Shown here: positions 1 through 64,000 of the stretch, in pieces | Layout: every line of letters starts with the position of its first letter | Position numbering within the stretch: the first letter of the stretch is position 1 | Virus record (IMG/VR): IMGVR_UViG_3300042934_000594 | Location: 124,001-188,000 of that record | Strand: one strand, 5' to 3' | DNA: 64,000 nucleotides | Translations under genes and position numbers: made by a program | The notes under the pieces: model-generated | What the model was told of the DNA's origin: nothing | Databases searched by the model: none | The model's input: the letters and a program-made list of their open reading frames with translations, nothing else

Positions 1-435
1 GGCAGTCGTGACAAGGTCTTTGCCAGCTACGGGGGCGATGCGTTCTTCACCGTCCACCCGCCGTCGGCGCACAGCCTCGGCAAAGCGAAGAAAGACGCCC
101 CGGCCACGTACGAGGTGCCTGTAGGGACCCCAGCAGAGGTGCAGAAGCGCGCTGCCGACCTGTTGAAGATCATCAACGCTTTGGCCCAAAGCCGCAGCTT
201 TAAGGTGGATCTGACGCGGGAGTTGGATGACCTGGCCAGTGCTGCTGAAGCTTTGATCAAACGGGCTGAAGCCACCCATACGCCGGCCATTGCCATGGTG
301 CGTCAATTCACCAATGGTTGCGCCGCCGTGTCGCGTACGGGGTTGGGTAACTTCAACCAGGTGTACTACTACCTGGTCCGTGTACTCAAGACCAACCTGT
401 CGATCCTGCGGCGCGAGATCGAGATGTACCAATAA
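1..435 (+). CDS. Inner head protein (phiKZ gp93/95/162/163-like family), 5'-partial
   Basis: Frame is open from base 1 (GSRDKVFASYGG...) to TAA at 433-435. The helical C-terminus (GNFNQVYYYLVRVLKTNLSILRREIEMYQ) resembles that of the partial ORF at the right end of the window. It lies just upstream of other head-protein genes. Confidence 0.5.
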   Translation, partial: GSRDKVFASYGGDAFFTVHPPSAHSLGKAKKDAPATYEVPVGTPAEVQKRAADLLKIINALAQSRSFKVDLTRELDDLASAAEALIKRAEATHTPAIAMVRQFTNGCAAVSRTGLGNFNQVYYYLVRVLKTNLSILRREIEMYQ

Positions 436-443
436 CGGCATAC

Positions 444-469
444 GGCGGGGTCACCCCCCGCCTCTTTTT
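444..469 (+). terminator. Intrinsic terminator
   Basis: GGCGGGG/CCCCGCC stem followed by TCTTTTT. Confidence 0.7.
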
Positions 470-481
470 AGGAGCATCACA

Positions 482-1621
482 ATGGTGGGTATCAAATCGT
501 ACTTCGCCCCGCCACCGGGTGAACAAGGGGTTGCCCAGGCGGTGGATGGGGACGGCGAGCTGATCGAAGCCAACCCGGCGCAGTTGGCACGTCTGTTGGA
601 AGCGGATGACGAATCAGCCCGTCGGGTACTGGCCTACGTGGACAGCGTGGAGGCCTGGAAAGAACGCGTCAGCACCTACCAGGACCTGCTTCCCTTTCTG
701 GGGGTGGAAGGTTTCGGCGAAACGGTGTTGGAGTGGCTTAAGCAATTGATTTTGGCCATGGGGGATTTGATCAAAGAGTTCATGGAAGAACTCACTGCCG
801 GTGAGATGACCGCGCAGTGGATGATCATTGAAGCCCAGAACCTGATGACCATGTCGCGTGATCGGCGTTCCCTTAAGCAGGTCCCGTTCACCGTCTCGAC
901 GCGGGTGGCTAACCTGTCGATCCGCTACAAGCCCTGCAAGGACATCGCCGGACTGATCAACGGCTTGCGCGCCAACGAGCAGTTGTGCAATGCCTACTAC
1001 AATTACTGTGACCACACGCTAGGTCCAGGCATTGGTGGGGTACTGGCCGTGGCGCGTAACCACGGCAGTGCCAAGGAACTGGCTGACGCCATGCTTCAGA
1101 AATCCCCTCGGGCTATGATTGGCAGTGTGCTCAAGCCGATGACAGACCGTAACGGTGTGGGCTCAGGTCACATTCTGGGTAACGCCCGACTGGTCTTGAG
1201 CAGCCCTGAGTCAGAAGACCCGGTGCAAACCGTGCGTCAAACCCGACTGCGGGTCATGCCTTCTGACCCCAACCCACCGCCAATGCCTACCCAGGCGGTG
1301 TTTACCCCGTTTAACCTCAGTGCGTCGGATCAGTGCTTGAAGCAGGTGATCAGTTTGGCCACCTTACTCAAGAACCACAACACCAGCAGCGTGCGGGCAC
1401 GCCGTCGGGATCGTCTGGCGGAGATCACTCGGGTCATGACCCAGGTCACCAGCCAGATCCAAAACGCCACTGACGATGAAATCATCCGCGGCTATAAACA
1501 GGTGGTCGAATTACTCGATCAACTGAGCGACTGGCTGTCTGATCCCTTTATGGAATTATATAGCTTGACGTGCCGCAATATGCGAGCAGCCATCAACGTC
1601 TGCAACCTGAACGCGCGGTAA
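482..1621 (+). CDS. Putative virion head protein (phiKZ gp94-region)
   Basis: Start moved from 290 to ATG 482, which follows an AGGAG RBS. 379 aa, acidic N-terminus with LGVE/FGE candidate cleavage sites, flanked by head-protein genes. Confidence 0.5.
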   Translation: MVGIKSYFAPPPGEQGVAQAVDGDGELIEANPAQLARLLEADDESARRVLAYVDSVEAWKERVSTYQDLLPFLGVEGFGETVLEWLKQLILAMGDLIKEFMEELTAGEMTAQWMIIEAQNLMTMSRDRRSLKQVPFTVSTRVANLSIRYKPCKDIAGLINGLRANEQLCNAYYNYCDHTLGPGIGGVLAVARNHGSAKELADAMLQKSPRAMIGSVLKPMTDRNGVGSGHILGNARLVLSSPESEDPVQTVRQTRLRVMPSDPNPPPMPTQAVFTPFNLSASDQCLKQVISLATLLKNHNTSSVRARRRDRLAEITRVMTQVTSQIQNATDDEIIRGYKQVVELLDQLSDWLSDPFMELYSLTCRNMRAAINVCNLNAR

Positions 1622-1688
1622 TCTACGGCCCTGCTGCGCGAGCAGGGCTTCTCTTTTTAGGTCCACGACCACCCTGTACAAGGTACTC

Positions 1689-3020
1689 ATGATGAGCAAG
1701 TCGTCTCTGATGCAATACATCTCTAAAGAAGAGTTCGAAGGCGAACAGCCTGACGAAGTCGTTCAGGAAATGGGGCTGGAAATCCCCGAAGTACAACCGG
1801 ATGTCACGGAAGAAGTCGTGGCTGAAGCGGTGGAAGACGCCGAGTTCGAAGGCGAAGAAGAAGCCGAGCTGGCTGACGGCATCGACGAAGCCGGTGCTGC
1901 TTTGACCGAAGCCAACGACGAAGTTGCGGCCATCGAGCACTTCACCACCCTGCTCGAGCACGGCCTCAAGCACAAGCAGTTCAACCCACAGTTCGCGGTT
2001 CTGTGCCAGGAGAAAATGGGCAGCCTGAGCGAGAAGCTGGGTGTTGCACCGAAAGTTTCTCTGGAGCACTACGGTGCCAAGGACCTGGAAGCGTTCTACA
2101 CCGCCTCCCTGGAAACCTTCACCGGCCTGGGCAAGCGCATCGGCGACATCGGTCGTCGTGTGAACGAAGCCATCGACAGCGGCATCAACAACGCCCTGTT
2201 CACCAGCGGTCGTAAGAAGGCTGTCAAGGCCATCAACGCGCAGGCGGATGCCCTGATCACCGAACTGGGCAATGCCACGTTCGAAGGCACTGTCGAAGTC
2301 AGTGCCAAAGGTGTGGCCAAAGACCTCGCCGTCGGCAAGCAGTTCCCAAGCAACCTGGTGGGTGCCGTCAGCACTGACCAGAAGTTGACCAGCACGGCTG
2401 CCACCGCAGGCTTCAACGCGGTGACCAAGTACATGAACGATCTGTCTGGCTGCATCGACGGTGCCACCACCGCAGGCGGTCCAGGTAAAACCGGTGAGTG
2501 GGCCAAGAAGGCTGCTGGCCTGGCGACCCCATTCAAGGCGTTCCCAAGCGACCTGTACAGCGAAGGCTTGATGGGTGGCCTGGTACTGGAAGGCGACGAG
2601 AAGGGCAACAGCGGCGATACCCGCAGCGACATCCGCAGTATCGGCAAGAAAGCGCTGCCGACGGTGGGTAGCAATCGCGGCGCCTCGGGCGCTTCGACCG
2701 TGTCGTTGACCAAAGCGGACGTGACCAAGCTGATCCAATCGGCCAAAGTCTACGGCGCCATGGCTGACAAGCTGGTGACCACCGGCAACAACAACCTGCT
2801 GGCCAACCTGCGCAAGAACACCGAGAAGTACCAGCGCTGGGCCACCAGCGGCGACACGGCCACCTGGAGCGAGTCCAAGGACATCGGCTACATCGTGGAC
2901 CAGATGCCGACTGTGATCTGGCGCCACTTCCAGATCTACCGTGCACTGACCAACCACTGCATCGATACTGCTGAGGCGCTGCTCAAGCTCGCCAAGCAGG
3001 CAGTCAAGGCCGCCAAGTAA
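1689..3020 (+). CDS. Abundant inner head/ejection protein with acidic propeptide (phiKZ gp93/95/97-like)
   Basis: Very Glu-rich N-terminal ~120 aa ending in S-L-E motifs (KVSLEHY, ASLETF), typical of the phiKZ prohead-protease [SAG]-x-E sites. Strongly biased codons indicate high expression. Confidence 0.7.
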   Translation: MMSKSSLMQYISKEEFEGEQPDEVVQEMGLEIPEVQPDVTEEVVAEAVEDAEFEGEEEAELADGIDEAGAALTEANDEVAAIEHFTTLLEHGLKHKQFNPQFAVLCQEKMGSLSEKLGVAPKVSLEHYGAKDLEAFYTASLETFTGLGKRIGDIGRRVNEAIDSGINNALFTSGRKKAVKAINAQADALITELGNATFEGTVEVSAKGVAKDLAVGKQFPSNLVGAVSTDQKLTSTAATAGFNAVTKYMNDLSGCIDGATTAGGPGKTGEWAKKAAGLATPFKAFPSDLYSEGLMGGLVLEGDEKGNSGDTRSDIRSIGKKALPTVGSNRGASGASTVSLTKADVTKLIQSAKVYGAMADKLVTTGNNNLLANLRKNTEKYQRWATSGDTATWSESKDIGYIVDQMPTVIWRHFQIYRALTNHCIDTAEALLKLAKQAVKAAK

Positions 3021-3027
3021 GCTTAGT

Positions 3028-3059
3028 CGGGGTGCCTGCGGGCGCCCCGCTATGCCGTC
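3028..3059 (+). terminator. Hairpin followed by TATGCCGTC (repeated element)
   Basis: CGGGGTGCC-TGCG-GGCGCCCCG stem, then C-TATGCCGTC. Confidence 0.6.
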
Positions 3060-3099
3060 TGTGCGATCTTATGAATGAACCCTTCCCTTGGAGCTTTCC

Positions 3100-4809
3100 A
3101 TGCCTCATGCCCGAATTCCCTTGCCGGATGTTTACGAATCCGTCATTCGACGCGTGGCGGTGGACGTCACCGCACAGTTGGCCCGTGTGATGAACCTGCC
3201 GGAGGAAACCCAAGTCTTCCTACCCGGTAACACCGATGTCGTCCCCATGAACGGTGGTACCTTTGGTGAGTGCTGCGTCAACCCTGTCAAGATGTCTTCC
3301 ACTGAACGGTTGAAAGTGACGTACCGTGAAGAGGCGGACGAATCGTTCACCCTGACCACCAACGTGAACAACAAGGAAATGCCCCCGTTGTTCATCGACC
3401 GGAACCTGGGGATTGACGTCCGGCAGATTGATCGCTTCGTGACCCTGACGGCTACGTTTGAATACACCGCCCCCAGCATTGTGATCGCCCAGCGCTGGAT
3501 CGATGACATGCGTAACCGGATCTCGATTGGTGGGGCTGAGCTGTACCAGACCTTGCATTACAACTACGCCATCCCCAAGCCATTGATGGTTTTACTCAAA
3601 GCGCTCTATGAGACGCAGGAGCGCTCGGCCTGGCCGACGGGTGCCACGTATGAGGAGTGGATCGCGGCACGCTTTACCGTACCGACGACCGTTCTGGCCA
3701 CCTTGGGCAATACCGACCAGACCCTGGCTGTACCCCAGCACCAGGAAGAGGTCCTGGGGTGGTTTGACTTTACGTCCACCCCAGAAGAGCCCGTCAAGGA
3801 CAGTGAAGGTACGGGGACCTACACCACCTCGTTCTCCTACCAACTGCGCTACGGGCGCCCCAACCAGGTGTATGTGCGGTTTCCCATGTTGGTGCACCAA
3901 CGCCCGATTCCGCGGTTGTTCCGGGACAAGGAACCGTATCAGACGTACATGGCCAAGACCCGTAAGGTCTCCACGACTAAAGGTAGCTTTGATCGGATGA
4001 TGGCCCTGATGCGGGCTAACGTCTTGCCGTACGTGCATTATCCCAACACCGATGACTTTGTAACGGATCGCATCCCGGCAGGGCGCTTGACGTTCTTCAC
4101 CGGGTTGATGATGCTCAAGCCTGATGACCTGCGCTCGGTGTGTGATTTGTCCAACCTGGGCGAGTACCGGTTTAACCCGTACTTCCTGGAGTACTTCTAC
4201 CACATGGGGGACAAGCTGTTTCGTCAGGACCAGTCCATCATTGAGTTTCGGCTCTATGAGAATGAAACCCTGCGCAGTGACATCCCTTTAACCATTATGC
4301 CCGGTACGGTACGGGTGGTGGCCAAAGTGGACTTGGACCCTACCAAGGTGTACCACGTGCAGATTTCATTGATCCGTAACTGGATGACCCTGACCCGTGA
4401 CACGTTGCAGTGCCTACGCCGCTACCCACATGTTCTCTACCACACCCTCAAAGCCTTGAACGTGAACTTAGGGGGTGCCGACGTCTACGGCAACCTTAAG
4501 CTGCTGGGTAAAGACAACCCCCGGCCGTACTCACCGGTCTGCCCGGGTGAAGGTTGGACCGTGGGTCCTTACGTCCCCGATCACCCTATCGGGGGACCGG
4601 GTCATGGTGGTGTGGTCGTGCCGGGGCAACCGTGGACCAACTTGGACAAACCCACCCGGGAAACGTTTGACAATTCCGGGGTGGTTAAAATCATTGACAT
4701 CGACAAGGCCGTTAAGGACACCGATGGGGTCGCACGCAGTGGTTGGCGCGCTGCACCTCTGACGGTCATGTACCTGGGCATCGTCACCTACATTCACAAA
4801 GAGGCCTGA
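3100..4809 (+). CDS. Virion structural protein (phiKZ gp98-like by synteny)
   Basis: ATG 3100 after a GGAG RBS; 569 aa; first gene of a tightly packed four-gene operon after the head-protein cluster. Confidence 0.55.
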   Translation: MPHARIPLPDVYESVIRRVAVDVTAQLARVMNLPEETQVFLPGNTDVVPMNGGTFGECCVNPVKMSSTERLKVTYREEADESFTLTTNVNNKEMPPLFIDRNLGIDVRQIDRFVTLTATFEYTAPSIVIAQRWIDDMRNRISIGGAELYQTLHYNYAIPKPLMVLLKALYETQERSAWPTGATYEEWIAARFTVPTTVLATLGNTDQTLAVPQHQEEVLGWFDFTSTPEEPVKDSEGTGTYTTSFSYQLRYGRPNQVYVRFPMLVHQRPIPRLFRDKEPYQTYMAKTRKVSTTKGSFDRMMALMRANVLPYVHYPNTDDFVTDRIPAGRLTFFTGLMMLKPDDLRSVCDLSNLGEYRFNPYFLEYFYHMGDKLFRQDQSIIEFRLYENETLRSDIPLTIMPGTVRVVAKVDLDPTKVYHVQISLIRNWMTLTRDTLQCLRRYPHVLYHTLKALNVNLGGADVYGNLKLLGKDNPRPYSPVCPGEGWTVGPYVPDHPIGGPGHGGVVVPGQPWTNLDKPTRETFDNSGVVKIIDIDKAVKDTDGVARSGWRAAPLTVMYLGIVTYIHKEA

Positions 4810-4810
4810 G

Positions 4811-6223
4811 ATGGACAACCCCCTGTTTGAAGAGATTGAAGACCTGCCGGCCCCACCGCCGCAGGAACAGATCAAGGTACACGCCTCACCCCCGGCGTAC
4901 CGGGGCATCACCATCGACACCAAGTACGTCCCGTCTTCGGCACTGTTGACTTGGATCGAAGGGTCGAACTGGACGGTGGACTACTACCAACAGTTGTTGA
5001 ACCGCGACACGGAGCCCACGCCTCAAGCGCTGCACCGGGACCCGATCCACCAGCAGTACCGCCTGCTGAAGAAGCTGAGCCTTAAGGTCACCAGCCCGTT
5101 GTCGTTCTCCCAAGACCCTCAAACGCGCCTGATGACTGCCACCGGTGCCGGGGTCACGTACCCTTTCATGGTGGCCAACGAAGGGGACATGTTCATCGCG
5201 GACATCGGCGATGGCCGTCCGGGTATCTTCACAATCACCCGCTCCACCCGGGCCACGTTGTTGATGGACTCGGTGTACAACGTGGAATGGACCATGGTGT
5301 GCCCATGGGACCAAGCCCGTCAGGACGACCTGGACCGCAAGACGCAGGAGAAGTACCACTACTCCGCGCAGTCTTTGTCCAGTGGGTGTGGTCCGTTCAT
5401 CACCGATCAAGACGTCAAGCGTCACGAAGACTACGGCAAGTTCTACAGCGAGATCATCAAGCGCTACTTCACGGACTTCTTCAGTCAGGAGCACAGCACG
5501 CTGTTGATGCCGGATCAATTGGTCAAGACCTACGATCACTTCGTCACCAAGGCTGTGCACCAGCTGTTCGACCTGAAGGACGATCTGCGTGTGCGCCGGA
5601 CACGGGTGCTTAACTGTGACGGTGAGAACGTCATGCAGCAGCCTACCGTGTGGGACGCCATCCTGCGCCGTGACCCTGCGCGTCTGTATGGATGTACGCA
5701 GAAGGCTAATCTTGTGTCGACCAACTATTTCAAAGGTCGCCCCACGTTACAAGCCATGGGTTACACCGGGATCTCGCGCATTGCGTACCCGGAAGACGCC
5801 CCGACGGACGTGGACAGCCAGTACGACCGGGAGAACACGCACCTGCCCATTGGCATCCCGTACCGTGAAGGCTTGCCCCGTCGTCCCCTGCCAGGGCCGT
5901 ACATGACCCAAGCCGAGCGCAGCCTACCGTTCTTTCGCCGGCTGCCTGATGACCTGTCTTCGGACATCCCGGCCTGGAAACTACCCCCGACGATTAAGCC
6001 GGTGGTCGTGGACAGCTACTACATGTTCAGTGAGGCCTTCTACACCCAGCAGCGACACCTGATGTCCAAGTTGGAGTTGTTGACCACCTCGCTGATCCTC
6101 AAAGAAGAAATGAACTACAGTCAGCTCGATGCCGTACTCGACAGTGTGTACGACTGGGATAACTTGGAACGTTTCTATTACCACCCTGTTGTTATTGCGC
6201 TGCTTAAGGCGGCGGTGAGGTAA
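4811..6223 (+). CDS. Virion structural protein (phiKZ gp99-like by synteny)
   Basis: 470-aa ORF starting 1 nt after the upstream stop. Confidence 0.55.
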   Translation: MDNPLFEEIEDLPAPPPQEQIKVHASPPAYRGITIDTKYVPSSALLTWIEGSNWTVDYYQQLLNRDTEPTPQALHRDPIHQQYRLLKKLSLKVTSPLSFSQDPQTRLMTATGAGVTYPFMVANEGDMFIADIGDGRPGIFTITRSTRATLLMDSVYNVEWTMVCPWDQARQDDLDRKTQEKYHYSAQSLSSGCGPFITDQDVKRHEDYGKFYSEIIKRYFTDFFSQEHSTLLMPDQLVKTYDHFVTKAVHQLFDLKDDLRVRRTRVLNCDGENVMQQPTVWDAILRRDPARLYGCTQKANLVSTNYFKGRPTLQAMGYTGISRIAYPEDAPTDVDSQYDRENTHLPIGIPYREGLPRRPLPGPYMTQAERSLPFFRRLPDDLSSDIPAWKLPPTIKPVVVDSYYMFSEAFYTQQRHLMSKLELLTTSLILKEEMNYSQLDAVLDSVYDWDNLERFYYHPVVIALLKAAVR

Positions 6224-6226
6224 GGC

Positions 6227-6817
6227 ATGAAAACTCCACCTGAGGTCGACCGCAAGACGGCGGCCTACCGGCTGTTTCACTGGAAGTACCAAGTGCGTAT
6301 TCCCCGTTCATTGATGGAGTCTTCGGAATACATCAATAACGTGGGCTATCACGTCAGCGGTGATGCCCGGGTGGATGCCATGCAGTCCACCTCGGTGTTG
6401 GTCATGAACCAAACGGCCGCCGGGATTGCGATTCTGCATTCCCAGGGAGCACCGGTCGATGATTTCCTGTTCTTGAAGAAGTCAGATGCTGCCGACGTCT
6501 ACACCGATATCCAAGAGCACCTGCAAGATTGGAAGCGGGTGACCTACCAGGGCATTCACCCCAATGACTGCCCGCCCATCGAAGACTTCCGGATGTTTGA
6601 GGCAGTGGCGATGGCGTTGTACCGCACGGCTAAGTTCTACGAGCCGGACGAGGCCAGTGGTAACGAATTGCGTGACCGGATCATGATGTTGCACCGCAGT
6701 CGTAACCCGGTGGGAACCGATCGCTACCTGCGCAACAAGATCACGGACGACAAAGGGCAACTGCGCGGCTACGAGTCGATTGTGGACGCTATCGAATCTC
6801 AAATGCTTGAGGGCTGA
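6227..6817 (+). CDS. Conserved hypothetical protein (phiKZ gp100-like by synteny)
   Basis: 196-aa ORF in the operon. Confidence 0.5.
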   Translation: MKTPPEVDRKTAAYRLFHWKYQVRIPRSLMESSEYINNVGYHVSGDARVDAMQSTSVLVMNQTAAGIAILHSQGAPVDDFLFLKKSDAADVYTDIQEHLQDWKRVTYQGIHPNDCPPIEDFRMFEAVAMALYRTAKFYEPDEASGNELRDRIMMLHRSRNPVGTDRYLRNKITDDKGQLRGYESIVDAIESQMLEG

Positions 6818-6819
6818 GC

Positions 6820-8187
6820 ATGTCTACCGACGCTACGTTAATGTACAAGGAAGCCGACGCCATCCGTTTGGAAGGCGAGTCACGGGCTAACTATGGCATG
6901 TCCTGTCAACTGTTGGTCAAAGGGCAGTGGCTGAAACCCTACCGCCTGGACCTGTGGCACTTGCACCGCGATTACGTCAAAGGCTTTGGTGATGCGGTGG
7001 TCATCGAGATGATGATGGGCATGGGCACCTACACCTACCAGCTGATCCCCAACCGGGATGACTTGCAGGTGGAGTTGGTGTTTACTCCCATGGCGGAGAA
7101 CAGTGACAAGCAGCGTACCGACACCCGGGTGACGACAGTCCGCTTGCGGGCGATCCTGATGGAGCAGGACAACCAAGCGTTGGTTGGGCGGCACTCACAG
7201 GCCACTGACGAGGAAACGTTGAACCTGGCGAACTACAAGCAGGTGCAACTGCAACTGGTCAGTGAAGCCACGTATAAAGCTCGACTGCAATCGGTGGGTC
7301 GTGGGTTTCGTAAGATGTCCCCTATGGACGTCCTGCGTACGCTGCTGACTGAGTCGGTGGCCATGTTTGGGGGTAAAGATGCGGATCGAATCCAGGGCAT
7401 TGCCAGCATCTCCCCAGGGTTTAATACTGAGGTGCGCAATCAAATAGAAATCCCGCATGGCACGCGCCTGCCGGGCGTATGCGATTTACTTCAGAACAAG
7501 GAAGGCGGGTTGTACCCCACTGGGGCCGGTGCCTACCTTCAGGATAACTTCTGGTACATCTACTCGCTGTATGACACCGCGCAGTTCAAGAAGGCCAAGA
7601 AGACCCTGACCGTGCTCAACGTACCCAAGAACCGGTACTACGGCACAGAGCGTACGTACCGAGTGCAAGGGGATGCGTTGACGATCCTGGTAGCGGGTGA
7701 CGCCTCTGCCTTGGACACCTCGTTCATGGCCAAACTTAATGCCGGTAACGGCTTTCGAGTGGCAGACGCCCGTAAGCTCTTTGACTTTGGGATTGTCAAA
7801 GACAACAAGATGTTGATTGATCGGGCCACCAACGTGTTTGAGGTGGTGACTGACCAGATGAAGAATGGACTCAACAACGTTGCCTGGAGCGCTGATCGGG
7901 CCACCAGTAACCCGTACAAGCACTACACCGACCAGGCCGCCCGACAGGGACAGCAGGTTAAGGTGGAGTGGCAGCACGGGGACAGTGACTTGATTCTGCC
8001 CGGGATGCCAGTGAAGTTTCTGACCACGGACAAAGACCAACTGCGCACCTACTATGGGCGCGTCCACGAGGTTGATGAGCAGCGTGCTCCAGCGGAAGCC
8101 GGGGCCAATGCGTCACGCTACCCCGGTATGGTGACCCTGTCTCTGTTCCTGACCCCAAGTCAGGATCCGTTGGATCAGCCGACATAA
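6820..8187 (+). CDS. Virion tail protein, possible baseplate hub (phiKZ gp101-like)
   Basis: 455 aa; beta-rich N-half and a C-terminal barrel-like segment (QHGDSDLILPGMPVKF) reminiscent of gp27/GpD-type hubs; synteny. Confidence 0.45.
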   Translation: MSTDATLMYKEADAIRLEGESRANYGMSCQLLVKGQWLKPYRLDLWHLHRDYVKGFGDAVVIEMMMGMGTYTYQLIPNRDDLQVELVFTPMAENSDKQRTDTRVTTVRLRAILMEQDNQALVGRHSQATDEETLNLANYKQVQLQLVSEATYKARLQSVGRGFRKMSPMDVLRTLLTESVAMFGGKDADRIQGIASISPGFNTEVRNQIEIPHGTRLPGVCDLLQNKEGGLYPTGAGAYLQDNFWYIYSLYDTAQFKKAKKTLTVLNVPKNRYYGTERTYRVQGDALTILVAGDASALDTSFMAKLNAGNGFRVADARKLFDFGIVKDNKMLIDRATNVFEVVTDQMKNGLNNVAWSADRATSNPYKHYTDQAARQGQQVKVEWQHGDSDLILPGMPVKFLTTDKDQLRTYYGRVHEVDEQRAPAEAGANASRYPGMVTLSLFLTPSQDPLDQPT

Positions 8188-8189
8188 AC

Positions 8190-8215
8190 GACGCCCTTCG
8201 GGGCGTCCTCTATTT
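8190..8215 (+). terminator. Intrinsic terminator
   Basis: GACGCCC-TTCG-GGGCGTC with a UUCG tetraloop. Confidence 0.65.
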
Positions 8216-8227
8216 CTTAAGGTAGAT

Positions 8228-8626
8228 ATGAGCATTAGCCAAAATGTCTACCTGCCGGTAGATCCTTTGTGGGCGTACAACTTCATTGGGGCCGTGGAAG
8301 AGCACGGGCTCTTGGAGACGGACCAGATACGGGTGTGCTTGAGCCATGCCATGCAGTATTTGCAAGTGCGCCATAACTTCATCAGCGGTGCACAACGCGG
8401 TCAGAATGACCCAGTGACGTTTAACAACGCCATGCAGACGCTACAAAAGAAAGCCAGCTTCTTAGGGGAAGTACCCTTTGCCACATTTCAGTATTACTGG
8501 GAGGCCCTGTACCGCAGCCTACGGGTTCCCTTAAGCCATCTGCCGTATCCAATCATTGACACCCACGTGGTAGCCGATGAGAACGCAGACCTGAAAGGGA
8601 CTGTGGTGGAAGTGCGATTGCAGTGA
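8228..8626 (+). CDS. Hypothetical protein
   Basis: 132-aa ORF after an AAGGT RBS. Confidence 0.6.
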   Translation: MSISQNVYLPVDPLWAYNFIGAVEEHGLLETDQIRVCLSHAMQYLQVRHNFISGAQRGQNDPVTFNNAMQTLQKKASFLGEVPFATFQYYWEALYRSLRVPLSHLPYPIIDTHVVADENADLKGTVVEVRLQ

Positions 8627-8628
8627 AC

Positions 8629-8652
8629 TTGACACCTACATTACTGAGGTGA
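8629..8652 (+). promoter_or_regulatory. Putative early (virion RNAP) promoter, copy 1
   Basis: TTGACACC-TACATTAC-TGAG-GTGA; same spacing as copies at 9232, 11130 and 12370; core resembles the phiKZ early TATATTAC motif. Confidence 0.7.
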
Positions 8653-8670
8653 CTAACCTGGAGCTTGAAC

Positions 8671-8793
8671 ATGGACTTGAACCAACGTAACCCCATTCCC
8701 AAGTACCCCGCACCCTGGTGGAACGAAAAGCACCTGGCTGTGGTTTTTCTCATTGCACTGGTGGCTAGCGGCTGTCAGTTCGGCTGGACGTAG
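8671..8793 (+). CDS. Membrane micro-protein (40 aa)
   Basis: MDLNQRNPIPKYPAPWWNEKHLAVVFLIALVASGCQFGWT; GGAG RBS; below the ORF-track size cutoff. Confidence 0.55.
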   Translation: MDLNQRNPIPKYPAPWWNEKHLAVVFLIALVASGCQFGWT

Positions 8794-8801
8794 GAGGCTG
8801 T

Positions 8802-9182
8802 ATGGGTATTGCCTTTGGTGTGGTGTTGTTTATGATCTTCTGTGTGGGGATTGTGGCGCTGTATAAGCGCGCCTGCAACGTGTTAGAGCGCGCAGGCACC
8901 CTGAACCCGCTCAAGCGTAAAGAAGGGCAGCTAGCGCCTCTGGTGCGCTCGCTGGAACGAGAAGGGTTCTTTGCCGTCCCCTCCCGGGGTGGTCAAGGCC
9001 TGGTGTTGGTCACCAATGACTTCCTGTCAGAGATGGTGACCTTGGCGGCCAAAGAAAAGCGCTTCGCTTGGGAACTACCCCGCTACGAATTGGTGGTGCG
9101 AGAATTCCCTGAGTCGTCCACGTACAGCCATCAACTGTGTTCGCGCTCTCATGCGATTGGTTTTAACTGGCAGCATAACTGA
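8802..9182 (+). CDS. Hypothetical protein with N-terminal transmembrane helix
   Basis: AGGAGG RBS; MGIAFGVVLFMIFCVGIVALYKR. Confidence 0.65.
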   Translation: MGIAFGVVLFMIFCVGIVALYKRACNVLERAGTLNPLKRKEGQLAPLVRSLEREGFFAVPSRGGQGLVLVTNDFLSEMVTLAAKEKRFAWELPRYELVVREFPESSTYSHQLCSRSHAIGFNWQHN

Positions 9183-9210
9183 CGCTCCCCTGTGGGAGCG
9201 TTTATGCCGC
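9182..9210 (+). terminator. Hairpin followed by TTATGCCGC (repeated element)
   Basis: ACGCTCCC-CTGT-GGGAGCGT then TTATGCCGC. Confidence 0.6.
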
Positions 9211-9231
9211 ATTTAGTTGATTCCAAAATAT

Positions 9232-9255
9232 TTGAGACCTATATAGCTAGGGTGA
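9232..9255 (+). promoter_or_regulatory. Putative early promoter, copy 2
   Basis: TTGAGACC-TATATAGC-TAGG-GTGA, with AT-rich upstream sequence. Confidence 0.7.
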
Positions 9256-9300
9256 GAAGGAACAATGATGTTCCACTACACCATCCCTTTAGGAGGGAAT

Positions 9301-9486
9301 ATGTTTAGCTTTCTGACCATCAACAGCAACACTAGCAAAACTGAAGCCCTCCGTAAGGAGCGCATGCACACTGAACGCCTGTTCGCCCAGGCCATGCGCA
9401 TGTACGGCGTCAGCTCGTCCCAGGCTAAAAAGCACGACGAACACCTGACCAAACTGGAACGTCAGCTAGAAGCCCTCGCGGCCTAA
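9301..9486 (+). CDS. Small hypothetical protein (61 aa)
   Basis: AGGAGG RBS before ATG 9301. Confidence 0.6.
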   Translation: MFSFLTINSNTSKTEALRKERMHTERLFAQAMRMYGVSSSQAKKHDEHLTKLERQLEALAA

Positions 9487-9494
9487 GGAATCCC

Positions 9495-9653
9495 ATGCAA
9501 CTGTGCGACGAAATGAAAGACCAGATCAACGCCGACATCCAGCAAGCACAGGAAGAACACGGCGTCTTTACGGCGCTGGACGCACTGGCTGACAGCTTGG
9601 TCGATTTTTACACCCAGGGGCATACCAGCCCTACCGTACCTAATCAGGAGTAA
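9495..9653 (+). CDS. Small acidic hypothetical protein (52 aa)
   Basis: MQLCDEMKDQINADIQQAQEEHGVFTALDALADSLVDFYTQGHTSPTVPNQE; AAGGA RBS. Confidence 0.55.
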   Translation: MQLCDEMKDQINADIQQAQEEHGVFTALDALADSLVDFYTQGHTSPTVPNQE

Positions 9654-9657
9654 CACC

Positions 9658-9816
9658 ATGAACACTGAAAACGAAAAGCCGGAAGTGGACCAAGAAACCC
9701 AGGAAATGTTCGAAGCGATTGGCCATGGTCTCGCCTTGGGCGTGGCCTGCGCTGTACTGACCGTCGTCGGCCTGGTGGTCGGCGGTAAAATCAACGATGC
9801 AGTCCTGGGGCGCTAA
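9658..9816 (+). CDS. Membrane micro-protein (52 aa)
   Basis: MNTENEKPEVDQETQEMFEAIGHGLALGVACAVLTVVGLVVGGKINDAVLGR; AGGAG RBS. Confidence 0.6.
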   Translation: MNTENEKPEVDQETQEMFEAIGHGLALGVACAVLTVVGLVVGGKINDAVLGR

Positions 9817-9818
9817 TC

Positions 9819-9953
9819 ATGCAAGACGCAAAAGAAATCGCACTTGAGCTGGCTAAGTCAGCTGCCACCAACGCCGCTGCTGGCGTAGTCCTGGGCGCCG
9901 TTTGCGGCGTCTTCGTATTCACCTTCACCCTCATCGCCAACACTGGCAAGTAA
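9819..9953 (+). CDS. Membrane micro-protein (44 aa)
   Basis: MQDAKEIALELAKSAATNAAAGVVLGAVCGVFVFTFTLIANTGK. Confidence 0.55.
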   Translation: MQDAKEIALELAKSAATNAAAGVVLGAVCGVFVFTFTLIANTGK

Positions 9954-9965
9954 CACGGAGCTCTC

Positions 9966-10115
9966 ATGAACGACGACCAAAAGAAAGCAGAAAGCGAGCA
10001 ACACTGGGCGACTCACCTGACCTCCGCGTTCGTCGGCGGTGTGGTATTTGCCATCGGCTTCGGCCTGACGGTAGCGGCCTGCAAAGCAGCGGCGAACGCC
10101 ATCAACGGGAAATAA
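9966..10115 (+). CDS. Membrane micro-protein (49 aa)
   Basis: MNDDQKKAESEQHWATHLTSAFVGGVVFAIGFGLTVAACKAAANAINGK; GGAG RBS. Confidence 0.6.
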   Translation: MNDDQKKAESEQHWATHLTSAFVGGVVFAIGFGLTVAACKAAANAINGK

Positions 10116-10140
10116 ACTCCCGTGACCAATAGTACAAGTC

Positions 10141-10176
10141 GAGCTCCTTCGGGAGCTTGGCTGACTATTTCTTTTT
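10141..10176 (+). terminator. Intrinsic terminator
   Basis: GAGCTCC-TTCG-GGAGCTT stem with a downstream T-run. Confidence 0.55.
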
Positions 10177-10190
10177 TGGTGGGAGGTGCT

Positions 10191-10661
10191 ATGAGCAGTA
10201 CTGAAGTGAGCGACCGTACGGTGCTGATGGCCAATCGGCTATTGGGTTACAGTTGGCAAAAAGTCAATGACATCCCCAATGAGTTCCCACCGCTGGAGCA
10301 ATGGCTCCACCAGCTGTCTGAGTACCGCTACCCAGGCGCCGAGATCCTGGCGTGGCTGCAAGCCCTGGAACAACACAGTGTGGTTCTGGCCCAGCACTAC
10401 AAGGATCATATCCTGACCTTGCCCGATTACGACCAGCACACGGACTACCTCTGGACGATGACAGAGTTCTGTGAACAACAACCCGGTTTGCTGGATCTGC
10501 TAGGACAGCCCGACGTGGCTGCCCGATCCGACCTCTTCAAGCAATTGCTCACTCACCAGTACACCTACTCTGATCTGACGGTTGCTCAACTCGATTACGA
10601 GATCGGTGCTTTGACAGGCTGGCTGCATTACCTGCACCGTACAGACCTGCCCAAGGAGTAA
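10191..10661 (+). CDS. Hypothetical protein
   Basis: ATG 10191 after a GGAGG RBS; 156 aa, helical. Confidence 0.6.
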   Translation: MSSTEVSDRTVLMANRLLGYSWQKVNDIPNEFPPLEQWLHQLSEYRYPGAEILAWLQALEQHSVVLAQHYKDHILTLPDYDQHTDYLWTMTEFCEQQPGLLDLLGQPDVAARSDLFKQLLTHQYTYSDLTVAQLDYEIGALTGWLHYLHRTDLPKE

Positions 10662-10664
10662 GCC

Positions 10665-11144
10665 GTGACTGATTTCGTAGAGGGTTACAACATCTTCGGT
10701 GTAGAGGGTGACCTCTACGTCATCACGGTGAACCTGGTGGGTGTCATGGGCACGGGTGTGGCAGAAGCCTTTCGTGACCGTTACCGCGATCTGTACAACC
10801 TGTACCGCAAGGATTGTCGCAGTCGGGCACTGAAGATCGGACGCCCCCTGGTGTACCAGGCTGACGATGGTAAGCGCTTTATGATGTTCCCCACCAAGGA
10901 CAACTGGCGTAACCCCTCGCAGCTGCTATGGGTGTCACAGGGCCTTGAATGGATGGTGGACAACGCAGGCTCTGAATTTCCGGAGACTGACCACATTGTC
11001 ATGCCTCCATTGGGGTGCGGTAACGGTAAGTTGCATTGGCCGGTGGTCAAAGAAGCCATCCGTGAAGCCATGGACTGCCTGCCCAACCCGGTTACAGTGG
11101 TGGTACCCCCATGGTTGATTGAACAGGAATTGACGTCTATATAA
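10665..11144 (+). CDS. Macrodomain ADP-ribosylglycohydrolase, DarG/TARG1(Poa1p)-like
   Basis: Hallmark motifs VNLVGVMGTGVAEAFRDRY, FPTKDNWRNPS and PPLGCGNGKLHWPVVKEAI. Confidence 0.85.
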   Translation: MTDFVEGYNIFGVEGDLYVITVNLVGVMGTGVAEAFRDRYRDLYNLYRKDCRSRALKIGRPLVYQADDGKRFMMFPTKDNWRNPSQLLWVSQGLEWMVDNAGSEFPETDHIVMPPLGCGNGKLHWPVVKEAIREAMDCLPNPVTVVVPPWLIEQELTSI

Positions 11145-11153
11145 CTGCGGTGA
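11130..11153 (+). promoter_or_regulatory. Putative early promoter, copy 3
   Basis: TTGACGTC-TATATAAC-TGCG-GTGA, overlapping the macrodomain stop codon. Confidence 0.7.
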
Positions 11154-11181
11154 TCAATACCAGACCCTAAGGAGGTCCGCA

Positions 11182-11379
11182 GTGTCTAACGTGGTACAGT
11201 TTCCAGTGCTCAAACGTCTCGTCGGTCCTGAGACCGAAGTTTTCTTGGTAAGTCTGGCACGCTCCAGCGGCTTGCCGATCACCGCCCGCCAGTTACGCAC
11301 CATGGCGGAGAACTTCATTCGCGTCAACCAAGATTTGGCAGCCAGTGGCTTGCCAGCCCTGTTCGACCCCCGCGCGTAA
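11182..11379 (+). CDS. Small hypothetical protein
   Basis: AAGGAGG RBS, GTG start, 65 aa. Confidence 0.6.
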   Translation: MSNVVQFPVLKRLVGPETEVFLVSLARSSGLPITARQLRTMAENFIRVNQDLAASGLPALFDPRA

Positions 11380-11423
11380 GCGTGGGGTGCTATGCCCTTT
11401 TATACCCATTGAGGAGTAAGACC

Positions 11424-11717
11424 ATGCAAGACGATTATCGCCGTCGTTGGGAACAGGCCCAGGCCACCAAGCGTGAAGACGCCCGTAAAACCCGTGAGGC
11501 CATCGCCACAGTAAAACGTAAGTCAGCCGAGGTCGTTGACCCTGAGCTCATTGCTGAGCTGGAAGATTACGCGGTGTTCCTGTACGAGCTGACCATGCTG
11601 TACATGGCCCTGGCTAAAATCAATTCCACGATGCGGTTGTTCGCGGCAGCGTATGCCGTGCTGACCAAAGGCTCGTTCCTGTTACTTGAAGAGGCGTACA
11701 CCCATGTCCAACGGTAA
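11424..11717 (+). CDS. Hypothetical helical protein
   Basis: ATG 11424 after a GAGGAG RBS; 97 aa. Confidence 0.6.
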   Translation: MQDDYRRRWEQAQATKREDARKTREAIATVKRKSAEVVDPELIAELEDYAVFLYELTMLYMALAKINSTMRLFAAAYAVLTKGSFLLLEEAYTHVQR

Positions 11718-12309
11718 AGAATACACCTTCAATGAGTTCTTCGGCCTCGACGAGGATACGCGTTTCGAGATCGTCCCTGAATCGAACGTGCTCGAAGGGG
11801 AACTGCTAGACCCCACTCCCATTGACCGCATGCATGAACACCTCAAGCGTTACCACAAGGGTAAACGCCTGAGTCCAAATGCCACGCTGATCACCTTCGA
11901 TTCGATCTCCCAACTCGACATCGAAGGTGAGGTCGTCTCACCCAAGGCAATGTTGGAAGGGGGTCCTATCGAGGATCTGATATTTCCCTTGTGTGGTCCC
12001 GAAGCCTTGGCGCGGGTGCCTCGCCTGATAGCCATCCTGGGTGCCGGTGGCATGCAGTACCACAGGCCTAAAGTACGTTCTGGTGAAGGGGCGATCCCAC
12101 TCAATTTCGACCCTCATGGGATAACCCGAAACAACCTGTGTCCAGAGATCCCCGAGGAGAATCTTCAGGAGATAAGGCACGCGTACAAACTCACCGACCA
12201 GCACGGTGGGATGGGTGTGGCTGTAGAAGTCAAGCCTGATCCTCAACCGATTCGCCCGGTGTCGCTAGGGGATATCCTGCGTAAACTCACAGACCGCCCC
12301 AAGTCGTAA
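11704..12309 (+). CDS. Hypothetical protein
   Basis: ATG 11704 overlaps the end of the upstream gene; 201 aa. Confidence 0.6.
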   Translation: MSNGKEYTFNEFFGLDEDTRFEIVPESNVLEGELLDPTPIDRMHEHLKRYHKGKRLSPNATLITFDSISQLDIEGEVVSPKAMLEGGPIEDLIFPLCGPEALARVPRLIAILGAGGMQYHRPKVRSGEGAIPLNFDPHGITRNNLCPEIPEENLQEIRHAYKLTDQHGGMGVAVEVKPDPQPIRPVSLGDILRKLTDRPKS

Positions 12310-12313
12310 TAAA

Positions 12314-12348
12314 GCCCCTCCCTTCGGGGAGGGGTGTTATGCCTTTTT
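12314..12348 (+). terminator. Hairpin followed by TTATGCC and a T-run
   Basis: GCCCCTCCC-TTCG-GGGAGGGGT-GTTATGCCTTTTT. Confidence 0.75.
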
Positions 12349-12369
12349 CTTTCGTTGATCCCACTGAAT

Positions 12370-12393
12370 TTGAAACCTATATGACACAAGTGA
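12370..12393 (+). promoter_or_regulatory. Putative early promoter, copy 4
   Basis: TTGAAACC-TATATGAC-ACAA-GTGA. Confidence 0.7.
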
Positions 12394-12439
12394 GCAATAC
12401 CAATCCTGGTTTGCCATTATACCCAAAAGGGGCAACAAC

Positions 12440-12790
12440 ATGAACAAAGACTTCAAAGATCTGGTCGTAGGCACTGTGGTGGGTTTGGTCGTCGTCGGTG
12501 GCCTGGTGGCAATCGCTACCTGGTCGGAAAACAAGATCGCTGATGAGCGTATCGACATCGCCATGGCCAAGTTGGAAAACATCATCGCCAACGTCAAGTC
12601 CCGTCAACCTTCCCCGGGTGACGTCGGTTCTTTGATGACTTGGAGAACCCAAGCTGAAATGGCCGGCATGAAGATCTATCTGGACGTGGTTCTGGGGGTC
12701 CCTTCGCACAAGGCTGAAGAGTTCCGCAGTCGCTGGACTCGCCGCTTGGATGAACTGGCTGCTGAACAGAAAGCGGCGCAAGCGGCGTGA
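12440..12790 (+). CDS. Single-pass membrane protein
   Basis: N-terminal TM segment LVVGTVVGLVVVGGLVAIATW followed by a helical domain. Confidence 0.65.
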   Translation: MNKDFKDLVVGTVVGLVVVGGLVAIATWSENKIADERIDIAMAKLENIIANVKSRQPSPGDVGSLMTWRTQAEMAGMKIYLDVVLGVPSHKAEEFRSRWTRRLDELAAEQKAAQAA

Positions 12791-13056
12791 TCCTGGTATT
12801 TCTCGGGAGCATGCTTGCCACCTTCCTGCTCTCCTTTGTCAAAGCGTTCCAGACGATGAACTTTATCAAGCGTCATCGTCTGTCGGCCGTCATCACCTCC
12901 TGGGGGATTAGCACCCTGGAGATCTCCACCGTCACTTTCACAGTGATGGGTGGGTGGGCCATGATCATCCCCGCCGGTATCGGTGGGTCTGTCGGCGTCC
13001 TGGTGGCCATGACCTTTCATGACCGCGTCTTTAAACCTTCTGCAACTAAGCCCTAA
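12787..13056 (+). CDS. Small multi-pass membrane protein
   Basis: 89 aa with three hydrophobic segments; GTGA overlap with the upstream stop. Confidence 0.6.
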   Translation: MILVFLGSMLATFLLSFVKAFQTMNFIKRHRLSAVITSWGISTLEISTVTFTVMGGWAMIIPAGIGGSVGVLVAMTFHDRVFKPSATKP

Positions 13057-13068
13057 CGGAGCACACCC

Positions 13069-13236
13069 ATGAATTCGAAGAACCTGAAAACTGTACTCGT
13101 TGGCCTGATCATGGGTGCCTCCCTGGCAGCTGTGGCGTCCAACCACGAAACCCCACGCACCGAATCGCACGAACCGGTGGTCATCGGTCACCGCGTGACC
13201 CCGCAAGGCGATTTCCAACTGGTCTATTCCAAGTAA
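13069..13236 (+). CDS. Micro-protein with signal peptide or anchor (55 aa)
   Basis: MNSKNLKTVLVGLIMGASLAAVASNHETPRTESHEPVVIGHRVTPQGDFQLVYSK; GGAG RBS. Confidence 0.6.
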   Translation: MNSKNLKTVLVGLIMGASLAAVASNHETPRTESHEPVVIGHRVTPQGDFQLVYSK

Positions 13237-13308
13237 GGGAATACTCCATGCGCATATATATGCAGGCATTCGTCCTGAAGGCCTGCTTTACTGCCAAGGA
13301 GTAATACA

Positions 13309-13737
13309 ATGGCCGATCCCGAAAACACCCAGCCAGCTGTAGATTCCCGCCCAACGCCAGAAGAGACCGGTGCGCATATTCCTGAGAATACGCCTGCCAC
13401 TCATGAAGACCCTGCTGCTGTACCAGCAGGTCATCCGAAACACTCGCGTGAGTTGGAGCCGAATGTGGCCCCAGCTGATCAGGTAACCCAAGCCCCAGGC
13501 GTCGGTCCGATTCCGAATGCTCCGGGCAACCCTGACGAGCCACTGCGCCGTGAAGACCGTGAAGCAATTCCCGGTACTGACGTCGGTGGTCTTGAAGACA
13601 ACGGTGCGACCGTTGACGGCAATGACAACCTCGACCAAGAGCGCCGTGAAGACGTTCTGGAAGAAGATGCCCGCCGTGAACGCGAAGGCGAACCTGAAGA
13701 TCCAACGGCACCAGCCGCCGCTGATCGCCAGGTGTAA
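13309..13737 (+). CDS. Acidic, Pro-rich, probably disordered protein
   Basis: AAGGAG RBS; 142 aa with no aromatic residues; biased codons. Confidence 0.7.
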   Translation: MADPENTQPAVDSRPTPEETGAHIPENTPATHEDPAAVPAGHPKHSRELEPNVAPADQVTQAPGVGPIPNAPGNPDEPLRREDREAIPGTDVGGLEDNGATVDGNDNLDQERREDVLEEDARREREGEPEDPTAPAAADRQV

Positions 13738-13747
13738 GCAGTAAATG

Positions 13748-13777
13748 AGCGGTCCCTTCGGGGACCGCTTTTATGCC
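13748..13777 (+). terminator. Hairpin followed by TTTATGCC
   Basis: AGCGGTCCC-TTCG-GGGACCGCT-TTTATGCC. Confidence 0.75.
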
Positions 13778-13792
13778 CTCACGAGGTTAACC

Positions 13793-13867
13793 ATGAAAAA
13801 TATCTTAATTGGTGCTGCCGTGGTGGCAGCGCTTATGCTCTTGGCCCAATACCTGGAAGAAAACTGA
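13793..13867 (+). CDS. Membrane micro-peptide (24 aa)
   Basis: MKNILIGAAVVAALMLLAQYLEEN; GAGG RBS. Confidence 0.45.
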   Translation: MKNILIGAAVVAALMLLAQYLEEN

Positions 13868-13868
13868 T

Positions 13869-14186
13869 ATGACCCCCCTCCGTCGTCAAGCCCATGTGGC
13901 ATCCCCTCTGCTCAAAGAAAACTTTCGCAGCCTGGTGTGTGAGGCCTTCCGGGGTTTCATGCACCTGTGGAGAACCCAAGACCCGGTGACCACCACCGTG
14001 GTGTTGCCTCTCACCCTGGCTGAATTCCAGGAGCTGGGACTGCCGTACATCGCCAATGTCATCAGCGGTCATGTCGAACGTAACCGGGAAGGCCGGATGC
14101 GCTTTGCCTGGAAGATCCAGTGGCCCCATGCAAAGACCACTGCTGACCCGGCTTACAAGCTGGTGTTTAAAATCGAGTTGATCTAA
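13869..14186 (+). CDS. Hypothetical protein
   Basis: ATG 13869, 1 nt after the micro-peptide stop; 105 aa. Confidence 0.55.
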   Translation: MTPLRRQAHVASPLLKENFRSLVCEAFRGFMHLWRTQDPVTTTVVLPLTLAEFQELGLPYIANVISGHVERNREGRMRFAWKIQWPHAKTTADPAYKLVFKIELI

Positions 14187-14220
14187 CTCACCCCCCTCAT
14201 ACCCAAAGTGGAGTAACACC

Positions 14221-14340
14221 ATGTCTGATTTCCTGAAAGAAGTAGCCATCCGCGTCACTGTTACCTTGGTCGTCACCGCTGTTGTGATCGGCACCATGGA
14301 ATACATCAACCGTCCTAAAGAAGAGAAGCGCCATGCGTAA
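14221..14340 (+). CDS. Membrane micro-protein (39 aa)
   Basis: MSDFLKEVAIRVTVTLVVTAVVIGTMEYINRPKEEKRHA; GGAG RBS. Confidence 0.6.
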   Translation: MSDFLKEVAIRVTVTLVVTAVVIGTMEYINRPKEEKRHA

Positions 14341-14650
14341 GCAAAAGTTCTACTTCGGGCAGCGTCGCCTCAAGCACAACGACGGTCACAGTCGGGCCAC
14401 CTACCAATGGGTGGTTCCACGGATTCTGCGCCCGTACTTCGAACGCCAGATCCGTCGTCAGATGGAAAACGTCAGTCTCAAACTGGCTATGAATAGCAGC
14501 TGGGGTGCTCGAGGCGCGCACAACCCCAACGCGGTCTATGGCTCGATGCAGCCTGAGCGTCCGCAGATCACCATCACCCAAGACTTCCTGCAAGAGCAAT
14601 TGCAGAAACGTCGCGACATCAAACAGCACTACCGTTCTGGTAAGTGGTAA
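14333..14650 (+). CDS. Small basic hypothetical protein
   Basis: 105 aa, Arg/Lys/Gln-rich; overlaps the upstream stop. Confidence 0.6.
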   Translation: MRKQKFYFGQRRLKHNDGHSRATYQWVVPRILRPYFERQIRRQMENVSLKLAMNSSWGARGAHNPNAVYGSMQPERPQITITQDFLQEQLQKRRDIKQHYRSGKW

Positions 14651-14652
14651 AC

Positions 14653-14692
14653 ATGACCCGCCCTTCGGGGCGGGATCATATGCATTCTTTTT
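14653..14692 (+). terminator. Hairpin followed by CATATGC and a T-run
   Basis: CCCGCCC-TTCG-GGGCGGG-ATCATATGCATTCTTTTTT. Confidence 0.7.
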
Positions 14693-14750
14693 TGTTTGAA
14701 TGATGATATAGCAACATCAAATAACCCCGCCAACATTAGAGTACACCGGC

Positions 14751-15932
14751 ATGTCGAAAGTAGAACAGCATCTGCGTGCGTCGCAAGAAGAGCACCAGGA
14801 AGAAGCAGTAGAAGGCGAAGTGGTCCAGAACGAATGGATCGAGTTGCCCCAGGACACCATGGCCGACGTTTACGAAGGCGAGCAGACCAAGGAAGCGCTG
14901 GACCAGTTGGCGGACAAAGTCGATGCCGGTGACGACAAGGTGGTTGACCAGGTAGCCCTGGAAAACTTCAACTGGACGTTCAAGACCCTGACCCGTCTGA
15001 CCAACCTGACGCCGAAAACCTTCCCGGCGCTGGAAGACTACACCCACGACGCCCCGTTGCAGCGTAAAGTCCTGAGTGGTGCGATCCGCGCTCACTCTGA
15101 CCGTCTGGCCCGTGCCATCAATTTCGGCCTGGAAGACTACACCGAGTCGTTCGGCAACAACCTGCAACAGCTGGTTGAGAGCATGAAGAGCTCCCAGGCT
15201 GATCTGAATCGTTCGCTCGGTCGCATCAACGGTCTGCCCAGCAAAACCGTCAAAGTCAACCATGCCAAAATCTGGGCGATGCTGCACGTCAATGGTCGTT
15301 TCGTCAAAGACCTGGACGGGGCGATCACCGATGAGCAACGTCACCTGCGCGAACTGCTGACCGTGGCCAAAAATGCTGCGGCTGAAGTTGCCAAGATGGC
15401 CAAAGAAACTGAAGCGCCTTCAGCTGAAGGCGTGGAAGCGGCGATGAACCGTGGCGGTGACGTTGAACTGATGTTCAACACCAGCGTGTCGTTTTCCGGT
15501 GGTCAGGTTGACTTCCAGCGTAACTCCCCACCTTCCCCGAAAACCGAGAAGGTAGGCAGCGACTACCTGCGTGGCGCAGCGTGGGGCACCCTGTTCGGCT
15601 TCCTGCTGCTGGGCCCTGCGTTCCTGTTGGGTACTGTGATCGGCGCCGTGGGTTCCTCGGCCACTGGCAGCACCTCGGCCAGCAAGCGTGACGTGGACGG
15701 CGTGAAGAGCTTCCTGCAAGACCTGGGCGGCTTTGCCAAACTGGCGGCTGATATCGAAAGCATTGCTGAATCGCTGAACGATTCCGTCAAAGCCTCGACG
15801 GCTCACGGCGCTGTTGTCAAGCGTGCAGCGGCCCCAGTGATGGAACTGATGTCTGGCATCGCCAAGCACGTAGCCGAACTGTGCTATGGTGGCGCCAACA
15901 TGGCTTCGGCCCTGTCGACTGCTTCCAAGTAA
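14751..15932 (+). CDS. Inner head protein with acidic propeptide and a hydrophobic segment
   Basis: Glu-rich N-terminus with QVALENF, PALEDY and FGLEDY cleavage-type motifs; highly biased codons; hydrophobic stretch GAAWGTLFGFLLLGPAFLLGTVIGAVG. Confidence 0.65.
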   Translation: MSKVEQHLRASQEEHQEEAVEGEVVQNEWIELPQDTMADVYEGEQTKEALDQLADKVDAGDDKVVDQVALENFNWTFKTLTRLTNLTPKTFPALEDYTHDAPLQRKVLSGAIRAHSDRLARAINFGLEDYTESFGNNLQQLVESMKSSQADLNRSLGRINGLPSKTVKVNHAKIWAMLHVNGRFVKDLDGAITDEQRHLRELLTVAKNAAAEVAKMAKETEAPSAEGVEAAMNRGGDVELMFNTSVSFSGGQVDFQRNSPPSPKTEKVGSDYLRGAAWGTLFGFLLLGPAFLLGTVIGAVGSSATGSTSASKRDVDGVKSFLQDLGGFAKLAADIESIAESLNDSVKASTAHGAVVKRAAAPVMELMSGIAKHVAELCYGGANMASALSTASK

Positions 15933-15939
15933 ACCGTAC

Positions 15940-15969
15940 GCCCTCCCTTCGGGGAGGGCTGTATGCCGT
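15940..15969 (+). terminator. Hairpin followed by TATGCCGT
   Basis: GCCCTCCC-TTCG-GGGAGGGC-TGTATGCCGT. Confidence 0.7.
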
Positions 15970-16013
15970 TCTTTCTTTTTGGCATGGTATGCACCACCAC
16001 TGAGGACTGTACA

Positions 16014-16334
16014 ATGTCCATCAAGCTCTCCCCTGTCCTGCGTCAGATGAACGAGTACACTGTGTACTTCTGGTGCCCGGCGTGTTTGATGATTCACCCC
16101 GTCTATCTCGATCTTCCGAAAAACCCACGTCCCTATAAGAACGACCGTTGGATGTGGAATGGTGACGCAGCAAGCCCTACGTTCAGTCCTAGCCTCGTTG
16201 TACAGGGACCCCGTGGCTTATGTCACAGTTACGTGCGAAACGGCCAGATGGAGTTCCTAGGCGATTGTGGGCATCCTCTTAAGGGGCAAACGGTCCTGAT
16301 CCCTGACTTCCCCGAAGATGAGGACCTGTTCTAG
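16014..16334 (+). CDS. DUF6527-like Cys/His (Zn-binding) protein
   Basis: ATG 16014 after a GAGGA RBS; pattern CPAC..IH...W.WNGD..SPTFSPS...CHSYVRNGQMEFLGDCGHPLKGQTV. Confidence 0.7.
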   Translation: MSIKLSPVLRQMNEYTVYFWCPACLMIHPVYLDLPKNPRPYKNDRWMWNGDAASPTFSPSLVVQGPRGLCHSYVRNGQMEFLGDCGHPLKGQTVLIPDFPEDEDLF

Positions 16335-16338
16335 ACGA

Positions 16339-16373
16339 CATAAGCCCCTCCCTTCGGGGAGGGGCACTATGCC
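16339..16373. terminator. Bidirectional hairpin between convergent genes, flanked by CATA and TATGCC
   Basis: CATAA-GCCCCTCCC-TTCG-GGGAGGGGC-ACTATGCC. Confidence 0.7.
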
Positions 16374-16374
16374 C

Positions 16375-17943
16375 TTAGGCTGCTTGTTTCATGGCACCGC
16401 CGCCCCACCAAGCGTCACCGCCTTCATCATCGTCATCGCCCAGTTGTCCACCCCCAACAGACGCCAGGGTGAATTCCTCTTCTTTGTCGATGTCCCACTG
16501 CAAGAAGCCCACCGGCCAGAACGGCAGGATAACGCCTTGGTCTTTCTCAGCAGTGATGGTGTTACGGTGTTTACCGCGTTGCATGGTCAGGTAAGCTTTG
16601 CCATTGATGCGCACAATGTGCAGGAAGATTTCCAGGTCCGGTTCTTGACCCAGTCGTTTACAGCCGTCGTAGTAACCTTTGTTGGCGACAACCTTCACAA
16701 AGTCTTCAACGTTGTCACGGGTCAGCTGCATGGCCTCAGAGGACAGCTGATGGGGAGTAATACAGGTGATACCCCGTGGAGAGGTGTAGTTACGGATACG
16801 GCGGAACAGCAGGCGAATGTCATCGCCAGCAATCTTGGCGTCGATACCGGTCTTGCTCAACATGTTGAGGTAGTCGATCAACAGCGCTTGGATCTCGTAA
16901 CCTTCGGCACGCAAACCGTCCAGGAACTGCGTGAAGCCCGCCGCGGTAAACTCAGTCGGGTCAAAGCGTTCCATCTTGACTTCAAAGCCCGACTCACGCA
17001 GACGTGCAGAGACGTAGGCCGATGCTTCGTTGATATCGATGTCACCGGCTACTACAGGTTGACCGGTCTCGGACTCTTTAAGGTAGGTGTAGAGCCACAA
17101 GAGGTTATCGGGGATCTCGTTCTCAAACGTCACGAACAAAATCAAGGGTGTTAGGGTCTTGTCACGCAGCCAGGGTTTGTTGAACAAACAGAACTGTGCA
17201 AGCAGAGAGAGCATAAAGCCCGATTTAAAGTGGTGCTGAAGTGCGGAGATCAAAACGAACTCGCCGCGCTTGAACGCCCCCACCTTACCCAACATTCGGT
17301 TCAGGCCTTTCCACCCCGAACGCAACGCACCCTCTGTCGAGAGTAGGGTTTTAACGTCAGTGAAGTACTGGCCGACTTCGTCAGTGTTGCCAAAGTCAAC
17401 ACTGCCCATCATCGCCGGGTGCTTACTGCGGCTCTTGGCAGCGATCAGAGGTTGGAGCTTTTCACCCATATCGGTAATAAAGCCCACCACGTCTGTGATG
17501 GCGCCTCGCTTAAAGGCCAGTTGGTGACTGTATTCTTTGATGATGTTCGCAATCGACTGATCGGTCAGGTACTGCTGCATGTTGCCGCGGTAGCTGTGGA
17601 TCAGTTTGATGACGTCTTTGATCTCAGGCATTGGGGTGAGCAACACCGACGCCACCGACTCGTACAGAAACGATTCTTCCCGGCAGCTGATCTGAAGCAG
17701 TTGCATCAACTCAGGCTCACTGGGGAAACCGTCTTCGTGACGGGAGTTCAACCACAGTGCAGACTTGCGCAATTCTAAGAAGGTTTGACGACCATGGTCA
17801 AAGTCGACAGTGCCTTCAGGCAACGGTAAGGATTCAATGATCTGAGCGATCAGCTCATTAGAAGGAGAAGTGGCCACCCCCGGGCGGTGTTCCAAACACA
17901 GTAATGTGATGCAGTTAATAAGAAGCTGCTTGGGTGAAAACAT
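16375..17943 (-). CDS. dnaB: DnaB-like replicative helicase (phiKZ gp118-like)
   Basis: SGWKGLNRML before the P-loop region, GEFVLISALQHHFKSGF (divergent Walker A), LFVTFEN, LLIDYL Walker B, ITPHQLS, RGKHRN; located upstream of the capsid gene as in phiKZ. Confidence 0.85.
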   Translation of the reverse strand: MFSPKQLLINCITLLCLEHRPGVATSPSNELIAQIIESLPLPEGTVDFDHGRQTFLELRKSALWLNSRHEDGFPSEPELMQLLQISCREESFLYESVASVLLTPMPEIKDVIKLIHSYRGNMQQYLTDQSIANIIKEYSHQLAFKRGAITDVVGFITDMGEKLQPLIAAKSRSKHPAMMGSVDFGNTDEVGQYFTDVKTLLSTEGALRSGWKGLNRMLGKVGAFKRGEFVLISALQHHFKSGFMLSLLAQFCLFNKPWLRDKTLTPLILFVTFENEIPDNLLWLYTYLKESETGQPVVAGDIDINEASAYVSARLRESGFEVKMERFDPTEFTAAGFTQFLDGLRAEGYEIQALLIDYLNMLSKTGIDAKIAGDDIRLLFRRIRNYTSPRGITCITPHQLSSEAMQLTRDNVEDFVKVVANKGYYDGCKRLGQEPDLEIFLHIVRINGKAYLTMQRGKHRNTITAEKDQGVILPFWPVGFLQWDIDKEEEFTLASVGGGQLGDDDDEGGDAWWGGGAMKQAA

Positions 17944-18061
17944 CGTGGGTGTTCCTAATGTGAGGTTCCTAGAACTGTATGATTCCAGCAGTCAGTAGTT
18001 TTTCATATGTCTATTCATATGACATTGACGCTGACGTCCCCATCACTCTATAGGTGTCACC

Positions 18062-18574
18062 ATGCCTGTGCTAATGGTAATTCCTCATGATGTAGCGGTC
18101 ATGATGAAGGAAGAGGGGATTTCGTTTTCGCGGCTCGGTGACATCAACTATATAGCGGAACATCTGTCCGCTGTAGATATCGCTGATATTCACCAGGCGC
18201 TGAGCGATTTCCCGTTTGCGTTCTCTCCAGAACTGGGGATTACGCTGGCTGATTCACCTCTGGCGGCGCTTGCCGCAGAAGAATCATTGCAAGATTTGCA
18301 CTATCGTGTGAATGGACGTATTGAGACGAACTCAATGCGGCGTGGATCTGACGCGGAGAAACTACCGCACGTTTTTACGCTTAATCCTGTGGAAGAGAAT
18401 CTTTGGGTCGCAGTGCAGCAGAGGTTGCACAAAGAACCAGGCGATCCTAGTCGGCTCTTGCTGAAGTCCAATCGAGGCTTTTTCGACAGCTTGATTGGCC
18501 AAGCATTGCACACCATGCCCTTCGAGCGCATGTGTTCTACCAATCTTTTCACCTATTATTTAGGTTCACTGTGA
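18062..18574 (+). CDS. Conserved hypothetical protein (phiKZ gp119-like by synteny)
   Basis: 170-aa ORF between the helicase and the capsid gene. Confidence 0.55.
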   Translation: MPVLMVIPHDVAVMMKEEGISFSRLGDINYIAEHLSAVDIADIHQALSDFPFAFSPELGITLADSPLAALAAEESLQDLHYRVNGRIETNSMRRGSDAEKLPHVFTLNPVEENLWVAVQQRLHKEPGDPSRLLLKSNRGFFDSLIGQALHTMPFERMCSTNLFTYYLGSL

Positions 18575-18641
18575 CCCGGTCTCAGTGTTTCTAAGTGACT
18601 GCTTAGCGGCATTGAACAACTCCTACGTAGGAACACCATCC

Positions 18642-20852
18642 ATGGATAAGCTGAAGCAACTCTTTCTGGGCCGTAAGAATGGCGCCGTAGCCGCCAACTT
18701 CTCGGTTCAGGCATTCGTCAAAACTCTGAACGACCAAGGCACTGCCGTTGGTAGCGTTCTGGCGGTAAACCCGGGTCTGACGCAGTCGATTGGTACCGAA
18801 GCATTCGGCGACATCGGTGGCGAAGAAGCAAACGCAGTTGCCGACCTGTACAGCGGTATCAGCGACACCATTCGCGACCTGGGCTTTGAAGCCTTCGCAA
18901 CCCAGCACAAGATCCCTGCCCGCGTTCAGGAAAACCAAATCCTGGCCGCTTCCATGGCTGCGATCGCTGCTGGCGACGAACAGCGCTACAAGAAAGCGCT
19001 GCGCGGCATGGGCAATGCCAAGGCTCTGGGCGCCAACCAGTTCGCTGGTAACCCACAGCTGGCCGGTCCTTTCGGTTCGATCGAAGTCTTCAAGGATTCG
19101 ACCGGTCTGGAAAACTACAACGAGAAGTCGCAGCGCGATTTCCGTGTGGTCACCATCGGCTACAACCTGACCGCTGTTCGCCAAGACCCCTTCGGCGAAG
19201 CGATCTACCCAACTTCCGTCGTTAACCCGACTGAAGGCGGCGTTGTTCAGATCCTGCCATACGCAGTGGTCATGAAAGACGTGTTCCACGCAGTCACTGG
19301 CCAGCGTCTGGCCAACGAAGAAATCAACATGGTTGAAGCCTTCCGTGATCCTTCGATCCTGGAAGACGTGTCCACTTCGCTGACTCCAGTAGTCGACGAG
19401 AAAGGCACCAACCTGAACGTCTTCGTTCCGGCTACTCTGATCGCGCCGAAGCCGGTTGAAACCGACCACGGCGGCACGCTGATGACGGCTCCGCTGAAAA
19501 TCGGCGCCAAGTTCGACCTGATCGGCGTTTCGAACCGCAACCAGCTGGTAGCTGGCAACGTTCTGGACGTGACCGACACCATCGACCCAGCTCTGAAGCT
19601 GAAGTCGATCATCGTCACCATCCAGGGCAAAGCTCACCGCTTCCAGACTGACCGCATCCCAACTGCGGTGTTCCAGCCTGCGCTGATCGGCGACACCCGT
19701 ACTGCCCAGCTTCACTTCACCAGTGAAGACCTGGTTCTGAACGGCGACATCCGCGCTGTCGACGGCTCCACCGTCACTGGCATCACCGAGTTCGCCAACC
19801 GCAAGTGGACTGCTCGCCTGAGCGTTTCCCTCAGCGGTTCGATCAGCACCTCCAAAGGCGACTGCTGGATCACTGCGACCCCGGTCATCGTTGAGAAGCT
19901 GTTCGACGAAACCGGCGACAAGCTGGACCAGACTGCTGGCGACGCTGAAACCGTCCTGGAAACTCTGGGCGAGATCGTTGTAGTTGGTTACGAGCTCGAC
20001 GCTCGCTTCACCAACACCAACCGTCGTGAGCGCGGTCACCTGCTGCAAACTCGTGCGCTGCAATTCCGCTACTCGATCCCGATGCACGCTCCGATCACCC
20101 TGCCGCTGTCCACCATGGACGACGAAGGTCCGGGCGAAGTCGTGAAGGCGCTGACTGTTGCCACCAACATCCGCAACTCCAACAACGCGGTCACCCGCGT
20201 GCTGAACTACACCGCACAGCTGAAAGAAGTTGTCGGTAACGGTTTCGACCGTCCGAAGTTCGGCGCTGTTGAAGGCGCGCTGTCGGCACTGATGCGTCCG
20301 ACCTACCGCTACAAGAAGCTGGATCTGGTCCAGGCACTTGACACCATCCGTTCGAGCGATCGTTGGGATGACGTTACTTGCGCGATCATGAACTGCATCA
20401 AGTCGATGCTGTTCCCAGCGTACCGCGATTCGAACATCGAAGCGGTGTTCCGCACCGTGACCGGTAACCAAGACGAGCGTCCGAAGTTCATTCTGGCGAC
20501 CGACAAGGAAATCGCGAACTACCTGATGACGTCGGGCGACGACCGTACCATCGGTCCGTACCTCAAGTACGACATCGTGTCCACCAACAACATCCGTTTC
20601 GACGGTAAGTTGCTGGTCCTGCCAACTCGCGAGAACCCATCCGAAAACGACATCCTGTCCTTCGGTCAGTTCTACTACGTGCCGACCATCGTTGCTGACC
20701 TCAACATCAGCCGCAACGGTCAGGTATCGCGCGAGATCGCTGCCGTGCCGTTCAACCTGCACGTGAACAACATCCCATTCGTTCTGGAAATCGACATCGT
20801 CGGTCTGAAAGAAGTCATGGGCTCTTCGTTGTACAACAGCAAGCTGGGCTGA
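18642..20852 (+). CDS. Major capsid protein (phiKZ gp120-like)
   Basis: ATG 18642 after AGGAA; 736 aa; extreme codon bias; propeptide with GTE/GFE/GLE sites (TGLE-NYNEK); size and synteny with the helicase and RNAP genes match. Confidence 0.9.
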   Translation: MDKLKQLFLGRKNGAVAANFSVQAFVKTLNDQGTAVGSVLAVNPGLTQSIGTEAFGDIGGEEANAVADLYSGISDTIRDLGFEAFATQHKIPARVQENQILAASMAAIAAGDEQRYKKALRGMGNAKALGANQFAGNPQLAGPFGSIEVFKDSTGLENYNEKSQRDFRVVTIGYNLTAVRQDPFGEAIYPTSVVNPTEGGVVQILPYAVVMKDVFHAVTGQRLANEEINMVEAFRDPSILEDVSTSLTPVVDEKGTNLNVFVPATLIAPKPVETDHGGTLMTAPLKIGAKFDLIGVSNRNQLVAGNVLDVTDTIDPALKLKSIIVTIQGKAHRFQTDRIPTAVFQPALIGDTRTAQLHFTSEDLVLNGDIRAVDGSTVTGITEFANRKWTARLSVSLSGSISTSKGDCWITATPVIVEKLFDETGDKLDQTAGDAETVLETLGEIVVVGYELDARFTNTNRRERGHLLQTRALQFRYSIPMHAPITLPLSTMDDEGPGEVVKALTVATNIRNSNNAVTRVLNYTAQLKEVVGNGFDRPKFGAVEGALSALMRPTYRYKKLDLVQALDTIRSSDRWDDVTCAIMNCIKSMLFPAYRDSNIEAVFRTVTGNQDERPKFILATDKEIANYLMTSGDDRTIGPYLKYDIVSTNNIRFDGKLLVLPTRENPSENDILSFGQFYYVPTIVADLNISRNGQVSREIAAVPFNLHVNNIPFVLEIDIVGLKEVMGSSLYNSKLG

Positions 20853-20927
20853 AAAAGTACCGCCCGGTTACTTGAGTCCGGGGCAACTCGGACTCTTGAG
20901 GATGGGCGTGTGCGCCTACTCGAGTGA
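20853..20927 (+). other. In-frame 24-codon extension after the capsid UGA (candidate readthrough tail) containing a GCAA-tetraloop hairpin
   Basis: TGA-AAA-AGT-ACC-GCC-CGG-TTA-CTT-GAG... gives KSTARLLESGATRTLEDGRVRLLE-stop; 15/21 identical to the C-terminus of ORF 45579-46127. Confidence 0.7.
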
Positions 20928-20928
20928 C

Positions 20929-20968
20929 CATAATAAAAGCCCGGCTTCGGCCGGGCTTTTATGCCGTC
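20929..20968 (+). terminator. Capsid-operon terminator followed by TATGCCGTC
   Basis: AAAAGCCCGGC-TTCG-GCCGGGCTTTT-ATGCCGTC, located after the extension's stop codon. Confidence 0.8.
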
Positions 20969-20983
20969 TCAATGTATTTAAAA

Positions 20984-21007
20984 TGAGGTCTATATCATTC
21001 TTGAGAG
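20984..21007 (+). promoter_or_regulatory. Degenerate copy of the early promoter motif
   Basis: ATGAGGTC-TATATCAT-TCTT-GAGA, same spacing as the four copies, AT-rich upstream. Confidence 0.45.
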
Positions 21008-21031
21008 CATTGACCCAATAGGAGCACACTC

Positions 21032-21511
21032 ATGGGTTATTTATCCGAACTCGGACGACGCTTCCTCGCACAAGAGGAAAACTCCGAGTCACCCAGCGCC
21101 ACATTTGCAAGCGATGGCCCATCACCATCACCCCCCTCTAACGAACCCACTCCAGTAGAAATTCCCATCGCTGAAGAAAATACTCCACCGCTCAATACTA
21201 CAGGTGTCAGTCCTGCCGTTATGTCCGGTTCTGGAACAGCAACCCATGTTCGCCCACCGGGTGGGCGTGCGGTCCCTGCTGGTCAAGAGCGAGATGCGTT
21301 AATCGCGCGTCTTGAGGAGGCCAACTTCGGAAAATCTACTAGGCGAGGAACAGGCTCAACCCAAGCCCACTTCTGCTCCTCGCCTCAAACCCAGTGGCAA
21401 GAAAATACTGCATCGCACCGGAACGAAGGCAGGGCGCAACTTCCGCCCGACCTGAGTATCGCGCAACGGCAGTCCACTTTCTTCTCAGTGACAGCGGACG
21501 GACACCGATGA
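21032..21511 (+). CDS. Hypothetical, probably disordered Pro/Ser/Thr-rich protein
   Basis: AGGAG RBS; 159 aa; its TGA directly precedes the next in-frame ATG. Confidence 0.5.
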   Translation: MGYLSELGRRFLAQEENSESPSATFASDGPSPSPPSNEPTPVEIPIAEENTPPLNTTGVSPAVMSGSGTATHVRPPGGRAVPAGQERDALIARLEEANFGKSTRRGTGSTQAHFCSSPQTQWQENTASHRNEGRAQLPPDLSIAQRQSTFFSVTADGHR

Positions 21512-22729
21512 ATGAGTAGAGACATCAAACACCTGTTTGCGTCTCGCGTCTCTGACAACCTACTCGCTTATAAAGGAACATCCGGGCTGACCGTGACCAG
21601 CACACGGTTCGAGATTGTCTCCACGATGCGTGCAGCCATCTTCTGGCGTAACTCCCTAGGCTTAACGGTGATCGAAGCCCCAGCGGCTTCACCGAGCGCC
21701 GCAGAGGGGTTTTACGTCAACATCACCTACGAGTTCGAACAGGGTGTGAAGATTGATGCGCGGGAGCTGATCAACGAACTGCGGGTACCGGAGAACAGCG
21801 CGGTACGCAAAGAACTTTATGCCGCCTTGCAGAACCTGGAAAGCAAACCAGCCTGGGGGGTGCAGCGTAATTTCAAATACACATTAGGCATCTCCAGACA
21901 AGAGCTGGATGACGCCAACGGTGTTGTGTACTTGCGTGACCTGGATTTGGTTGTTGGCTACGAACGATATTGCGCAGAGGCGTTACACCCGTACACCAAT
22001 GCTGGGGTACTCAGCATGCTCAGCGACACCGTGGACCGCTCTGAGAAGGGCTTCTTCCAACGGTACTTGCTGGTCGACAACAACCAACGTGGTGGTTCAC
22101 GTTGGATCAACACCTGGTTTGGGGTTTACGAGCTCAAGCCAATCAGCGATCCACAATTAGAAGATGGCGTGTACGTCATCGTCAAAGATCAATCCCACGC
22201 CGAACCTCAGACGACTCATCTGAAGATGGAGGACGCGGTTCAGCAACTGGGCTTGTACGTAAGCCGACTCGAGGCGGAGACGTTTGGTCGCCCCGACAAG
22301 CTGTTTGAAGCGGAGCTTAAGCAACACGAACGGGAATTGCTTCAAGAGAAGGCGGACTTCGCACAACTCAAGCAGACGCTGGAGCGTGAGAAGCATGACT
22401 TGCAAATGGATCGTGAACGGCATGACTCAGCGGTAAAAGCCGAAGAGCACCGCATGCGCATGGAGCGGGATCGATTTGATGAGCAGGTCAAGCGACAAGA
22501 AGACCGAGCAGCTCGAGAGCGTGACCAGTGGAAGGCCGAGCAAGATACATTTACATTCGAAAGGAAGCGCCGGTTCGAGCGCGAGCAATACGACTACGAA
22601 GACCGTTCTCGAGAACGGAAAGAAGAGTCGGAGTACGTTAAGGCTGGTTTAGACATTGCGAAAGCAGTGTTGGGGATACTCACTGTTAGTCTGTCTATCT
22701 ACGCAGTAATGCAGAAGAGCAAAAAGTAG
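21512..22729 (+). CDS. Conserved protein with C-terminal coiled coil and hydrophobic tail (phiKZ gp122-like by synteny)
   Basis: 405 aa; long E/R/K-rich coiled coil ending in IAKAVLGILTVSLSIYAVM. Confidence 0.6.
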   Translation: MSRDIKHLFASRVSDNLLAYKGTSGLTVTSTRFEIVSTMRAAIFWRNSLGLTVIEAPAASPSAAEGFYVNITYEFEQGVKIDARELINELRVPENSAVRKELYAALQNLESKPAWGVQRNFKYTLGISRQELDDANGVVYLRDLDLVVGYERYCAEALHPYTNAGVLSMLSDTVDRSEKGFFQRYLLVDNNQRGGSRWINTWFGVYELKPISDPQLEDGVYVIVKDQSHAEPQTTHLKMEDAVQQLGLYVSRLEAETFGRPDKLFEAELKQHERELLQEKADFAQLKQTLEREKHDLQMDRERHDSAVKAEEHRMRMERDRFDEQVKRQEDRAARERDQWKAEQDTFTFERKRRFEREQYDYEDRSRERKEESEYVKAGLDIAKAVLGILTVSLSIYAVMQKSKK

Positions 22730-22750
22730 TAGTTCACCTTGGAGCATGAC

Positions 22751-24376
22751 ATGGATCCTGAACTTATCAAGCGGATATTGGCGAGCACACCCGCCTTCAA
22801 CCAATCCATCGCCGATGGCTTAGCAGTGGAACACATGATGCGCGTCGATCCCGATTCCGGGAAGAACAGCACCATGGCATTTGTTGACCGCCTGATTCAC
22901 ATCAACAAAGCGTTGTTCCCCGAAGGGCTTCGTTACGAGGGCAGCGAAATCTGTTCCCCGTACAAGCACTTCGAGGAGATCACACGTGAGTACCAATCAA
23001 AGCGTGTGGCCAACATCGCCAAAGCTGATGTGTACCTCTCCAAGTACGAGTTCAGCTATTTCGGAGAAAAACTGTTCCCACGGTACGTCCTCCTGCCGTT
23101 TGTACGGCCAGGTGGGTTGACCAACCTCAACGGGGCGTTGTACAACATCGCCCCAGTGTTGACTGATGTGGGTTACTCGGTTTTACGGGGCAGCATCTTT
23201 ATTCCGTTCCGCCGGACTAAGCTGACGTTCAACCGTACGGACCACCACTTCTTCACAGACGGTCGTCGCACGATCATCTACGTGATCTGGAGTATGGTTC
23301 ACAACGAGATGGGCAACCGCACTAAACGTGACCTGAACAACCGGCGCAAGATTGAGTCGTGCTTGGCGCACTACTTCTTCTGCGAGTTCGGTGTGATTGG
23401 TGCGTTTAAGCAATGGGCAAAAACCGATCTGATGATTGGGCTGCGGGAGAACTTCAACGAAGCCAACTACCCGCGTGCACAGTGGACGATCTATGAATCG
23501 GTAGGGCTGAAGGGCCGTCATCCAGCAGGTGACATCTGCTTGGTGATTCCTAAAGACCAAGAGACCGAGTTTGTGAAGATGTTGGTGGGCGGGTTCTTCT
23601 ACGTCGCTGACACCTTCCCGGACATGTTCACTAACCCTGAACATATCGACAACCCCAAACTGTGGCAGGGTATCCTGGGCCACATGGTCTTTGGGGATTT
23701 CGAACACGCCGGTAAAGTGCTGGAGAACATCGAGACTCACCTGCATGGCTTTAACAACTCGCTGGACGAAATGACCATCGAGGAGTTGGGCAGCGCTGGT
23801 GTGCACGTGAACACGATCTGGGAATTGCTGTACGAGATCATGACATCGCTCTCGCACAACTTCTACCAGTCCAGCCATGAAGAAACATCCATGTACAACA
23901 AGCGCCTGGTGGTGCTGCGTTACGTCATGGAGGAATTCAACTACGCGATCAGTCTGTTTGCGTACGGATTCCAAAGCCGTCGGGATCGCCAGTGGACGGT
24001 GAATGAGATCAACGAAGCGCTCAAGCGCACGTTCAAGCTCAATACCTGCATCCGTAAGCTCACCTCTGAGCACGGTGAGTTGGATACGGTGAACTACCCT
24101 GGGGACAACAAGATGCTACGTATCACCAGCATGTTGGTGCCTCAAGACCGCGCTCGTAAATCCCGTGGTCACAACAAAGGGCTGATTGGCGACACCAGCC
24201 GCCTGCTCCATGCATCCATTGCTGAAGTAGGTCAGTACAAGAACCAACCCAAGAACAACCCTGACGGTCGAGCCCGCCTGAACCCACACGCACAAGTGGG
24301 ACTGGATGGCATGATTGAACGACGTCCAGAGGTTGCTGCACTTATCGACAAGACGCAAAGACGTCTCAGCCGCTAA
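22751..24376 (+). CDS. Non-virion RNA polymerase beta subunit, N-terminal part (phiKZ gp123-like)
   Basis: About 540 aa two genes after the capsid gene; LPFVRPGG...LNGALYNI.PVLTD segment; C-terminal LHASIAEVGQY...GRARLNP resembles the beta fork-loop region; ATG 22751 after GGAG. Confidence 0.75.
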   Translation: MDPELIKRILASTPAFNQSIADGLAVEHMMRVDPDSGKNSTMAFVDRLIHINKALFPEGLRYEGSEICSPYKHFEEITREYQSKRVANIAKADVYLSKYEFSYFGEKLFPRYVLLPFVRPGGLTNLNGALYNIAPVLTDVGYSVLRGSIFIPFRRTKLTFNRTDHHFFTDGRRTIIYVIWSMVHNEMGNRTKRDLNNRRKIESCLAHYFFCEFGVIGAFKQWAKTDLMIGLRENFNEANYPRAQWTIYESVGLKGRHPAGDICLVIPKDQETEFVKMLVGGFFYVADTFPDMFTNPEHIDNPKLWQGILGHMVFGDFEHAGKVLENIETHLHGFNNSLDEMTIEELGSAGVHVNTIWELLYEIMTSLSHNFYQSSHEETSMYNKRLVVLRYVMEEFNYAISLFAYGFQSRRDRQWTVNEINEALKRTFKLNTCIRKLTSEHGELDTVNYPGDNKMLRITSMLVPQDRARKSRGHNKGLIGDTSRLLHASIAEVGQYKNQPKNNPDGRARLNPHAQVGLDGMIERRPEVAALIDKTQRRLSR

Positions 24377-24396
24377 TACCACATGTAGAGGTACTT

Positions 24397-26445
24397 ATGT
24401 ACGCCCAGACACAACCGATGCTTCCAGTAAACCCAGAACAAATCGATCAGTCCTGCATCAACCAGAACCTGCCCAATGGCAACGACATCTGGCCGCAGCT
24501 CCAGCGGATGCCGACTGGTATCGATGGGCAGACCATCCAGATGGCGGTCTCGTACTTCCGCTTCTTTGCACAGTCGCGTGCCGGCAAGAGCCGCCTGCAC
24601 ATCTTCGGTTACAACCTGCTGTCGCAGAACCGCTTCCAGAACCCCACCATGGTTCAGTGGTGCCAGCAAGCAGTGGACTTCACCGAGTTCTTGGTGCGAG
24701 CGCAGAACAACCCACCTCAGCAAGCAGCCGAGAAAGCCGCTGGCAAGATCTACATGGGTTATCTGTACAGCCTGGCAGCCACGCCACAGTTCGCCGTGCT
24801 GCAACAGTTCCCAGACGTCCAGCAACTGGCACAGGGTCTGAATGCCGCAGGTCAAGAGCTACAGGCCATCACCGCGGACGTGCAGAACTTCCAGCGTCAG
24901 ATGAGCGGCATGGGTAACAGCCCTTACGCATCGGTGAACGTCGGGGGTAGCAACCAGCTGCCTCCTATCGGTGGTGGGGGTTACAATAACGGGGCGCCCA
25001 ACATGCATGCCCAGCTCAGTGCTTACACCGTGTCTCAGCCGCAGGCCAGTGCCCCAGGTTCGTCCACGGCGCATCTGATGCCCACACCGACCACCGCCGG
25101 TGCTGCCAACAACGGCGCCACCAACGGCCGTTATCTGGACAACTCGCAGCAGTCGTGGGGCAGCAATGCACCACAAGCCAGTGCCCAGCCACCGGTCACC
25201 GTGGTCACCCAGACTCAACCCGCACAGCCCGTGCAGGATGAGCCGATCCCAACCGACCTGACACAGATCGTGGTCGATCCAGCGATGAATGCCCGCTTAG
25301 GGTTTGAAGTCAACCCGGACCGTCCATACGACCTGATCCACAACGCGGGCGGTATTGAAATCCGTCCAGCGTATCAATCCAAGTGGAAGCGCACGGTCGG
25401 TGATGACCAACCGTATGCAATGTTGGTTGACCCTGCACGTTGGATCATCTTCCATGTGAAGTGGCCTGATGGCGTGGTCAAGGAACTTCCTGTTGAGGTC
25501 GAGTCTGAAATGGAATACCTGTGTCACGAAATCAATGATCGACTGCGTGCCCAAGCGCGCAAGCCCGGCGGCAAGCAGGTCATGAGCACCCGCAACATCG
25601 TGGAATACAACGCGGTCCCCGAACCGATTCAGGAAGTGGACCAGCGTCAAGACCGCGAACTGGACGAGATCACGCCGGTGATTCTCGAGAACCTGTTCAC
25701 CTGCTCCACCGATCTGGAAAACGAGCGTGAAGCCCGTAACACCGTGATCGAGTTGCAAAAGCTCAACCCTGATGATCCGTTACCGGCGCATCAGTACACC
25801 AGTGTCAAGTGGCACAGTCTGGATGTGAGCAGTGAGTGCAGTGCAGAACTGATCGCCATCGCCAAGATGGACGATTGGGAAAAGGCCAACATGGCGCTGG
25901 ACAAACTGTCCCGCACCGGACTGTTACCTCTGCGTTACTTCCGGTTCATCAACGAGCGTCTGACCAATGCGGTCAATCGCTTCTTGGCTGACGCACTGTC
26001 GATCTCCACGATTCGCATCAGTGACTTCTCTGAAGACATTGTTGCGCTGGGTCCACACCTGGCGAAGAAACGTGGCCTGGAAGTGCAGCAGGTCTTTGAG
26101 CGTGAAGCATCGGCCATCCTCAAGCGGTGGTTGTGCTCAGGCTTTGAAGGTGACGACGATGCAGAAACCTTCGGCATCATGGACCAGTACATCAACTTGC
26201 AGTTGAGCTGGAGCCAGGATGAGATTGCCTCGCTGGCAATTGAGAACGAAGCGGTCCTGGTCAGCTCGGCCAGTCACCCGATGGTTCTCACCGTGATCCG
26301 GGATCTGCTGACACGCGTCAGTGCCAACTCCGATGATCTGCTCAAGCACACCCTGCGACTGATCACAGCCGACGGTTGCTACTACGAAATCATCCGTGGG
26401 CGCTTGATTGCTAACGCGATCTTGCTCAAACGCGAGCGGTTGTAA
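24397..26445 (+). CDS. Conserved hypothetical protein with central Q/N/P/G-rich low-complexity linker
   Basis: 682 aa, GAGG RBS; two globular regions separated by about 130 aa of low complexity. Confidence 0.7.
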   Translation: MYAQTQPMLPVNPEQIDQSCINQNLPNGNDIWPQLQRMPTGIDGQTIQMAVSYFRFFAQSRAGKSRLHIFGYNLLSQNRFQNPTMVQWCQQAVDFTEFLVRAQNNPPQQAAEKAAGKIYMGYLYSLAATPQFAVLQQFPDVQQLAQGLNAAGQELQAITADVQNFQRQMSGMGNSPYASVNVGGSNQLPPIGGGGYNNGAPNMHAQLSAYTVSQPQASAPGSSTAHLMPTPTTAGAANNGATNGRYLDNSQQSWGSNAPQASAQPPVTVVTQTQPAQPVQDEPIPTDLTQIVVDPAMNARLGFEVNPDRPYDLIHNAGGIEIRPAYQSKWKRTVGDDQPYAMLVDPARWIIFHVKWPDGVVKELPVEVESEMEYLCHEINDRLRAQARKPGGKQVMSTRNIVEYNAVPEPIQEVDQRQDRELDEITPVILENLFTCSTDLENEREARNTVIELQKLNPDDPLPAHQYTSVKWHSLDVSSECSAELIAIAKMDDWEKANMALDKLSRTGLLPLRYFRFINERLTNAVNRFLADALSISTIRISDFSEDIVALGPHLAKKRGLEVQQVFEREASAILKRWLCSGFEGDDDAETFGIMDQYINLQLSWSQDEIASLAIENEAVLVSSASHPMVLTVIRDLLTRVSANSDDLLKHTLRLITADGCYYEIIRGRLIANAILLKRERL

Positions 26446-26569
26446 CCTCTTCGGGGGTAGCTCGTGTCTGGGATGCCCCCGGACTTAGCTGATACTTGCA
26501 GCACGCGGCCTCCCGTTGGGGAGGCTGCTATTTTGCCGTCAATCTCATACCACTTTTTAGGGCTCAATC

Positions 26570-27214
26570 ATGAACGTTATTAATGCACTGCGTAACCTCT
26601 GGAACAAACCCACCAATTTCGCTCCTGTGCGTGCAGCATTCGCTGTGGTGCAGGACTATTTGCCCGCAGCGACCTACGATGCCAACGGTCGTCTGCAACT
26701 CGCTGAAAGGCCGCGTGTCACGCTTAACGACCCAACCGCTACCTATCTTAGCGGTAACGAGCGTTTGGTGCTACAGGCGCATCTGAGGGCCTTAGAGATG
26801 GACCTGGACAGGCTGGCTCGTGACTACGACGCCAAAGTCTACTCGGATGCCCTCATGGCCTACTATAAAGGCAAGGTTCATGTCCTCACTGGCCTGTGCG
26901 CCAAGGAGTTCTTCAGCCTGCTGCCCACGGAACGACGCACCCGCTTTATGCACCTGCCTGAAGCGGCCAAAGTCATCACCATCCTGGAACGGGGTGAGCA
27001 ACAGCGTGCCACCGGTTTTGGTGGTCACGTCAACGAGTACATCACCGGCAACCACAAAGCTCTGATGCGTCAATTGCACAAAACCTTCTTCCCCGGCCGT
27101 AAACCCAACTGGGACAAGATCAGTGTGCTGGAAGACAACGGCGTACACGTGTTCAGCGATCGCCAAGAACCGGGTGCACGTCTGACCTTCCGTAACCACC
27201 ACTTCAGCGTCTAA
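26570..27214 (+). CDS. Hypothetical protein
   Basis: 214-aa ORF between terminator hairpins. Confidence 0.65.
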   Translation: MNVINALRNLWNKPTNFAPVRAAFAVVQDYLPAATYDANGRLQLAERPRVTLNDPTATYLSGNERLVLQAHLRALEMDLDRLARDYDAKVYSDALMAYYKGKVHVLTGLCAKEFFSLLPTERRTRFMHLPEAAKVITILERGEQQRATGFGGHVNEYITGNHKALMRQLHKTFFPGRKPNWDKISVLEDNGVHVFSDRQEPGARLTFRNHHFSV

Positions 27215-27218
27215 ACGA

Positions 27219-27253
27219 CATAGAGCCCTCCCATTGCGGGAGGGCTTATGCCG
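27219..27253. terminator. Bidirectional hairpin flanked by CATA and TTATGCCG
   Basis: GCCCTCCC-ATTGC-GGGAGGGC between convergent genes. Confidence 0.7.
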
Positions 27254-27267
27254 CCTTTCTTTTTTCT

Positions 27268-27699
27268 TTACCCAATGAACGGCACGGTGGCCGGGTACTG
27301 GGGAAAGAACCCAATGCAGTCGTTGCGCGGTTGCAGGGTAACGGTGGTGCCGGAGAGCGGGAACTGCTCGCTGATGTCTGAGTCATCAAAGGGTAAGCCG
27401 TACAGCGCACTCATGGCCTTAGCAGCCGCTTTGGTCCCTGAGTAGTCCCCTGGTTTGCCCGGCATCTTTAACCCAAGCAAGTACTCACTCAAGCGCAGCC
27501 GGTTGTAGAACACGTACCGGGACCCGGTGCTGTGGACACTGTCCGGTTTGGCAGTGAGCAGCACCCGGGAGTTGCAGAGGTTTTGCAGGAACACCTCAGG
27601 CACCCCGAAAGTGACATCGTCCACGGTGAGTGGGGCGGTAAAGACATTGGTGCGGTTAAGCTCATCCACCAGCTGTTGGCGGGCGTGTGTGAAGTACAT
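27268..27699 (-). CDS. Virion structural protein (phiKZ gp126-like)
   Basis: 143 aa; YNRLRL motif shared with its neighbour and with ORF 45579; GAGG RBS. Confidence 0.55.
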   Translation of the reverse strand: MYFTHARQQLVDELNRTNVFTAPLTVDDVTFGVPEVFLQNLCNSRVLLTAKPDSVHSTGSRYVFYNRLRLSEYLLGLKMPGKPGDYSGTKAAAKAMSALYGLPFDDSDISEQFPLSGTTVTLQPRNDCIGFFPQYPATVPFIG

Positions 27700-27708
27700 A
27701 GACCCTCC

Positions 27709-28617
27709 TCAGTTATAGTGCATCAGCAAAGTGCCTTGAATGCCCGTGCTCAATGCAGCGTTCAACTCCAAGACCAACACGTTATTAAACGCCCCCACCC
27801 GGTGAGTGAACCGCTCCTTGGCAGGGCCGTTGTAAGCCACTTTGTAGGTGAGTTCTCCGCCATCGGTAGCAAAGGCCAAGTTAAAGGCGCTCGCCCCAGG
27901 AAGGAAGCGCCAGGCGTCTCCTGTGACCTTTGCCAGTATCCCCGCCAGGCGTTTACCCGAGATCGCGTAATTGTGGATACCGATCAGCTTTAGATCGTCG
28001 CGGTATGGGGTAAAATCAAAGGGCATGCCGTAGAACACCCCTTGGATTACCCCTGCCTTCCCAGCTGGGTAGACCAGCGCGTTAGGCACCTCGTTGACCT
28101 TGATCACCGTGTCCAGTTTCTCGCGCACGGTGTTGATCAGACGCAAACGCAACGACCCTGTCCAGCGCAGCGACCGAGGGTTGGCCTCCAGGGTGAGTTC
28201 CTGGTAGGGGTTATACTCAGTCAGACGCTGGTGCTGAAAGTCGTCCACATCAAACACGATGTTGTTGCGCGCACCGATGTCATTCATGATGTCAATGGTG
28301 GAGACCGGCAAGCGGTAACCATTGAGGTTTGCCGCCACCTGTTGCTTGAACTCCGTCTCCAAATCCAGTCGATCGTAACGAAAGACTTTCTCGGAGAACG
28401 CCGGTAGGATGTTCACGTTACTGGTTGAGCGCACCGCGGCTAAGGTAACTTGAACTTCTCGCCCAGCCAGTGGCTTGAACTCTTTGAGGGTGGTGGTGTT
28501 ACGGTCCAGCTGTAGGTACAGGCGGTCATTGACCATCTGTACCAAAGCCTCCCACGGGGGGAGGGTTAAATAGTCACGGGTGGTGAACATGGCAAGCCTC
28601 GTTAGAGTTTCGGCCAA
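27709..28617 (-). CDS. Virion structural protein (phiKZ gp127-like)
   Basis: 302 aa; FRYDRLDL...A.P.SL.WTG module typical of phiKZ-like virion proteins. Confidence 0.55.
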   Translation of the reverse strand: MAETLTRLAMFTTRDYLTLPPWEALVQMVNDRLYLQLDRNTTTLKEFKPLAGREVQVTLAAVRSTSNVNILPAFSEKVFRYDRLDLETEFKQQVAANLNGYRLPVSTIDIMNDIGARNNIVFDVDDFQHQRLTEYNPYQELTLEANPRSLRWTGSLRLRLINTVREKLDTVIKVNEVPNALVYPAGKAGVIQGVFYGMPFDFTPYRDDLKLIGIHNYAISGKRLAGILAKVTGDAWRFLPGASAFNLAFATDGGELTYKVAYNGPAKERFTHRVGAFNNVLVLELNAALSTGIQGTLLMHYN

Positions 28618-30770
28618 GCAGGATCGGTAGACGGTTCATAGTACGGCAGATCCCCTGAGTCGTCCGGGGTTTGCAGAGGTTTGTACTTAAAGCGCCGGGC
28701 AGTGATGTCCAGTACGTTCAGTCGGAAGCGGCTGAAGGAATCGTTGACCAACCGGATCGGGACAGTGGCATCGATCGGAATGGTTTGCTGACTCTCACGC
28801 ACCCCCACCGAGATTTCCGGCATGATGTCTTTCTGGGTCAAGTCCACACCCTGACGGTGCAGGCCTTTGAACTTGGTCACGTCCACCAACGGGATGTTGA
28901 TGTGGTCATGCGATTTGATCATCGCCCCCAGATCACCAAAGCGGGTGGATGGAATCCCCAGGAAGTGGAAGTCACTGTAGGTGGTGTTACGCAGGAACTG
29001 CACCGAGTAGGATGACAGTTGCGACATCATCTTGAGCAGGTACTTCTGGATCGTGGAGATGCTCAAGCGGTTAAACAGGTTCGACCCGGTGGCCACGTTG
29101 ATGCAGTCCAGCATCAGTTGGTCCAAGTCCGCCATGTTCAAATCCAGGATGTCAAAGCCTGCATTCCCCAAGTAGTCTTCAAAGGACTGAACACCGTCAA
29201 CCAGCCGGCACTTGATATGCATGTAATGCCGGTCCACCAACTGCTGACCACCCCCGCGGGTGCGGTAGTGTTCCTGGAAGGAGTAAAGCATCCAGAGCTT
29301 TTTATACTCAGCATGCTGTCGTTCGCAATCAAGGTAGAATTGTTCGGTGGAGATATAGGAGTCATTGAACGGGGTGACCCGGTCCATGATGGCCTGAATC
29401 ATGCCTTTGGGAATATACGCCTGGTTCACAATCCCGGCCAACTCCGGGTACGTCGGCAGTTTCGGACGCAGGACGTCGTACGCGATGATCTGAGGGATGC
29501 TGGTCAGCTCCAACCCCCGGGTCTTTTGGAACGCGTAGAACATCACGATGAACGCGTCTTTGACCGTCATCGACATCGCCACCCCGGTCAACGGGTTGGT
29601 GACATTGATGTACGCTCGATACTTTCCTGACGCAGCCAAGTACAACCACTCGTTGATCAGGATGTGATCCAACGTGCGCATCGAGGAGTTACTGCGGTCA
29701 ATGACCTCAGAGTCCAGGATCTTAGTGGGCAAGGAGCTGTAGGCTTGCGAGCGAACGGCGTCGATGATGTCCACTTCCGCTTGCCCTTGCACCACGGAGT
29801 TTTCACGGGCGATACGCGCCTGACGTTCCAGCACCAAGGCCACCGAGGACTTCTCCTGCCCTTCCTGGATGGTCTTCATGTTGATGTCCCGGCGTTCCAG
29901 CTCCACCGTTGGGTAGAGGGACTCAGGCATGCCTTCCACGTTCTGGATCAAGGTGTACTCGAGCACCGGGATGTTGCGTGGGGTGAGGATGTTGTCCACC
30001 AGGCGGTTGAACGTTTCCTGCTTACCCACGTTGCGCTGCACCCAACGCAAGTTCCGGTACAGCCACATCAACGAACTGCGGGTCAAATACGGGATGTATT
30101 CATCCAGCCGTCCGTTAGAGGCCAGGTACTGACGGATGTGGAAACTGTGGGCCATCGACGTGCGGGCATTGCGCAGGCGCAGCAGTTTGATCGCACACAC
30201 CACGTGGTGAAACATCTGACCCCAGAAGGTTTGCAAGTACAGATCGTCGATCATCAAGTACTGCTCGTTCAGCCAGCGCACGAAGTACGCATGGATAAAG
30301 CCCTGCAAGTCATTGATGAAGGTGTCCTCGTTCTCCTCCACGTATTGTGGATCATAGTACAAAATATCCCCATTATCTGAATCGATAGCCTTTTGGATGT
30401 CGACGGGGAAGATGATGCCCTTGATCAGGTCCGCTTGAGAAGGGTATTTAGCCACCAGGAACTTGTAGTACACCGTACCCGGTTTGTAGTTACGGGCTGT
30501 GGCGCGGTGGATCTGTAAGTTCTCCAGCGTGAAGTCGATCATCTCCAGCGTATCCATGGAGCGCACCTGCATAGGCATGTCGGTGCTGTGATAGCGCCCG
30601 GCCATATTCAGGTAATATTTCCAAGTCTTGGGATCGCTTGAGTCCACGACTACGTTTCTTGACAACAGCTGTGCGTTCATGACTTGAGCGGCAAAGTCGC
30701 ACTTGATCACCAGCGAACGGCACAGGCTGATGATGTCTTTCATATAAACAGTGTAGTACATACTGCTCAT
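28602..30770 (-). CDS. Virion/baseplate protein (phiKZ gp128-like)
   Basis: 722 aa; WKYYLNMAGRYH motif; divergent from the portal gene as in phiKZ. Confidence 0.6.
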   Translation of the reverse strand: MSSMYYTVYMKDIISLCRSLVIKCDFAAQVMNAQLLSRNVVVDSSDPKTWKYYLNMAGRYHSTDMPMQVRSMDTLEMIDFTLENLQIHRATARNYKPGTVYYKFLVAKYPSQADLIKGIIFPVDIQKAIDSDNGDILYYDPQYVEENEDTFINDLQGFIHAYFVRWLNEQYLMIDDLYLQTFWGQMFHHVVCAIKLLRLRNARTSMAHSFHIRQYLASNGRLDEYIPYLTRSSLMWLYRNLRWVQRNVGKQETFNRLVDNILTPRNIPVLEYTLIQNVEGMPESLYPTVELERRDINMKTIQEGQEKSSVALVLERQARIARENSVVQGQAEVDIIDAVRSQAYSSLPTKILDSEVIDRSNSSMRTLDHILINEWLYLAASGKYRAYINVTNPLTGVAMSMTVKDAFIVMFYAFQKTRGLELTSIPQIIAYDVLRPKLPTYPELAGIVNQAYIPKGMIQAIMDRVTPFNDSYISTEQFYLDCERQHAEYKKLWMLYSFQEHYRTRGGGQQLVDRHYMHIKCRLVDGVQSFEDYLGNAGFDILDLNMADLDQLMLDCINVATGSNLFNRLSISTIQKYLLKMMSQLSSYSVQFLRNTTYSDFHFLGIPSTRFGDLGAMIKSHDHINIPLVDVTKFKGLHRQGVDLTQKDIMPEISVGVRESQQTIPIDATVPIRLVNDSFSRFRLNVLDITARRFKYKPLQTPDDSGDLPYYEPSTDPAWPKL

Positions 30771-30810
30771 GGTTTACACCCAGCGGTTAGTAATTAGGGG
30801 AAATTAGGTA

Positions 30811-33800
30811 ATGGCTATCAATGGCGGCAAGAATGAACAAGCGTACCCTAAGCTGACGCCGGTGCGTTCAGCTGCGGCGCAAGAGATCAAAGCGCTGCAA
30901 AGCAAGCTGATCCATGATCCGACCGCACCACGTCGCTCCAGCGCAGAAGCTCGCCACTTGCCTGTCTCGCGCTGGTCGTTGGACCGGATCGCTAACAAAA
31001 CCGCGCAGAACATCATCGACTCCGATTCAATCAGTCAACTGCTGCCGGACATCGAGTTGGTGGAACAGATCCTGGTGGGTTCGATTCTATCGCCCAAGGA
31101 CATGTCCACCACAGAGATCAACTTCAAGTTGGCAGAAGGTCAGTTTGACGGGGAAATCGGCCGTCCGATGCTGGACGTCATTGAAGGCCATTTCAAGCAC
31201 GACTATAAAATAGACGATCGCCTGGACTTGGACCTGCAAGAAGCCTTGATGACCAAGGGCGCACACATCAAAGCGGTGCTGCCTGAAAACAATTTGGACA
31301 TGATCATCAACGGCAATCGCAAGCTGTCGATGGAGCAGTTCAACGTGGCCCTGTCCCGGGCCCAGGACGATAAGCAGCTGGGCTTTTTGGGACATCCCAC
31401 TCAAGCCAACATCGGCCTGGAGAACTTCAACGGCCGCACCCTGGAACAAATGCTTCAGGTCAAGGGGAAGTTCACGATCTCACTGGAAGACGGCAAGAGC
31501 CAAACCGTGGAGCACACGCTCAAAGGACTGCACGTCACTGACAACTTCAACGTTCTTAAAGGCACCAAGTTCAAGCGTCAAAAGCGTGAACGGCACGTGG
31601 CTGATAAGCTCAAGCGGTTGCGGGTGTCGGTTGAGCAAGCCACCCAGGACTTGGGTCTGGACCCTGGGGTTGACCCAGTGCAGCACGATGTCAACAAGGG
31701 CCTGACCAGCGAGCAGATCGATCAGCTGTACCGCCGCAGTCAACCGCGTTCTCAGCAGACGCAGGTCCTGGTCAGTCAGGCGTTCATGGAACGGGCCCCT
31801 GTGGGCCACCCCCTGGCGATTGACTTGCCCATGGAATCGGTCGTCCCGGTGTACACCCCAGGCAAGCCCGATGACCACGTGGGCTACTTTGTACTGCTGG
31901 ATCAGTTCGGTCGTCCGATCTGTAAATCTGATGGCCGTGACTACTACGGGGAAATGCGCACCAGCTTCAACGGCAACCAGAAGGACAACTCCTCTGAATT
32001 GCTACGCATGACGCGTGACGCCATGGGTAACGGCAAACAGGAATCGACCTTCGAGCTGGATCAGATCTACCAGACCTACGAAGGCATCCTGGAGAACGAC
32101 CTCCAGAACCGTCTGCGCAACGGCATGTACGACGAAGACATGACCATCGGTCTGAGCCAGGAGATCAAGCGGATCATGCTGTACCGCTCCTTCAAGGCAC
32201 AGAATACGCAGCTCTTGTACATTCCTGCTGAGTTGGTGACGTACATCGCGTTCAACTACAACCAGGACGGTGTGGGTGAGACGCTGCTGTCGCGCTCCAA
32301 GATCCTGGCCAACATGCGCTCGATCTTGTTGTTTGCCGAAACCATGTCGGGCGTGCGTAACGCCATCGGCCGCAAGAAGGTGCAGATCACCACAGACGTA
32401 GATGATCCGGACCCACAGCAAACGATCTCGGACGTGCAATCGTTGATCCTGGAACAGGCTCACCGTGGCTTCCCTCTGGGGGCACCGGACCCTGCCCAGT
32501 CCTTGGACTACCTCAACCGTGCCGGCTACGACTTCAGCATCGACAGCCAGCAAGACGGGTACGCCAACACCAAGGTTGAGTTCGACGACTACACCACCAA
32601 CCAGCAGGCCGGTTCACCGGACTTGCAGGATAAGCTGCGCCGGATGCATGCGTCGGGCATGGGGGTCAACCCTGACCTCGTCGACCCAACGTCATCGCCT
32701 GACTTTGCCGTCAGTGTGGTCAACAACAACCTGATCATGACCCGTCGTGTGAAGTTCTATCAAAAGATCTTCACGGGTCACTACACCAAGTTCGTGCGTT
32801 GCTACACCCGGCATAGTTCTACGCTGCTGGCAGATCTATTGGAGGTCTACGAAGACCACAAAGACATGTTGACCCCGGAACAGCAGAAGTTGACACCGGA
32901 GGAGCTGGTTGAGGAGTTCATCAACGCAGTGATCCTCCACTTGCCTGAGCCGGACAACACACAACTGGAAATCCAATCGGAGTCGTTTAGCAAGTACAAC
33001 GAGATCCTGGAATCGGCCCTGGCGGCGTACATCACCGAAGACATGTTCCCTGAGGAACTTATGGGTGAGCGTGCAAGCCTGGTACAGAAAGCCATCGCCG
33101 AGATCAAAGGGTACTTCCAACGGCAGTTCTTGGCACGCAACAACATTCTGCCGGAGCTGGATATCCTCACCCGCATGGATGGGGACAAGCCTGCCTTCAG
33201 CTTGCTTGATTCGACCTTGGCCATGGGCGAAAGCTTGGGCACTGCGTTGTTGCAGTACTTCAATGCCATGGAGGAGCGTAAAGCGAAGATGGAGGCAGCC
33301 AATCCCGCACCGGTGATCGAGGGTGCAGATGGGCAAGATGGCATGGGTGCGGGTGACGGTGGCCTTGAAACGGACACTGCTGCCTTGGGCACTGGAGTTG
33401 ACGGTGATGAGCCTGGCGATGGCCTGGGTGACCTTGGTGGTGGCGGTGGTGCTGACGATCTCGGATTCGACGCCCCTGGATTGGATGCCCCTGGAGGCGC
33501 GCCTGCCGACGCTGGAACTACCGGCGCAGAAGCCGATGACCTTGGTGGATTCGACGCCCCCTCCTTAGACGGCGGGGCTGAGACAGCACCTGAGTCGTTG
33601 GACACAGCGGCGGCACCTGAAGCGGCTGACGCAGCAGAGCCTGCTGCCGAACCTGCTGAAGACGCCCCAGTGACTGGGGAACCGGAGGCCGAGGCACTGA
33701 TGGAAACCGAAAGCTTGGACGCTCCAGAGGAACAGACTTCAGAACCGGAGCCTGTAGCCGAAGAACCGGAGGAGCCTGAGTCCGAGGAAGAACCTGAAGT

Positions 33801-34035
33801 CGAAGAGCCGGATCTCGACGCACCGCAGGGGATGGAAGCAGAATCGATTCAGGCTCGTAAAGAGCAGGAAGCGAAGGAGCGCGAAGACGCAGCCAAAGCC
33901 TTGGAAGAGGAAGAGGCTGCCAAAGGCGCCGATGGTAACTTGGAAACCCCTGACTTGGATGACAAGAAAGAGGAAGACCAACCAGACGAGGAAAAAGAGG
34001 ACGACCTCGACACTCCAGACCTGGACAAGAAGTAA
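30811..34035 (+). CDS. Portal protein (phiKZ gp129-like) with long acidic C-terminal tail
   Basis: 1074 aa; IELVEQILVGSILSPKDM N-terminal segment; synteny; last ~230 aa D/E/A/P/G-rich. Confidence 0.75.
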   Translation: MAINGGKNEQAYPKLTPVRSAAAQEIKALQSKLIHDPTAPRRSSAEARHLPVSRWSLDRIANKTAQNIIDSDSISQLLPDIELVEQILVGSILSPKDMSTTEINFKLAEGQFDGEIGRPMLDVIEGHFKHDYKIDDRLDLDLQEALMTKGAHIKAVLPENNLDMIINGNRKLSMEQFNVALSRAQDDKQLGFLGHPTQANIGLENFNGRTLEQMLQVKGKFTISLEDGKSQTVEHTLKGLHVTDNFNVLKGTKFKRQKRERHVADKLKRLRVSVEQATQDLGLDPGVDPVQHDVNKGLTSEQIDQLYRRSQPRSQQTQVLVSQAFMERAPVGHPLAIDLPMESVVPVYTPGKPDDHVGYFVLLDQFGRPICKSDGRDYYGEMRTSFNGNQKDNSSELLRMTRDAMGNGKQESTFELDQIYQTYEGILENDLQNRLRNGMYDEDMTIGLSQEIKRIMLYRSFKAQNTQLLYIPAELVTYIAFNYNQDGVGETLLSRSKILANMRSILLFAETMSGVRNAIGRKKVQITTDVDDPDPQQTISDVQSLILEQAHRGFPLGAPDPAQSLDYLNRAGYDFSIDSQQDGYANTKVEFDDYTTNQQAGSPDLQDKLRRMHASGMGVNPDLVDPTSSPDFAVSVVNNNLIMTRRVKFYQKIFTGHYTKFVRCYTRHSSTLLADLLEVYEDHKDMLTPEQQKLTPEELVEEFINAVILHLPEPDNTQLEIQSESFSKYNEILESALAAYITEDMFPEELMGERASLVQKAIAEIKGYFQRQFLARNNILPELDILTRMDGDKPAFSLLDSTLAMGESLGTALLQYFNAMEERKAKMEAANPAPVIEGADGQDGMGAGDGGLETDTAALGTGVDGDEPGDGLGDLGGGGGADDLGFDAPGLDAPGGAPADAGTTGAEADDLGGFDAPSLDGGAETAPESLDTAAAPEAADAAEPAAEPAEDAPVTGEPEAEALMETESLDAPEEQTSEPEPVAEEPEEPESEEEPEVEEPDLDAPQGMEAESIQARKEQEAKEREDAAKALEEEEAAKGADGNLETPDLDDKKEEDQPDEEKEDDLDTPDLDKK

Positions 34036-34036
34036 A

Positions 34037-34072
34037 CATAGGCCCCTCCCCGTAGGGAGGGGCTTTATGCCG
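34037..34072. terminator. Bidirectional hairpin flanked by CATA and TTTATGCCGT
   Basis: GCCCCTCCC-CGTA-GGGAGGGGC between convergent genes. Confidence 0.75.
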
Positions 34073-34987
34073 TTACAGAATCAATTCCAACACAGGGCGC
34101 CAACCTGTGGTGGTGTTAGCGGTGGCGTAATCGGTTTGGGAGAGTTGATCAAAAGAGCTAAACCCCCGAGCGATGTAGGTACTGTTGTTGTTCCAACTGT
34201 CGGCGCACATGAAGTACTGCCCGGCGTTGAGGTTGTCATCGAAGTTCCCCACGTTGGAGGGAATCGACGGTTGGTTGTTAAACAGTGACCGGCCGATGTA
34301 AGCAAGGCCCAACAGCTGATCCACTTCACCGGCGTACAAACCCGGTGCTGCGGTATCCAACACCGCTGGACTCAATCGGGTTAACGGCATGCGCACCACA
34401 AACTGGTGGTCACCGCGTTGCACGGTGACGCCCTGTGGAACAACCCCGTACGTGGTCTTGACGTAGCTCGGCCAATTGGCTTGAGGCTCGTTGCCGTAGA
34501 CCAACCCTGCCATGTAGAACGCGCGCCAGTTCTGGCTGGTCATCATGACCGCATCGGGGAAGAACAGGATCTTGCCTTTATAGACAAACTTACCCCAGTT
34601 GGTTGCCGTGTCCACACCCCCACCCAAACCTGGGAGGACCAGGCTGCGCAGTTCCGCTGGACTGAAGACGTCCTCGACCGCTACGCGCCCAAAGTACCCG
34701 CACTCCCAAGTGCCGCGCAGCAGCGTCTGAGGGCCCGGTCCTGTGTAAGGCATGTTGGCGATCGGGGTGTTGACCGACAGGGTTTCATCCGCACCCACCA
34801 CGACCCCTACGCGGTAGTGGTACACCTGGTTACGCAGGGCCGTGTCATCCTGGTAGAACTTGGTGCCCTTAGCGATCGTGGCCAAGGGCACCGGTAGAGC
34901 GTTGTCTAAGATCGGCGTGTCCTGACGGTACAGACGGTAGGAGTCTGCCGCGGTGTTCAGGTCGACCCATTCGACTTTAACAGGCAT
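34073..34987 (-). CDS. Tail/baseplate protein, phiKZ gp131-135-like family, with N-terminal Fn3-like domain
   Basis: GPGPQTLLRG..GYFG, KFVYKGKILF and C-terminal GWRPVLELIL. Confidence 0.7.
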   Translation of the reverse strand: MPVKVEWVDLNTAADSYRLYRQDTPILDNALPVPLATIAKGTKFYQDDTALRNQVYHYRVGVVVGADETLSVNTPIANMPYTGPGPQTLLRGTWECGYFGRVAVEDVFSPAELRSLVLPGLGGGVDTATNWGKFVYKGKILFFPDAVMMTSQNWRAFYMAGLVYGNEPQANWPSYVKTTYGVVPQGVTVQRGDHQFVVRMPLTRLSPAVLDTAAPGLYAGEVDQLLGLAYIGRSLFNNQPSIPSNVGNFDDNLNAGQYFMCADSWNNNSTYIARGFSSFDQLSQTDYATANTTTGWRPVLELIL

Positions 34988-34996
34988 GGGAGCTCC

Positions 34997-35923
34997 TTAA
35001 AGAATCAGTTCCAGTACCGGCAGGTAATTGGTGGTGAGCGGATTGTTGAGCGTGGTGGTGATCACCCGTCCGGTGGAAGCGTCCCAGTTGTTGGCCAGAA
35101 ACTCCAGGTTGGTGCCACCGCTGGTAAAGTTCATCGACGCGAACAAGATCGTAGGTGGTGCCGTGTCGTTCCACTTGTCACTGGGGCTGATCGGTGAGGT
35201 CGTGGTCAACCCAACCCGCGTCATCAACTGGTTCCACTCCGAATCGACTTTATCGGCGTCGGAGGTCACGTACTGATCCAACGCTTTGTTGGAGTAGTTG
35301 GGCAACCGTACGCGGAAGGTGTATGCCCCAAACACCACTTGCTTGTTCTGATTGACCAAGGCAGGGACGTTGAGGTTCTGCGTGATGGGGTAGGGGGCCA
35401 CACCGGTGTTGTCCATCCCAAACACCAGTCCTGCGTTGTACAACTGTGCCCAGGACGTGTTGGTCACCACCACGTTGTTGGGGATGTACACAATCTTGCC
35501 TTTATGGATGAACTTGTGCCAACCGGTCACCCAGTCCGCCTGGGTGGTACCCAAGGATGCGGACAGGTTCAATGCAGACAGGTAACTGCTGGCACTGAAG
35601 AACTGGGCGATGGGGACAAAGCCAAAGTAGCCTAGGTTCCAATCACCGCGCAGCAGTTTCTGAGGTCCGGGACCTGAGTCCGGGTAGTGCCCGTAAATCA
35701 GTTGCGGGGACACCAACTCTTCGCTACCGCGGGTCTGGCCCACCCGGTAGTACATCACCGTGTTGCGGGCAATGGCGGTGTCGTCCCACAACTCGGCATT
35801 GCCGGCCAGGGTGGCAAACGCTGCGGGCAGGTTGTTCTCAGGGATCGGTGTGGTGGAGCGGTAGATCTTGATGCTGTCGGCCAAGGCGGCATTCACCGGT
35901 GGCCAAGTCAGTCGAACCGACAT
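34997..35923 (-). CDS. Tail/baseplate protein, gp131-135-like paralog
   Basis: GPGPQKLLRGDWNLGYFG, KFIHKGKIVYIP, YLPVLELIL. Confidence 0.7.
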   Translation of the reverse strand: MSVRLTWPPVNAALADSIKIYRSTTPIPENNLPAAFATLAGNAELWDDTAIARNTVMYYRVGQTRGSEELVSPQLIYGHYPDSGPGPQKLLRGDWNLGYFGFVPIAQFFSASSYLSALNLSASLGTTQADWVTGWHKFIHKGKIVYIPNNVVVTNTSWAQLYNAGLVFGMDNTGVAPYPITQNLNVPALVNQNKQVVFGAYTFRVRLPNYSNKALDQYVTSDADKVDSEWNQLMTRVGLTTTSPISPSDKWNDTAPPTILFASMNFTSGGTNLEFLANNWDASTGRVITTTLNNPLTTNYLPVLELIL

Positions 35924-35933
35924 GTCCTACTCC

Positions 35934-36878
35934 TTAAACCACTGGGGTTTCGATCAGTTCCAGCACCGGCCACCAGCCAACGTTGGCGGTGTTGGTGTAG
36001 GTGAACCCGTTGCGAGTTGCCACACCCGCGCGGCTGGCCGCACCTGAACCGCGCACGACGTTGACCTGGCTGCCTGCACTGATGCCTTTCTCCTGCACGT
36101 GAGCCCCTGAGGAAGGCAGACTCAGCTGGTTGGGCCCGACGGCGGCCACGTTGGCCATCCGCTGGACTGTAGGCACGTACGTCACCAATGGGTACACCAG
36201 GTCGTCCCATTCGCAGAGAAAGCTCTCAATGGGTTCGGGTACCGAGGTGTTAGCCGCGAAGGCGGTGTAGTCATCGTCGCTGTAGCCACGCATCAAACGA
36301 ACCCGGAAGGTATCCGGACCGATTTTGACCGTGACGCCCTGACCCACCGGAGCCCCGGCGTTGTAAGGACCCGGTCCGTCTACACCAAAGACCAGACCCA
36401 GGTCATACAACTGCTTCCAGGAGACAGTGGTGCTGATCACCCCTTCTGGAATGATCAGTATCTTGCCGTTACGGGCAAACTTGTGCCACTTGGGGGTGAC
36501 GTTGATCGACGTCCCCAAGGTCAACCCTACCTTGGCGCGCAGCTCATTGGCGTTGGTGAATTGCGAGGAGGCCATGCTACCAAAGTAGCCATAGTTGTAA
36601 TCGCCCTGCACCAGCACGTTACTGCCCGGCCCACGGCGCGGTACAGCGCGAATGGGGTAGTTCGGGGAGACGACCCGGTCGGTGGGGGACGTGGTTTCAA
36701 ACACGTAGTAGTACAGCTGCCCCCGGACAACCGTGGTGTCCTTGTAGGTGGTTTCACCGTTGGACAAGGTGGCGATCGGGTTGGCGAGGTTGGCGCGATC
36801 AAGCGGGGCATCACCCCGGTAGATCTTAACCGTCACCGCCACGACGTTGGGGTTTTCCCAGTTCAGTTGCGTGTACAT
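35934..36878 (-). CDS. Tail/baseplate protein, gp131-135-like paralog
   Basis: GPGSNVLVQGDYNYGYFG, KFARNGKILIIP, WWPVLELIE. Confidence 0.7.
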   Translation of the reverse strand: MYTQLNWENPNVVAVTVKIYRGDAPLDRANLANPIATLSNGETTYKDTTVVRGQLYYYVFETTSPTDRVVSPNYPIRAVPRRGPGSNVLVQGDYNYGYFGSMASSQFTNANELRAKVGLTLGTSINVTPKWHKFARNGKILIIPEGVISTTVSWKQLYDLGLVFGVDGPGPYNAGAPVGQGVTVKIGPDTFRVRLMRGYSDDDYTAFAANTSVPEPIESFLCEWDDLVYPLVTYVPTVQRMANVAAVGPNQLSLPSSGAHVQEKGISAGSQVNVVRGSGAASRAGVATRNGFTYTNTANVGWWPVLELIETPVV

Positions 36879-36887
36879 ACAAGTTCC

Positions 36888-37922
36888 TTAAATGGTTGCG
36901 CCGCTGATGGAGAAGGCATTGAGTGGGGCGATCCGGTGCGTCACGTTAACCACGTCTGCATCCAGATCAGCCGCCTGAGCGGTAAAGGCAAAGGCGTTGA
37001 GGAACGTACCGCTGTCACCCTTCAACCGGACGGGATTGAGGACACCGTCGGGGGTTACCTTAAGCGTGGGGGCACGTGTGGGCCACAGGGTGCTCAGGTT
37101 ACGGGGATTGACAATACTGCCCGCTGGGGCTTGACGCGGAGTCACAATCGATGCCGCCATGGGCGTCACCGTCACTCCTGCAACCTCATAGGGGTCCTTC
37201 AAGTCTTTGGTCAGTATCAGCTCTAACACCGGTCGCCATTGGGCAAAGTTGCTAGTGTTGAACGACTTGGCTTGCTCACCTTTGGTGTTGAACTGCGTCC
37301 CCGAACCGCGAGTCATCGCGTTATTGATGTTGGAGGCCGACGTTTCTTGCACCCAGGTGGTGGCCACACTGGCCCAGATCACCGCACCTGCGGTGTAGGT
37401 ATCCCAGCCTCCGCCCTGCACGACGCGGGGTAGTAATTGACCAAACTCGGTGTTGAGCAGGTCATCAGCTGGGACGGTACCAGCCGGGACAGGGTCGGCC
37501 TGAAAGCCAGTCATCAACCGTGGAAAGAAGTACCAAGGTTGACCTTTCTCGTAGTAGCGCAATACTTTTCGTTGCATCACGCCTGCACCCACGGGGTAAG
37601 CACCGAAATCCTTGGTGCCGTAAACCATCCCCGCGTTGTAGATGTCATTCCAGCTGGGCAAAATGCGCAGCGGTGATTTGCTGATATAAAGGATCTTGCC
37701 CTTGTAGGCGAATTTCAACCAGGCAATCGTTGCCCCACCTTGGGTCAGATCATTCCCCGCCTCAACCAACGGTGAGATCAGGTTGGCGTTTACAAAATCA
37801 GCCGCAGGGACCTCGCCAAAGTAACCCAGTTGCATGTCGCCGGCTTTGAACACTTTAGGTCCTGGGCCGTAATCCGAACTGCCGCTGGTTCCACTGCCTG
37901 CGGTGAGTAGAGCCTCGATCAT
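36888..37922 (-). CDS. Tail/baseplate protein, gp131-135-like paralog without the Fn3 domain
   Basis: GPGPKVFKAGDMQLGYFG, KFAYKGKILYI, WRPVLELIL, plus a C-terminal extension. Confidence 0.7.
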   Translation of the reverse strand: MIEALLTAGSGTSGSSDYGPGPKVFKAGDMQLGYFGEVPAADFVNANLISPLVEAGNDLTQGGATIAWLKFAYKGKILYISKSPLRILPSWNDIYNAGMVYGTKDFGAYPVGAGVMQRKVLRYYEKGQPWYFFPRLMTGFQADPVPAGTVPADDLLNTEFGQLLPRVVQGGGWDTYTAGAVIWASVATTWVQETSASNINNAMTRGSGTQFNTKGEQAKSFNTSNFAQWRPVLELILTKDLKDPYEVAGVTVTPMAASIVTPRQAPAGSIVNPRNLSTLWPTRAPTLKVTPDGVLNPVRLKGDSGTFLNAFAFTAQAADLDADVVNVTHRIAPLNAFSISGATI

Positions 37923-37976
37923 TGCTGTGCTCCTAAAACTCTAACATAAGGCGAGGCCTAAGCCCCGCCCTAAGGA

Positions 37977-38633
37977 TCAACTGATCAGGGTGTCCGGCAG
38001 CTCAGGCAATTCGGCCACGGTTTTAGCCGCGTCGATTTCATCCTTGAGTGCCCAGCTCAGCTCGTAGATATCGTTCATGGCCATCAACGCCCGTTCAGTC
38101 ATGGCGACCAACTGAGTAGGCGTGAGGACATGGCTTTTGTTCTCGTAGCTGCGAAACACCGTGGTGTCTTCCACACCGGCGGCGATTTGTTTCTCGCCTT
38201 TACTGTGGAGAAACATCAGGTTCACACGGTCTTCCACACGCAGCTGCACATGGAACACGTCCCCTTGCCCATCGATCTGGTAAGGGAAGCCCACCAACAG
38301 ATCCTGACGGCGCAATGCCGCCAGGTTCGCTTCCAGCTCTGCAACCTTTGCAGAGAGCTGTGTGGCGAGTTCTGTCTCATCGAAGGGGCGTGAGGTCCAG
38401 GTACGGGTCCAAACGCCGTCAACGAGCTCTGGGGTGCCTTCAGTGACCACATCGCCTTCAGGCTTGGTGTCACTTTCCTGAACCACCGCGTAACCGATCT
38501 CCTCCAGCCACTCCGAGTCTGCTTCCATGCCGAAAGAGATGTTGGTGTTGGCTTCGCGAACGTCTTGCAGATAAACCGGGTAACGCTCCGATTCAACGTG
38601 AATCAGGCGAGTACTGCCATTGACTTTTGACAT
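37977..38633 (-). CDS. Fibre assembly chaperone (DUF4376-like)
   Basis: Start at ATG 38633; WTRTWTSRP N-terminal region, FRSYENKSHVLTPTQLVAM and AAKTVAEL tail; directly downstream of the fibre gene. Confidence 0.65.
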   Translation of the reverse strand: MSKVNGSTRLIHVESERYPVYLQDVREANTNISFGMEADSEWLEEIGYAVVQESDTKPEGDVVTEGTPELVDGVWTRTWTSRPFDETELATQLSAKVAELEANLAALRRQDLLVGFPYQIDGQGDVFHVQLRVEDRVNLMFLHSKGEKQIAAGVEDTTVFRSYENKSHVLTPTQLVAMTERALMAMNDIYELSWALKDEIDAAKTVAELPELPDTLIS

Positions 38634-38683
38634 GTAATCAATTCCTTGGTGATGTGGGGGACCGAAGTCCCCCACCACAGGCC

Positions 38684-41600
38684 TTAGTAGCTAGCGCCAG
38701 TGGAACCGATCCACTTAGCACCGTTCCAGACGAGGGTAACCACAGTGATCGTAGTACCCAGGACCGGGGCCGTGTTCTGGTTCCAGGACACGTTGGCCGG
38801 CCAGGTGATCGCACCGGTGTTACCGTTGATGAAGATGACCACCGTCATCGAACGGTCAGCCGCAGGTTGGTTCTTGAAGGTCAAGGTCCGCGCTGCGGTC
38901 TGGGTGAAGTTGAACACCTGCGCCACAGCGAAGTCCAGTTCCGAACTGGTGGCCGTTGGCAATTGCGCCAGCGCCAGGTCGTAACGGTTGAACCGTGCCC
39001 AAGCGCCGTCCTTACGCTGGTAGACCGCACCCGGTACGTCAGTCGGTGCATCAGAGATACCCGACGCAGGCGCCGTGTACTTGACCCACTGGCCGTCTTT
39101 GCGGAAGTACGCTGCACCATCGACTGGGGCTTCACCTACGGGCAAGGCCACCCACTGACCGTTCTCACGGATGTAGGGTTTGCCGTCAGTTGGAGCTTCA
39201 CCCACTGCCAGCTCGACCCAGTTCGCACCTTTACGGCCGTAGATCTTGCCGTCGTCCGAAGGGCTGTAGACGTTGCCGCCCCCGAAGTGGCCCAGGCTGG
39301 TCCAGGTGGTGGTGTTGGACTTGGTGAAGTACTCCTGCGTGAGCGTGTTGTACCAGTAGTCACCAGCCGAACCGTCCACCAGGCCAGGGTCACGGGTGTC
39401 GTTGAGCCAGAGGCTACCACGGGCACCTTTATCACCTTTATCACCCTTGTCGCCTTTGATCCCAACGCCAGGTTCACCCTTGTCGCCTTTTGGACCGGTG
39501 ATGTTACCCAGGTCCTCGTAGGCGCTACCCGTCCAACCCCAGAAGTGCGAGTTGATCAAGTAACCTTCACCCAGGATGCCGTCCGCAGGCAGGTCAGCGG
39601 TGCTGGCCAGCTTACCGAGGATCTTGACGCCTGGACCCATCAGACCTTGCTCACCCTTGAGCGAGTTCAGCCAGTCCTGTTCCAGACCTTCAAAGCCCAA
39701 CATGACCGCGATGTCGTACGCCGAAGGACCGGTGAGGTCGTTGAACGCCACCCAGGCTTCGTCGTGGAACACCGTCATTACGCCTTTGACGAAGTACACG
39801 TCGCCTTCTTCGTTGCCTTCTGGAGGCAAGTCAGACGCTTCTTGTACCGCACCTTTGAGCTTGAGCGATGCGCCCGTTGGACCAGTCAGACCGATGTCAC
39901 CTTTATCACCCTTGTCGCCCTTCACCCCTTTGAGGTTACCTGCGTTGGTGAAGCCGGTGCCGGTGTAGATGTACAGGTCACCGTTGATTTGCAGGTAGGC
40001 ATCGCCCATCTGCTGACCAGTGGTTGGCAGCTCATCGACGCTTTGGATGACGCCAGTGATTTCAAGGCCGTTACCCTGCGCCCCAGGATCACCTTTATCT
40101 CCCTGGTCACCTTTATCACCTTTGTCCCCCTTGTCACCGTCATCGCCTTTAGGGCCGACGTACGTACCACCGTCTACCCAAGCGTTGTTGATGTTGAGGT
40201 ACAGGCGCTGACCACCGATGACGGCTTCGTATGGGGCCGCAGTGGCCACATCTGGCAACTCATCGACGCTGTCGTAGACGCCCGTGATGGCCAGGTCTTT
40301 ACCTGGGTCACCCTGATCGCCTTTGATGGAGTCGCCCTGATCACCCTTATCGCCTTGGTCACCTTTATCCCCTTTCAGGGAAGCGAGCCATTCGGCCTCG
40401 GTGCCAGTGTAACCACCCGTCTTGGCTGCTTCGTACGCCGACTTACCGACCAGCGTCTTGAGGAACTCGTCCTTGGTCCCGGTGAAGCCTTCAGCCACCG
40501 CCAGTTCGTAAACGCCCTGACCGTGCAGCGAAGCCAACCATTCGGTCAGCGTGCCTTCGAAGCCTTCATCGACAGCCGCCTCGTAAGCGGACGTACCGCC
40601 CAGTGTGCCCAGGTCGATCCAACCATCGGTCGCCGAGAACACAAACAGATGACGGTTGACGTAGTACGCATCACCCGGCTGGTTATCGGTCGCTGGCAGG
40701 TCTTCGGCGGAGGGGAACTGACCCAGGATTTTGACGGAGTTTGCAGGGATACCCTGGTCACCTTTATCGCCTTTGTCACCCTTATCGCCTTGGTCACCTT
40801 TGATCGTCAGCAGCCATTCCGCTTCCGTGCCTTCGAAGCCGTTCTTGACGGCGATCTGGTAGTTGGTTTTACCAACCAACGACGCCAGCCATTCAGCTTC
40901 AGTTCCGGTGAAGCCGTTGTCCTTGGCTGTCTGGAAGGCAGTTTTACCCACCAGCGATGCCAACCACTGGGCTTGGGTACCCTGGTAGCCATTGGCTTGA
41001 GCGATGGCGAACGCCGACTTACCTTCTGGACCGACCTGACCCACCTTGGCCCATTTGGTGTTGTCCCAGACGTACATCGTCTCATTGATGATGTAGCAGT
41101 CGCCTGGCTGGTTACCCACGGTTGGCAGTTGTGCCACGTCAGGGTAAGAACCCAGGATACGCAGACCCAGGCCATCGGTACCGCGCAAGGTTTCGAACCA
41201 CTCCTCGTACGTACCTTCAAAGCCGTTCTGCTGGGCCAGCTCGTAGGCGTTCAGGCCGCGTTCACCACGGATCTGACCCACGTTGCTCCAGGCGCCTTGG
41301 TACATGGTCCACAGGTCGTCACCGATGATGTAGGACTCGCCTTCATCAACCGTTTCAACCGCCGGCAGGTCGCTTTCAGCCGCCAAGGTACCGATGATGC
41401 GAGTACCCACACCCAGGCCACCGTCGTCACCCGGTTCGCCTTTATCACCCTTGTCGCCTTTGAGCGAAGCGATCCAGTCGGCTTGGCTACCGGCAAAGCC
41501 CAGGCTCTTGGCGGTGTCGTAGGCGGACTTGCCCACCAGGCTTTCCAGCCAGGCCGACTCTTCCCCATTGAAACCGTTTTCAACCGCGATCTCAAACGCT

Positions 41601-42742
41601 GACTTACCGTCAGTGCCTTTGAGGGCGTCGAGCCACTCTTCTTCGGTGCCGCCAAAACCTGCGGCTACCGCGAGTTGGAACGCCGACTTGCCCGCAAGCG
41701 ACGCTACCCACTCAGCCTCGGTCCCGGTGAAGCCGTTGATACGAGCCACTTCGTAGGCCGAGTTACCGTTGTCACCTTTGTCCCCCTTGAGGGAGGCAGT
41801 CCAGTCAGCCTCACTGCCGGCGAAACCTGCGGCCACAGCCACTTCATACGCAGATTTGCCAATCAGGCTTTCCAACCACTGGGCTTCGGTGTCTTCAAAG
41901 CCAGCCGCTTGGGCCACTTCAAAAGCCGACTTGCCGGTCAAGCTGGCGCGCCATTCGGCTTCAGTGCCCGTGAACCCTGCATCCTTGACCAGGTCGAATG
42001 CCGACTTACCTGGATTACCCTGATCGCCCTTATCCCCTTGATCGCCTTTATCACCGACCAATGAGGTCAGCCAATCGGCCTGAGTGCCGTCGAACCCGCC
42101 GGCTTGGGCGACCTCAAAGGCACTCTTGCCCACCAGGGACTTGAGCCATTCGGCTTCAGTGCCTACAAAACCTTCGGCCTTGGCCACTTGGTAGGCGTTC
42201 TTGCCCACAAGCGAAGCCAGCCATTGTGCTTCAGTACCGGAGAACCCACCGGCAGAAGCCAATTGATACGCGGTCTTACCGATCAGCGAGTTGAGCCACT
42301 GTGCTTCGGTCCCGGCAAAGCCGTTCTCGATGGCGACTTCATAGGCGCTCGAACCGGTGACGCCTTTGAGCGATTGAATCCACTGCACTTGGGTGCCAGT
42401 GAAGCCGTTTACCACGGCCACTTCATAGGCACTGTTACCTGGATCCCCTTTGACACCTTTAAGCGACGCTACCCATTGCGCTTCGGTACCGCTGAAGCCC
42501 AACTGTACGGCAACTTGATAGGCAGACTTGCCTTTGAGGGACTCGATCCACTGGGCTTCAGTGCCCGTGTAACCGTTGGCAACAGCAACCTCATAGGCGG
42601 ACTTGCCCTCGTTACTGCGCAACTTGGTGATCGAGATTTTCTTGTTGACCAACACTCCGTCCAGGCCACGTTGGATGATTTCAACAAACTCATCGCCAGT
42701 GAACGCTGTGACGAGCTCCAACTCTGAGATCTTGCCAGTCAT
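38684..42742 (-). CDS. Collagen-like repeat fibre protein
   Basis: 1352 aa; N-terminal GKISELE domain; about 22 GKSAYE.A...GF.GTE..WL.SL repeats; (GDK/GDQ)n triplets; about 7 LP..G...GD.Y modules; APxDG..Y.R.DG.W repeats; fibre-tip C-terminus. Confidence 0.8.
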   Translation of the reverse strand: MTGKISELELVTAFTGDEFVEIIQRGLDGVLVNKKISITKLRSNEGKSAYEVAVANGYTGTEAQWIESLKGKSAYQVAVQLGFSGTEAQWVASLKGVKGDPGNSAYEVAVVNGFTGTQVQWIQSLKGVTGSSAYEVAIENGFAGTEAQWLNSLIGKTAYQLASAGGFSGTEAQWLASLVGKNAYQVAKAEGFVGTEAEWLKSLVGKSAFEVAQAGGFDGTQADWLTSLVGDKGDQGDKGDQGNPGKSAFDLVKDAGFTGTEAEWRASLTGKSAFEVAQAAGFEDTEAQWLESLIGKSAYEVAVAAGFAGSEADWTASLKGDKGDNGNSAYEVARINGFTGTEAEWVASLAGKSAFQLAVAAGFGGTEEEWLDALKGTDGKSAFEIAVENGFNGEESAWLESLVGKSAYDTAKSLGFAGSQADWIASLKGDKGDKGEPGDDGGLGVGTRIIGTLAAESDLPAVETVDEGESYIIGDDLWTMYQGAWSNVGQIRGERGLNAYELAQQNGFEGTYEEWFETLRGTDGLGLRILGSYPDVAQLPTVGNQPGDCYIINETMYVWDNTKWAKVGQVGPEGKSAFAIAQANGYQGTQAQWLASLVGKTAFQTAKDNGFTGTEAEWLASLVGKTNYQIAVKNGFEGTEAEWLLTIKGDQGDKGDKGDKGDQGIPANSVKILGQFPSAEDLPATDNQPGDAYYVNRHLFVFSATDGWIDLGTLGGTSAYEAAVDEGFEGTLTEWLASLHGQGVYELAVAEGFTGTKDEFLKTLVGKSAYEAAKTGGYTGTEAEWLASLKGDKGDQGDKGDQGDSIKGDQGDPGKDLAITGVYDSVDELPDVATAAPYEAVIGGQRLYLNINNAWVDGGTYVGPKGDDGDKGDKGDKGDQGDKGDPGAQGNGLEITGVIQSVDELPTTGQQMGDAYLQINGDLYIYTGTGFTNAGNLKGVKGDKGDKGDIGLTGPTGASLKLKGAVQEASDLPPEGNEEGDVYFVKGVMTVFHDEAWVAFNDLTGPSAYDIAVMLGFEGLEQDWLNSLKGEQGLMGPGVKILGKLASTADLPADGILGEGYLINSHFWGWTGSAYEDLGNITGPKGDKGEPGVGIKGDKGDKGDKGARGSLWLNDTRDPGLVDGSAGDYWYNTLTQEYFTKSNTTTWTSLGHFGGGNVYSPSDDGKIYGRKGANWVELAVGEAPTDGKPYIRENGQWVALPVGEAPVDGAAYFRKDGQWVKYTAPASGISDAPTDVPGAVYQRKDGAWARFNRYDLALAQLPTATSSELDFAVAQVFNFTQTAARTLTFKNQPAADRSMTVVIFINGNTGAITWPANVSWNQNTAPVLGTTITVVTLVWNGAKWIGSTGASY

Positions 42743-42852
42743 TTCGACTTCCCCTGCTGTGATACCCGATGGGCTTGCGCCCGTTTTACCCCGGCCGCTA
42801 CGTTGGCCGGTAATAACGTTTCAAACTCATAGATAAATGTATTTTTTCCCGA

Positions 42853-42885
42853 GACGGCATAAAAGCAGCCCCCGAAGGGACTGCC
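42853..42885 (-). terminator. Hairpin followed by TATGCCGTC on the minus strand
   Basis: GACGGCATAAAA-GCAGCCCC-CGAA-GGGACTGC on the plus strand. Confidence 0.55.
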
Positions 42886-42901
42886 TGTTTTGCGGGACAG
42901 C

Positions 42902-43759
42902 TTACGCCAACACGCCTTCGTCCAGAGTCCAGGAACCATCCTGTTCTTTGGTGAAGCCGATGTCGGTCAGCAGCGCTTGCAGGCCTGCTGCGGTCGCGAA
43001 CTTGGCATCGTCAGTACCTTCGATCAGTTCAGCACCAGTCGCCTTGACAGGCAGAACCGGGGCTTCTGGCGCGGTGTACTTGAGTTTGCCCGTGGCCGCG
43101 TCGTATTCCAGGCCGGCGTCGGAGGCGGCATCAAGGCTGATGGCTTGCCGAGCACGTTCGTCGGTGAAGTACTTGTTGCCCGCACCTTCAGTAACCTGGT
43201 CAGTGCTACCAGGCGAGGCAACGATTTCCAGGTACTGCGTGCCAGTCCAACGGAAGGCGCCAGCGCCGTCAGCTGCCACGTAGATCTTGCCGGATTCACC
43301 TTCAGCTGGGAAGTCAGCTTCGGTTGGGAATTCCAGCACGTCATCGACGTAGGAAGGCAGGATGCCAGCTTTCAGGAAACCGGTGGTGCCTTCGAACAGG
43401 TCAGCCGTGGCGGCTTTGCCTGCAACCACGAGGGTCAGGTCATCAACAGACTGTTTGCTGGCCATGGTGGCCAACGCTTCAGACAGGGTTTCCGACAGGG
43501 CGTCGAGGTCCGAGTCATTGGCTTTGGCCAACAGGGCTTCAGTCAGACCAGGGATGTCCGACAGTTCCAGAGCACCAACCTTCTGGTCAATCAGAGCACC
43601 GATCTGGGCTTCGCTCAGACCGCCGATCAGGTGACCACCTGCGGTCACGCCATCTTGCACGTAGACCTGGTTGGTTTGAGTGTCGACCACCAGACTGCCG
43701 GCAGGACCTACATAGGCGCCGACCAGGGCGGTAGTACCGCGCTTGAGTTTAACGATCAT
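42902..43759 (-). CDS. Fibre/virion protein with Mtd-N-like N-terminal domain
   Basis: ATG 43759 after GGAG; KRGTTA...G.LVVDT.TNQVYVQDGVTAGG, coiled coil, LPSYVDDVLEF..FPAEGESGKIY module; biased codons. Confidence 0.65.
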   Translation of the reverse strand: MIVKLKRGTTALVGAYVGPAGSLVVDTQTNQVYVQDGVTAGGHLIGGLSEAQIGALIDQKVGALELSDIPGLTEALLAKANDSDLDALSETLSEALATMASKQSVDDLTLVVAGKAATADLFEGTTGFLKAGILPSYVDDVLEFPTEADFPAEGESGKIYVAADGAGAFRWTGTQYLEIVASPGSTDQVTEGAGNKYFTDERARQAISLDAASDAGLEYDAATGKLKYTAPEAPVLPVKATGAELIEGTDDAKFATAAGLQALLTDIGFTKEQDGSWTLDEGVLA

Positions 43760-43828
43760 GCTGTTCTCCAAGGTGTTGCGTGAATCGGCTTATGAGCAGT
43801 ATGCCCCAGCCTCACACAATAGGTGACT

Positions 43829-44296
43829 TTACGAACGGATGGTGAGCTCGCCTTCATCGATGACCAACTCACCGGCATCGTTTACCACAAAACCCAGTCG
43901 CTCAAGCGCTCGAACAACGGGTACATCTAGTGGGGTCCACTCCCCCACCGTATCGCCTGCAACCAACACGTGCCCTTTAACGTCTGGGGTAACGCTGTAC
44001 AGCGCCCCGAGGGCGGTGATCCAATCCGTTTGTGTCCCTGGGAAACCCTGATCGACAGCGATGTCATAGGCCGATTTCCCAACCAGCGTGGCAAGCCACT
44101 CTTCTTCAGTCCCTTCAAAGCCATGCTTGACGGCAATCTCGTACGCCGACCCGGTACTGAGTTCCAAGTCCCGCTTGATCGTCTGCAAACTGACCTGGCG
44201 GTTCTTGAACGTGCCTGCCACCTGAACCACGACTTCAAACAGCGCATCGAGGGTCAGCTTTTCAGCCGGTTGCATTTGTGAAATTTTGCCTGCCAT
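43829..44296 (-). CDS. Short fibre-associated protein
   Basis: Shares the GKISQM N-terminus and two SAYE repeats with 38684-42742, and a GF....G...IDEG tail with 42902-43759. Confidence 0.65.
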   Translation of the reverse strand: MAGKISQMQPAEKLTLDALFEVVVQVAGTFKNRQVSLQTIKRDLELSTGSAYEIAVKHGFEGTEEEWLATLVGKSAYDIAVDQGFPGTQTDWITALGALYSVTPDVKGHVLVAGDTVGEWTPLDVPVVRALERLGFVVNDAGELVIDEGELTIRS

Positions 44297-44311
44297 CGCT
44301 GTGTCCTTAGG

Positions 44312-45160
44312 TTACGCTAGCAGCTTCTTGGCGCGGGTGTATTCAGCTGCCAGCTTGGTGTCGTATTGATTTTTGGCGTAGCCTGCACCGTTGTACAGGC
44401 GGGCGAAATTCACCCAGTCTTGCGTTTGGATGGCCTTGAGCAAACCGCGCTGAGACTGGATAAACTTGACGAAAGCTTCCAGCTGCATACGTTCACTGAC
44501 GTACATCGAGGCGACGAACGCATCGACGCTGGCAAAGCCCAGCAGTTCCCAGTGGAAGCCCATGATCTGGTACGCCCCCCACGAGGCCGATTCCAGCGCT
44601 GCGGCCTTATTGATGAGCTTAGCCTTCTCCAGGCGGTCGTATTCCCGTGAACCGCCGATGTAACCGCCGGACTTGGTATTCACCAGACCCGGTTGGTTGG
44701 CCATGAACGGCGCTGGCTTGATGTCGTGCTCATCGAGCATGCGGTACATGATGTGGCGTTCGAACAGAATCACGGGACGACCGTCATCAAAGAAGCCGTG
44801 ACCGCGTGATTCCACGGCGTTGACGCACATCACTGACGCAACGTCTGTGCGCAGTGCACCGGCCGCCCATACAAGGTCAGCTTGACTGAGCAGTTTCAGG
44901 CTGACAGGGCAGCAGCCCCGAAGGATCTTGATGGTCTTAGGACCCGCAATTCCATCAGCTACCAGGTTGTTCTTGGTCTGAACAGCCCGGACGAACTTTT
45001 CGGTGGTAGGGCCGAAATCGCCATCGGGTTTGAGTTGGTAACCGGCGTTGACCAGAAGCTGTTGCAGCTCCAGGACCTCGGCACCTTTATCACCACGACG
45101 CAATACGGCATCTTTCGCAACTGCGACCCGATCTTCGGCGCCCAGTGTCGACAGATCCAT
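44312..45160 (-). CDS. Modular endolysin: peptidoglycan-binding domain plus DUF3380-type N-acetylmuramidase
   Basis: ATG 45160 after AGGAG; LRRGDKGAEVLELQQLL..DGDFGP.T..DGIAGPKT; VESRGHGF, FERH, SASWGAYQIMGFH, FARLYNG. Confidence 0.9.
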   Translation of the reverse strand: MDLSTLGAEDRVAVAKDAVLRRGDKGAEVLELQQLLVNAGYQLKPDGDFGPTTEKFVRAVQTKNNLVADGIAGPKTIKILRGCCPVSLKLLSQADLVWAAGALRTDVASVMCVNAVESRGHGFFDDGRPVILFERHIMYRMLDEHDIKPAPFMANQPGLVNTKSGGYIGGSREYDRLEKAKLINKAAALESASWGAYQIMGFHWELLGFASVDAFVASMYVSERMQLEAFVKFIQSQRGLLKAIQTQDWVNFARLYNGAGYAKNQYDTKLAAEYTRAKKLLA

Positions 45161-45203
45161 ATTTGTTACTCCTAGGGTGGGTGTTGCATTAAGTGAGGTT
45201 GTG

Positions 45204-45575
45204 TTATTGAGGAATGTCGCGTGCGATCTGCTCGGCCACTGCGGCTGCAACGTCAAAGCTCTCAAGCTCCTCCGATGACGACAGCCGGTGGATAATGTCA
45301 GCCACACGTTGCTCAGCACGGATGCATCGTTCCAGGTAACTTCCGACCCCATACACGTAGGTCGCAATATTGGCAGCGTTCAGTACGATCGTCTCTTTCC
45401 CACTCCACCAGTCCAGACTGGGTGGGGCATTCTCACGCATGAGAACTTGATGAGCCGACAGCAGGTTGGCGTACGTGCCCTGATTAACGTTGAGAAGATG
45501 TCCTTCAACGGTGACCGAATGGGTGAGTGCTTCGAGTTCACCCATCAGGCCGACAATGCATCTATCCACGCTCAC
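45204..45575 (-). CDS. DUF4376-like fibre chaperone
   Basis: 123 aa; AEQRVADII..LSSSEELESFDV tail similar to 37977-38633. Confidence 0.45.
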   Translation of the reverse strand: MSVDRCIVGLMGELEALTHSVTVEGHLLNVNQGTYANLLSAHQVLMRENAPPSLDWWSGKETIVLNAANIATYVYGVGSYLERCIRAEQRVADIIHRLSSSEELESFDVAAAVAEQIARDIPQ

Positions 45576-45578
45576 TCC

Positions 45579-46127
45579 TTAAGCGGTTTCGAGCAAACGA
45601 ATGCTCCCGTCTTCTAACTGCCGTGGTGTGCCGTCTTCGAGCAAGCGCGCGTTCGGGTTGACGCCAGAGCTGATGACTTCAATCTGCACTTCTCCGTAAT
45701 ACACATAGGAGCTGCTCAGGATCTTCATCGTGTAGATAAACGGCTTAGCACCGTCGCTCAACGTGGTGTTGCCCCAATCCACGTCAGTCGCGTCCAAGAA
45801 ACGGTTACGCGAACGGTTGATCTCCAGGGCAATGGAGCGGGCGGTGATCGCCCCTTGCACCACGATCTTGGGTTTAAGGCCCAAGCTCTTGGCAATGTCA
45901 AGGCGCCGGAACGCCAACCAACTTTTGATGTTGGTCCACTGGTTGTCCAGCTCCACAAAGGAGCGACCAGGAATCAGCGAGGTAGGACTGTGTGTCAGGT
46001 CACCGAAGACGGCGTACTCTTCACGAACGTCCAGATGGGGCAGACCTTTCTGGATCAGTGCCACCAGGGCCTGTTTACCAGGAAGGTCGTAGGGGAAATC
46101 GTCATCAATGGGGATCAGAGTGTTCAT
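45579..46127 (-). CDS. Virion structural protein with C-terminal RLLEDG repeats
   Basis: FRRLDI and SSSYVYYGEV module as in 27268/27709; ends NPNARLLEDGTPRQLEDGSIRLLETA. Start at 46127 is a best guess. Confidence 0.6.
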   Translation of the reverse strand: MNTLIPIDDDFPYDLPGKQALVALIQKGLPHLDVREEYAVFGDLTHSPTSLIPGRSFVELDNQWTNIKSWLAFRRLDIAKSLGLKPKIVVQGAITARSIALEINRSRNRFLDATDVDWGNTTLSDGAKPFIYTMKILSSSYVYYGEVQIEVISSGVNPNARLLEDGTPRQLEDGSIRLLETA

Positions 46128-46182
46128 GAGGGCCTCGGGGACTGGTTTAAAAAGTGAGTCCACATAGCATATCAATTCGAGG

Positions 46183-46221
46183 CGGCATAACGCCCTTCCC
46201 GTCAGGGAGGGGCGTATGTCG
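46183..46221. terminator. Hairpin flanked by CGGCATA and TATGTCG
   Basis: ACGCCCTTCCC-GTCA-GGGAGGGGCGT. Confidence 0.7.
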
Positions 46222-46222
46222 G

Positions 46223-46648
46223 TTAAGTGTTGCCGTTGTTCTGTGCGTTGTTCCAACCTTCGATCAGTTGCCCGATCAAACCGAACGTGCCTTTGATCAT
46301 CTCCATCAGTAGATCAAAGTAGTTGTGGCTCAGTGGGGTGTCGTTAAACACTTCCGCTAAAGCGATTAAAACAAACACAACAACCAACGGGACCGCAAGG
46401 ACCAGAATGGCAGTCTGGTAGCTGTCTTTCCCACGAACAGCCCCCAAGCTCTTATTGAGCATGCGGTCTTGCTTGACCTGGTCCGGGCATTGGTACACCT
46501 GGCTCAGGACGGTACTCCCTGGCATATCAAGCGTGATAGGGGTGTCGCCACCCAATGTTGCATTTACAAAAGCCCGAATCGTTTTGGAAAATGGACTTTT
46601 AGACAATGGTTCATCCCCGAGATCAATCAGTGCCTCCTCCAGTGTCAT
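46223..46648 (-). CDS. Membrane protein, holin candidate
   Basis: One TM segment (AILVLAVPLVVVFVLIALAEVF) plus an amphipathic tail; overlaps the end of the o-spanin gene. Confidence 0.35.
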   Translation of the reverse strand: MTLEEALIDLGDEPLSKSPFSKTIRAFVNATLGGDTPITLDMPGSTVLSQVYQCPDQVKQDRMLNKSLGAVRGKDSYQTAILVLAVPLVVVFVLIALAEVFNDTPLSHNYFDLLMEMIKGTFGLIGQLIEGWNNAQNNGNT

Positions 46649-46973
46649 GGTGGTTCTCCAAAGCTGATTGCTTTTTGTCGTATAACTGCCGCAGCTTTTC
46701 TAGCTGCTTGTTACAGTTTCCGACTGCATCGGTCTGCGCGTCGGCGTAGTCCTTCATCACCAAAAATCGCGCTTCCCATTTCGTGGGCGCCTTGGGGTAG
46801 AGGCGTTGAGCGTAGATCAACTCTTCGGCCGTCGGCGGTACCGCAACGTAGCAGTTTGCGGTCAGGGTACTAGGGGGTGCAACCAGGGTTGGCTCCGGTG
46901 GCGGTGCAGTAACGTGCGTGCATCCGGTCAGCCAGGTCAGTGAGAGCAGCGATAACCAAAGGATCATCTTCAT
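46623..46973 (-). CDS. Outer-membrane spanin (Rz1-like lipoprotein)
   Basis: MKMILWLSLLSLTWLTG-C lipobox, Pro-rich segment, C-terminal coiled coil with Cys; overlaps the 3' end of the i-spanin gene. Confidence 0.75.
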   Translation of the reverse strand: MKMILWLSLLSLTWLTGCTHVTAPPPEPTLVAPPSTLTANCYVAVPPTAEELIYAQRLYPKAPTKWEARFLVMKDYADAQTDAVGNCNKQLEKLRQLYDKKQSALENHHDTGGGTD

Positions 46974-47436
46974 CTGCTGGAGCGGGCGAGACAGTAGGTT
47001 TGACAGCATGTGGCTTTTCCTTGCGGACCGATTTTATTTGAGCTGATGTTCGAGCAGCGCTTGCAGTTGAGCGAGTCGGTACAGCAACCCGAGCAGCTGG
47101 TACAGGCTGAACATCATGAGCGCCACCAGCAGAAGGCTCAGGATGGGCCGTCGCCAGGAAGGCGGCGGAATCAGCTTGCCGACTCTTTGCTTGAAGCTCT
47201 CGGCGTTCGGTCGTCGCTTGAACATATTCAGCCACAGCCTTGTCAGCGGCTTGGTAGGTCTTGGCTTGGAAGGCGTTGGCCCGCTCCAAGCGTTGGTTGT
47301 CCACACCCAGCACAATGTTTTTGTCTTTAGCGGCCTGCCACTTGTTAAAGCTGACGTAGCCCACTACCCCTGCTACCGCAAGTACTCCGAGCAGCACCCA
47401 CTCAAACCACTTCACACCCTTGAGTAGTTGAAACAT
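46870..47436 (-). CDS. Inner-membrane spanin (Rz-like)
   Basis: N-terminal TM segment, coiled coil, C-terminal Cys residues (YCTATGANPGC). Confidence 0.75.
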   Translation of the reverse strand: MFQLLKGVKWFEWVLLGVLAVAGVVGYVSFNKWQAAKDKNIVLGVDNQRLERANAFQAKTYQAADKAVAEYVQATTERRELQAKSRQADSAAFLATAHPEPSAGGAHDVQPVPAARVAVPTRSTASAARTSAQIKSVRKEKPHAVKPTVSPAPADEDDPLVIAALTDLADRMHARYCTATGANPGCTP

Positions 47437-47453
47437 ATTGATTCCTCAGACAG

Positions 47454-48020
47454 TCACACCAAAAAGAGGAAGTAGTAAATACCGACAGCGACGGAGTCGA
47501 TGCTGTGCTCATCTAGATCGTCCGTGAGGACGTCACCCCAGTCAATGTCACGACGGCTTTGCAACGCGTGTTTCACGTCCTCCTTGGTGGATTTCTTACT
47601 AAAGGCCACACCAGCGGCTTTCTTAGCCGTGGGTGGGTCAACCAAGCACAATGGTAGAAAGGGGTCGTAACGAAAGACCATGTTGCGGATCATCACGATG
47701 CATTCAATCAGCCCGGCAAACGCTTGCGGGAAACGCCCTAGAAAAGGCGATTCCGCAATCACCGCATGGGGCCGAAATTGCAGCAGGGTGTTGAGCAGCA
47801 AATCCCCCAGGTTCATCAAGCGCGCAATCCGCTTGCCGTAGGTTTCCCCTACGGAGTCGTACAGCGGGTTATTGTCTTTGGCTTCGAGGGTAAAGCACTC
47901 CACGATGCGAAAGGCGTGTGTCCCCACGTGCCACTCCCACAGGGTAATGCCCATGGTCATTGTGCCTGGGTCAATACTGAGCAGTCGAAACGGCTCGTTT
48001 GACTCAGGCATGGTCAGCAT
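47454..48020 (-). CDS. ruvC: Holliday junction resolvase, RuvC family
   Basis: LLSIDPGT, AVIAESPF, KEDVK and DEHSIDSVAVG catalytic motifs. Confidence 0.85.
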   Translation of the reverse strand: MLTMPESNEPFRLLSIDPGTMTMGITLWEWHVGTHAFRIVECFTLEAKDNNPLYDSVGETYGKRIARLMNLGDLLLNTLLQFRPHAVIAESPFLGRFPQAFAGLIECIVMIRNMVFRYDPFLPLCLVDPPTAKKAAGVAFSKKSTKEDVKHALQSRRDIDWGDVLTDDLDEHSIDSVAVGIYYFLFLV

Positions 48021-48029
48021 GGGAATTCC

Positions 48030-48920
48030 TTAGCTAAGCCAAACAGCGGCGTTAGCATCATCTTCACCCAGGGTCGGTTCAACACCACCCACGTCGAAGG
48101 TGAACTCAGCGCCGTTGGACGCGTAGCCCAGCGAGTGGTTGGTGCCGATGAACACGTTCACTTGCACCGCGATCGCTTCCAGGTACGAGAAGTTAGCACC
48201 CGTGCCCGATTGACCCGGTACCGTGCGGTCCACACCCGAGCACAGCGCCAGTTCCGACAGCACCGGCGAACGCGCCGAGCCGGTACGGATTTTGTGGGCA
48301 GCCAGAATCTCGGCCACGTCTTCAGCTGTGAGGTTGGCTTTGATGATGGCCGAAGCCGAGATGGAGCGGTCCGAACCCAGAACAATACCCGAGTTGGAAA
48401 TCTCAGGACGCTTGGGGTTCAGGTCGTCAGTGGTCGGTACGTACTGGGTCACGGTCTCAACCCCGTCCACTACCTCGATCTGTTGCAGCATCGGCAACAC
48501 CCCGTCCAGGTTCAGACGACGCAGGTAGTAGGCAAAGTACTGCACGCCATTGTGCGATTCGATCCGGCGCAGGGCGTATTGCGCCCGGCGGTTGGCCGGC
48601 AGATCGTTGGACAGCTCACGCAGGACAAACGGAATCTGCCCGTACAGGCCAGCATCGTTGGAGCGGTGCGGTACGGGGATGGTTTCATCCGAACCGTCAT
48701 CCGCTTTCTGCGTGGCGTGACCCAGGTTACCAATGGCCAGGTAACGCATGTTCGGCACTTCGTTGGCGTTGGGCTTGACCTTGGCCTGAATGTTCAAACG
48801 CTCGTTCAACGTGGTGTTGGGAATCAGCGTAAACGGCAACCCCAAGGTCTTGGTGGTTTGCAGGTACACGCCGTATGCGGTACGGGTGACGCTGATGATC
48901 TCTTGGTCAATGGCGGACAT
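48030..48920 (-). CDS. Virion structural protein (phiKZ gp139-like)
   Basis: 296 aa; [19 protein letters not shown] and [20 protein letters not shown] motifs. Confidence 0.55.
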
Positions 48921-48931
48921 TCACAAAACTC

Positions 48932-49561
48932 CTAAGTGCCAGTTGTTGCTAAGCAAAGATGTTGATCGATAAACTGCTGAGCGCAGCGCTTGAACAATTC
49001 GGTGGGTGCCAGGGTGCTCTGACAGAACCCTGGATCAATACTGTTGTACGATAAGGTATCTACGTAGCTTTCTAGCTTTCCGCCACGGCGATAGAACACG
49101 GTGTAATCCAGCGTGCTCGGTTGTTGCTTGAGTTCGTGCGTGTCCAGATCACGCACCAGGCGTTCCACACAACGGACGCCTTGTACCTGGATGGCGGTCC
49201 CGGGGTCTATGCGCCCTTGGGTGTCGCCATCGGGCGTGGTCTCTGGGTGTTGGCGAGCAGGCCTTCCAGGAATGAGTCGTGGCAGCGGGTCTTGCCGACG
49301 TTGCAGCACTTGCGTGATGGCCAGTGCTTCCAACTCCGCCTCACTGTAGGTACGTGGCTCTAAGTCCACGTACCAACGAATCTCCCCTTCAAGCTTGTAG
49401 ACGGTGGGCAATCCTTTACACTGCGCATCAAACCACGTCCATACAGAGTAGGCCAGACTACAGCGGGGTTTAAGCCCATAGAGGATTTTCACCTCTAGCT
49501 CACTGATCAACGCGTACCGCGATGCGTCGAGTTTAAAGTACCCCTTGATTGCCGGATTCAT
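48932..49561 (-). CDS. Hypothetical protein
   Basis: 209-aa ORF in the operon, GGAG-like RBS. Confidence 0.55.
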   Translation of the reverse strand: MNPAIKGYFKLDASRYALISELEVKILYGLKPRCSLAYSVWTWFDAQCKGLPTVYKLEGEIRWYVDLEPRTYSEAELEALAITQVLQRRQDPLPRLIPGRPARQHPETTPDGDTQGRIDPGTAIQVQGVRCVERLVRDLDTHELKQQPSTLDYTVFYRRGGKLESYVDTLSYNSIDPGFCQSTLAPTELFKRCAQQFIDQHLCLATTGT

Positions 49562-49591
49562 TTACTACCCCTCCCCGAGTAGGCACCCTAC

Positions 49592-50092
49592 CTAGGGCGC
49601 AGTATCAAACTGATTAGGCGCCCCACGGACCATCACGCAGGCCCACAGTTGGCCTTGCGCACTGGGTTTGATCTCATGGATCTCACTGAGGTTAAAGCCA
49701 ATGCCTTCCCCACGGTTCAGGGTGACCTCACGGTCATTGAGCAGCAGCGTCTGGCCATTTTGCATGGCGTAGGCCATGGCAGTACCGGAACCTGCCTCTT
49801 TACCCACCCAGGCTGTCATACGATCCAGAAAACCGACCTCAGGTGGGATGTACAGGAACCACCCCACGGTGGCCCGCTGGACCATCTTCTCTGGAAATTG
49901 CAATTTGAACATGTCACGCACTTGCCAACGCCAGGTGAACCAGCGGGTGGTGTAGTAGGTCGACAGGTTCTTGGCTCCGTTCTCACCCATGCGCAAGCGG
50001 TGACTGCTGGCCTGAACCAGGGAGAAGGTGTCAAACAGTTGTTTCAGGGTGTGGACGCGCGATGGCGTCAACGGTTTCAAACGAGTGATCAT
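49592..50092 (-). CDS. Putative double-stranded beta-helix (2OG-oxygenase/cupin-like, degenerate)
   Basis: Beta-strand pattern VGWFLYIP..GFLD...AMAY...GEGIGFN..IHEIKP...LWACVMV; adjacent to a 2OG-Fe(II) oxygenase. Confidence 0.4.
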   Translation of the reverse strand: MITRLKPLTPSRVHTLKQLFDTFSLVQASSHRLRMGENGAKNLSTYYTTRWFTWRWQVRDMFKLQFPEKMVQRATVGWFLYIPPEVGFLDRMTAWVGKEAGSGTAMAYAMQNGQTLLLNDREVTLNRGEGIGFNLSEIHEIKPSAQGQLWACVMVRGAPNQFDTAP

Positions 50093-50107
50093 GCGAACAT
50101 TCCTGCG

Positions 50108-50590
50108 TCATTCGTACAGGTAGATAGCCACGTACCGGCGGTGCTTGACAGGCGGTACAGCGTGAGGGGCACTGCGGGCAGGGAAGACCAATGCTTGACC
50201 AGGAACGTCTTGGATAAACGTCCCTTCGACTGTGATGCCATCGCCGTTGTCACACAAGGCCACCACCACATTAAAGCGGTATTGGGCAATGTCCACGTGT
50301 TCGGGCATGTAACCCCCGACTTCGTAACGGTTGATGCACCACTCCGCCAGGCGCCCCCCTTCGATCACCGGTGCGAGTGATTTTAGGTACTCGCTAAAGA
50401 CCTTGTCCTGTTGCCGATCACCACAGAAGTAATAATCGCTGGTCGGGTCAGTGCCGGTGGGGATACTGTTGATCTTCTTGCGGTGGAACCAGCGGGCGGG
50501 ATGAAACCCCGCCAGCAGTTCTAACAGGTACGCACACTCATCCTTACCAAACGCTACCGCCAGCTGATGGTCGCGGGCCGTAGGCTTCAT
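50108..50590 (-). CDS. 2OG-Fe(II) oxygenase (prolyl-4-hydroxylase-like)
   Basis: INRYEVGGYMPE-HVD (HxD), PGQALVFP, APHAVPPV (second His), RRYVAIY (2OG-binding Arg). Confidence 0.85.
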   Translation of the reverse strand: MKPTARDHQLAVAFGKDECAYLLELLAGFHPARWFHRKKINSIPTGTDPTSDYYFCGDRQQDKVFSEYLKSLAPVIEGGRLAEWCINRYEVGGYMPEHVDIAQYRFNVVVALCDNGDGITVEGTFIQDVPGQALVFPARSAPHAVPPVKHRRYVAIYLYE

Positions 50591-51107
50591 GGACACCACC
50601 TTCAAGTCGAGCGGCCTCGGCGGCTTCTGCATCGGCAATGGAGATGTATTCATACGCTGGGTTCTCCCGGAAGCCTTGCTTGTTGTTCTCGTTGGCGAGT
50701 TTGACCTCGTTGATGTACGCCACCATTTCGACCAACTCGTCCTGGTCAACCCCCAGCTTTTCCGAGAGGGCCATGATAGCGCGACTGAGAACGTTAACCT
50801 GCTGGATCACGGGGTACGCTTTGGTGATCTTGTCACGGGCAATGGCGTCCAAGGCCGACTCGTAGATCGGCGCTGGTACCTCCTTTCGGTCAACGACTTT
50901 GTAGTCTGGGTAATTGCCCAGGACGACGTCGTTACTGAAATCCCATTGGGCGTCTTCGTAGGCGAACAGGTCCTGCCCGCCAAACGTTTCTTTGTCCCCC
51001 GTCAGGGCAGCGATGAACTGCCCTGTGATGGCATTAAATTGCAATACGGCTGGAATACGACCCGTTGGGGTTTCGTATTTCTCAGGGCTCAGGGTGGTAT
51101 CAGACAT
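50544..51107 (-). CDS. Hypothetical protein, possible fibre assembly factor
   Basis: 187 aa, AAGGA RBS; directly follows the fibre paralog cluster. Confidence 0.55.
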   Translation of the reverse strand: MSDTTLSPEKYETPTGRIPAVLQFNAITGQFIAALTGDKETFGGQDLFAYEDAQWDFSNDVVLGNYPDYKVVDRKEVPAPIYESALDAIARDKITKAYPVIQQVNVLSRAIMALSEKLGVDQDELVEMVAYINEVKLANENNKQGFRENPAYEYISIADAEAAEAARLEGGVHEAYGPRPSAGGSVW

Positions 51108-51117
51108 GGATCAATCC

Positions 51118-52431
51118 TTAAAGAATAACCCAGCCGCCTGTCGGCGCCAGGTAGCAGAGAACGGAATCTTGCAGCTCGCCGTTCCAGAAACCGGTATGGA
51201 GGGTGGCGATGCAGTAGGCCCCACCGTAACCGCCGTAGGCTTCGTACCCGAAGGTGGTGTCCAACCACTGCTTTAGCTGCGCAGGGTTACCGTGGTAACC
51301 GGTCCAAGCCACGTAGACGGGTCGCTTGCCGTAGGTCTCGAAGATCTCGGCAATGCTACGCCACGCACCTCCCACCAACACGTAGTTACCGTCACTGCCC
51401 CCAGGGGCGAGTTTGTTGGCAGGGAACACACCTGAGACCACGTCGGTGGCGTACAGGTTGGTGCGCGCTTGGTCGAACAGCTGGCGGTAACTGGCCCCTT
51501 GTAACAACCAGCTGTCGTAAGCCACCGCATCACGCGGTAAGCGCGAGGCTACCAACGAATCAGTCTGGTTGCGCAGGTACGCCCCGATCTGCGCAGCCGT
51601 CTCACGGTGGGGACGGTTAAAGTCACTGATGTGATTGCGCAGCGACGGCAGTGCTTCAGCTTCCAGTTGCTGATAAACCCGGGTAGGGTTCATGTAACGG
51701 TTGGTGGCCCCGGCCACGGCTTCTGGCTGTGTCGCCATGGGCCAGTTCTGCAAATTGCCCAACCCCACTTGTGTGGCCGTCACGTCGTGCGGATCATTGG
51801 TGTCGAGGTAATGCGTTTCGAATGGCTGGCTGTAGTTGGCCAGGGCCAGACGGTCCTGGGCAATCTGTGCGTCGCCGTACGCCTTGGCTTCGTCGAGCAT
51901 GCCCTTGTTACCGATCTGCACCGCCTTACCGATGCGTTTAAGCTCAGTGACCGTCCATTCCCACCCGTAGGTCTCCCACCATTCCTGCTCATGCGCCTCA
52001 GGGGCGTAGTAGCGCGGCTTGGCGATGATCGAGTCCCAGGTGAAGGGGAAGTTGTCATCGGACGCTGCCAACAGCAGTGCTTTGAGTTCATTGGCCGGTA
52101 CCCCGAACATACCGCCCACGGCGCGGTAGGACACCGTCAGGTCCGCTGGAACGTCGGGGTTGGTGATGACAATCATCCCGAACACTTCCTGGTGGGTCAG
52201 CTCTGAAAGCTCCCCGTACAGGTAAGTGGGTTTGAAATCGACGCCGCGTTTGAGGGTCGAGCCATCGGGTTTAAAAATCGTCAGTTGGGTGGTGTAGAAC
52301 CCTCCGTGACGCAACATGATCACTCGATCAGTGCGGTTAGGCAACGTGATCAAGTTGACCGGTTCCTGAACCACGCGGTTCGAGATCCGATTCCCCATTA
52401 AGTCCAGGGGTAGAAAAGTAAGCGTTGACAT
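51118..52431 (-). CDS. Tail fibre/baseplate protein with H..D..NPH.VT..QVGL repeats
   Basis: LPLDLMG..ISNRV N-terminal domain; HYLDTNDPHDVTATQVGLGNLQN; HISDFNRPHRETAAQIG. Confidence 0.65.
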   Translation of the reverse strand: MSTLTFLPLDLMGNRISNRVVQEPVNLITLPNRTDRVIMLRHGGFYTTQLTIFKPDGSTLKRGVDFKPTYLYGELSELTHQEVFGMIVITNPDVPADLTVSYRAVGGMFGVPANELKALLLAASDDNFPFTWDSIIAKPRYYAPEAHEQEWWETYGWEWTVTELKRIGKAVQIGNKGMLDEAKAYGDAQIAQDRLALANYSQPFETHYLDTNDPHDVTATQVGLGNLQNWPMATQPEAVAGATNRYMNPTRVYQQLEAEALPSLRNHISDFNRPHRETAAQIGAYLRNQTDSLVASRLPRDAVAYDSWLLQGASYRQLFDQARTNLYATDVVSGVFPANKLAPGGSDGNYVLVGGAWRSIAEIFETYGKRPVYVAWTGYHGNPAQLKQWLDTTFGYEAYGGYGGAYCIATLHTGFWNGELQDSVLCYLAPTGGWVIL

Positions 52432-52440
52432 GTTACCCCC

Positions 52441-53796
52441 TTAAGCCACACTCCAGCCTATGCCCGGTACGCGACCACAGCTTTGAACTGTGTAATAGTT
52501 GGTGACGTACGTACCGCCGTTACCGGTGCCGTTGCGTCCCTCGGTGAGTAAGCGATAGACCACGATGGTGCCGTACGGGTACGCGTTGAGGTCGGCGTAG
52601 ACTACACGAACGTTGGCCAGTGCTTGTGCGTTGCTGGTCCAGGTGCCGCCCATGTAAACCAGTTTGGTGGACACCCGTTTGAATTGAGCAAACATACTTG
52701 GCCAATCCCGCCAAGTGTTATCGCCCATCAACGAGTAGTTGCGGTTGCGTCCACCATTACCAATGCGGTTCAGGTCAAAGCGGTACGAGGCCACCTGCCC
52801 CGGATCCAGGTTGGTGCGAGCACTGCGGTACATGTCCGGGAACAGGACGCCTTCCAAGCGATACGACCCTACGGCGGTGGCATGCAGATCCAACAGCCGC
52901 CCGATCATCAGGTTGGCCTCACTGATCGAGTACGCCCCCAGCTGCGTGTAGTTCACGTTGTGCGGGTTGTTGCGTGCTTGTAAGTGAGCGTTGAGGTGCA
53001 CCTGCCAGTTGCCGGCCATGTGCTGCTGCGTACGCAGTGGCGTCATGTAAGCGGTGGTGATCGTTTCACCTAAGGCCCGGGCCTGTGTTTCAGTGGCCAC
53101 TGGGAAGTTCTGCAAGAACTCCAACCCCACCTGCTTCTTGGTGACCTGGTGATCGTTGTTGGTGTCGGCCAAGTGCGCCATAAAGCGCGCATGCACGTAG
53201 TCCAACGAGGCGTTCATGTCCACATAAGCGGCACTGACATCACGATCCAGCACCGCAAACGCTTCCTTACTCTTGTTCAGAATACGGGTGACGATACGCT
53301 GCAAGGGAACGACCCATTCATCAAAGTCGTACAGGTCCCAGATGCCGTGCAAATGTCCGTTGACAGGAAAGCGGTCAGGGCGTCCCGTGATGTTCTTGTA
53401 CCACACATTACGGGTGCTGTTGAGCACCCCCAGGGCCATCTGTTCAATGGCGCTGCTGAGCTGACAGAACTGACCCCCCACCATCTGCGCATCAATCAGC
53501 AGCTTGGGTTTGACCTTGGGATTGGTAATCACGATCAGGGCACAGGCTTCCTTGCCCGTGAGTTTGACCACCTCAGGGTTAAGGGCAGTGACTTGATAGT
53601 CGTCATGCAAATCCAGCAGACGTCCGGTGGACTCGCGCACTTCCAGCCCTTCGACGTAGAAGTGCCCTTTGTCCATCACGATGATGCGGTACGGATTGCC
53701 AGCCTGTTGGTTCAGGTCTTTGGCTTCTGCACGCGCTCGGTTGTTCACGCTGTCCCCTTGCGGGTCGAACGGTAAAGCATAGAGCAACGGGTTCAT
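52441..53796 (-). CDS. Tail fibre paralog
   Basis: LPFDPQGDSVNN N-terminal domain; HLADTNNDHQVTKKQVGL; HLQARNNPHNV; GTGNGG tip. Confidence 0.65.
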   Translation of the reverse strand: MNPLLYALPFDPQGDSVNNRARAEAKDLNQQAGNPYRIIVMDKGHFYVEGLEVRESTGRLLDLHDDYQVTALNPEVVKLTGKEACALIVITNPKVKPKLLIDAQMVGGQFCQLSSAIEQMALGVLNSTRNVWYKNITGRPDRFPVNGHLHGIWDLYDFDEWVVPLQRIVTRILNKSKEAFAVLDRDVSAAYVDMNASLDYVHARFMAHLADTNNDHQVTKKQVGLEFLQNFPVATETQARALGETITTAYMTPLRTQQHMAGNWQVHLNAHLQARNNPHNVNYTQLGAYSISEANLMIGRLLDLHATAVGSYRLEGVLFPDMYRSARTNLDPGQVASYRFDLNRIGNGGRNRNYSLMGDNTWRDWPSMFAQFKRVSTKLVYMGGTWTSNAQALANVRVVYADLNAYPYGTIVVYRLLTEGRNGTGNGGTYVTNYYTVQSCGRVPGIGWSVA

Positions 53797-53810
53797 GGAA
53801 AACCACCTTG

Positions 53811-55163
53811 TTAAATTTGGACCCACCCGCTACCCGTACGGTAAGCCGCACGTACGAGGGTGACGTTGTAGTAACCGCCACCGTTACCAGTGCCCGTCAG
53901 GTATTCTTCGTTGCAGCGGAACATGACAATCGACCCTACCGGGTAGGCGACCACGTTGGCGTACACCACCGAGATATTGGCCAGGGCTTGCTGTGCGTTG
54001 GACTGATCACCAATCCAGTACACCGTAGGCGGGTCATTGACGTCGAACTCGTTAAAGATCGAGCGCAGGGTGGTCCATTGCCCGTTACCCAGCAGCACGG
54101 TTTCCCATGAAGGCGTACCCCCGCCGAGCACCCACGGACTGAATACCCCGTTACCGAAGTTGGACACGTCCAGGTTGGCCCGCATGTCGTTGACCAATTC
54201 CTGAGGACTGGACCAACCGCCCGACCGATTCTGGAGCAGGTTGGCGTTATCCGCACGCCCATTCAACGGCAGCTTGTTTGCGATCATGCCGTTGATCTCG
54301 GCCTGCGAGTGCGTCCCGGCTTGACCGGGGGTCAGGCCATGTGGGTTGTCTTCTCGGGCTTTGTGGGCATTGAGAGGTTGCAGGGCCTGCACCCGGATGA
54401 CGTTCTTGGTCTGCGCTGCTGTGACGTAGGTGTCATTAGAGGTACCGGCCAAGGCCACGGCATCACTCGCCACCGGGAAGTTGGAGACGTTGCCCAGTTG
54501 CACGTGCGCGGCGTTGATTTTGTGCGGATTGTTTTTGTCATCGATGTGGCGCTTGAGCCGATCATCGAACCGTGCCACAAACGCATTGTGCAGTGCCTTG
54601 ACGTTATCGCGGTACGCCTGTAGGGCGCCTTGGTCACCCGTGGTCAGGGCCACGGCGATGCGCTCAAGCTCCAGGTTAAAAGGTTCAAACCCCATGCGCG
54701 TCCAACGCGCTTGGTTCAGTTCCCCGTCCACCCACTGTGGTCGCACCCCGATGTAGCCGCCCCACTCGGGCACTTTGCCGTTGAGGGTTTTAAGGTACGC
54801 CAACGTGTCTGCCAATTCAGTCAGACTGAATGCGTAGTCACCCCCCACCATCTGGGCAGTGATGTGCACACTGCCGGTCAGGCTTTGGTTCAGGATGACA
54901 ATGGCCCCCAGGATCTCTTCCCCCACCCGTGCCGACGCATCGGCGTAACCGTAGGTGGCGATGTAATCGACGTTGGGTGTCAACTCTTGAAAATTGCTGT
55001 CGGTGACAATCAAACCTTGCGTGTAAAAGCCACCGTTGTCCATCACGACCACGCAATAAGGCACGCCTTGGTAACGCAGCAGCAGTTGCTCTTCACCGGT
55101 GACCAGGTTGGTGCTACTGCGCCCGGTCAGGTCCACCGGGTATTTGGTCATTACTGAATTCAT
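53811..55163 (-). CDS. Tail fibre paralog
   Basis: YPVDLTGRSSTNLV N-terminal domain; HIDDKNNPHKINAAHVQL; HKAREDNPHGLT; GTGNGG tip. Confidence 0.65.
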   Translation of the reverse strand: MNSVMTKYPVDLTGRSSTNLVTGEEQLLLRYQGVPYCVVVMDNGGFYTQGLIVTDSNFQELTPNVDYIATYGYADASARVGEEILGAIVILNQSLTGSVHITAQMVGGDYAFSLTELADTLAYLKTLNGKVPEWGGYIGVRPQWVDGELNQARWTRMGFEPFNLELERIAVALTTGDQGALQAYRDNVKALHNAFVARFDDRLKRHIDDKNNPHKINAAHVQLGNVSNFPVASDAVALAGTSNDTYVTAAQTKNVIRVQALQPLNAHKAREDNPHGLTPGQAGTHSQAEINGMIANKLPLNGRADNANLLQNRSGGWSSPQELVNDMRANLDVSNFGNGVFSPWVLGGGTPSWETVLLGNGQWTTLRSIFNEFDVNDPPTVYWIGDQSNAQQALANISVVYANVVAYPVGSIVMFRCNEEYLTGTGNGGGYYNVTLVRAAYRTGSGWVQI

Positions 55164-55247
55164 GAAAAACTCCGTTGCAAGCTCGGTACCTCATAACTAG
55201 AACAGGTGTAGTGCTTTTAATAAGCCACTACACCTGTTCTGGCCAGA

Positions 55248-55571
55248 CTAGCTGTTGTTGAGGTCTTTGGTTGCGTCTTCGAAAGCTTGCGCCAGCGGGG
55301 CGTACAGTTTGTTCTCCAGTGTCTGTGCCACCCGTCGAGGTGTCATGTAACTGGAGTTGTTCACCCCGTCTTGGGCTTGCTGGAGAGTTGCCGGTGGCCA
55401 GTTCTGCACTTGGTCCAAACCGACCTGTAACGCATCGACTTCATGCGGGTTGTCCAGATCGGCTTCGTGTGCGTTCACACGGCCTACGAGGGTTTTGATC
55501 AGGGTCAGCAACGCACCATGGGCTTGCGCCAGGTACTGTTGCAGAACGATCAGCAGTGCTGGTAAGTTCAT
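55248..55571 (-). CDS. Short fibre-family protein
   Basis: 107 aa with one HEADLDNPHEVDALQVGLDQVQNWP module. Confidence 0.6.
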   Translation of the reverse strand: MNLPALLIVLQQYLAQAHGALLTLIKTLVGRVNAHEADLDNPHEVDALQVGLDQVQNWPPATLQQAQDGVNNSSYMTPRRVAQTLENKLYAPLAQAFEDATKDLNNS

Positions 55572-55583
55572 GGTCGCAGTCTC

Positions 55584-57698
55584 TTACACGTTCACAGGAA
55601 GCAGGGAGTTGTCAGGTGAATCACCCCAGAACATCACTTGGCGATTGGTCCCCAACGTCAGGGTAAAGTCCTTACCGCAGGCTAACGACTTGAGCGGCCC
55701 CAACTTGCGGTTGACTTCTTGTTGCCCTGCACTGTTGTCGCCGAAGAAGTAAGCTTCCCCGTCGCTGCCCAGTAGACCAAAGTGGTCGTACGCCCCACTG
55801 ATCTGTGTGAAGGTGGCAGGCCACCCAGCCGGCAACGCTTGTGACGCCAGTGTCACGGTGGTGCCCGCCACGTTGATCTTGTAGATCGCCACTTCGCCAC
55901 TTTCGAACAAGAACACCGCGTAGTCATTCCCCAACTGCACGTCCGAGATCACATTGCGGGTGGTGGTACCGGCCCACGCTGTAAACAAGGTGTTGATCGC
56001 ACTGACCCAGGAAGCGTTACCCAGTGGTTTGAACACCGCGTCGTCGTCTTCGTAGATCATCTTCTCCAAGCCCGCAGCAGCGTTGACCTGAAGCATCAGG
56101 GCCACCACGTCTGAGGCAATCACTTGCGTCATGGTGTTGGAATCCACCCACTTCATCAGTGCACCCGATTCCATCAGCGCGTAGTTACCTGCTTTGGAAG
56201 CGAACACGTGCGCGGTAGGTTTAGTTCCGTCGTACGAAACCCCTGCGCGATAGCCCAGCGGCGGTGCAATGGCAGCACTGCCGGCAGAGCCGATCGAGCC
56301 GTCAGGCAACACCCAGTAGCGCGCGTTCTCGCGGATGACAAACTTGTCCCACCCGGTACCGATCGACACCGGCATGTCTTTAAGACCTGCCGCCTGCGTG
56401 ATGGTGAACTTAAGCATCCCGTCCCCCACACCGTACCCGTCCCAACCTGCAATCAGCGCACTCGGCTTGAGCAGTTCTTTAGCCTGGATGTCCTGATTCG
56501 TGACGGGGTCTTCTGCCTTGACTTGACCGGCCTTGTTAGCCTCGTCCTGGTAGTAGGTACCCCAGGTTTCGAGCATGGTCTTGAAATCGGCAAACGCTGG
56601 CAACGAGGCACGCCATTCTTCTTCGGTTTGACCGGCGAAGCGAGGGGTGTCTGTAGCCGAGACATCCGTCAACAGCTCCCGGATCTGGGCTTCGGTCAAC
56701 GTACCGATTTGTGCAGGGGTGACGTCGTGTGGGTTGTCAAAGTCCAGCAGGTGCTTTTGCAAGTCCTGCTCGAGCTTGTCGATCCGACCCCCGTCCGATT
56801 GCGCCGACAACAGCACCGCGGCGGTGTAAGGCGTCAACAACACCGAGTTGTTGGTGATGTCAATGGCTTGCTCACGGGTCGCCACCGGCATGTTCGGGGT
56901 GAACTCCAACCCGATTTGCTTTTTAGTGACGTCGTGCGGGTTTTCTTTGTCGTCCAAGTGCGATTGCAGGGGCTTGAGCGCCTGTTCGCTGATGGCCAAC
57001 TTCACCCCACGTGGAGTGGCGTAACGGTCAGCAGCGGTACCCTGACGCATTTCATCGTCAGAGGCGATCCCGTAGTTCTGCACGAACTCCAGGCCGACTT
57101 GTTTCTTGGTAACCTTGTGCGGGTTGTTGAAGTCCGCCAAGTGATTGGCACTGGCCCCGGCAGCCGTGGCTTCCAGGATATCGGCCAACTCTTCAATCCC
57201 AGCCAGCAACTGCTTGCTACCCGTCAGGGTGTCCAGGGACTGATCGTGTTCCAACGGCGGGAAGGTCGCAGGCAATACATCAATCATGCCCCACGCCCGG
57301 ACCAGCGGGTTGTACTGCTTACTGGCCAACTCAGCCAGGATCGCACGGTCATTAAAACCCCAGTTACCGCCAATGGTGCGGTACTTGATCCCTACCTGTC
57401 CGGTGATGGTGCGTTTAAGCAGACGCACCGAACCGTACATCGGACGCCCAATACTCTTTTGAGCCTCGACGAACTGGTGACCCAGCACGTAGTCTTCGCC
57501 TTCTTTGAGCAGTGCGCCGGTGGCCTTGTTGGTCAGGGCAAAGTCGTCAACGAAAAAAGGTGCGGCATGCGGGATGAAGAAGTAGAAGTCGTCCGCACCC
57601 GGGGTCTGAAGGGTTTGTACTTCGTTCGGGATCAGGTTTTTGGGGTTGATCCCTTTCGGGTCAAACTCATATAGGCCCGTAGTGACAACGTTGGCCAT
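55584..57698 (-). CDS. Tail fibre protein with three NPH.VT repeats and an RCC1-like beta-propeller tip
   Basis: YEFDPKGINPKNLI N-terminal domain; C-terminal QISGAYDHFGLLGSDGEAYFFGDNSAGQ and LACGKDFTLTL..VMFWGD. Confidence 0.65.
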   Translation of the reverse strand: MANVVTTGLYEFDPKGINPKNLIPNEVQTLQTPGADDFYFFIPHAAPFFVDDFALTNKATGALLKEGEDYVLGHQFVEAQKSIGRPMYGSVRLLKRTITGQVGIKYRTIGGNWGFNDRAILAELASKQYNPLVRAWGMIDVLPATFPPLEHDQSLDTLTGSKQLLAGIEELADILEATAAGASANHLADFNNPHKVTKKQVGLEFVQNYGIASDDEMRQGTAADRYATPRGVKLAISEQALKPLQSHLDDKENPHDVTKKQIGLEFTPNMPVATREQAIDITNNSVLLTPYTAAVLLSAQSDGGRIDKLEQDLQKHLLDFDNPHDVTPAQIGTLTEAQIRELLTDVSATDTPRFAGQTEEEWRASLPAFADFKTMLETWGTYYQDEANKAGQVKAEDPVTNQDIQAKELLKPSALIAGWDGYGVGDGMLKFTITQAAGLKDMPVSIGTGWDKFVIRENARYWVLPDGSIGSAGSAAIAPPLGYRAGVSYDGTKPTAHVFASKAGNYALMESGALMKWVDSNTMTQVIASDVVALMLQVNAAAGLEKMIYEDDDAVFKPLGNASWVSAINTLFTAWAGTTTRNVISDVQLGNDYAVFLFESGEVAIYKINVAGTTVTLASQALPAGWPATFTQISGAYDHFGLLGSDGEAYFFGDNSAGQQEVNRKLGPLKSLACGKDFTLTLGTNRQVMFWGDSPDNSLLPVNV

Positions 57699-57793
57699 CG
57701 CGCCCTCCGTTAAAGCGCTTGAGCGCGCTTGTTAGCGTTAATGATGTGAATACACATAGGATTACCTAGCCTATCCCAATCGGAGCCTGCACA

Positions 57794-59038
57794 ATGTATC
57801 AATTGGTTAGCGCCAGATACCGGAAGGACCGGCGTGCCGGACGCTGGACTTCAGCTGATTTGAGCACTGCTTTGGTCACCACCTTGACCACGGTTTACGG
57901 CGATGTCTGGTTGTACATCGCATACCCGTCCCTCACTGAACCCAAAGCCTTGCGTTTTGACAAGGTGGCTGACATGGTGACCAACGTCACCCCCACCACC
58001 ACCGTCCAGCAGTGGTTGACTGCGCTGGGCAATCAATCGCTGCCCTTTGAAGAGAAGGTCCCTGACACCCGTACCCGTTACGTGACGTACGGCCATGCCT
58101 TTCATTTGGGTTACGACATCCAACCGCGTCCCCGCCTGGGGACCGTGCAGTCGAACCTGTCAAAGTTTGACATGGAGGACTTAAACGTTACCCACCCCCA
58201 GTTCACCCCCGAGTACATCAACGACTACGGGCTGTGGCAGGTCAATGGGTTGTTCCATAACAACGACTACGCCAAAGACGGTGTACGCATCGTCGACGGC
58301 AACACCACCATCCGGGGCGGTAACGATAACCAGGTGGGTGTGCTGTCGTTTGAGGCGGTGGGTAAGATCCAGCGCATTGCCATCACCCCAAATATGGTGG
58401 CGGCTCAAAACGCTGAAGCGGCGCTTAAGGACGGCGTTTACCTGACCTTGCCACCTGAGGTGGACATGACCAACAAGTCGGTGCTGTTGGTGGTAGCAGG
58501 TTACCTGCACGTGGCAGGACGGGCCTACAGTCGGGTCGGCGATCGGGTGTTTAAGGTCGAACTGCAAAACCTGATGCTGATGGAGCGGTTGATGCAGTTG
58601 CGTCCGTACTTGGAGCCTGGGCTATTGCCTTTGACCCAGTATGAAGGCAACACCTCGTTGACCGATGTGGCAGAGCTGCATTCAGATGCCTGTATCAAGG
58701 CCCTGTTGACGCTCAGTCAAACGTTCTTCGTGATTGTCGACTGCCCTACCTTCTTTCACGAACTCGAGCCTGTGGAGTACTCAGGGCTTCCTGGACGGTA
58801 CTTCAATTACAGCAAGACCAACGCCCCGTTGATGGGGGCGTACGGCCGCGCGTTGGATTACCACACCGTGCAAGAAGAAGCCGTGACAGTGTTGCACACC
58901 AGCGAGAACCTGCGCCATCACTACGACGCCAACCGACGTAAGTGGCGCACCAGTGCGGCAGTGGACAATGGGCGCTACCCGTCCAACCCATTTCGCCACA
59001 CCCACGCGTTCTTGCGTTTGATGGGTACCGAAGCCTGA
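57794..59038 (+). CDS. Conserved virion protein
   Basis: 414 aa, GGAG RBS, GLFH..DY..DG..IVDG motif; neighbour of SbcC as in phiKZ-like genomes. Confidence 0.55.
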   Translation: MYQLVSARYRKDRRAGRWTSADLSTALVTTLTTVYGDVWLYIAYPSLTEPKALRFDKVADMVTNVTPTTTVQQWLTALGNQSLPFEEKVPDTRTRYVTYGHAFHLGYDIQPRPRLGTVQSNLSKFDMEDLNVTHPQFTPEYINDYGLWQVNGLFHNNDYAKDGVRIVDGNTTIRGGNDNQVGVLSFEAVGKIQRIAITPNMVAAQNAEAALKDGVYLTLPPEVDMTNKSVLLVVAGYLHVAGRAYSRVGDRVFKVELQNLMLMERLMQLRPYLEPGLLPLTQYEGNTSLTDVAELHSDACIKALLTLSQTFFVIVDCPTFFHELEPVEYSGLPGRYFNYSKTNAPLMGAYGRALDYHTVQEEAVTVLHTSENLRHHYDANRRKWRTSAAVDNGRYPSNPFRHTHAFLRLMGTEA

Positions 59039-59079
59039 GACGGCATAAGCCCCTCCCACGACCGGGAGGGGCGCTATGC
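59039..59079. terminator. Bidirectional hairpin flanked by GACGGCATA and CTATGC
   Basis: GCCCCTCCC-ACGACC-GGGAGGGGC between convergent genes. Confidence 0.75.
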
Positions 59080-59082
59080 TGT

Positions 59083-61575
59083 TTACGCCAGCACCACATG
59101 CTGGTTGTATACGGACGGTACGGTGATGTTCGTCGGATCCAACACAAACACGTCCGCCTGGTTAAACGCCCCATGCATCGTTGAGTAGTGCGAGATGAAG
59201 AACACCTGCTTGACTTGCCCCAGTTCAATCAAGCGTGCCAGGAAAGGAATCAGGTTTTCCCGGTGTTGCTCATCAAAGGTACTGCCGAACTCATCCAAGT
59301 GCAGCGGGTAGTCTTCAAAGTGCAACGCTTTCATGAACGCTAGCTTGAAAGCAAAATTGACAATATCACGCTGGCTGCTAGAACCTTTAGCGATATCCGA
59401 AGCGACCACTGCACCGCCATTAACGTCCAGTGGGAAATTGTAATCGAGCTCATCTTTATCTACCTTGCCCGGTAGCACCTCCATGGGGTAAGTCCAAATT
59501 TCATCGATGGTGGAGTTAATCAACTTCACCAGCTCTTGAATAAAGCCCAACAGGTAACGGCCAATCAAACCGTCCTTAGGGCCTAGCGCTTTCACTAGCA
59601 GTCCCAGGTCTGCATGTTCCTGCACCGCTTGTTCGTGATCACGTTCCAACTCACGCAGGGTGTGTTCACGTTGCTCCATGTTGTTCAAACGCTGGGTCTG
59701 TTGCGCCAGGGCCAGTTGCGTCACGCGGGTCTCTTCTTCAAAAGCACGCTGCACCAGATAGTGCGTATGCTTTTGAAACGCTTTCCCGTACCGCTCGAAG
59801 TCTTCCAGCAAACCCTGTAGCTGCGTCTCGGTACGGATCAGCTGCTGCGCACTGGTCTGCAACTTTAGCGTATCACGTCGGTGGTCCAGTGCTTCATGCG
59901 TGCGTGTTTCAATGTTGGCTTCCAGGTCCGCTTGCAAGCGCTGTAAGTAGCCCGCCGCATCCTGGTCAATGGCTTCCACGTATTGCAACTTGTTACGCAG
60001 CACATCCGCCCGCGTCGCTGCCAGGTCCCGATCGATCTTGGCCTGCATGGCATCACGCCAGGCTACGGCCGCATTGAGCCAAGTGCGCGGGGTGCGGAAC
60101 ATGACCTTTTCAATGCCGCAATAGTTCCAGACGTCGGTAAACTGCGGGTAGTCATCGACCAGCGTACGAAACCGGTAAACAAAGGAGGCATACACATCGT
60201 ACTCCTCCAGCCACTCACCCAGCTTTTCGATCTGTTGCGTTAATGACTCCGTCAGCGTACCTAACCGCTCCAGCTCGCTTTCCAGCTTGCTGACTTCACT
60301 GACATCCACCCCTGGCTTAAAGGTGTGCGTGCAATGGGGACACACCACTTCGGCGCACCCCCTGAGGGTGGCCAGCCGTCTGGAGTATTGCGTGATGGTG
60401 TCTTCGACACCGCGCTGCTGCTGCTTGAGGCGTTGAAGCAGTTCTTTATTGTTGCGGGCATCGAGCGTGTTCATGCGCCCGTCTTCGTTTGCGGGGAAGG
60501 CTGAGAGCAAATCCATCCAGCGATTGAACACCCCTTCCAGGCGATGGTGTGGATCACCCGAGGTGTCCAGGGGTACCAGTGGGAACGGTCCTTGGTATTG
60601 TTGCACCTGCACGTCATGCTGCTGGGAGAGCTGCACGTATTCAGCCACCTGACTGCGCAGGGTCTGGATTTCCTCGGCCGACAAGTTCGCATCCTTACTG
60701 GGGGCTTGCTTGCGGGCCTTCTCCAGCTCCTCCACCATCTGCTCGATCACCGCGGTCATCGACCGGTGTTCGCTGTTGCGCTCGTGCATCTCAGCTTCGT
60801 AGCCGGCACGGCTGTTGATCTTGGCCTGAGTGTCCAAGGCGTAGTGCGACAACAGCAAGGCCTTACCGCTGCGGATCAAGTCCTCCAGCTGCTGGTACAC
60901 TTCCTGCTCATTACGAAAGCCTGGCGTGGCACCCTGCACTCGGTTCAAGAACAGGTCGTTAAGCTTGGTGGTCAGTTGCACCACTTCTTCACGCATCCGC
61001 CCCATTTCAGCATCGTCCGGCAGGTCATGGTTCTCATCGACCATGCGCTTGGTGCTGCGCCGGATCTGCCCCACGCAATCACGGTGCTCGGTGCTGACAG
61101 CCTGGAAGCGATCAAACACGTACGTCAGATCGACCGGGATCATGTGGGTGAGCCACTTACGCCGATCGGTGGTGGACATCCCAGTGAAGGTGGTGGCCCC
61201 CGTCAGGATGTCGTGGATCTTACGGTCCAGGCCAAACTCCTGGAAACACAACTCCGTCTGCACGGCGAACGTGAAGCCTTTGTTCAGGTTCTCCCCGTCT
61301 TTAATGAACTCGTGGTGCCCGCTGCCGCCGTCGTAGGTGGACTTAAGAACATAACTGGACCCCCGATGGGTCCACTTGGTGTGTTTGTACCCACCCTTGG
61401 TGAATTCACGGTGATGACCGGGCAGAGGCGTCAGCTGGTCCATGATCGAGGACTTGCCCGACCCGTTACTGCCGATGATCAGTTGCAACACCGCCTGCGG
61501 ACGGTACTCCACGTGTTGGAGGTTGGACTTCATCAGTCGCACAAACCCGTGCAGGATCAGCTCTTCAAGTTTCAT
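59083..61575 (-). CDS. sbcC: SbcC/Rad50-like ATPase (phiKZ gp165-like)
   Basis: Walker A GSNGSGKS, coiled coils with a CPHC zinc hook, signature GSSSQ, Walker B LHLDEFGSTFD, H-loop FISH. Confidence 0.9.
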   Translation of the reverse strand: MKLEELILHGFVRLMKSNLQHVEYRPQAVLQLIIGSNGSGKSSIMDQLTPLPGHHREFTKGGYKHTKWTHRGSSYVLKSTYDGGSGHHEFIKDGENLNKGFTFAVQTELCFQEFGLDRKIHDILTGATTFTGMSTTDRRKWLTHMIPVDLTYVFDRFQAVSTEHRDCVGQIRRSTKRMVDENHDLPDDAEMGRMREEVVQLTTKLNDLFLNRVQGATPGFRNEQEVYQQLEDLIRSGKALLLSHYALDTQAKINSRAGYEAEMHERNSEHRSMTAVIEQMVEELEKARKQAPSKDANLSAEEIQTLRSQVAEYVQLSQQHDVQVQQYQGPFPLVPLDTSGDPHHRLEGVFNRWMDLLSAFPANEDGRMNTLDARNNKELLQRLKQQQRGVEDTITQYSRRLATLRGCAEVVCPHCTHTFKPGVDVSEVSKLESELERLGTLTESLTQQIEKLGEWLEEYDVYASFVYRFRTLVDDYPQFTDVWNYCGIEKVMFRTPRTWLNAAVAWRDAMQAKIDRDLAATRADVLRNKLQYVEAIDQDAAGYLQRLQADLEANIETRTHEALDHRRDTLKLQTSAQQLIRTETQLQGLLEDFERYGKAFQKHTHYLVQRAFEEETRVTQLALAQQTQRLNNMEQREHTLRELERDHEQAVQEHADLGLLVKALGPKDGLIGRYLLGFIQELVKLINSTIDEIWTYPMEVLPGKVDKDELDYNFPLDVNGGAVVASDIAKGSSSQRDIVNFAFKLAFMKALHFEDYPLHLDEFGSTFDEQHRENLIPFLARLIELGQVKQVFFISHYSTMHGAFNQADVFVLDPTNITVPSVYNQHVVLA

Positions 61576-61644
61576 GGTTTCCCCAAATCGGTGCAGCTAC
61601 TGTATAGGTAAAAACACGTCAGTGATTTCTTCAGCAGGTGCCCC

Positions 61645-62409
61645 ATGGCTTCGTCCTTTCAAAAGTACAGTATCGGCTACGTGGCTGAGAACAAAGCGCT
61701 GGGTTCCCGGCGTGTCAACTGCATTGCCGTTGAGAAGGCTTCGGCCATGGACGGTGAGGCTACCTTTAACCCCCTCCAGTCCACGCTCAAGGGTGTTGAC
61801 GCTGAAGGCACTGAGTATGAGGTCAAAGCCACTGAAGAGGCGTCACTGGACTGTGAGTGGCTTCCAGCGGGCAGTAACCGTGTTACGCCGCCTGACGTGC
61901 GCCGTGGTGAGTTGGTGGAGATCTACCGCCTGGCGGATACGGACCAGTACTACTGGCGCTGCATGGGCCTGCGCGACAACTTGCGGCAACTGGAAACCGT
62001 GATCTACGCATACAACGGTTCTCCAGCCGCCGGGGGTGGGATCAACTTCGCCAACTGCTACTACATCGAGATCTCCACTCACCAAGGGCACATCATTGTC
62101 GGCACCTCAAAGGCTAACGGTGAGCCTTTCCAATACACGGTGCAGATCAACACCAAGGAAGGGGCGGTGTCCATCACCGACGACATCGGTCACCTGGTCG
62201 AGATGGACTCCGGGGATCGGCGCATCCAACTGCTTAACCCCGATGCAACGATGGTCAAGCTGGAACGCAAGGTCCTGTCGTTCAATGCCGATGAGGCCAT
62301 CAACTTCACTTGCGGGGGCACGACCTTCTCGATGACGCCAAACTCCGTGTCGTGGAAGACGTCACTGTGGAAAGCCGTCGCTTCAGCAGTGAACTGGGTC
62401 AAGGGGTAA
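61645..62409 (+). CDS. Baseplate central spike (gpV/gp5/VgrG-like)
   Basis: OB-fold-like N-terminus (PPDVRRGELVEIY), beta-repeat C-terminus, immediately followed by a PAAR gene. Confidence 0.7.
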   Translation: MASSFQKYSIGYVAENKALGSRRVNCIAVEKASAMDGEATFNPLQSTLKGVDAEGTEYEVKATEEASLDCEWLPAGSNRVTPPDVRRGELVEIYRLADTDQYYWRCMGLRDNLRQLETVIYAYNGSPAAGGGINFANCYYIEISTHQGHIIVGTSKANGEPFQYTVQINTKEGAVSITDDIGHLVEMDSGDRRIQLLNPDATMVKLERKVLSFNADEAINFTCGGTTFSMTPNSVSWKTSLWKAVASAVNWVKG

Positions 62410-62412
62410 TGT

Positions 62413-62673
62413 ATGCCAGGAATCAGTTTGGTGGGGGTGGACACAGCCGGTGGGTTGATCACCGGGCAACTCAATACGCTCATGCAGGTGGACGGCAAGT
62501 TTGCATCGGTCGTCGGTGACGTGGTGGCACCTCACCCGGGCCACATTCGCCAAGTGATGCAGCAAGGCGCTCCGTGGTTCACCATTGACGGAATTCCGGT
62601 TTGCCATGCCGGGGATCAAGCCTCATGCGGCCACAGTGCCACCGGGCAGGCGTGGTTCGACATCAGTCCATGA
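62413..62673 (+). CDS. PAAR spike-tip protein
   Basis: ASVVGDVVAPHPGH, TIDGIPVCHAGDQASCGH with His/Cys Zn ligands. Confidence 0.85.
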   Translation: MPGISLVGVDTAGGLITGQLNTLMQVDGKFASVVGDVVAPHPGHIRQVMQQGAPWFTIDGIPVCHAGDQASCGHSATGQAWFDISP

Positions 62674-62676
62674 CAA

Positions 62677-62710
62677 CATACAGCCTCCCCGAAGGGAGGC
62701 TGCTATGCCG
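62677..62710. terminator. Bidirectional hairpin flanked by CATA and CTATGCCG
   Basis: CAGCCTCCC-CGAA-GGGAGGCTG. Confidence 0.7.
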
Positions 62711-62725
62711 CTACAGGGGCGAGGC

Positions 62726-63295
62726 TTATGAGTTGCTGTTTACCAACTCGTTCAGGATCGGCCAGTCGGTGGCATTGATTTCATGGAAACGCCACTCGGC
62801 AACTGTGTGTTTGTCAATGCGGTAACTGGCATGACCACTGTCCACCATGTAGCCCAACATGCGCGGTTCCGGACCTATATTGGTATCCGCACCTGGAATA
62901 CGGATCATGAACGCACCCCGGTCTTTCTCTTCGAGGCGATAATCGCGCAAGGCCCAGAAGGTGAGCTTGTCACCAAACTGTTCACGCAGAGCAGGGTAGG
63001 CGACCTTAAATGACAGGATGTCGCTCTTGACGGCCTCCCGCAACGCATGGGTTGCCAGCATGTTCGCGGTCTCGGGTAACAGCAGGTACTTCTCGCAGCG
63101 TCCGCCCGGGTGGTGATCGAAATGGATCTGATCGCTTTCTTCGATGGATCCGTTCTCGGTTAAGTAGTAACCAAGGAACAGCCCCTCGTCATCCCAACGT
63201 TCGTAAAAACGATGTTGGTTGTTATCCGGGTCCAGGACATACAGGCACATACCAGCTTTGAGTGCGTCGCTGATGTAATCTAGGTAATGGCGCAT
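62726..63295 (-). CDS. Hypothetical protein
   Basis: 189 aa, AGGAG RBS. Confidence 0.6.
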   Translation of the reverse strand: MRHYLDYISDALKAGMCLYVLDPDNNQHRFYERWDDEGLFLGYYLTENGSIEESDQIHFDHHPGGRCEKYLLLPETANMLATHALREAVKSDILSFKVAYPALREQFGDKLTFWALRDYRLEEKDRGAFMIRIPGADTNIGPEPRMLGYMVDSGHASYRIDKHTVAEWRFHEINATDWPILNELVNSNS

Positions 63296-63400
63296 GGGGT
63301 GTCTCCTGAGGGGCCCGAGGGAAGTTCAGGCCTTCATACTACTGCCGTGCCCAGTAATCCCTCAGACGGCATAAAGGCGTCCCTAAGGACACCCTCATGG

Positions 63401-64000
63401 TTACACGCCTTCTGCTTCGTAGTGGTTCAAACAGTGACCGATAAACGTCAGGTACACGTTGAGCTCCACCGCCAACCAATGAGTGAAGTTACCCATCGGT
63501 TCAGCCAGTTTCTGCGAGATGGCCCCCAGCATGTGCATCAGCGCATTGCCGGAGTTGTTGGCTTCCTGACCAATTCGTTCGGAACGGTCAGCGATGGTGC
63601 GAATGGCATCATCGACCACGCTCTTCACGGTCTGGAAATCTTTCATGCCGGCTTCACCGGATTCACCGATTTCCAAGATGGCCGAGATCTTCTCCACCAG
63701 AGCGCTCAGTGTCTTGATCGACGGAACATCGATGGTACGCGCCGAACGATCGGCTGTATTCATCTGAAGCTCTGTGAACTTGACCGCAAACGACTGTTGA
63801 ATCAGTTGGCCATACCGCTCAGTGCCGACTTCCTTGCCCAGGTCCGCCACGTGGCCTGGGTGGATGAACAGCAGCGCGTAGTTGCCGGGTAGAACAGCGG
63901 AGTGGTACCAGTGACCATTGTCCTTGACACCGCTCGGTAACTGCCCTGCCGGGGCTTGCACAGTCCCGTGTGGGACTTTCATGTGACGCTCCAGCGACTT
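63401..64000 (-). CDS. Inner head protein (phiKZ gp162/163-like), 5'-partial
   Basis: Frame stays open to the window end (KSLERH-MKVP...); C-terminus GNFTHWLAVELNVYLTFIGHCLNHYE parallels ORF 1-435; follows spike and PAAR as in phiKZ. Confidence 0.55.
   Translation of the reverse strand, partial: KSLERHMKVPHGTVQAPAGQLPSGVKDNGHWYHSAVLPGNYALLFIHPGHVADLGKEVGTERYGQLIQQSFAVKFTELQMNTADRSARTIDVPSIKTLSALVEKISAILEIGESGEAGMKDFQTVKSVVDDAIRTIADRSERIGQEANNSGNALMHMLGAISQKLAEPMGNFTHWLAVELNVYLTFIGHCLNHYEAEGV

What the first reader, a model, noticed from the sequence alone, without database searches (positions are those of the whole stretch)
8671..14340. Early island packed with unannotated membrane micro-proteins
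Seen: at least eight ORFs of 24-55 aa, most with a clear RBS and all but one with a single hydrophobic helix, missing from the ORF track (8671, 9495, 9658, 9819, 9966, 13069, 13793, 14221). Three are consecutive, with Gly/Ala-rich TM segments, and three larger membrane proteins (8802, 12440, 12787) lie among them. All are downstream of the early promoter motif. Inference: an inner-membrane remodelling set. Possible roles are superinfection exclusion, inhibition of membrane-acting defence effectors, or building the early phage infection vesicle known in nucleus-forming phages.
Basis: partly seen in the sequence, partly recalled or inferred. Interest (0 to 1): 0.6.

Follow-up and report, generated by a model that had tools for sequence, protein, structure and literature searches.

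The report
Early island of phage membrane micro-proteins
An uncultured soil jumbo phage related to phiKZ carries a 6-kb early-transcribed block of real but tiny inner-membrane protein genes; related phages have the same kind of block at the same place, and nobody has tested what it does.

Summary
All eight micro-ORFs (24-55 aa) are at the stated coordinates. Seven have one hydrophobic helix and seven have a Shine-Dalgarno. Codon usage is gene-like, and such ORFs do not arise by chance in this genome (0 of 552 off-frame controls). Seven of the genome's nine small membrane genes lie here.

A 98.4%-identical soil variant shows purifying selection: 43 synonymous against 5 nonsynonymous changes in the region, and 5 against 2 in the micro-ORFs.

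The "early" label is supported. A motif found about 24 times in the genome, including upstream of the ChmA and non-virion RNA polymerase homologs, occurs four times in the island.

Related phages (Noxifer, PA1C/PS119XW, Psa21, RVTF4, D6) have annotated islands at the same position, and 8-19 of their 17-30 genes are membrane proteins.

Homologs exist for 8671, 13069, 8802 and 12787, and weakly for 14221. The Gly/Ala trio, 9495, 13793 and 12440 are orphans.

Function is untested. An accessory role at the cell envelope (superinfection exclusion, defence evasion or lysis timing) fits best. Building the early infection vesicle is unlikely.

The parts
8625..8650 (+). Early-promoter motif copy 1 (score 29.6). 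It overlaps the stop codon of gene 8228-8626 and lies 21 nt upstream of ORF 8671.
   Evidence: Weight-matrix scan. The same motif precedes the ChmA and non-virion RNA polymerase homologs.
8671..8793 (+). Micro-ORF, 40 aa, with a C-terminal helix. It belongs to a conserved family that sits directly after the 8228 family in PS119XW, RVTF4, D6, Psa21 and L023.
   Evidence: (profile E 2.9e-5). It has the weakest codon score of the set (0.14).
8802..9182 (+). Membrane protein of 126 aa: an N-terminal helix followed by a soluble domain of about 100 aa, predicted to be cytoplasmic.
   Evidence: Homologs: Noxifer gp102 (E 1.4e-8) and L022, L033, L039.
9183..9200 (+). GC-rich terminator hairpin that ends the first small operon.
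   Evidence: Read from the sequence. Same class of hairpin as.
9228..9253 (+). Early-promoter motif copy 2 (score 30.6).
9265..9486 (+). Soluble ORF of 61-73 aa (start at 9265 or 9301); first gene of the second operon.
9495..9653 (+). Micro-ORF, 52 aa, acidic, with no hydrophobic helix; orphan.
   Evidence: (0.35 per codon).
9658..9816 (+). Micro-ORF, 52 aa: acidic N-tail, Gly/Ala-rich helix with GxxxG motifs, short basic C-tail; orphan.
   Evidence: 0.41 per codon. The word search finds only itself. One conservative change (V49I) in the variant strain.
9819..9953 (+). Micro-ORF, 44 aa, with a glycine-zipper helix (GxxxGxxxG). No Shine-Dalgarno; it starts 2 nt after the previous stop codon.
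   Evidence: In the variant: 2 synonymous changes and 1 conservative change (A19T).
9966..10115 (+). Micro-ORF, 49 aa, with a Gly/Ala-rich helix and a basic C-tail; orphan.
   Evidence: (2 synonymous, 0 nonsynonymous).
10137..10162 (+). Terminator-like hairpin after the trio.
10665..11144 (+). DarG-like macrodomain protein, the conserved non-membrane anchor gene of the island.
11126..11151 (+). Early-promoter motif copy 3 (score 27.0).
12315..12334 (.). Bidirectional terminator hairpin.
12366..12391 (+). Early-promoter motif copy 4 (score 34.1).
12440..12790 (+). Membrane protein of 116 aa: an N-terminal helix followed by a helical domain predicted to be periplasmic. Its stop overlaps the start of 12787 (GTGA). 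Sequence orphan.
   Evidence: The exhaustive search of 1.84 billion representatives finds only itself.
12787..13056 (+). Three-helix membrane protein, 89 aa, of family phrog_7045 (labelled 'holin').
   Evidence: searches (E 5.7e-14; 44-49% identity to Noxifer, PA1C and KTN4-type phages), and (AlphaFold2, pLDDT 83.5, three helices).
13069..13236 (+). Micro-ORF, 55 aa: a signal-peptide-like N-terminus followed by a conserved C-terminal motif (GHR-x-x-P-x-G...LV); family phrog_15989.
   Evidence: (E 1.1e-8).
13748..13769 (+). Terminator hairpin.
13793..13867 (+). Micro-ORF, 24 aa, that is almost entirely one helix. JGI calls a 40-aa form from 13745 whose first codons lie inside the hairpin.
   Evidence: (0.39 per codon).
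14221..14340 (+). Micro-ORF, 39 aa, one helix. Weak homolog in PS119XW gp121.
   Evidence: (E 0.002).

Best explanation
The stretch is the membrane-protein part of a fast-evolving accessory gene island. The island sits at a fixed place in Pseudomonas-type nucleus-forming jumbo phages, between the virion structural block and the DnaB-like helicase and major capsid genes.

Shown here:
- The micro-ORFs are genuine genes under purifying selection.
- The island carries four copies of the phage promoter motif that also precedes the ChmA and non-virion RNA polymerase genes.
- The genes form short operons bounded by hairpin terminators.

Inferred:
- The injected virion RNA polymerase transcribes them in the first minutes of infection.
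- Host ribosomes make the proteins, and they insert into the host inner membrane.
- The acidic-head, basic-tail trio probably inserts N-terminus out through YidC, as the Pf3 coat protein does. ORF 13069 probably goes through Sec and exposes its conserved C-terminal motif to the periplasm.
- The proteins act on envelope-level targets that matter only in some hosts or in competition: blocking entry by a second phage, blunting membrane-acting abortive-infection effectors, or tuning lysis timing.
- The 12440-12787-13069 operon pairs a class-I-holin-like three-helix protein with a periplasm-facing peptide, and it is the best candidate for a working module.

My confidence that these are real, early, membrane-protein genes is about 0.85. 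My confidence in the accessory envelope role, as opposed to an essential replication step, is about 0.45.
For: Real genes:
- Codon statistics and the chance control.
- Coding density of the island.
- Independent gene calls by JGI.
- Variant strain: 43 synonymous against 5 nonsynonymous changes (pN/pS 0.03). In the five micro-ORFs it covers: 5 against 2, with no indels. The 82-nt intergenic gap at 9183-9264 alone holds 8 changes.

Early expression:
- The motif has about 24 sites, all on the + strand and nearly all intergenic, most of them within 80 nt upstream of a gene start. Simulated genomes give 0-3 sites.
- It lies upstream of the homologs of phiKZ gp54 (ChmA), gp68 and gp71/73 (non-virion RNA polymerase). 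Those polymerase genes must be read by the injected polymerase (PMC7598289).

Fixed island that turns over fast:
- The same gene order is seen in Noxifer, PS119XW, Psa21, RVTF4, D6 and L022.
- Membrane proteins make up 8-19 of 17-30 genes in those islands.
- Only the 8228, 8671, 8802, macrodomain, 12787 and 13069 families are shared.

Accessory role:
- The PS119XW island shares genes with phiKZ gp12-gp23, including the immediate-early ribosome binder gp14 (PMC10914614).
- phiKZ orf1-20 are non-essential (PMC12676376).
- The 12787 homolog is present in KTN4-type strains but absent from the phiKZ reference.
- A DarG-like macrodomain, a likely counter-defence gene, sits in the island.

Gene pair: the 12787 and 13069 families co-occur in every lineage examined and are adjacent or within about 500 nt in most.
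Against: - There is no RNA or protein evidence. The phage is known only from soil metagenomes, and no RNA run holds it.
- Timing rests on a motif, not on mapped transcript starts.
- ORFs 13793 and 14221 have no strong promoter copy.
- The selection test for the micro-ORFs rests on 7 substitutions, and the second half of the island is identical in the variant.
- Five of the eight micro-proteins have no detectable relative, so their conservation cannot be shown.
- No tool result links any of them to exclusion, defence or lysis.
- Family scans gave no significant hit for most of them, and none beyond the 'holin' label.
Confidence: 0.5

Rival explanations
1. A second, early or auxiliary lysis-control module. 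ORF 12787 would be a class-I holin or antiholin. ORF 12440 would be a spanin-like or regulator-like bitopic protein with a periplasmic helical domain. ORF 13069 would be a periplasmic antiholin-like peptide, as RI is in T4. Together they would set lysis timing or lysis inhibition. The other micro-proteins would be unrelated passengers.
For: - ORF 12787 matches phrog_7045 'holin'.
- Its model has three helices, and the charge distribution suggests N-terminus out and C-terminus in, as in lambda S105 (inference).
- Its homolog in Stappia phage SI01 overlaps a muramidase gene.
- The 12787/13069 pair is conserved.
- phiKZ may have a lysis-inhibition system whose parts are unknown (PMC12894885).
Against: - The same window holds a complete phiKZ-type lysis cassette (homologs of gp141, gp141.1, gp142 holin, gp143 and an endolysin) at 44312-47436 on the minus strand. 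gp142 is the proven phiKZ holin.
- The operon has an early promoter, whereas holins are late genes.
- The family is missing from the phiKZ reference.
- ORF 13069 has no lipobox cysteine, so it is not an o-spanin.
- The 'holin' label is untested. Structural neighbours are uncharacterised proteins and DUF5698.
Confidence: 0.2
2. The micro-proteins are components of, or channels in, the early phage infection vesicle. They would insert after translation into its cytosol-facing membrane to allow nucleotide import, mRNA export or genome hand-over to the phage nucleus.
For: - They are early and membrane-targeted.
- Several have glycine-zipper helices of the kind that form oligomers (sequence).
- Reviews state that the vesicle's channels are unidentified (PMC12908238).
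Against: - The vesicle is a family-wide trait, but these proteins are lineage-specific orphans.
- The phiKZ counterpart region is poor in membrane proteins and non-essential.
- The vesicle is seen within minutes of injection and is already transcribing before new phage proteins can act on it (the timing relative to protein synthesis is my inference).
- Affinity purification in phiKZ found host membrane proteins and soluble phage proteins at the vesicle. The passages I read name no phage membrane protein.
Confidence: 0.07
3. Some of the smallest ORFs (8671, 13793, perhaps 9819) are not translated. They would be hydrophobic-looking frames in leader or spacer RNA, and only the conserved ones would be genes.
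For: - ORF 8671 has a marginal codon score.
- ORF 13793 is only 24 aa, and callers disagree on its start.
- ORF 9819 has no Shine-Dalgarno, and Logan's caller skipped it.
Against: - ORF 8671 has syntenic homologs in at least five lineages.
- ORFs 13793 and 9819 have gene-like codon scores of 0.39 and 0.28.
- No off-frame control combines a helix, a Shine-Dalgarno and gene-like codon usage.
- ORF 9819 keeps its frame in the variant strain.
Confidence: 0.1

Closest known systems
Small-gene islands at the same position in Pseudomonas jumbo phages Noxifer, PS119XW/PA1C, Psa21, RVTF4 and D6, which overlap the phiKZ gp12-gp23 region
   Same: - Same position, after the virion structural block and before the DnaB-like helicase and major capsid genes.
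- Same strand and tight packing.
- Many single-helix proteins of 38-130 aa.
- Shared families: 8228, 8671, 8802, macrodomain, 12787 and 13069.
   Different: - Most individual micro-proteins are not shared.
- The window has no homolog of the ribosome binder gp14.
- The order of the 12787 and 13069 genes is reversed relative to RVTF4, D6 and Psa21.
- All of these genes are annotated only as hypothetical, so nothing about function carries over.
T4 Imm and Sp, early small inner-membrane proteins that exclude superinfecting phage (recalled from general knowledge)
   Same: Small size, one or two helices, made early, and not needed for growth in the laboratory.
   Different: No sequence similarity: the PHROGs scans return no exclusion family. 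No functional test. The resemblance is in kind only.
phrog_7045 'holin' family and class-I holins such as lambda S105
   Same: ORF 12787 matches the family at E 5.7e-14 and has three predicted helices. One member lies next to a muramidase gene.
   Different: - Here it has an early promoter and no endolysin neighbour.
- A canonical holin is present elsewhere in the window.
- Holin activity has not been shown for any member that I could find.
Pf3 and M13 coat-type small membrane proteins inserted by YidC (recalled from general knowledge)
   Same: The trio 9658, 9819 and 9966 share the layout: an acidic N-tail, one helix and a short basic C-tail, at 44-52 aa.
   Different: No sequence similarity, and this phage is not filamentous. 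The parallel concerns only the likely route of insertion.

Membership tests
phrog_7045 ('holin') | Profile match across the whole protein | tested here: met
   ORF 12787: E 5.7e-14, residues 3-81 against profile positions 5-86 of 94. A profile of six relatives gives E 1.3e-28.
phrog_7045 ('holin') | Holin context: late expression next to an endolysin or spanins | tested here: not met
   It follows an early-promoter motif. Its neighbours are 12440 and 13069. The lysis cassette is at 44312-47436 on the minus strand.
phrog_7045 ('holin') | Timed, energy-poison-triggered membrane lethality that releases endolysin | not testable with these tools
   This needs complementation of a holin-defective lambda, as was done for phiKZ gp142.
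phrog_15989 (unknown function) | Profile match plus the conserved C-terminal G-H/T-R-x-x-P-x-G...L-V motif | tested here: met
   ORF 13069: E 1.1e-8. Invariant residues G40, R42, P45, G47, L51 and V52 across 14 sequences.
Two-component spanins | A bitopic inner-membrane protein with a periplasmic coiled coil, plus an adjacent or embedded outer-membrane lipoprotein with a lipobox cysteine | tested here: not met
   ORF 12440 has the first architecture, judged only by hydropathy and charge. ORF 13069 has no cysteine, and neither does any nearby small ORF. The true spanin homologs lie elsewhere.
Known superinfection-exclusion proteins (T4 Imm/Sp type) | Sequence or profile similarity to a characterised exclusion protein | tested here: not met
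   PHROGs, Pfam and NCBIfam scans gave no such family for any island protein.
Jumbo-phage early (virion RNA polymerase) genes | Preceded by the phage's own conserved AT-rich motif that also precedes the non-virion RNA polymerase and ChmA genes | tested here: met
   Four copies with scores of 27-34 at 8625, 9228, 11126 and 12366. The same motif precedes the homologs of gp54, gp68 and gp71/73.
Jumbo-phage early (virion RNA polymerase) genes | Transcripts present within minutes and independent of protein synthesis | not testable with these tools
   No RNA run holds this phage.

The most novel reading that the evidence does not exclude
One or more of the glycine-zipper micro-proteins (9658, 9819, 9966) assemble into small pores in the early infection vesicle or the inner membrane. 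These pores would be the so far unidentified route for nucleotide import or transcript export during the vesicle stage. Each phage lineage would use its own fast-evolving version.
Probability: 0.05. Interest if true: 0.85.

Novelty: new member of a known kind. Interest (0 to 1): 0.4.

Why it matters
Nucleus-forming jumbo phages are studied for how they hide their DNA. Much less is known about what they do to the host envelope in the first minutes.

This work shows that a block of early small membrane proteins is a recurring feature at a fixed position in Pseudomonas-type members of the group. It turns over quickly, as counter-defence and competition genes do. It also contains one conserved pair (the 12787 and 13069 families) that is present in cultured phages.

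That gives a concrete, testable gene set for superinfection exclusion, escape from membrane-acting abortive-infection systems, or lysis inhibition. For this particular window the result is mostly confirmatory and descriptive.

Tried and rejected
- Near-identical DNA in the phage collection: none.
- Single-protein searches of viral and metagenome contigs for close relatives: none. An alignment query found only relatives at 50% identity or less.
- Paralogy of the trio: pairwise scores do not exceed locally shuffled controls.
- A hand-seeded profile linking the trio to tail-anchored ORFs in L022 and L023: non-seed hits were no better than reversed-sequence decoys, so I make no homology claim.
- TTATGCC as a late promoter: rejected. 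It is the outer arm of bidirectional terminator hairpins.
- A phiKZ gp14 homolog in the island: none.
- The 12787 homolog in the phiKZ reference genome: none.
- Complex prediction for 12787 with 13069: no answer, and it counts neither for nor against binding.
- Protein-atlas look-alikes for 9966 and 12440: only scores below the reliable range.
- Fold search with the 12787 model: uncharacterised viral proteins and DUF5698. This is too short a fold to carry weight.
- Consensus sigma-70 promoter scan of the island: fewer hits than in shuffles.
- RNA evidence: no RNA run holds the sequence.

Full report
**What the window is**

The window is bases 124001-188000 of a 269,430-bp virus contig from a soil metagenome. 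Its GC content is about 56%.

The 455-aa protein just upstream of the finding (6820-8187) is 40-44% identical to a virion protein of Pseudomonas jumbo phages RVTF4, D6, PA1C and the phiKZ group. The genome also encodes homologs of these phiKZ genes:
- the nuclear shell protein ChmA;
- all non-virion RNA polymerase subunits;
- PicA.

It is therefore a nucleus-forming (chimalli-type) jumbo phage. It has no close sequenced relative: the nearest contig in the viral collection is 50% identical in that structural protein.

**Checking the observation**

All eight micro-ORFs are present with the stated starts, at lengths of 24-55 aa.
- Seven carry one hydrophobic segment; 9495 does not.
- Seven have a Shine-Dalgarno of at least four bases. 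ORF 9819 has none and starts two bases after the stop of 9658.
- The three larger membrane proteins are also present. ORF 12787 folds as a three-helix bundle (pLDDT 83.5).

I trained a codon model on 110 long ORFs of this genome.
- Seven of the eight micro-ORFs score 0.28-0.41 per codon. Real-gene segments average 0.275 and off-frame small ORFs average -0.195.
- ORF 8671 is marginal at 0.14.
- Among 552 off-frame small ORFs, none combines a helix, a Shine-Dalgarno and gene-like codons.

A simple genome-wide gene call finds only nine membrane genes of 60 aa or less, and seven of them are in this stretch. Without the micro-ORFs the island would be 73.5% coding. With them it is 90%, close to the genome's 93%.

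**Selection**

A 98.4%-identical variant of the phage occurs in other soil samples (locus L044 and runs X3 and X4).
- Over 7456-11012 it differs by 43 synonymous and 5 nonsynonymous changes in the called frames, giving pN/pS of 0.03.
- The five micro-ORFs it covers have 5 synonymous and 2 conservative nonsynonymous changes, with no indel.
- One 82-nt intergenic gap alone has 8 changes.
- With about 77% of sites nonsynonymous, 2 or fewer of 7 has a binomial probability of about 0.009 by my own arithmetic.
- The numbers are small, and the variant is identical from 11445 to 14400, so nothing can be said there.

**"Unannotated"**

JGI's gene calls on the source contig already list ORFs of 40, 52, 52, 44, 49, 55, 40 (a longer form of 13793) and 39 aa.

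**Timing**

A long motif recurs in the genome. Its core reads T-T-G-A-R-A-C-C-T-A-T-A-T followed by A-C-T-C-A-G-G-T.
- A weight matrix finds about 24 strong sites. All are on the + strand, nearly all are intergenic, and most lie within 80 nt upstream of a gene start.
- Simulated genomes give 0-3 weak hits.
- Sites lie directly upstream of the homologs of ChmA and of the non-virion polymerase subunits gp68 and gp71/73.
- The non-virion polymerase cannot transcribe its own genes at the start of infection. Each jumbo phage is known to have its own AT-rich early motif near position -10 (PMC7598289). I therefore take this motif to be the early promoter.
- Four copies lie in the island, starting at 8625, 9228, 11126 and 12366. 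They precede six of the eight micro-ORFs.
- Hairpin terminators divide the island into short operons.
- ORFs 13793 and 14221 follow a terminator and have only a weak motif copy.
- The conserved TTATGCC next to the hairpins is the outer arm of bidirectional terminators, not a promoter.

**Comparison with relatives**

The order [quoted passage not shown] is the same in Noxifer and PS119XW. The start of the island, directly after the structural block, is the same in Psa21, RVTF4, D6 and the nearest metagenomic relative L022.

Their islands are annotated and rich in membrane proteins:

| Phage | Membrane proteins / island genes |
|---|---|
| RVTF4 | 19 / 28 |
| D6 | 16 / 28 |
| PS119XW | 16 / 30 |
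| Psa21 | 17 / 29 |
| Noxifer | 8 / 17 |
| phiKZ gp12-gp23 | 3 / 13 |

Sequence families shared with the window:
- the 8228 family;
- the 8671 family, found directly after it in at least five lineages;
- 8802;
- the macrodomain protein;
- 12787 (phrog_7045);
- 13069 (phrog_15989).

ORF 14221 has one weak match (E 0.002). The trio 9658, 9819 and 9966, together with 9495, 13793 and 12440, have no detectable relatives. A word search for 9658 and an exhaustive search for 12440 return only the proteins themselves. L022 has two Gly/Ala-rich tail-anchored ORFs at the trio's position, but I could not show homology above decoy level.

The PS119XW island also shares genes with phiKZ gp12-gp23, including gp14, an immediate-early ribosome binder (PMC10914614). 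phiKZ orf1-20 fall in a contiguous non-essential region (PMC12676376).

**The 'holin' label**

ORF 12787 matches a PHROG family labelled holin. One podophage homolog overlaps a muramidase gene.

However, the proven phiKZ holin is gp142, which lies in a cassette with spanins, a regulator and the endolysin (PMC12894885). This window contains homologs of that whole cassette at 44312-47436 on the minus strand.

The 12787 family is present in KTN4-type phiKZ strains, in a four-gene insertion, and absent from the phiKZ reference. It is therefore dispensable there. Its structural neighbours are uncharacterised.

The 12787 and 13069 families travel together in every lineage examined and are usually adjacent. 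This is the best evidence for a functional module. A complex prediction gave no answer.

**Interpretation**

Shown:
- real genes;
- clustering far beyond chance;
- purifying selection, tested on limited data;
- a shared early-type promoter;
- a conserved island position with rapid gene turnover.

Inferred:
- early synthesis;
- insertion into the inner membrane;
- an accessory role at the envelope.

The DarG-like macrodomain gene in the island and the non-essential status of the phiKZ counterpart fit a competition or defence role. A lysis-timing role for the 12440-12787-13069 operon is a serious rival.

A role in building the early infection vesicle is unlikely. The vesicle is described as being constructed rapidly from injected phage proteins and host material, and I infer that this precedes any new phage protein synthesis. 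It is also a family-wide structure, whereas these proteins are lineage-specific.

**Verdict**

This is a correct and careful observation of a real feature. The feature is already visible as "hypothetical proteins" in related annotated genomes, and its function remains open.

Noticed in passing
window 10665-11144 (+): A macrodomain protein matches the DarG antitoxin DNA ADP-ribosyl glycohydrolase model over its macrodomain half (E 4.6e-39, below the full-length cut-off). It is 48% identical to its counterparts in RVTF4 and D6, with homologs in the other relatives' islands. It is a likely early counter-defence enzyme against DNA ADP-ribosylation.
   Followed up: partly
window 44312-47436 (-): A complete phiKZ-type lysis cassette: homologs of i-spanin gp141, o-spanin gp141.1, holin gp142, lysis regulator gp143 and an endolysin related to gp144.
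   Followed up: partly
genome-wide; in the window at 8625, 9228, 11126, 12366 and 20979: A phage-specific promoter motif with about 24 copies, all on the + strand. It lies upstream of the ChmA and non-virion RNA polymerase homologs. A subset also has a TTGAT element 17 nt upstream of the TATAT, which looks like a sigma-70 -35 box.
   Followed up: yes
genome-wide; in the window at 8190-8207, 12315-12334, 14657-14674, 16343 and others: The terminators are GC-rich hairpins (typically GCCCCTCCC...GGGAGGGGC) flanked by inverted GGCATA / TTATGCC arms. They are often usable on both strands. About 49 intergenic copies.
   Followed up: partly
window 8600-14400 in runs X3 and X4, and locus L044: A co-occurring variant strain differs at 35 positions between 8766 and 11444 and at none between 11445 and 14400. 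This suggests recent recombination between strains within the island.
   Followed up: partly
window 14751-15932 (+): A 393-aa island protein with a glycine-zipper membrane segment near residue 280 (weak DUF1269 match). It is strongly conserved in the nearest relative, L022 6398-7531 (E 6e-90), but is not a phiKZ gp14 homolog.
   Followed up: partly
window 15963-16334 (+): The last gene of the island carries a precomputed Pfam BubE (PF20137) hit in JGI's table. NCBIfam gave nothing.
   Followed up: no
locus L016 (KTN4) 4615-5738 compared with locus L013 (phiKZ): KTN4/PA7-type phiKZ strains carry four extra small genes between gp19 and gp20, including the 12787 homolog. The phiKZ reference lacks them.
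   Followed up: partly
window 13309-13737 (+): A 142-aa proline-rich and very acidic protein with no family match. Its composition suggests a disordered protein or a nucleic-acid mimic.
   Followed up: no

Follow-up and report, generated by a model that had tools for sequence, protein, structure and literature searches.

The major capsid gene of this phiKZ-like jumbo phage was found to end in a UGA codon followed by the presence of a conserved in-frame peptide of 24 codons. The capsid genes of phiKZ, PhiPA3, 201phi2-1, Noxifer and Phabio also end in UGA, and the peptides are 24-30 codons long. The conservation points to a maintained stop-codon readthrough, which probably (about 0.75) gives a minority of the capsid subunits a small C-terminal module, although translation of the tail is inferred from evolution and no protein, peptide or ribosome footprint evidence exists. 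No description of the readthrough, of a gp120 extension or of the repeat was found in the literature that could be searched, and no Ribo-seq study of phiKZ was found. The features are listed in Table 1, where positions refer to the window, that is, the whole 64-kb stretch of DNA that was analysed.

Table 1. Positions of the capsid gene, the in-frame tail and the associated features in the window.
Feature	Position	Strand	Description
Major capsid protein gene	18585..20849	+	phiKZ gp120 family; likely start ATG 18642, first possible GTG 18585
First stop	20850..20852	+	UGA followed by A; proposed leaky stop
In-frame tail	20853..20924	+	24 codons; KSTA linker, then repeats RLLESGAT (20865-20888), RTLEDGRV (20889-20912) and RLLE (20913-20924)
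Hairpin in the tail RNA	20874..20895	+	9 bp, GCAA loop, one G-U pair, 21 nt after the stop; core of a larger fold spanning about 20866-20929
Second stop	20925..20927	+	TGA; end of the proposed extended isoform
Terminator-like hairpin	20935..20960	+	GC-rich, UUCG loop, flanked by A and T runs; followed by a conserved TATGCCGT
phiKZ gp143 homologue	45579..46127	-	predicted DUF7941-type fold; the C-terminus (45647-45588) carries the same three-repeat module

The capsid ORF was found to match PhiKZ_MCP (Pfam PF25620) at E 7.6e-215, with 715 bits against a cut-off of 27, and phrog_3231 at E 3e-229. The ORF ends in GGC-TGA-AAA-AGT and the frame stays open for KSTARLLESGATRTLEDGRVRLLE up to the second stop. 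The original prediction, in which the UGA was proposed as a programmed readthrough site adding a peptide shared with another virion protein, was confirmed in every statement about the sequence, with the small correction that the capsid gene most likely starts at the ATG and not at the first possible GTG. The terminator-like hairpin was read directly from the sequence and was not called by a simple terminator scan, whereas the same element was found 5-35 nt after the second stop in nearly all relatives.

The gp143 homologue was found to end in ARLLEDGTPRQLEDGSIRLLETA, which gives 15 of 21 identities with the capsid tail without gaps, and 12 of the 15 identical residues use different codons, so that the likeness is at the protein level and not at the DNA level. 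An HMM of the C-termini of 22 gp143 homologues, from which the window's own protein was left out, was searched against all 2,116 six-frame stop-to-stop segments of the window and scored the tail at E = 9e-10, whereas the next best segment scored E = 1.9. Doubled copies of the pattern R-x-[LIVT]-E-x-G were found only at these two loci in the 64 kb. In a tblastn search of the tail against 2.3 Gb of phage DNA, every hit was either the stretch after the Phabio capsid gene or a gp143 C-terminus.

The 3′ flanks of the capsid genes of the relatives were compared, as the original prediction had suggested, and the result favours the readthrough reading. The capsid genes of phiKZ, PA1C, 201phi2-1 and Noxifer were all found to contain UGA followed by the presence of an in-frame R-x-x-E-x-G tail. 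Across IMG/VR, metagenomes and isolates, 23 distinct tails were found in about seven genera including phiKZ itself, and the first stop was UGA in all of them (21 of 21 unique tail-bearing relatives plus 2 more from metagenomes). No sense codon was found at the stop position in any relative. The base after the UGA was A in 15, G in 5, C in 1 and T in 0. The second stop was variable, with TAA in 13, TGA in 5 and TAG in 3. About 14 distinct tail-less relatives were all found to end in TAA, and on the capsid tree three of them (designated L006, L077 and L078) are independent losses inside the tail clade, each with a change from TGA to TAA. In the genes of the window, TGA was only 13 of 54 stops. 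The sequences are related, hence the counts are not independent events. The distant Chimalliviridae LucasX, RAY, RP12, FBKp24, SEGD1 and EL were found to lack the tail.

All the indels in the tails were whole codons, and no tail was found to contain an internal stop or its own start codon. The invariant R8, E11, G13 and G22 were encoded by mixed synonymous codons; for example, G13 was GGT in 7, GGA in 7, GGC in 4 and GGG in 3. The pN/pS was 0.63 over all pairs, the lowest of the six frames (the others were 0.77-1.13), and 0.50 for pairs under 30% divergence, which shows only moderate constraint. The comparison of PA1C with HPP-Temi showed 4 synonymous and 0 non-synonymous changes. An independent small peptide translated by reinitiation after the UGA is very unlikely, as no ATG, GTG or TTG was found in frame before the motif either in the window or in phiKZ-type tails, and no ribosome-binding site was found. 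It is also improbable that the tail is a decaying remnant of a module which an ancestral capsid protein carried constitutively and which was cut off by a nonsense mutation. The relative designated L015 contains its extension behind TAA, which is hard to read through in bacteria and counts against the readthrough reading, and which could be such a fresh truncation, and tails have been lost at least three times. However, the tail persists across about seven genera whose flanking non-coding DNA no longer aligns, without frameshift or internal stop, with pN/pS below 1 and with an invariant UGA.

The whole tail RNA of the window was found to fold at -42.1 kcal/mol (z -4.5). The GNRA hairpin noted in the original prediction is specific to this phage and was not conserved in the relatives, which appear to share a different, longer stem starting about 8-9 nt after the UGA. 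All 21 tail RNAs were found to fold better than shuffles, with a mean z of -1.86 against -0.65 for upstream coding controls, and the shared stem (GGG..CCGT with ACGG..CCC) pairs in 71% of cells against 38-49% in slid controls. The core pairs of this stem barely covary and are made of the Arg and Asp-Gly codons themselves. A stimulatory RNA hairpin is possible but not shown, and a conserved stem may contribute to the nucleotide conservation. The roughly 80 nt between the capsid stop and the terminator might alternatively be a structured untranslated RNA element, for example for mRNA stability or 3′-end formation, with the peptide-like reading as a by-product. This is unlikely, as the variation is concentrated at the third codon positions in the capsid frame, the match to the gp143 C-termini is at the protein level, and an RNA element does not explain why the stop is always UGA or why it turns to TAA when the tail is lost. 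An Rfam scan of 20700-21100 gave only sub-threshold hits driven by the terminator hairpin.

In the favoured reading, most ribosomes terminate at the first stop and make the normal major capsid protein, whereas a minority read the UGA as a sense codon, most simply through near-cognate tRNA-Trp, and continue to the second stop just before the terminator hairpin. The product would be a minor isoform with a C-terminal module of three 8-residue R-x-L-E-D-G-x-x repeats, the last cut short to R-x-L-E. Decoding by a dedicated route, such as selenocysteine insertion directed by the downstream stem-loop or a phage-encoded UGA suppressor tRNA, is doubtful. A stem-loop lies shortly after the UGA in most relatives and jumbo phages carry tRNA genes, but no tRNA gene was found within the 64-kb window of the 269-kb genome, and no RNA family match passed its threshold, without the use of a bacterial SECIS-specific model. 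The loop and spacing of the stem differed between subgroups, and selenocysteine in a protein made in about 1,600 copies per virion is implausible unless insertion is inefficient.

In the phiKZ capsid, the C-terminal arms of the subunits meet at the centre of each hexamer, and on the penton they reach the outer decoration protein gp244 (PMC11297242). The module would therefore be displayed at capsomer centres, in a few to some tens of the roughly 1,615 subunits, which would point to a natural low-copy display site in jumbo phages. Published cryo-EM models of phiKZ stop at residue 747 and report no extra density at capsomer centres, which is weak evidence either way because a minority, flexible tail would be averaged out. 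phiKZ is the model nucleus-forming jumbo phage, its capsid has been solved at 3.5 Å and its virion proteome has been mapped several times. A second, recoded product of its most abundant structural gene appears to have been missed in every annotated genome of the clade.

In the established case of the Q-beta (Qubevirus) A1 protein, a leaky UGA ends the coat gene and is read by a normal tRNA, and a few per cent of coat subunits gain a C-terminal extension that is built into the capsid. Q-beta is an ssRNA phage with a small T=3 coat and a folded extension of about 196 residues needed for infection, whereas the present phage is a dsDNA jumbo phage with an HK97-fold T=27 capsid protein and a repeat module of 24-30 residues. 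In T7/T3 gene 10A/10B and in the capsid genes of Lactobacillus phage A2 and Listeria phages A118, A500 and PSA, one gene gives a major product and a minor C-terminally extended product that is incorporated into the shell, and the extension is often an Ig-like domain (PMC5009743). Those cases use -1 or +1 ribosomal frameshifting, whereas the present extension lies in the zero frame behind a stop codon and, if confirmed, would be a clear case of conserved readthrough in a dsDNA tailed phage capsid gene. In murine leukaemia virus gag-pol, an in-frame stop is followed by a spacer of about 8 nt and a structured RNA, comparable to the stem starting 8-9 nt after the UGA in most phiKZ-type tails, but that system is eukaryotic, uses UAG and has a proven pseudoknot, whereas the role of the structure is unproven here.

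Ig-like domains are known to be added to phage structural proteins by recoding, with a proposed role in weak surface adhesion (Fraser et al. 2006, cited in PMC5009743). The tail of the window is not an Ig domain but a short octad-repeat module, for which a profile search of the PDB gave nothing significant. However, the relative designated L009 was found to contain UGA-A followed by an in-frame extension containing Big_2 (Pfam E 4e-9), and L015 was found to contain Big_2 plus the repeats at the same post-stop site. The R-x-L-E-x-G module was also found at the extreme C-terminus of unrelated phage tail proteins (phrog_1101, Phage-tail_3) and of other ORFs. The module is therefore most likely an outward-facing adhesion or docking element, and it would define a widespread and structurally unknown C-terminal module of phage tail, baseplate and capsid proteins.

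The gp143 homologue of the window was found to match phrog_2935 at E 6.5e-25 and PHIKZ143 by tblastn, and the module was the most conserved part of the family. The protein scored only 13.2 bits against DUF7941 (PF25613, cut-off 27), whereas 7 homologues carry PF25613 and the AF2 model (pLDDT 85) matched the phiKZ peripheral baseplate chain 9xqd_0 at E 7e-6 (TM 0.56/0.66), which suggests a DUF7941-type fold. DUF7941 proteins are virion and baseplate-associated and are proposed to form head-to-tail filaments (preprint 10.64898/2026.04.21.720040), and the capsid tail contains only the module and none of the DUF7941 globular part. In 201phi2-1 the gp143-family protein was identified in virions by mass spectrometry according to the record annotation, whereas gp143 has also been reported as a cytoplasmic lysis regulator and described as a holin regulator (PMC12894885). 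A more speculative and unlikely possibility is that the module is a docking or co-assembly tag shared by capsid and baseplate-fibre proteins, by which the few readthrough subunits recruit gp143 or other DUF7941 filament proteins or bind the same host-surface ligand. The head of phiKZ-like phages would then be a second adsorption organ, with the UGA context setting its valency and the Big_2 domain as an interchangeable alternative. The capsid tail and the gp143 C-terminus were compared within the same genome in 17 genomes and were found to share only the consensus, without genome-specific matching. The gp143 protein was also found to keep the module in phages without a capsid tail (designated L103-L105 and L107), and the capsid tail is therefore not needed for the module of gp143.

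The window, a piece of an uncultured phiKZ-like jumbo phage (IMG/VR contig IMGVR_UViG_3300042934_000594 of 269 kb), with 56% G+C, was found to contain a phiKZ-type major capsid protein ORF (Pfam PF25620, E 7.6e-215) directly after a gp119 homologue. The gene was found to end in GGC-TGA-A, followed by the presence of 24 further codons in the same frame up to a second TGA. The tail RNA as a whole was found to fold unusually well (-42.1 kcal/mol, z -4.5). The C-terminal peptide of a minus-strand ORF elsewhere in the window matched the tail at 15 of 21 positions. An HMM made only from other phages' homologues of that ORF found the capsid tail at E 9e-10 among all six-frame segments of the window, whereas the next best segment scored E 1.9. 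The original prediction, that the capsid frame continues past its UGA with a peptide shared with another protein, was correct in this observation, which is not due to chance.

Coordinates of the features in the window and in related contigs
Feature	Location	Strand	Remarks
Major capsid protein ORF	window 18585-20852		First possible start GTG 18585
More likely capsid start	window 18642		ATG preceded by AGGAAC, giving 736 residues
Hairpin in the tail	window 20874-20895		9 bp, GCAA loop
Second stop	window 20925-20927		TGA
GC-rich hairpin after the second stop	window 20935-20960		UUCG loop, A and T flanks
Conserved TTTATG(C/T)CGT	window 20957-20969		Right after the terminator hairpin
Lysis cassette	window 44312-47009	-	Arranged like phiKZ gp141-144
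Endolysin	window 44312-45367	-	With a peptidoglycan-binding domain
gp143 homologue	window 45579-46127	-	Ends in the peptide matching the capsid tail
Small membrane protein	window 46223-46648	-	
Protein with lipobox-like LTGC	window 46623-47009	-	
Capsid extension of L009 (IMGVR_UViG_3300043122_000192)	L009:2140-2751		Behind TGA-A
Capsid extension of L015 (IMGVR_UViG_3300037502_002993)	L015:2155-2445		Behind TAA-C
Module after FN3-like ORF of L064 (IMGVR_UViG_3300022918_000013)	L064:4100-4200		-1 frame

The 3' flank of the capsid gene was translated in phiKZ, PA1C, 201phi2-1 and Noxifer. All four genes were found to end in TGA and to continue in frame with two to three R-x-x-E-x-G repeats. Wider sampling of IMG/VR, metagenomes and further isolates gave 23 distinct tails of 24-30 codons from phiKZ, PhiPA3, PA1C/HPP-Temi, 201phi2-1, Noxifer, Phabio, Psa21 and uncultured relatives, and every one was found to follow a TGA. 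None was annotated in the GenBank records examined, although HPP-Temi contained a gene call there in another frame. Right after the terminator hairpin nearly every relative was found to contain the conserved TTTATG(C/T)CGT, followed by the presence of a TATATTAC-like motif about 30-40 nt further on. These may be phage-polymerase promoter signals for the next gene, overlapping the T-run of the terminator.

The second stop of the same phages was TAA in 13, TGA in 5 and TAG in 3. Stop codons therefore do turn over at this evolutionary depth, yet the first stop was never found to change. About 14 distinct close relatives were found to lack a tail and all of them ended in TAA. Many tail-less capsid proteins (in the contigs L007, L008, L010, L012 and L032 and in the distant phages RAY, RP12 and SEGD1) were found to end in Thr/Pro/Gly-rich low-complexity linkers, for example ...TTTTSP, which look like a flexible stalk left without a domain. 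In a tree of the capsid C-terminal region the tail-bearing phages formed one supported clade (99/94), with three tail-less members (L006, L077 and L078) nested inside it as three independent losses, each with a change from TGA to TAA. A fourth parallel was found outside the clade, where L009 contained TGA-A followed by an extension whereas its sister contigs L010 and L012 kept the Thr/Gly-rich linker but ended in TAA with no extension. In this window TGA was found to end only 13 of 54 long ORFs. The base after the UGA was A in 15, G in 5, C in 1 and never T, and UGA-A is established as a weak termination signal in E. coli.

All length differences among the tails were found to be whole codons, and no internal stop and no start codon were found. 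The columns R8, E11, G13 and G22 were invariant and R17 and E20 were nearly so. They were found to use mixed synonymous codons, G13 being GGT in 7, GGA in 7, GGC in 4 and GGG in 3, whereas Arg was coded by both CGN and AGR. The Nei-Gojobori pN/pS was 0.63 over all pairs, the lowest of the six frames (0.77-1.13 in the others), and 0.50 for pairs under 30% divergence. The closest pairs showed mostly silent change, for example 4 synonymous and 0 non-synonymous changes between PA1C and HPP-Temi. Between the window's tail and its gp143 C-terminus, 12 of the 15 identical residues were found to be coded differently, and the likeness is thus kept at the peptide level. A decaying remnant fails to explain this codon-phase pattern, the protein-level match to gp143 and the link between UGA and the tail.

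The minus-strand ORF was found to be the homologue of phiKZ gp143. In 23 family members the C-terminal R-L-L-E-D-G-x-x, R-L-L-E-D-G-x-x, R-x-L-E module was the most conserved part. The AF2 model (pLDDT 85) was found to contain a globular part matching a chain of the phiKZ outer peripheral baseplate (9xqd_0) at E 7e-6, in agreement with the assignment of gp143 to the DUF7941 family in the Goslar preprint, although the profile match of the window's protein to DUF7941 was below the cut-off. In this model the module had a pLDDT of about 75, with short beta bridges at an 8-residue period. The 201phi2-1 homologue of gp143, gp228, was identified in virions by mass spectrometry according to its record annotation, whereas gp143 has also been reported to tune the holin (PMC12894885). 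The lysis cassette of the window was arranged like phiKZ gp141-144 (compare PMC12894885).

A DNA pattern scan of IMG/VR for two consecutive repeats found 21 loci. Besides capsid tails and gp143 genes, the module was found to close tail proteins of unrelated phages (phrog_1101, Phage-tail_3) and several proteins of unknown function, always within 0-2 residues of the C-terminus, whereas no PDB chain was found to carry it. It is therefore a mobile, terminal module of phage structural proteins with no solved structure. In the unrelated phage contig L064 the same three-repeat module was found in the -1 frame right after an FN3-like ORF ending in ...CCG GGG GAG CTA TAA. The run of five G is a possible -1 slip site, so the module may be appended there by frameshifting.

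The frame of the L009 capsid gene was found to continue for 203 codons containing a Big_2 Ig-like domain (Pfam E 4e-9). The extension of L015 contained a Big_2 domain plus RLTEDG-type repeats and was the only extension found behind a TAA, which could be a fresh truncation, an assembly error or another mechanism. Ig-like domains appended to capsid and tail proteins by recoding are well known (PMC5009743). This makes an outward-facing accessory role the most natural reading for the short module as well.

In the 3.5 Å phiKZ capsid structure the C-terminal arm (residues 728-747) of the six subunits forms a six-helix bundle around a pore at the hexamer centre, whereas in pentons the arm reaches the outer decoration protein gp244 (PMC11297242). 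An extension would therefore emerge at the capsomer centres. It was inferred that six extensions per hexamer might not be tolerated, which would explain a preference for sub-stoichiometric supply. With 1,615 subunits per capsid, readthrough of 1-5% would give roughly 16-80 modules per head.

All 21 tail RNAs were found to fold better than shuffles (mean z -1.86, against -0.65 for upstream coding controls), and many shared a long stem starting 8-9 nt after the UGA. On the alignment this stem paired in 71% of cells, against 38-49% for slid controls. However, its core pairs were invariant Arg and Asp-Gly codon bases and true covariation was sparse. A stimulatory structure is possible but was not shown. 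The GCAA-loop (GNRA) hairpin of the original prediction was found to be specific to this phage. A pure RNA element fails to explain the same three features as the decaying remnant does. No tRNA gene was found in the window and no Rfam family passed its threshold in a scan of the region around the tail. Selenocysteine insertion or a suppressor tRNA cannot be excluded, but nothing was found to support them.

The comparative evidence supports maintained UGA readthrough of the major capsid gene across the phiKZ, PhiPA3, 201phi2-1, Noxifer and Phabio clade, adding a small terminal module shared with baseplate and tail proteins, although translation of the tail, its rate and its function have yet to be shown. 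Capsid extension by recoding is already known, with Q-beta A1 the closest in mechanism and T7 10B the closest in virion type. No description of readthrough or extension of the phiKZ capsid protein was found in the literature, and the same holds for Ribo-seq of phiKZ and for the two phiKZ structural papers, the Goslar preprint and the TnSeq preprint, although most subscription journals were outside the search and an earlier mention cannot be ruled out. The gp143 homologues of phages whose capsid gene has no tail and ends in TAA (the gp143 loci L103-L105 and L107) were found to keep the C-terminal repeat module, which is therefore older and more widespread than the capsid tail.

Follow-up and report, generated by a model that had tools for sequence, protein, structure and literature searches.

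The phiKZ-like jumbo phage studied here carries a 24-residue peptide tag at two places, at the C-terminus of a baseplate-type protein and in frame directly behind the TGA stop codon of its major capsid gene, and this tag is predicted to plug into the N-terminal domain of the collagen-like fibres of the phage. The same pair of tag and proposed socket occurs in many unrelated tailed phages and, apparently unreported, in phiKZ itself. The tag consists of three 8-residue repeats, R-x-L-E-D-G-x-x. The socket is a domain of about 45 residues, termed KISEL here, which is shared by two fibre genes. The features lie in a window of 64,000 nucleotides, which is the whole stretch of DNA that was analysed, and are collected in the table below.

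Table. Features of the tag and the proposed socket in the 64,000-nucleotide window.
Position	Strand	Feature	Evidence
18585..20852	+	Major capsid protein gene (phiKZ gp120 type); a 736-aa product (P0137) in the public protein collection implies a start near 18642	PF25620, E 7.6e-215, 715 bits against a curated cut-off of 27, residues 116-746
20850..20852	+	TGA stop of the capsid gene, inferred to be leaky, followed by A	Read directly
20853..20927	+	Predicted readthrough tail: 24 codons (20853-20924) with three R-x-L-E-x-G repeats plus its own stop; no start codon of its own	Repeats read directly; codon variation across 20 loci
20933..20962	+	G+C-rich hairpin followed by TTTTAT	-26 kcal/mol, z -5.4
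45579..46127	-	phiKZ gp143 homologue, 182 aa (phrog_2935, DUF7941-related); globular body with the predicted fold of phiKZ baseplate protein gp127, plus C-terminal tag	phrog_2935 E 6.5e-25; 38.8% identity to phiKZ gp143 over 96% of the query; model pLDDT 85; Foldseek 9xqd_0
45582..45653	-	C-terminal tag of the gp143 homologue (residues 159-182), proposed docking peptide	Most conserved part of the family; residues 158 and 160-182 form the modelled interface
38684..42742	-	1352-aa collagen-like fibre: KISEL N-terminal domain, about 27-aa SAYE-type repeats, collagen G-X-Y runs, foldon-like motifs, C-terminal domain as in phiKZ gp146	PF01391 E 1.6e-7; Fibritin_C E 1.7e-8; phiKZ gp145 at aa 3-161 (E 6e-32); gp146 at aa 425-1350 (E 3e-38)
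42608..42742	-	KISEL N-terminal domain of the fibre (about 45 aa), proposed socket	Alignments; residues 1-6, 21, 23 and 31-33 of all three copies touch the tag in the model
43829..44296	-	155-aa paralogue with the same N-terminal domain (44162-44296) and two SAYE-type repeats	Alignments and profile searches
42902..43771	-	289-aa fibre-like protein with a different N-terminal domain (Mtd_N-like), between the two KISEL genes	PF18454 E 2.3e-5, below the curated cut-off
44312..45157	-	Endolysin (PG_binding_1 plus N-acetylmuramidase), between the tag gene and the fibre genes	PF11860 E 1e-61
46223..46648	-	Homologue of the phiKZ gp142 holin, directly upstream of the tag gene	phrog_14484 E 4.2e-33; role from PMC12894885

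A preliminary description had noted that the RLLEDG motif ends both the 182-aa protein and a readthrough tail of the capsid gene, and that two fibre-like genes start with a shared short domain. These observations proved correct, although the capsid tail lies outside the block from 38684 to 46127 to which the description referred. The two tails share 15 of 21 residues. A six-frame scan of the whole 269,430-bp genome revealed tandem repeats of the motif at these two places only, and KIS-type N-termini at 42742 and 44296 only. The two N-termini align with each other and with paralogues in relatives over about 45 residues, with I5, S6, E21 and N33 conserved, which is far beyond chance. In the gp143 family, R161, E164, G166, R169, E172, R177 and E180 are invariant.

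The arrangement of TGA plus tail recurs in 25 related phage loci, including phiKZ (record position 120509), phiPA3, 201phi2-1, PA1C, Phabio, Psa21, RVTF4, HPP-Temi and the nearest relative. TGA is kept in all 25, while eleven relatives ending in TAA have no tail. Across 20 loci, the invariant R, E and G residues are encoded by two to four different codons, one R using both CGN and AGR, while the other two frames are full of stops. None of 120 capsid homologues has the tag fused without a stop. Taken together, the capsid tail looks translated and deliberately sub-stoichiometric. The pooled pN/pS of the tail is only 0.64, against 0.40 for the last 30 capsid codons, but synonymous sites are saturated and the per-column codon count is the better test. 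The hairpin lies after the tail, which places the tail on the capsid mRNA, and an equivalent hairpin follows every related capsid gene. Note that it was found by folding, whereas a consensus scan for terminators did not call it. A changed genetic code or a suppressor tRNA can be rejected, since TGA ends 74 of 269 crudely called genes and the four tRNAs of the genome are Tyr, Gln, Asp and Asn. A prohead-protease site, which follows the pattern S/A/G-x-E, is likewise rejected because position P3 of the repeats is L or T. Translation of the capsid tail through a leaky TGA is thus strongly supported by conservation, although there is no protein-level evidence for it in this phage or in phiKZ.

The tag proved to be a general C-terminal module. 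A scan at DNA level asking for only two repeats, located anywhere, yielded 47 viral loci, of which 41 have a third repeat and 33 have the motif within 4 residues of the C-terminus. Carriers include tail tube proteins (PF06199), gpJ-like tip proteins, a Dit-like protein and ORFs of 44-80 aa. The preliminary description had proposed that tag and KISEL N-terminus often occur next to each other and form a peptide-domain pair, and had suggested co-occurrence and complex modelling as tests. The adjacency is real. A domain profile built only from chimallivirus sequences found the downstream genes in the unrelated contigs, and in 12 unrelated non-jumbo viral contigs a gene with the domain at its N-terminus starts within 30 nt after a gene ending in the tag (tail tube, tip, Dit or small ORFs). 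Among 9,686 ORFs, including the whole genome of the window phage and 30 capsid loci, no hit lay outside tag loci except the two genes of the window. In the window itself, the KISEL genes are not adjacent to the tag gene but start 1.3 and 2.8 kb downstream of it. Tag and domain are present together in phiKZ, the window phage and five other chimalliviruses, and both are missing, by the same searches, from Goslar, RAY, SPN3US and RSL2. RSL2 has a fibre with a divergent N-terminus but no tag by the pattern used, which makes the co-absence count soft.

A complex of three fibre N-termini with residues 150-182 of the gp143-type tag was then predicted. The model places one tag against three copies of the domain, with ipSAE values of 0.71, 0.73 and 0.73, while the best of three controls scored 0.01. 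That mark was reached by 58 of 80 solved complexes and by 2 of 110 mismatched pairs, but these counts hold only roughly here because the model rests on our own unpaired alignments, built from window sequences and protein-search results only, and contained three copies of one chain. Each copy uses the same residues, which include the conserved I5, S6, E21 and N33. A PDB sequence search with the domain profile found no relative, so that the score is unlikely to reflect structures already seen by the predictor.

The gp143 homologue is probably a protein of the baseplate periphery. Its monomer model matched phiKZ gp127 of the outer peripheral baseplate (9xqd_0; E 3e-6, probability 1.00, TM 0.56/0.66), the only Foldseek hit below E 0.001. 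With Pfam profiles, the window protein gave no hit at E <= 0.01, while a homologue scored 34 bits against a cut-off of 27 for DUF7941 (PF25613) and several others carry PF25613 in precomputed annotation. The fibre may therefore be mainly a baseplate fibre, with the capsid as a second site.

Information available for phiKZ is of relevance in this context. The protein gp145 carries the domain, and gp145 and gp146 are annotated as 'structural head protein' in AF399011. These labels, which presumably stem from the 2012 phiKZ head-proteome paper, rest here on the GenBank record only. Neither protein is mentioned in the main text of the phiKZ virion atlas, which builds the baseplate fibres from gp131/133/134/135 (PMC13250141). 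Both lack transposon insertions, whereas gp143 tolerates five (10.1101/2025.11.23.690004), which fits a second docking site. In pentons, the C-terminal arm of the capsid protein touches the outer-surface protein gp244 (PMC11297242).

The most likely explanation, which we hold with moderate confidence, is that the tag is a docking peptide and the KISEL domain its socket. One tag would bind three copies of the domain, one repeat per copy, so that a single chain anchors a trimeric fibre. In this view, the phage offers the tag at two sites, always on the gp143 homologue and, in addition, on a minority of major capsid subunits made when ribosomes read through the TGA. If 1-5% of ribosomes read through, a value assumed by analogy with known leaky UGA codons, 1,615 capsid subunits would give some tens of tags per head, on which the long collagen-like fibre or its 155-aa paralogue could hang. 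What our analyses show are the motifs, their conservation, their genomic linkage and a controlled complex model, while actual readthrough, actual binding, the 1:3 stoichiometry and exposure of the tail on the outside of the head are inferred. The interpretation given in the preliminary description is thus partly supported: the proposed pairing of peptide and domain is well supported computationally by three independent lines, namely the adjacency in unrelated contigs, the joint presence or absence across chimalliviruses and the complex model, but that fibres sit on mature heads, and that the long fibre rather than its paralogue uses the capsid site, remains inference.

Among other explanations, the one that deserves most attention, although we consider it unlikely, is that tag and domain do bind but the capsid tail does not decorate the mature head. 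It may act during assembly, for example by bringing fibre proteins or tails to capsids, or end up inside the shell, and the fibres of the finished virion would then hang only from the baseplate through the gp143 homologue. This is in line with the gp127-like fold, with a proposed location of the DUF7941 family on the peripheral baseplate (10.64898/2026.04.21.720040) and with two high-resolution phiKZ capsid studies reporting no head fibres, although sparse, flexible fibres would be averaged out. Furthermore, the C-terminal arms are buried in a central six-helix bundle in hexamers, although the end of this bundle may or may not point outwards. On the other hand, the head annotation of gp145 and gp146, their absence from the atlas text, the dispensability of gp143 but not of gp145/146 and the contact of the penton arm with gp244 speak against it, and other clades append Ig-like Big_2 domains, typical surface decorations, at the same post-stop position.

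We regard it as improbable that the tag is instead the head-to-tail docking peptide of the DUF7941 family. The gp143 family is related to DUF7941 by profile and fold, and the Goslar preprint predicts that a disordered stretch of one protomer binds the N-terminal domain of the next and shows gp22 filaments. However, the tag is common in small siphophage-like and other contigs on tail tube, tip and Dit proteins, where the neighbour found to recur is the KISEL gene, Goslar is rich in DUF7941 proteins but has no tag by our pattern, and the model, in which the KISEL domain was the only partner, passes its controls. Slightly less likely still is a role of the gp143 homologue as nothing but a cytoplasmic lysis regulator whose tail serves holin control, with the similar capsid tail being unrelated to fibres. 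The gene does reside between the holin and endolysin genes, as in phiKZ, where gp143 has been reported as a cytoplasmic regulator of the holin. Deletion of phiKZ gene 143 delays plasmid-driven lysis by about 15 min, and gp143 is predicted to bind the N-terminal domain of the holin through its first globular domain (PMC12894885). That predicted contact does not use the tail, gp143 and its relatives are annotated as virion structural proteins, and the tail, the most conserved part of the family, recurs on tail and capsid proteins of phages that show no gp143-type gene in the stretches retrieved. The two roles could coexist. Least likely, the capsid tail is an untranslated relic of an older, longer capsid gene or of a recombined cassette of tag and fibre. 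An open frame of 24 or more codons after the stop is common in this genome (35% of TGA-ending genes), and two close relatives lack the tail. However, the repeat positions stay invariant across 20 loci while their codons vary, the frame is open in frame 0 only and always ends before the terminator, and the stop is always TGA, never TAA or TAG, and is never lost.

Nothing comparable was found in the papers or solved structures searched. A literature search on readthrough in the capsid of phiKZ returned nothing relevant. Several known systems share single aspects. A leaky UGA at the end of the coat gene of Q-beta (Leviviricetes) yields a minority of C-terminally extended coat subunits, the A1 protein, that are built into the capsid. 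Here, the virus is a dsDNA jumbo phage with an HK97-fold capsid, the extension is a 24-residue predicted docking tag rather than a folded domain of about 200 residues, and readthrough is inferred. Programmed frameshifting produces sub-stoichiometric, surface-exposed C-terminal extensions of major virion proteins in T7 (gp10A/10B) and in Listeria phages A118 and PSA, as well as Ig-like domains added to major tail proteins. The mechanism inferred here is in-frame stop readthrough, and the payload would be a peptide recruiting another protein rather than an adhesin domain itself, although sister clades append Big_2 domains behind the capsid stop. DUF7941 head-to-tail docking in chimalliviruses (Goslar gp22/gp23, phiKZ gp126-gp127; 10.64898/2026.04.21.720040) involves what is, by fold and by the profile hits of homologues, the same protein family as the tag carrier and the same idea, i.e., a flexible stretch of one virion protein plugging into a small domain of another to build fibres at the baseplate periphery. 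However, the socket proposed here is the N-terminus of collagen-like fibres, and the tag is a defined triple repeat that also occurs well outside chimalliviruses. Head fibres and capsid-borne adhesins such as phi29 gp8.5, T4 Hoc and the capsid fibres of Agrobacterium phage 7-7-1 (PMC12796354) are accessory fibres or domains that help first contact with the host, but bind the capsid lattice through their own folded domains at fixed sites, whereas here the capsid protein itself would carry the anchor at a density set by translation. In branched tail fibres and tailspikes, for example G7C gp66/gp63.1 and CBA120 TSP1-4, a short N-terminal module of a trimeric receptor-binding protein determines where it docks, and these modules are exchanged between phages. 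The partner proposed here is a 24-residue linear tag on a monomer, with three repeats matching the three presumed chains of the fibre. The C-terminal domain of T4 gp5, a triple-stranded beta-helix with octapeptide repeats, has the same 8-residue period and threefold arrangement, and the monomer model of the tag shows short strands every 8 residues, but this is a resemblance only.

A further-reaching reading is possible but must be considered tentative. Tailed phages may share a portable docking code, in which a 24-residue, three-repeat C-terminal tag on any monomeric virion protein (capsid, tail tube, tip or Dit) recruits a trimeric fibre through a 45-residue N-terminal domain, one repeat per chain. 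In phiKZ-type jumbo phages the code would be written behind a leaky UGA of the major capsid gene, so that translation fidelity sets how many fibres each head carries. Such head fibres, phiKZ gp145/gp146 and the 1352-aa fibre of the window, would be the so far unplaced, essential host-recognition fibres.

phiKZ has been studied for more than 20 years and near-atomic capsid and virion maps now exist. A conserved readthrough form of its major capsid protein would be a structural species missed by those studies and the first such case known to us in a dsDNA phage. The idea gives a concrete, testable location for gp145 and gp146 and would also explain why gp143 is dispensable. A short linear tag with a small cognate domain, found on tail tubes, tips and capsids of many unrelated phages, would be a natural non-covalent tag-and-socket tool for studying virion assembly. 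It would also explain how fibre genes move between phages as cassettes and would allow the attachment site of a fibre to be predicted from sequence alone.

The window belongs to a phage genome of 269,430 bp with 56% G+C, whose major capsid protein is of the phiKZ gp120 type (PF25620, E 7.6e-215). The nearest deposited phages, RVTF4, PA1C and 201phi2-1, match only at about 78% DNA identity over a third of the query. The block of interest lies on the minus strand and reads, in order, spanin-like ORFs, a holin homologue, the phiKZ gp143 homologue, an unknown 123-aa ORF, an endolysin, a 155-aa protein, a 289-aa fibre-like protein and a 1352-aa collagen-like fibre. The two overlapping spanin-like ORFs resemble the o-spanin and i-spanin pair described for phiKZ. 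One has an L-T-G-C lipobox-like signal end and the other an N-terminal hydrophobic helix. The 123-aa ORF has no Pfam or PHROG match and no counterpart at that position in phiKZ. Next to the fibre gene lie four tandem ORFs of 304-344 aa. The two of these that were scanned match the same virion-protein families, phrog_1062 and phrog_3589, so that this may be a paralogue array.

Positions of the features discussed, in the window and in related contigs
Sequence	Feature	Position	Strand
Window	Major capsid gene, phiKZ gp120 type	18585-20852	+
Window	TGA stop of the capsid gene	20850-20852	+
Window	Capsid stop and tail examined for RNA folding	20850-20927	+
Window	Near-invariant CTTTATG(C/T)CGT after the hairpin	about 20958-20970	
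Window	Four tandem ORFs of 304-344 aa	34073-37922	-
Window	Scanned ORF of the array	35934-36878	-
Window	Scanned ORF of the array	36888-37922	-
Window	Collagen-like fibre, 1352 aa	38684-42742	-
Window	Fibre-like protein, 289 aa	42902-43771	-
Window	155-aa protein	43829-44296	-
Window	Endolysin	44312-45157	-
Window	Unknown ORF, 123 aa	45204-45575	-
Window	phiKZ gp143 homologue, 182 aa	45579-46127	-
Window	Three 8-residue repeats ending the gp143 homologue	45582-45653	-
Window	Holin homologue	46223-46648	-
Window	Two overlapping spanin-like ORFs	46623-47436	-
L004 (chimallivirus contig)	In-frame Big_2 Ig-like domain after the capsid stop	3784-4395	
L023 (chimallivirus contig)	In-frame Big_2 Ig-like domain after the capsid stop	3757-4044	
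L080 (62-kb contig)	fn3-like ORF	3738-4133	
L080 (62-kb contig)	Tag in the -1 frame across the end of the fn3-like ORF	4098-4204	
L080 (62-kb contig)	Start of a KISEL gene	4207	
L102 (HPP-Temi)	Annotated 47-aa "hypothetical protein" in another frame over the capsid stop and tail	1075-1218	

The preliminary description had reported a shared repeat motif at the end of the gp143 homologue and behind the capsid stop, together with a common N-terminal domain on two fibre-like genes. This observation holds, since every sequence it named was found in its place. The gp143 homologue ends in three repeats of the form R-x-L-E-D-G-x-x. The 24 codons behind the TGA of the capsid gene, which are in frame and lack any start codon, carry the same three repeats and are followed by a second stop and a stable hairpin. 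The two tails agree at 15 of 21 positions. In six frames of the whole genome the tandem motif occurs only at these two places, and the KIS-type N-terminus occurs only on the two fibre genes. TGA serves as an ordinary stop in this genome (74 of 269 crude genes) and there is no suppressor tRNA. The tail therefore implies a leaky stop and not another genetic code.

The arrangement of TGA, 24-30 in-frame codons with three repeats, a stop and a hairpin recurs widely. It was found in RVTF4, 201phi2-1 and PA1C, in 18 of 29 IMG/VR capsid loci including phiPA3, PA7, Phabio and Psa21, in HPP-Temi, in phiKZ itself after gp120 (TGA at record position 120509) and in the closest relative of the window, locus L108. 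In contrast, eleven relatives whose capsid gene ends in TAA have no tail. In an alignment of 20 tails the R, E and G positions are invariant but are written with two to four different codons, one arginine using both CGN and AGR, while the other two frames are full of stops. None of 120 capsid homologues from a collection of 5.8 billion proteins carries the tag fused without a stop. Taken together, these sequence data argue that the tail is made and that it is kept rare on purpose. Note that the pooled pN/pS of 0.64 is not decisive by itself, because synonymous sites are saturated. The tail RNA folds more stably than shuffled sequences in all 20 loci (mean z -1.9; window z -3.3). Part of this stability comes from complementarity between Arg (CGTC) and Asp-Gly (GACG) codons, and the structure could be a stimulator of readthrough or a by-product of the repeats. 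In all chimallivirus loci examined, the hairpin is followed by the near-invariant CTTTATG(C/T)CGT, which may be a promoter or processing signal for the next gene. The in-frame tail is not annotated in any record inspected, and in HPP-Temi the deposited annotation instead places a hypothetical protein in another frame across the stop and tail. The distant chimalliviruses Goslar, PCH45 and RP12 also end the capsid gene in TGA. Each has an in-frame tail of 15-48 codons that lacks the R-x-L-E-D-G repeats but shares a "DGF" element, and this may be a second type of readthrough tail.

The gp143 homologue belongs to phrog_2935 and is 38.8% identical to phiKZ gp143. In 17 aligned family members the tag is the most conserved stretch, with R161, E164, G166, R169, E172, R177 and E180 invariant, and it is present in chimalliviruses with and without the capsid tail. 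A model of the protein (pLDDT 85) has one significant structural neighbour, phiKZ gp127 from the outer peripheral baseplate (9xqd_0; E 3e-6; TM 0.56/0.66). This fits the DUF7941 assignment made for gp143 in the Goslar preprint.

The domain of about 45 residues shared by the two fibre genes aligns with phiKZ gp145 and with two or three paralogues in each of five other chimalliviruses, always next to the gp143 and endolysin genes. The long fibre of the window unites what are two genes in phiKZ, combining the N-terminal part of gp145 (E 6e-32) with the body and C-terminus of gp146 (E 3e-38). Its residues about 1175-1250 hold three tandem foldon-like motifs (Fibritin_C, E 1.7e-8).

To ask whether tag and domain are also linked outside jumbo phages, IMG/VR was scanned for DNA encoding only two repeats, L-E-D-G-x-x-R-x-L-E-D-G, at any position. 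Of 47 loci, most of them on contigs of 4-70 kb, 41 have a third repeat and 33 have the motif within four residues of the C-terminus. The carriers are diverse and comprise major tail tube proteins (PF06199, E about 1e-21), gpJ-like tip proteins (phrog_1101), another tail protein (phrog_376), a Dit-like protein and ORFs of 44-80 aa. A profile of the domain built only from chimallivirus sequences hit ORFs in these contigs, and a widened profile added four loci that had not been used to build it. In 12 of the scanned loci (L049, L058, L060, L071, L072, L074, L075, L076, L078, L080, L089 and L095) the domain begins within 30 nt after the stop of the tag gene, and in four more it lies 0.5-7.5 kb away. 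In L080 the tag has no start codon and lies at a run of five G, which looks like a tag made by frameshifting. In 9,686 ORFs, which included 30 capsid loci and the entire genome of the phage itself, the profile hit nothing outside tag loci except the two genes of the window. The statement in the preliminary description that LLEDG-type repeats and KISEL N-termini often occur side by side is therefore correct, and the association cannot be explained by shared ancestry of whole genomes. Among jumbo phages, phiKZ has exactly two tags and a KISEL gene, while Goslar, RAY, SPN3US and RSL2 have neither by the same searches, although RSL2 does have a fibre with a divergent N-terminus.

A complex of three copies of fibre residues 1-100 with residues 150-182 of the gp143 homologue was predicted. 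ipSAE was 0.71, 0.73 and 0.73, against 0.00-0.01 for three controls. The mark was reached by 58 of 80 solved complexes and 2 of 110 mismatched pairs, but these counts hold only roughly here, because our own alignments were used and the prediction held three copies of one chain. All 23 tag residues from 160 to 182 are in the modelled interface, and each fibre copy contributes the same residues (1-6, 21/23, 31-33), which include the conserved I5, S6, E21 and N33. One peptide with three repeats facing three equivalent chains suggests a monomer-to-trimer adaptor, a stoichiometry inferred from the contact list. No PDB chain resembles the domain by sequence.

Leaky-stop coat extensions and N-terminal fibre anchors are both known, whereas their combination and the triple-repeat tag appear to be new. 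Our literature searches revealed neither a capsid readthrough form in chimalliviruses nor this tag-and-socket pair, and the two phiKZ structure papers and the Goslar preprint do not mention it at the terms searched.

The preliminary description interpreted tag and domain as a peptide-domain pair that attaches the collagen-like fibre both to the gp143 homologue and, at a density set by readthrough, to the capsid, and this interpretation is partly supported. What the analysis itself establishes are the motifs, their conservation, their genomic linkage and a complex model that stands out from its controls, whereas readthrough, binding and fibres on the head are inferred without experimental evidence. 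Other explanations, all less likely, compete with this one. The capsid tail may have a role in assembly only, which is the strongest of these, or, least likely of all, may be an untranslated relic, and the tag may dock to DUF7941 domains. Alternatively, the role of gp143 may be purely lytic, as a recent paper calls phiKZ gp143 a lysis regulator that binds the holin through its first globular domain (PMC12894885). That role, however, does not involve the tail and may coexist with a structural one.

In the most likely scenario, the gp143 homologue would sit at the baseplate periphery and hold a fibre trimer by its tag, while a small fraction of capsid subunits would carry the same tag. With 1,615 subunits per T=27 head and an assumed readthrough of 1-5%, this would give tens of sites per head. 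Data from phiKZ fit this picture but do not prove it. gp145 and gp146 are labelled head proteins in AF399011, and neither is mentioned in the main text of the virion atlas, whose baseplate fibres are gp131/133/134/135. Both lack transposon insertions, while gp143 tolerates them, as expected if the capsid offers a second anchor. In pentons the capsid C-terminal arm reaches the outer protein gp244, while in hexamers it forms a central six-helix bundle. Furthermore, sister clades place Big_2 Ig-like domains in frame behind the capsid stop, after TGA in L004 (E 4e-9) and after TAA in L023 (E 5e-7), where the extension ends in an R-x-T-E-D-G-type triple repeat. The presence of these domains argues that the position behind the capsid stop is used for surface display.
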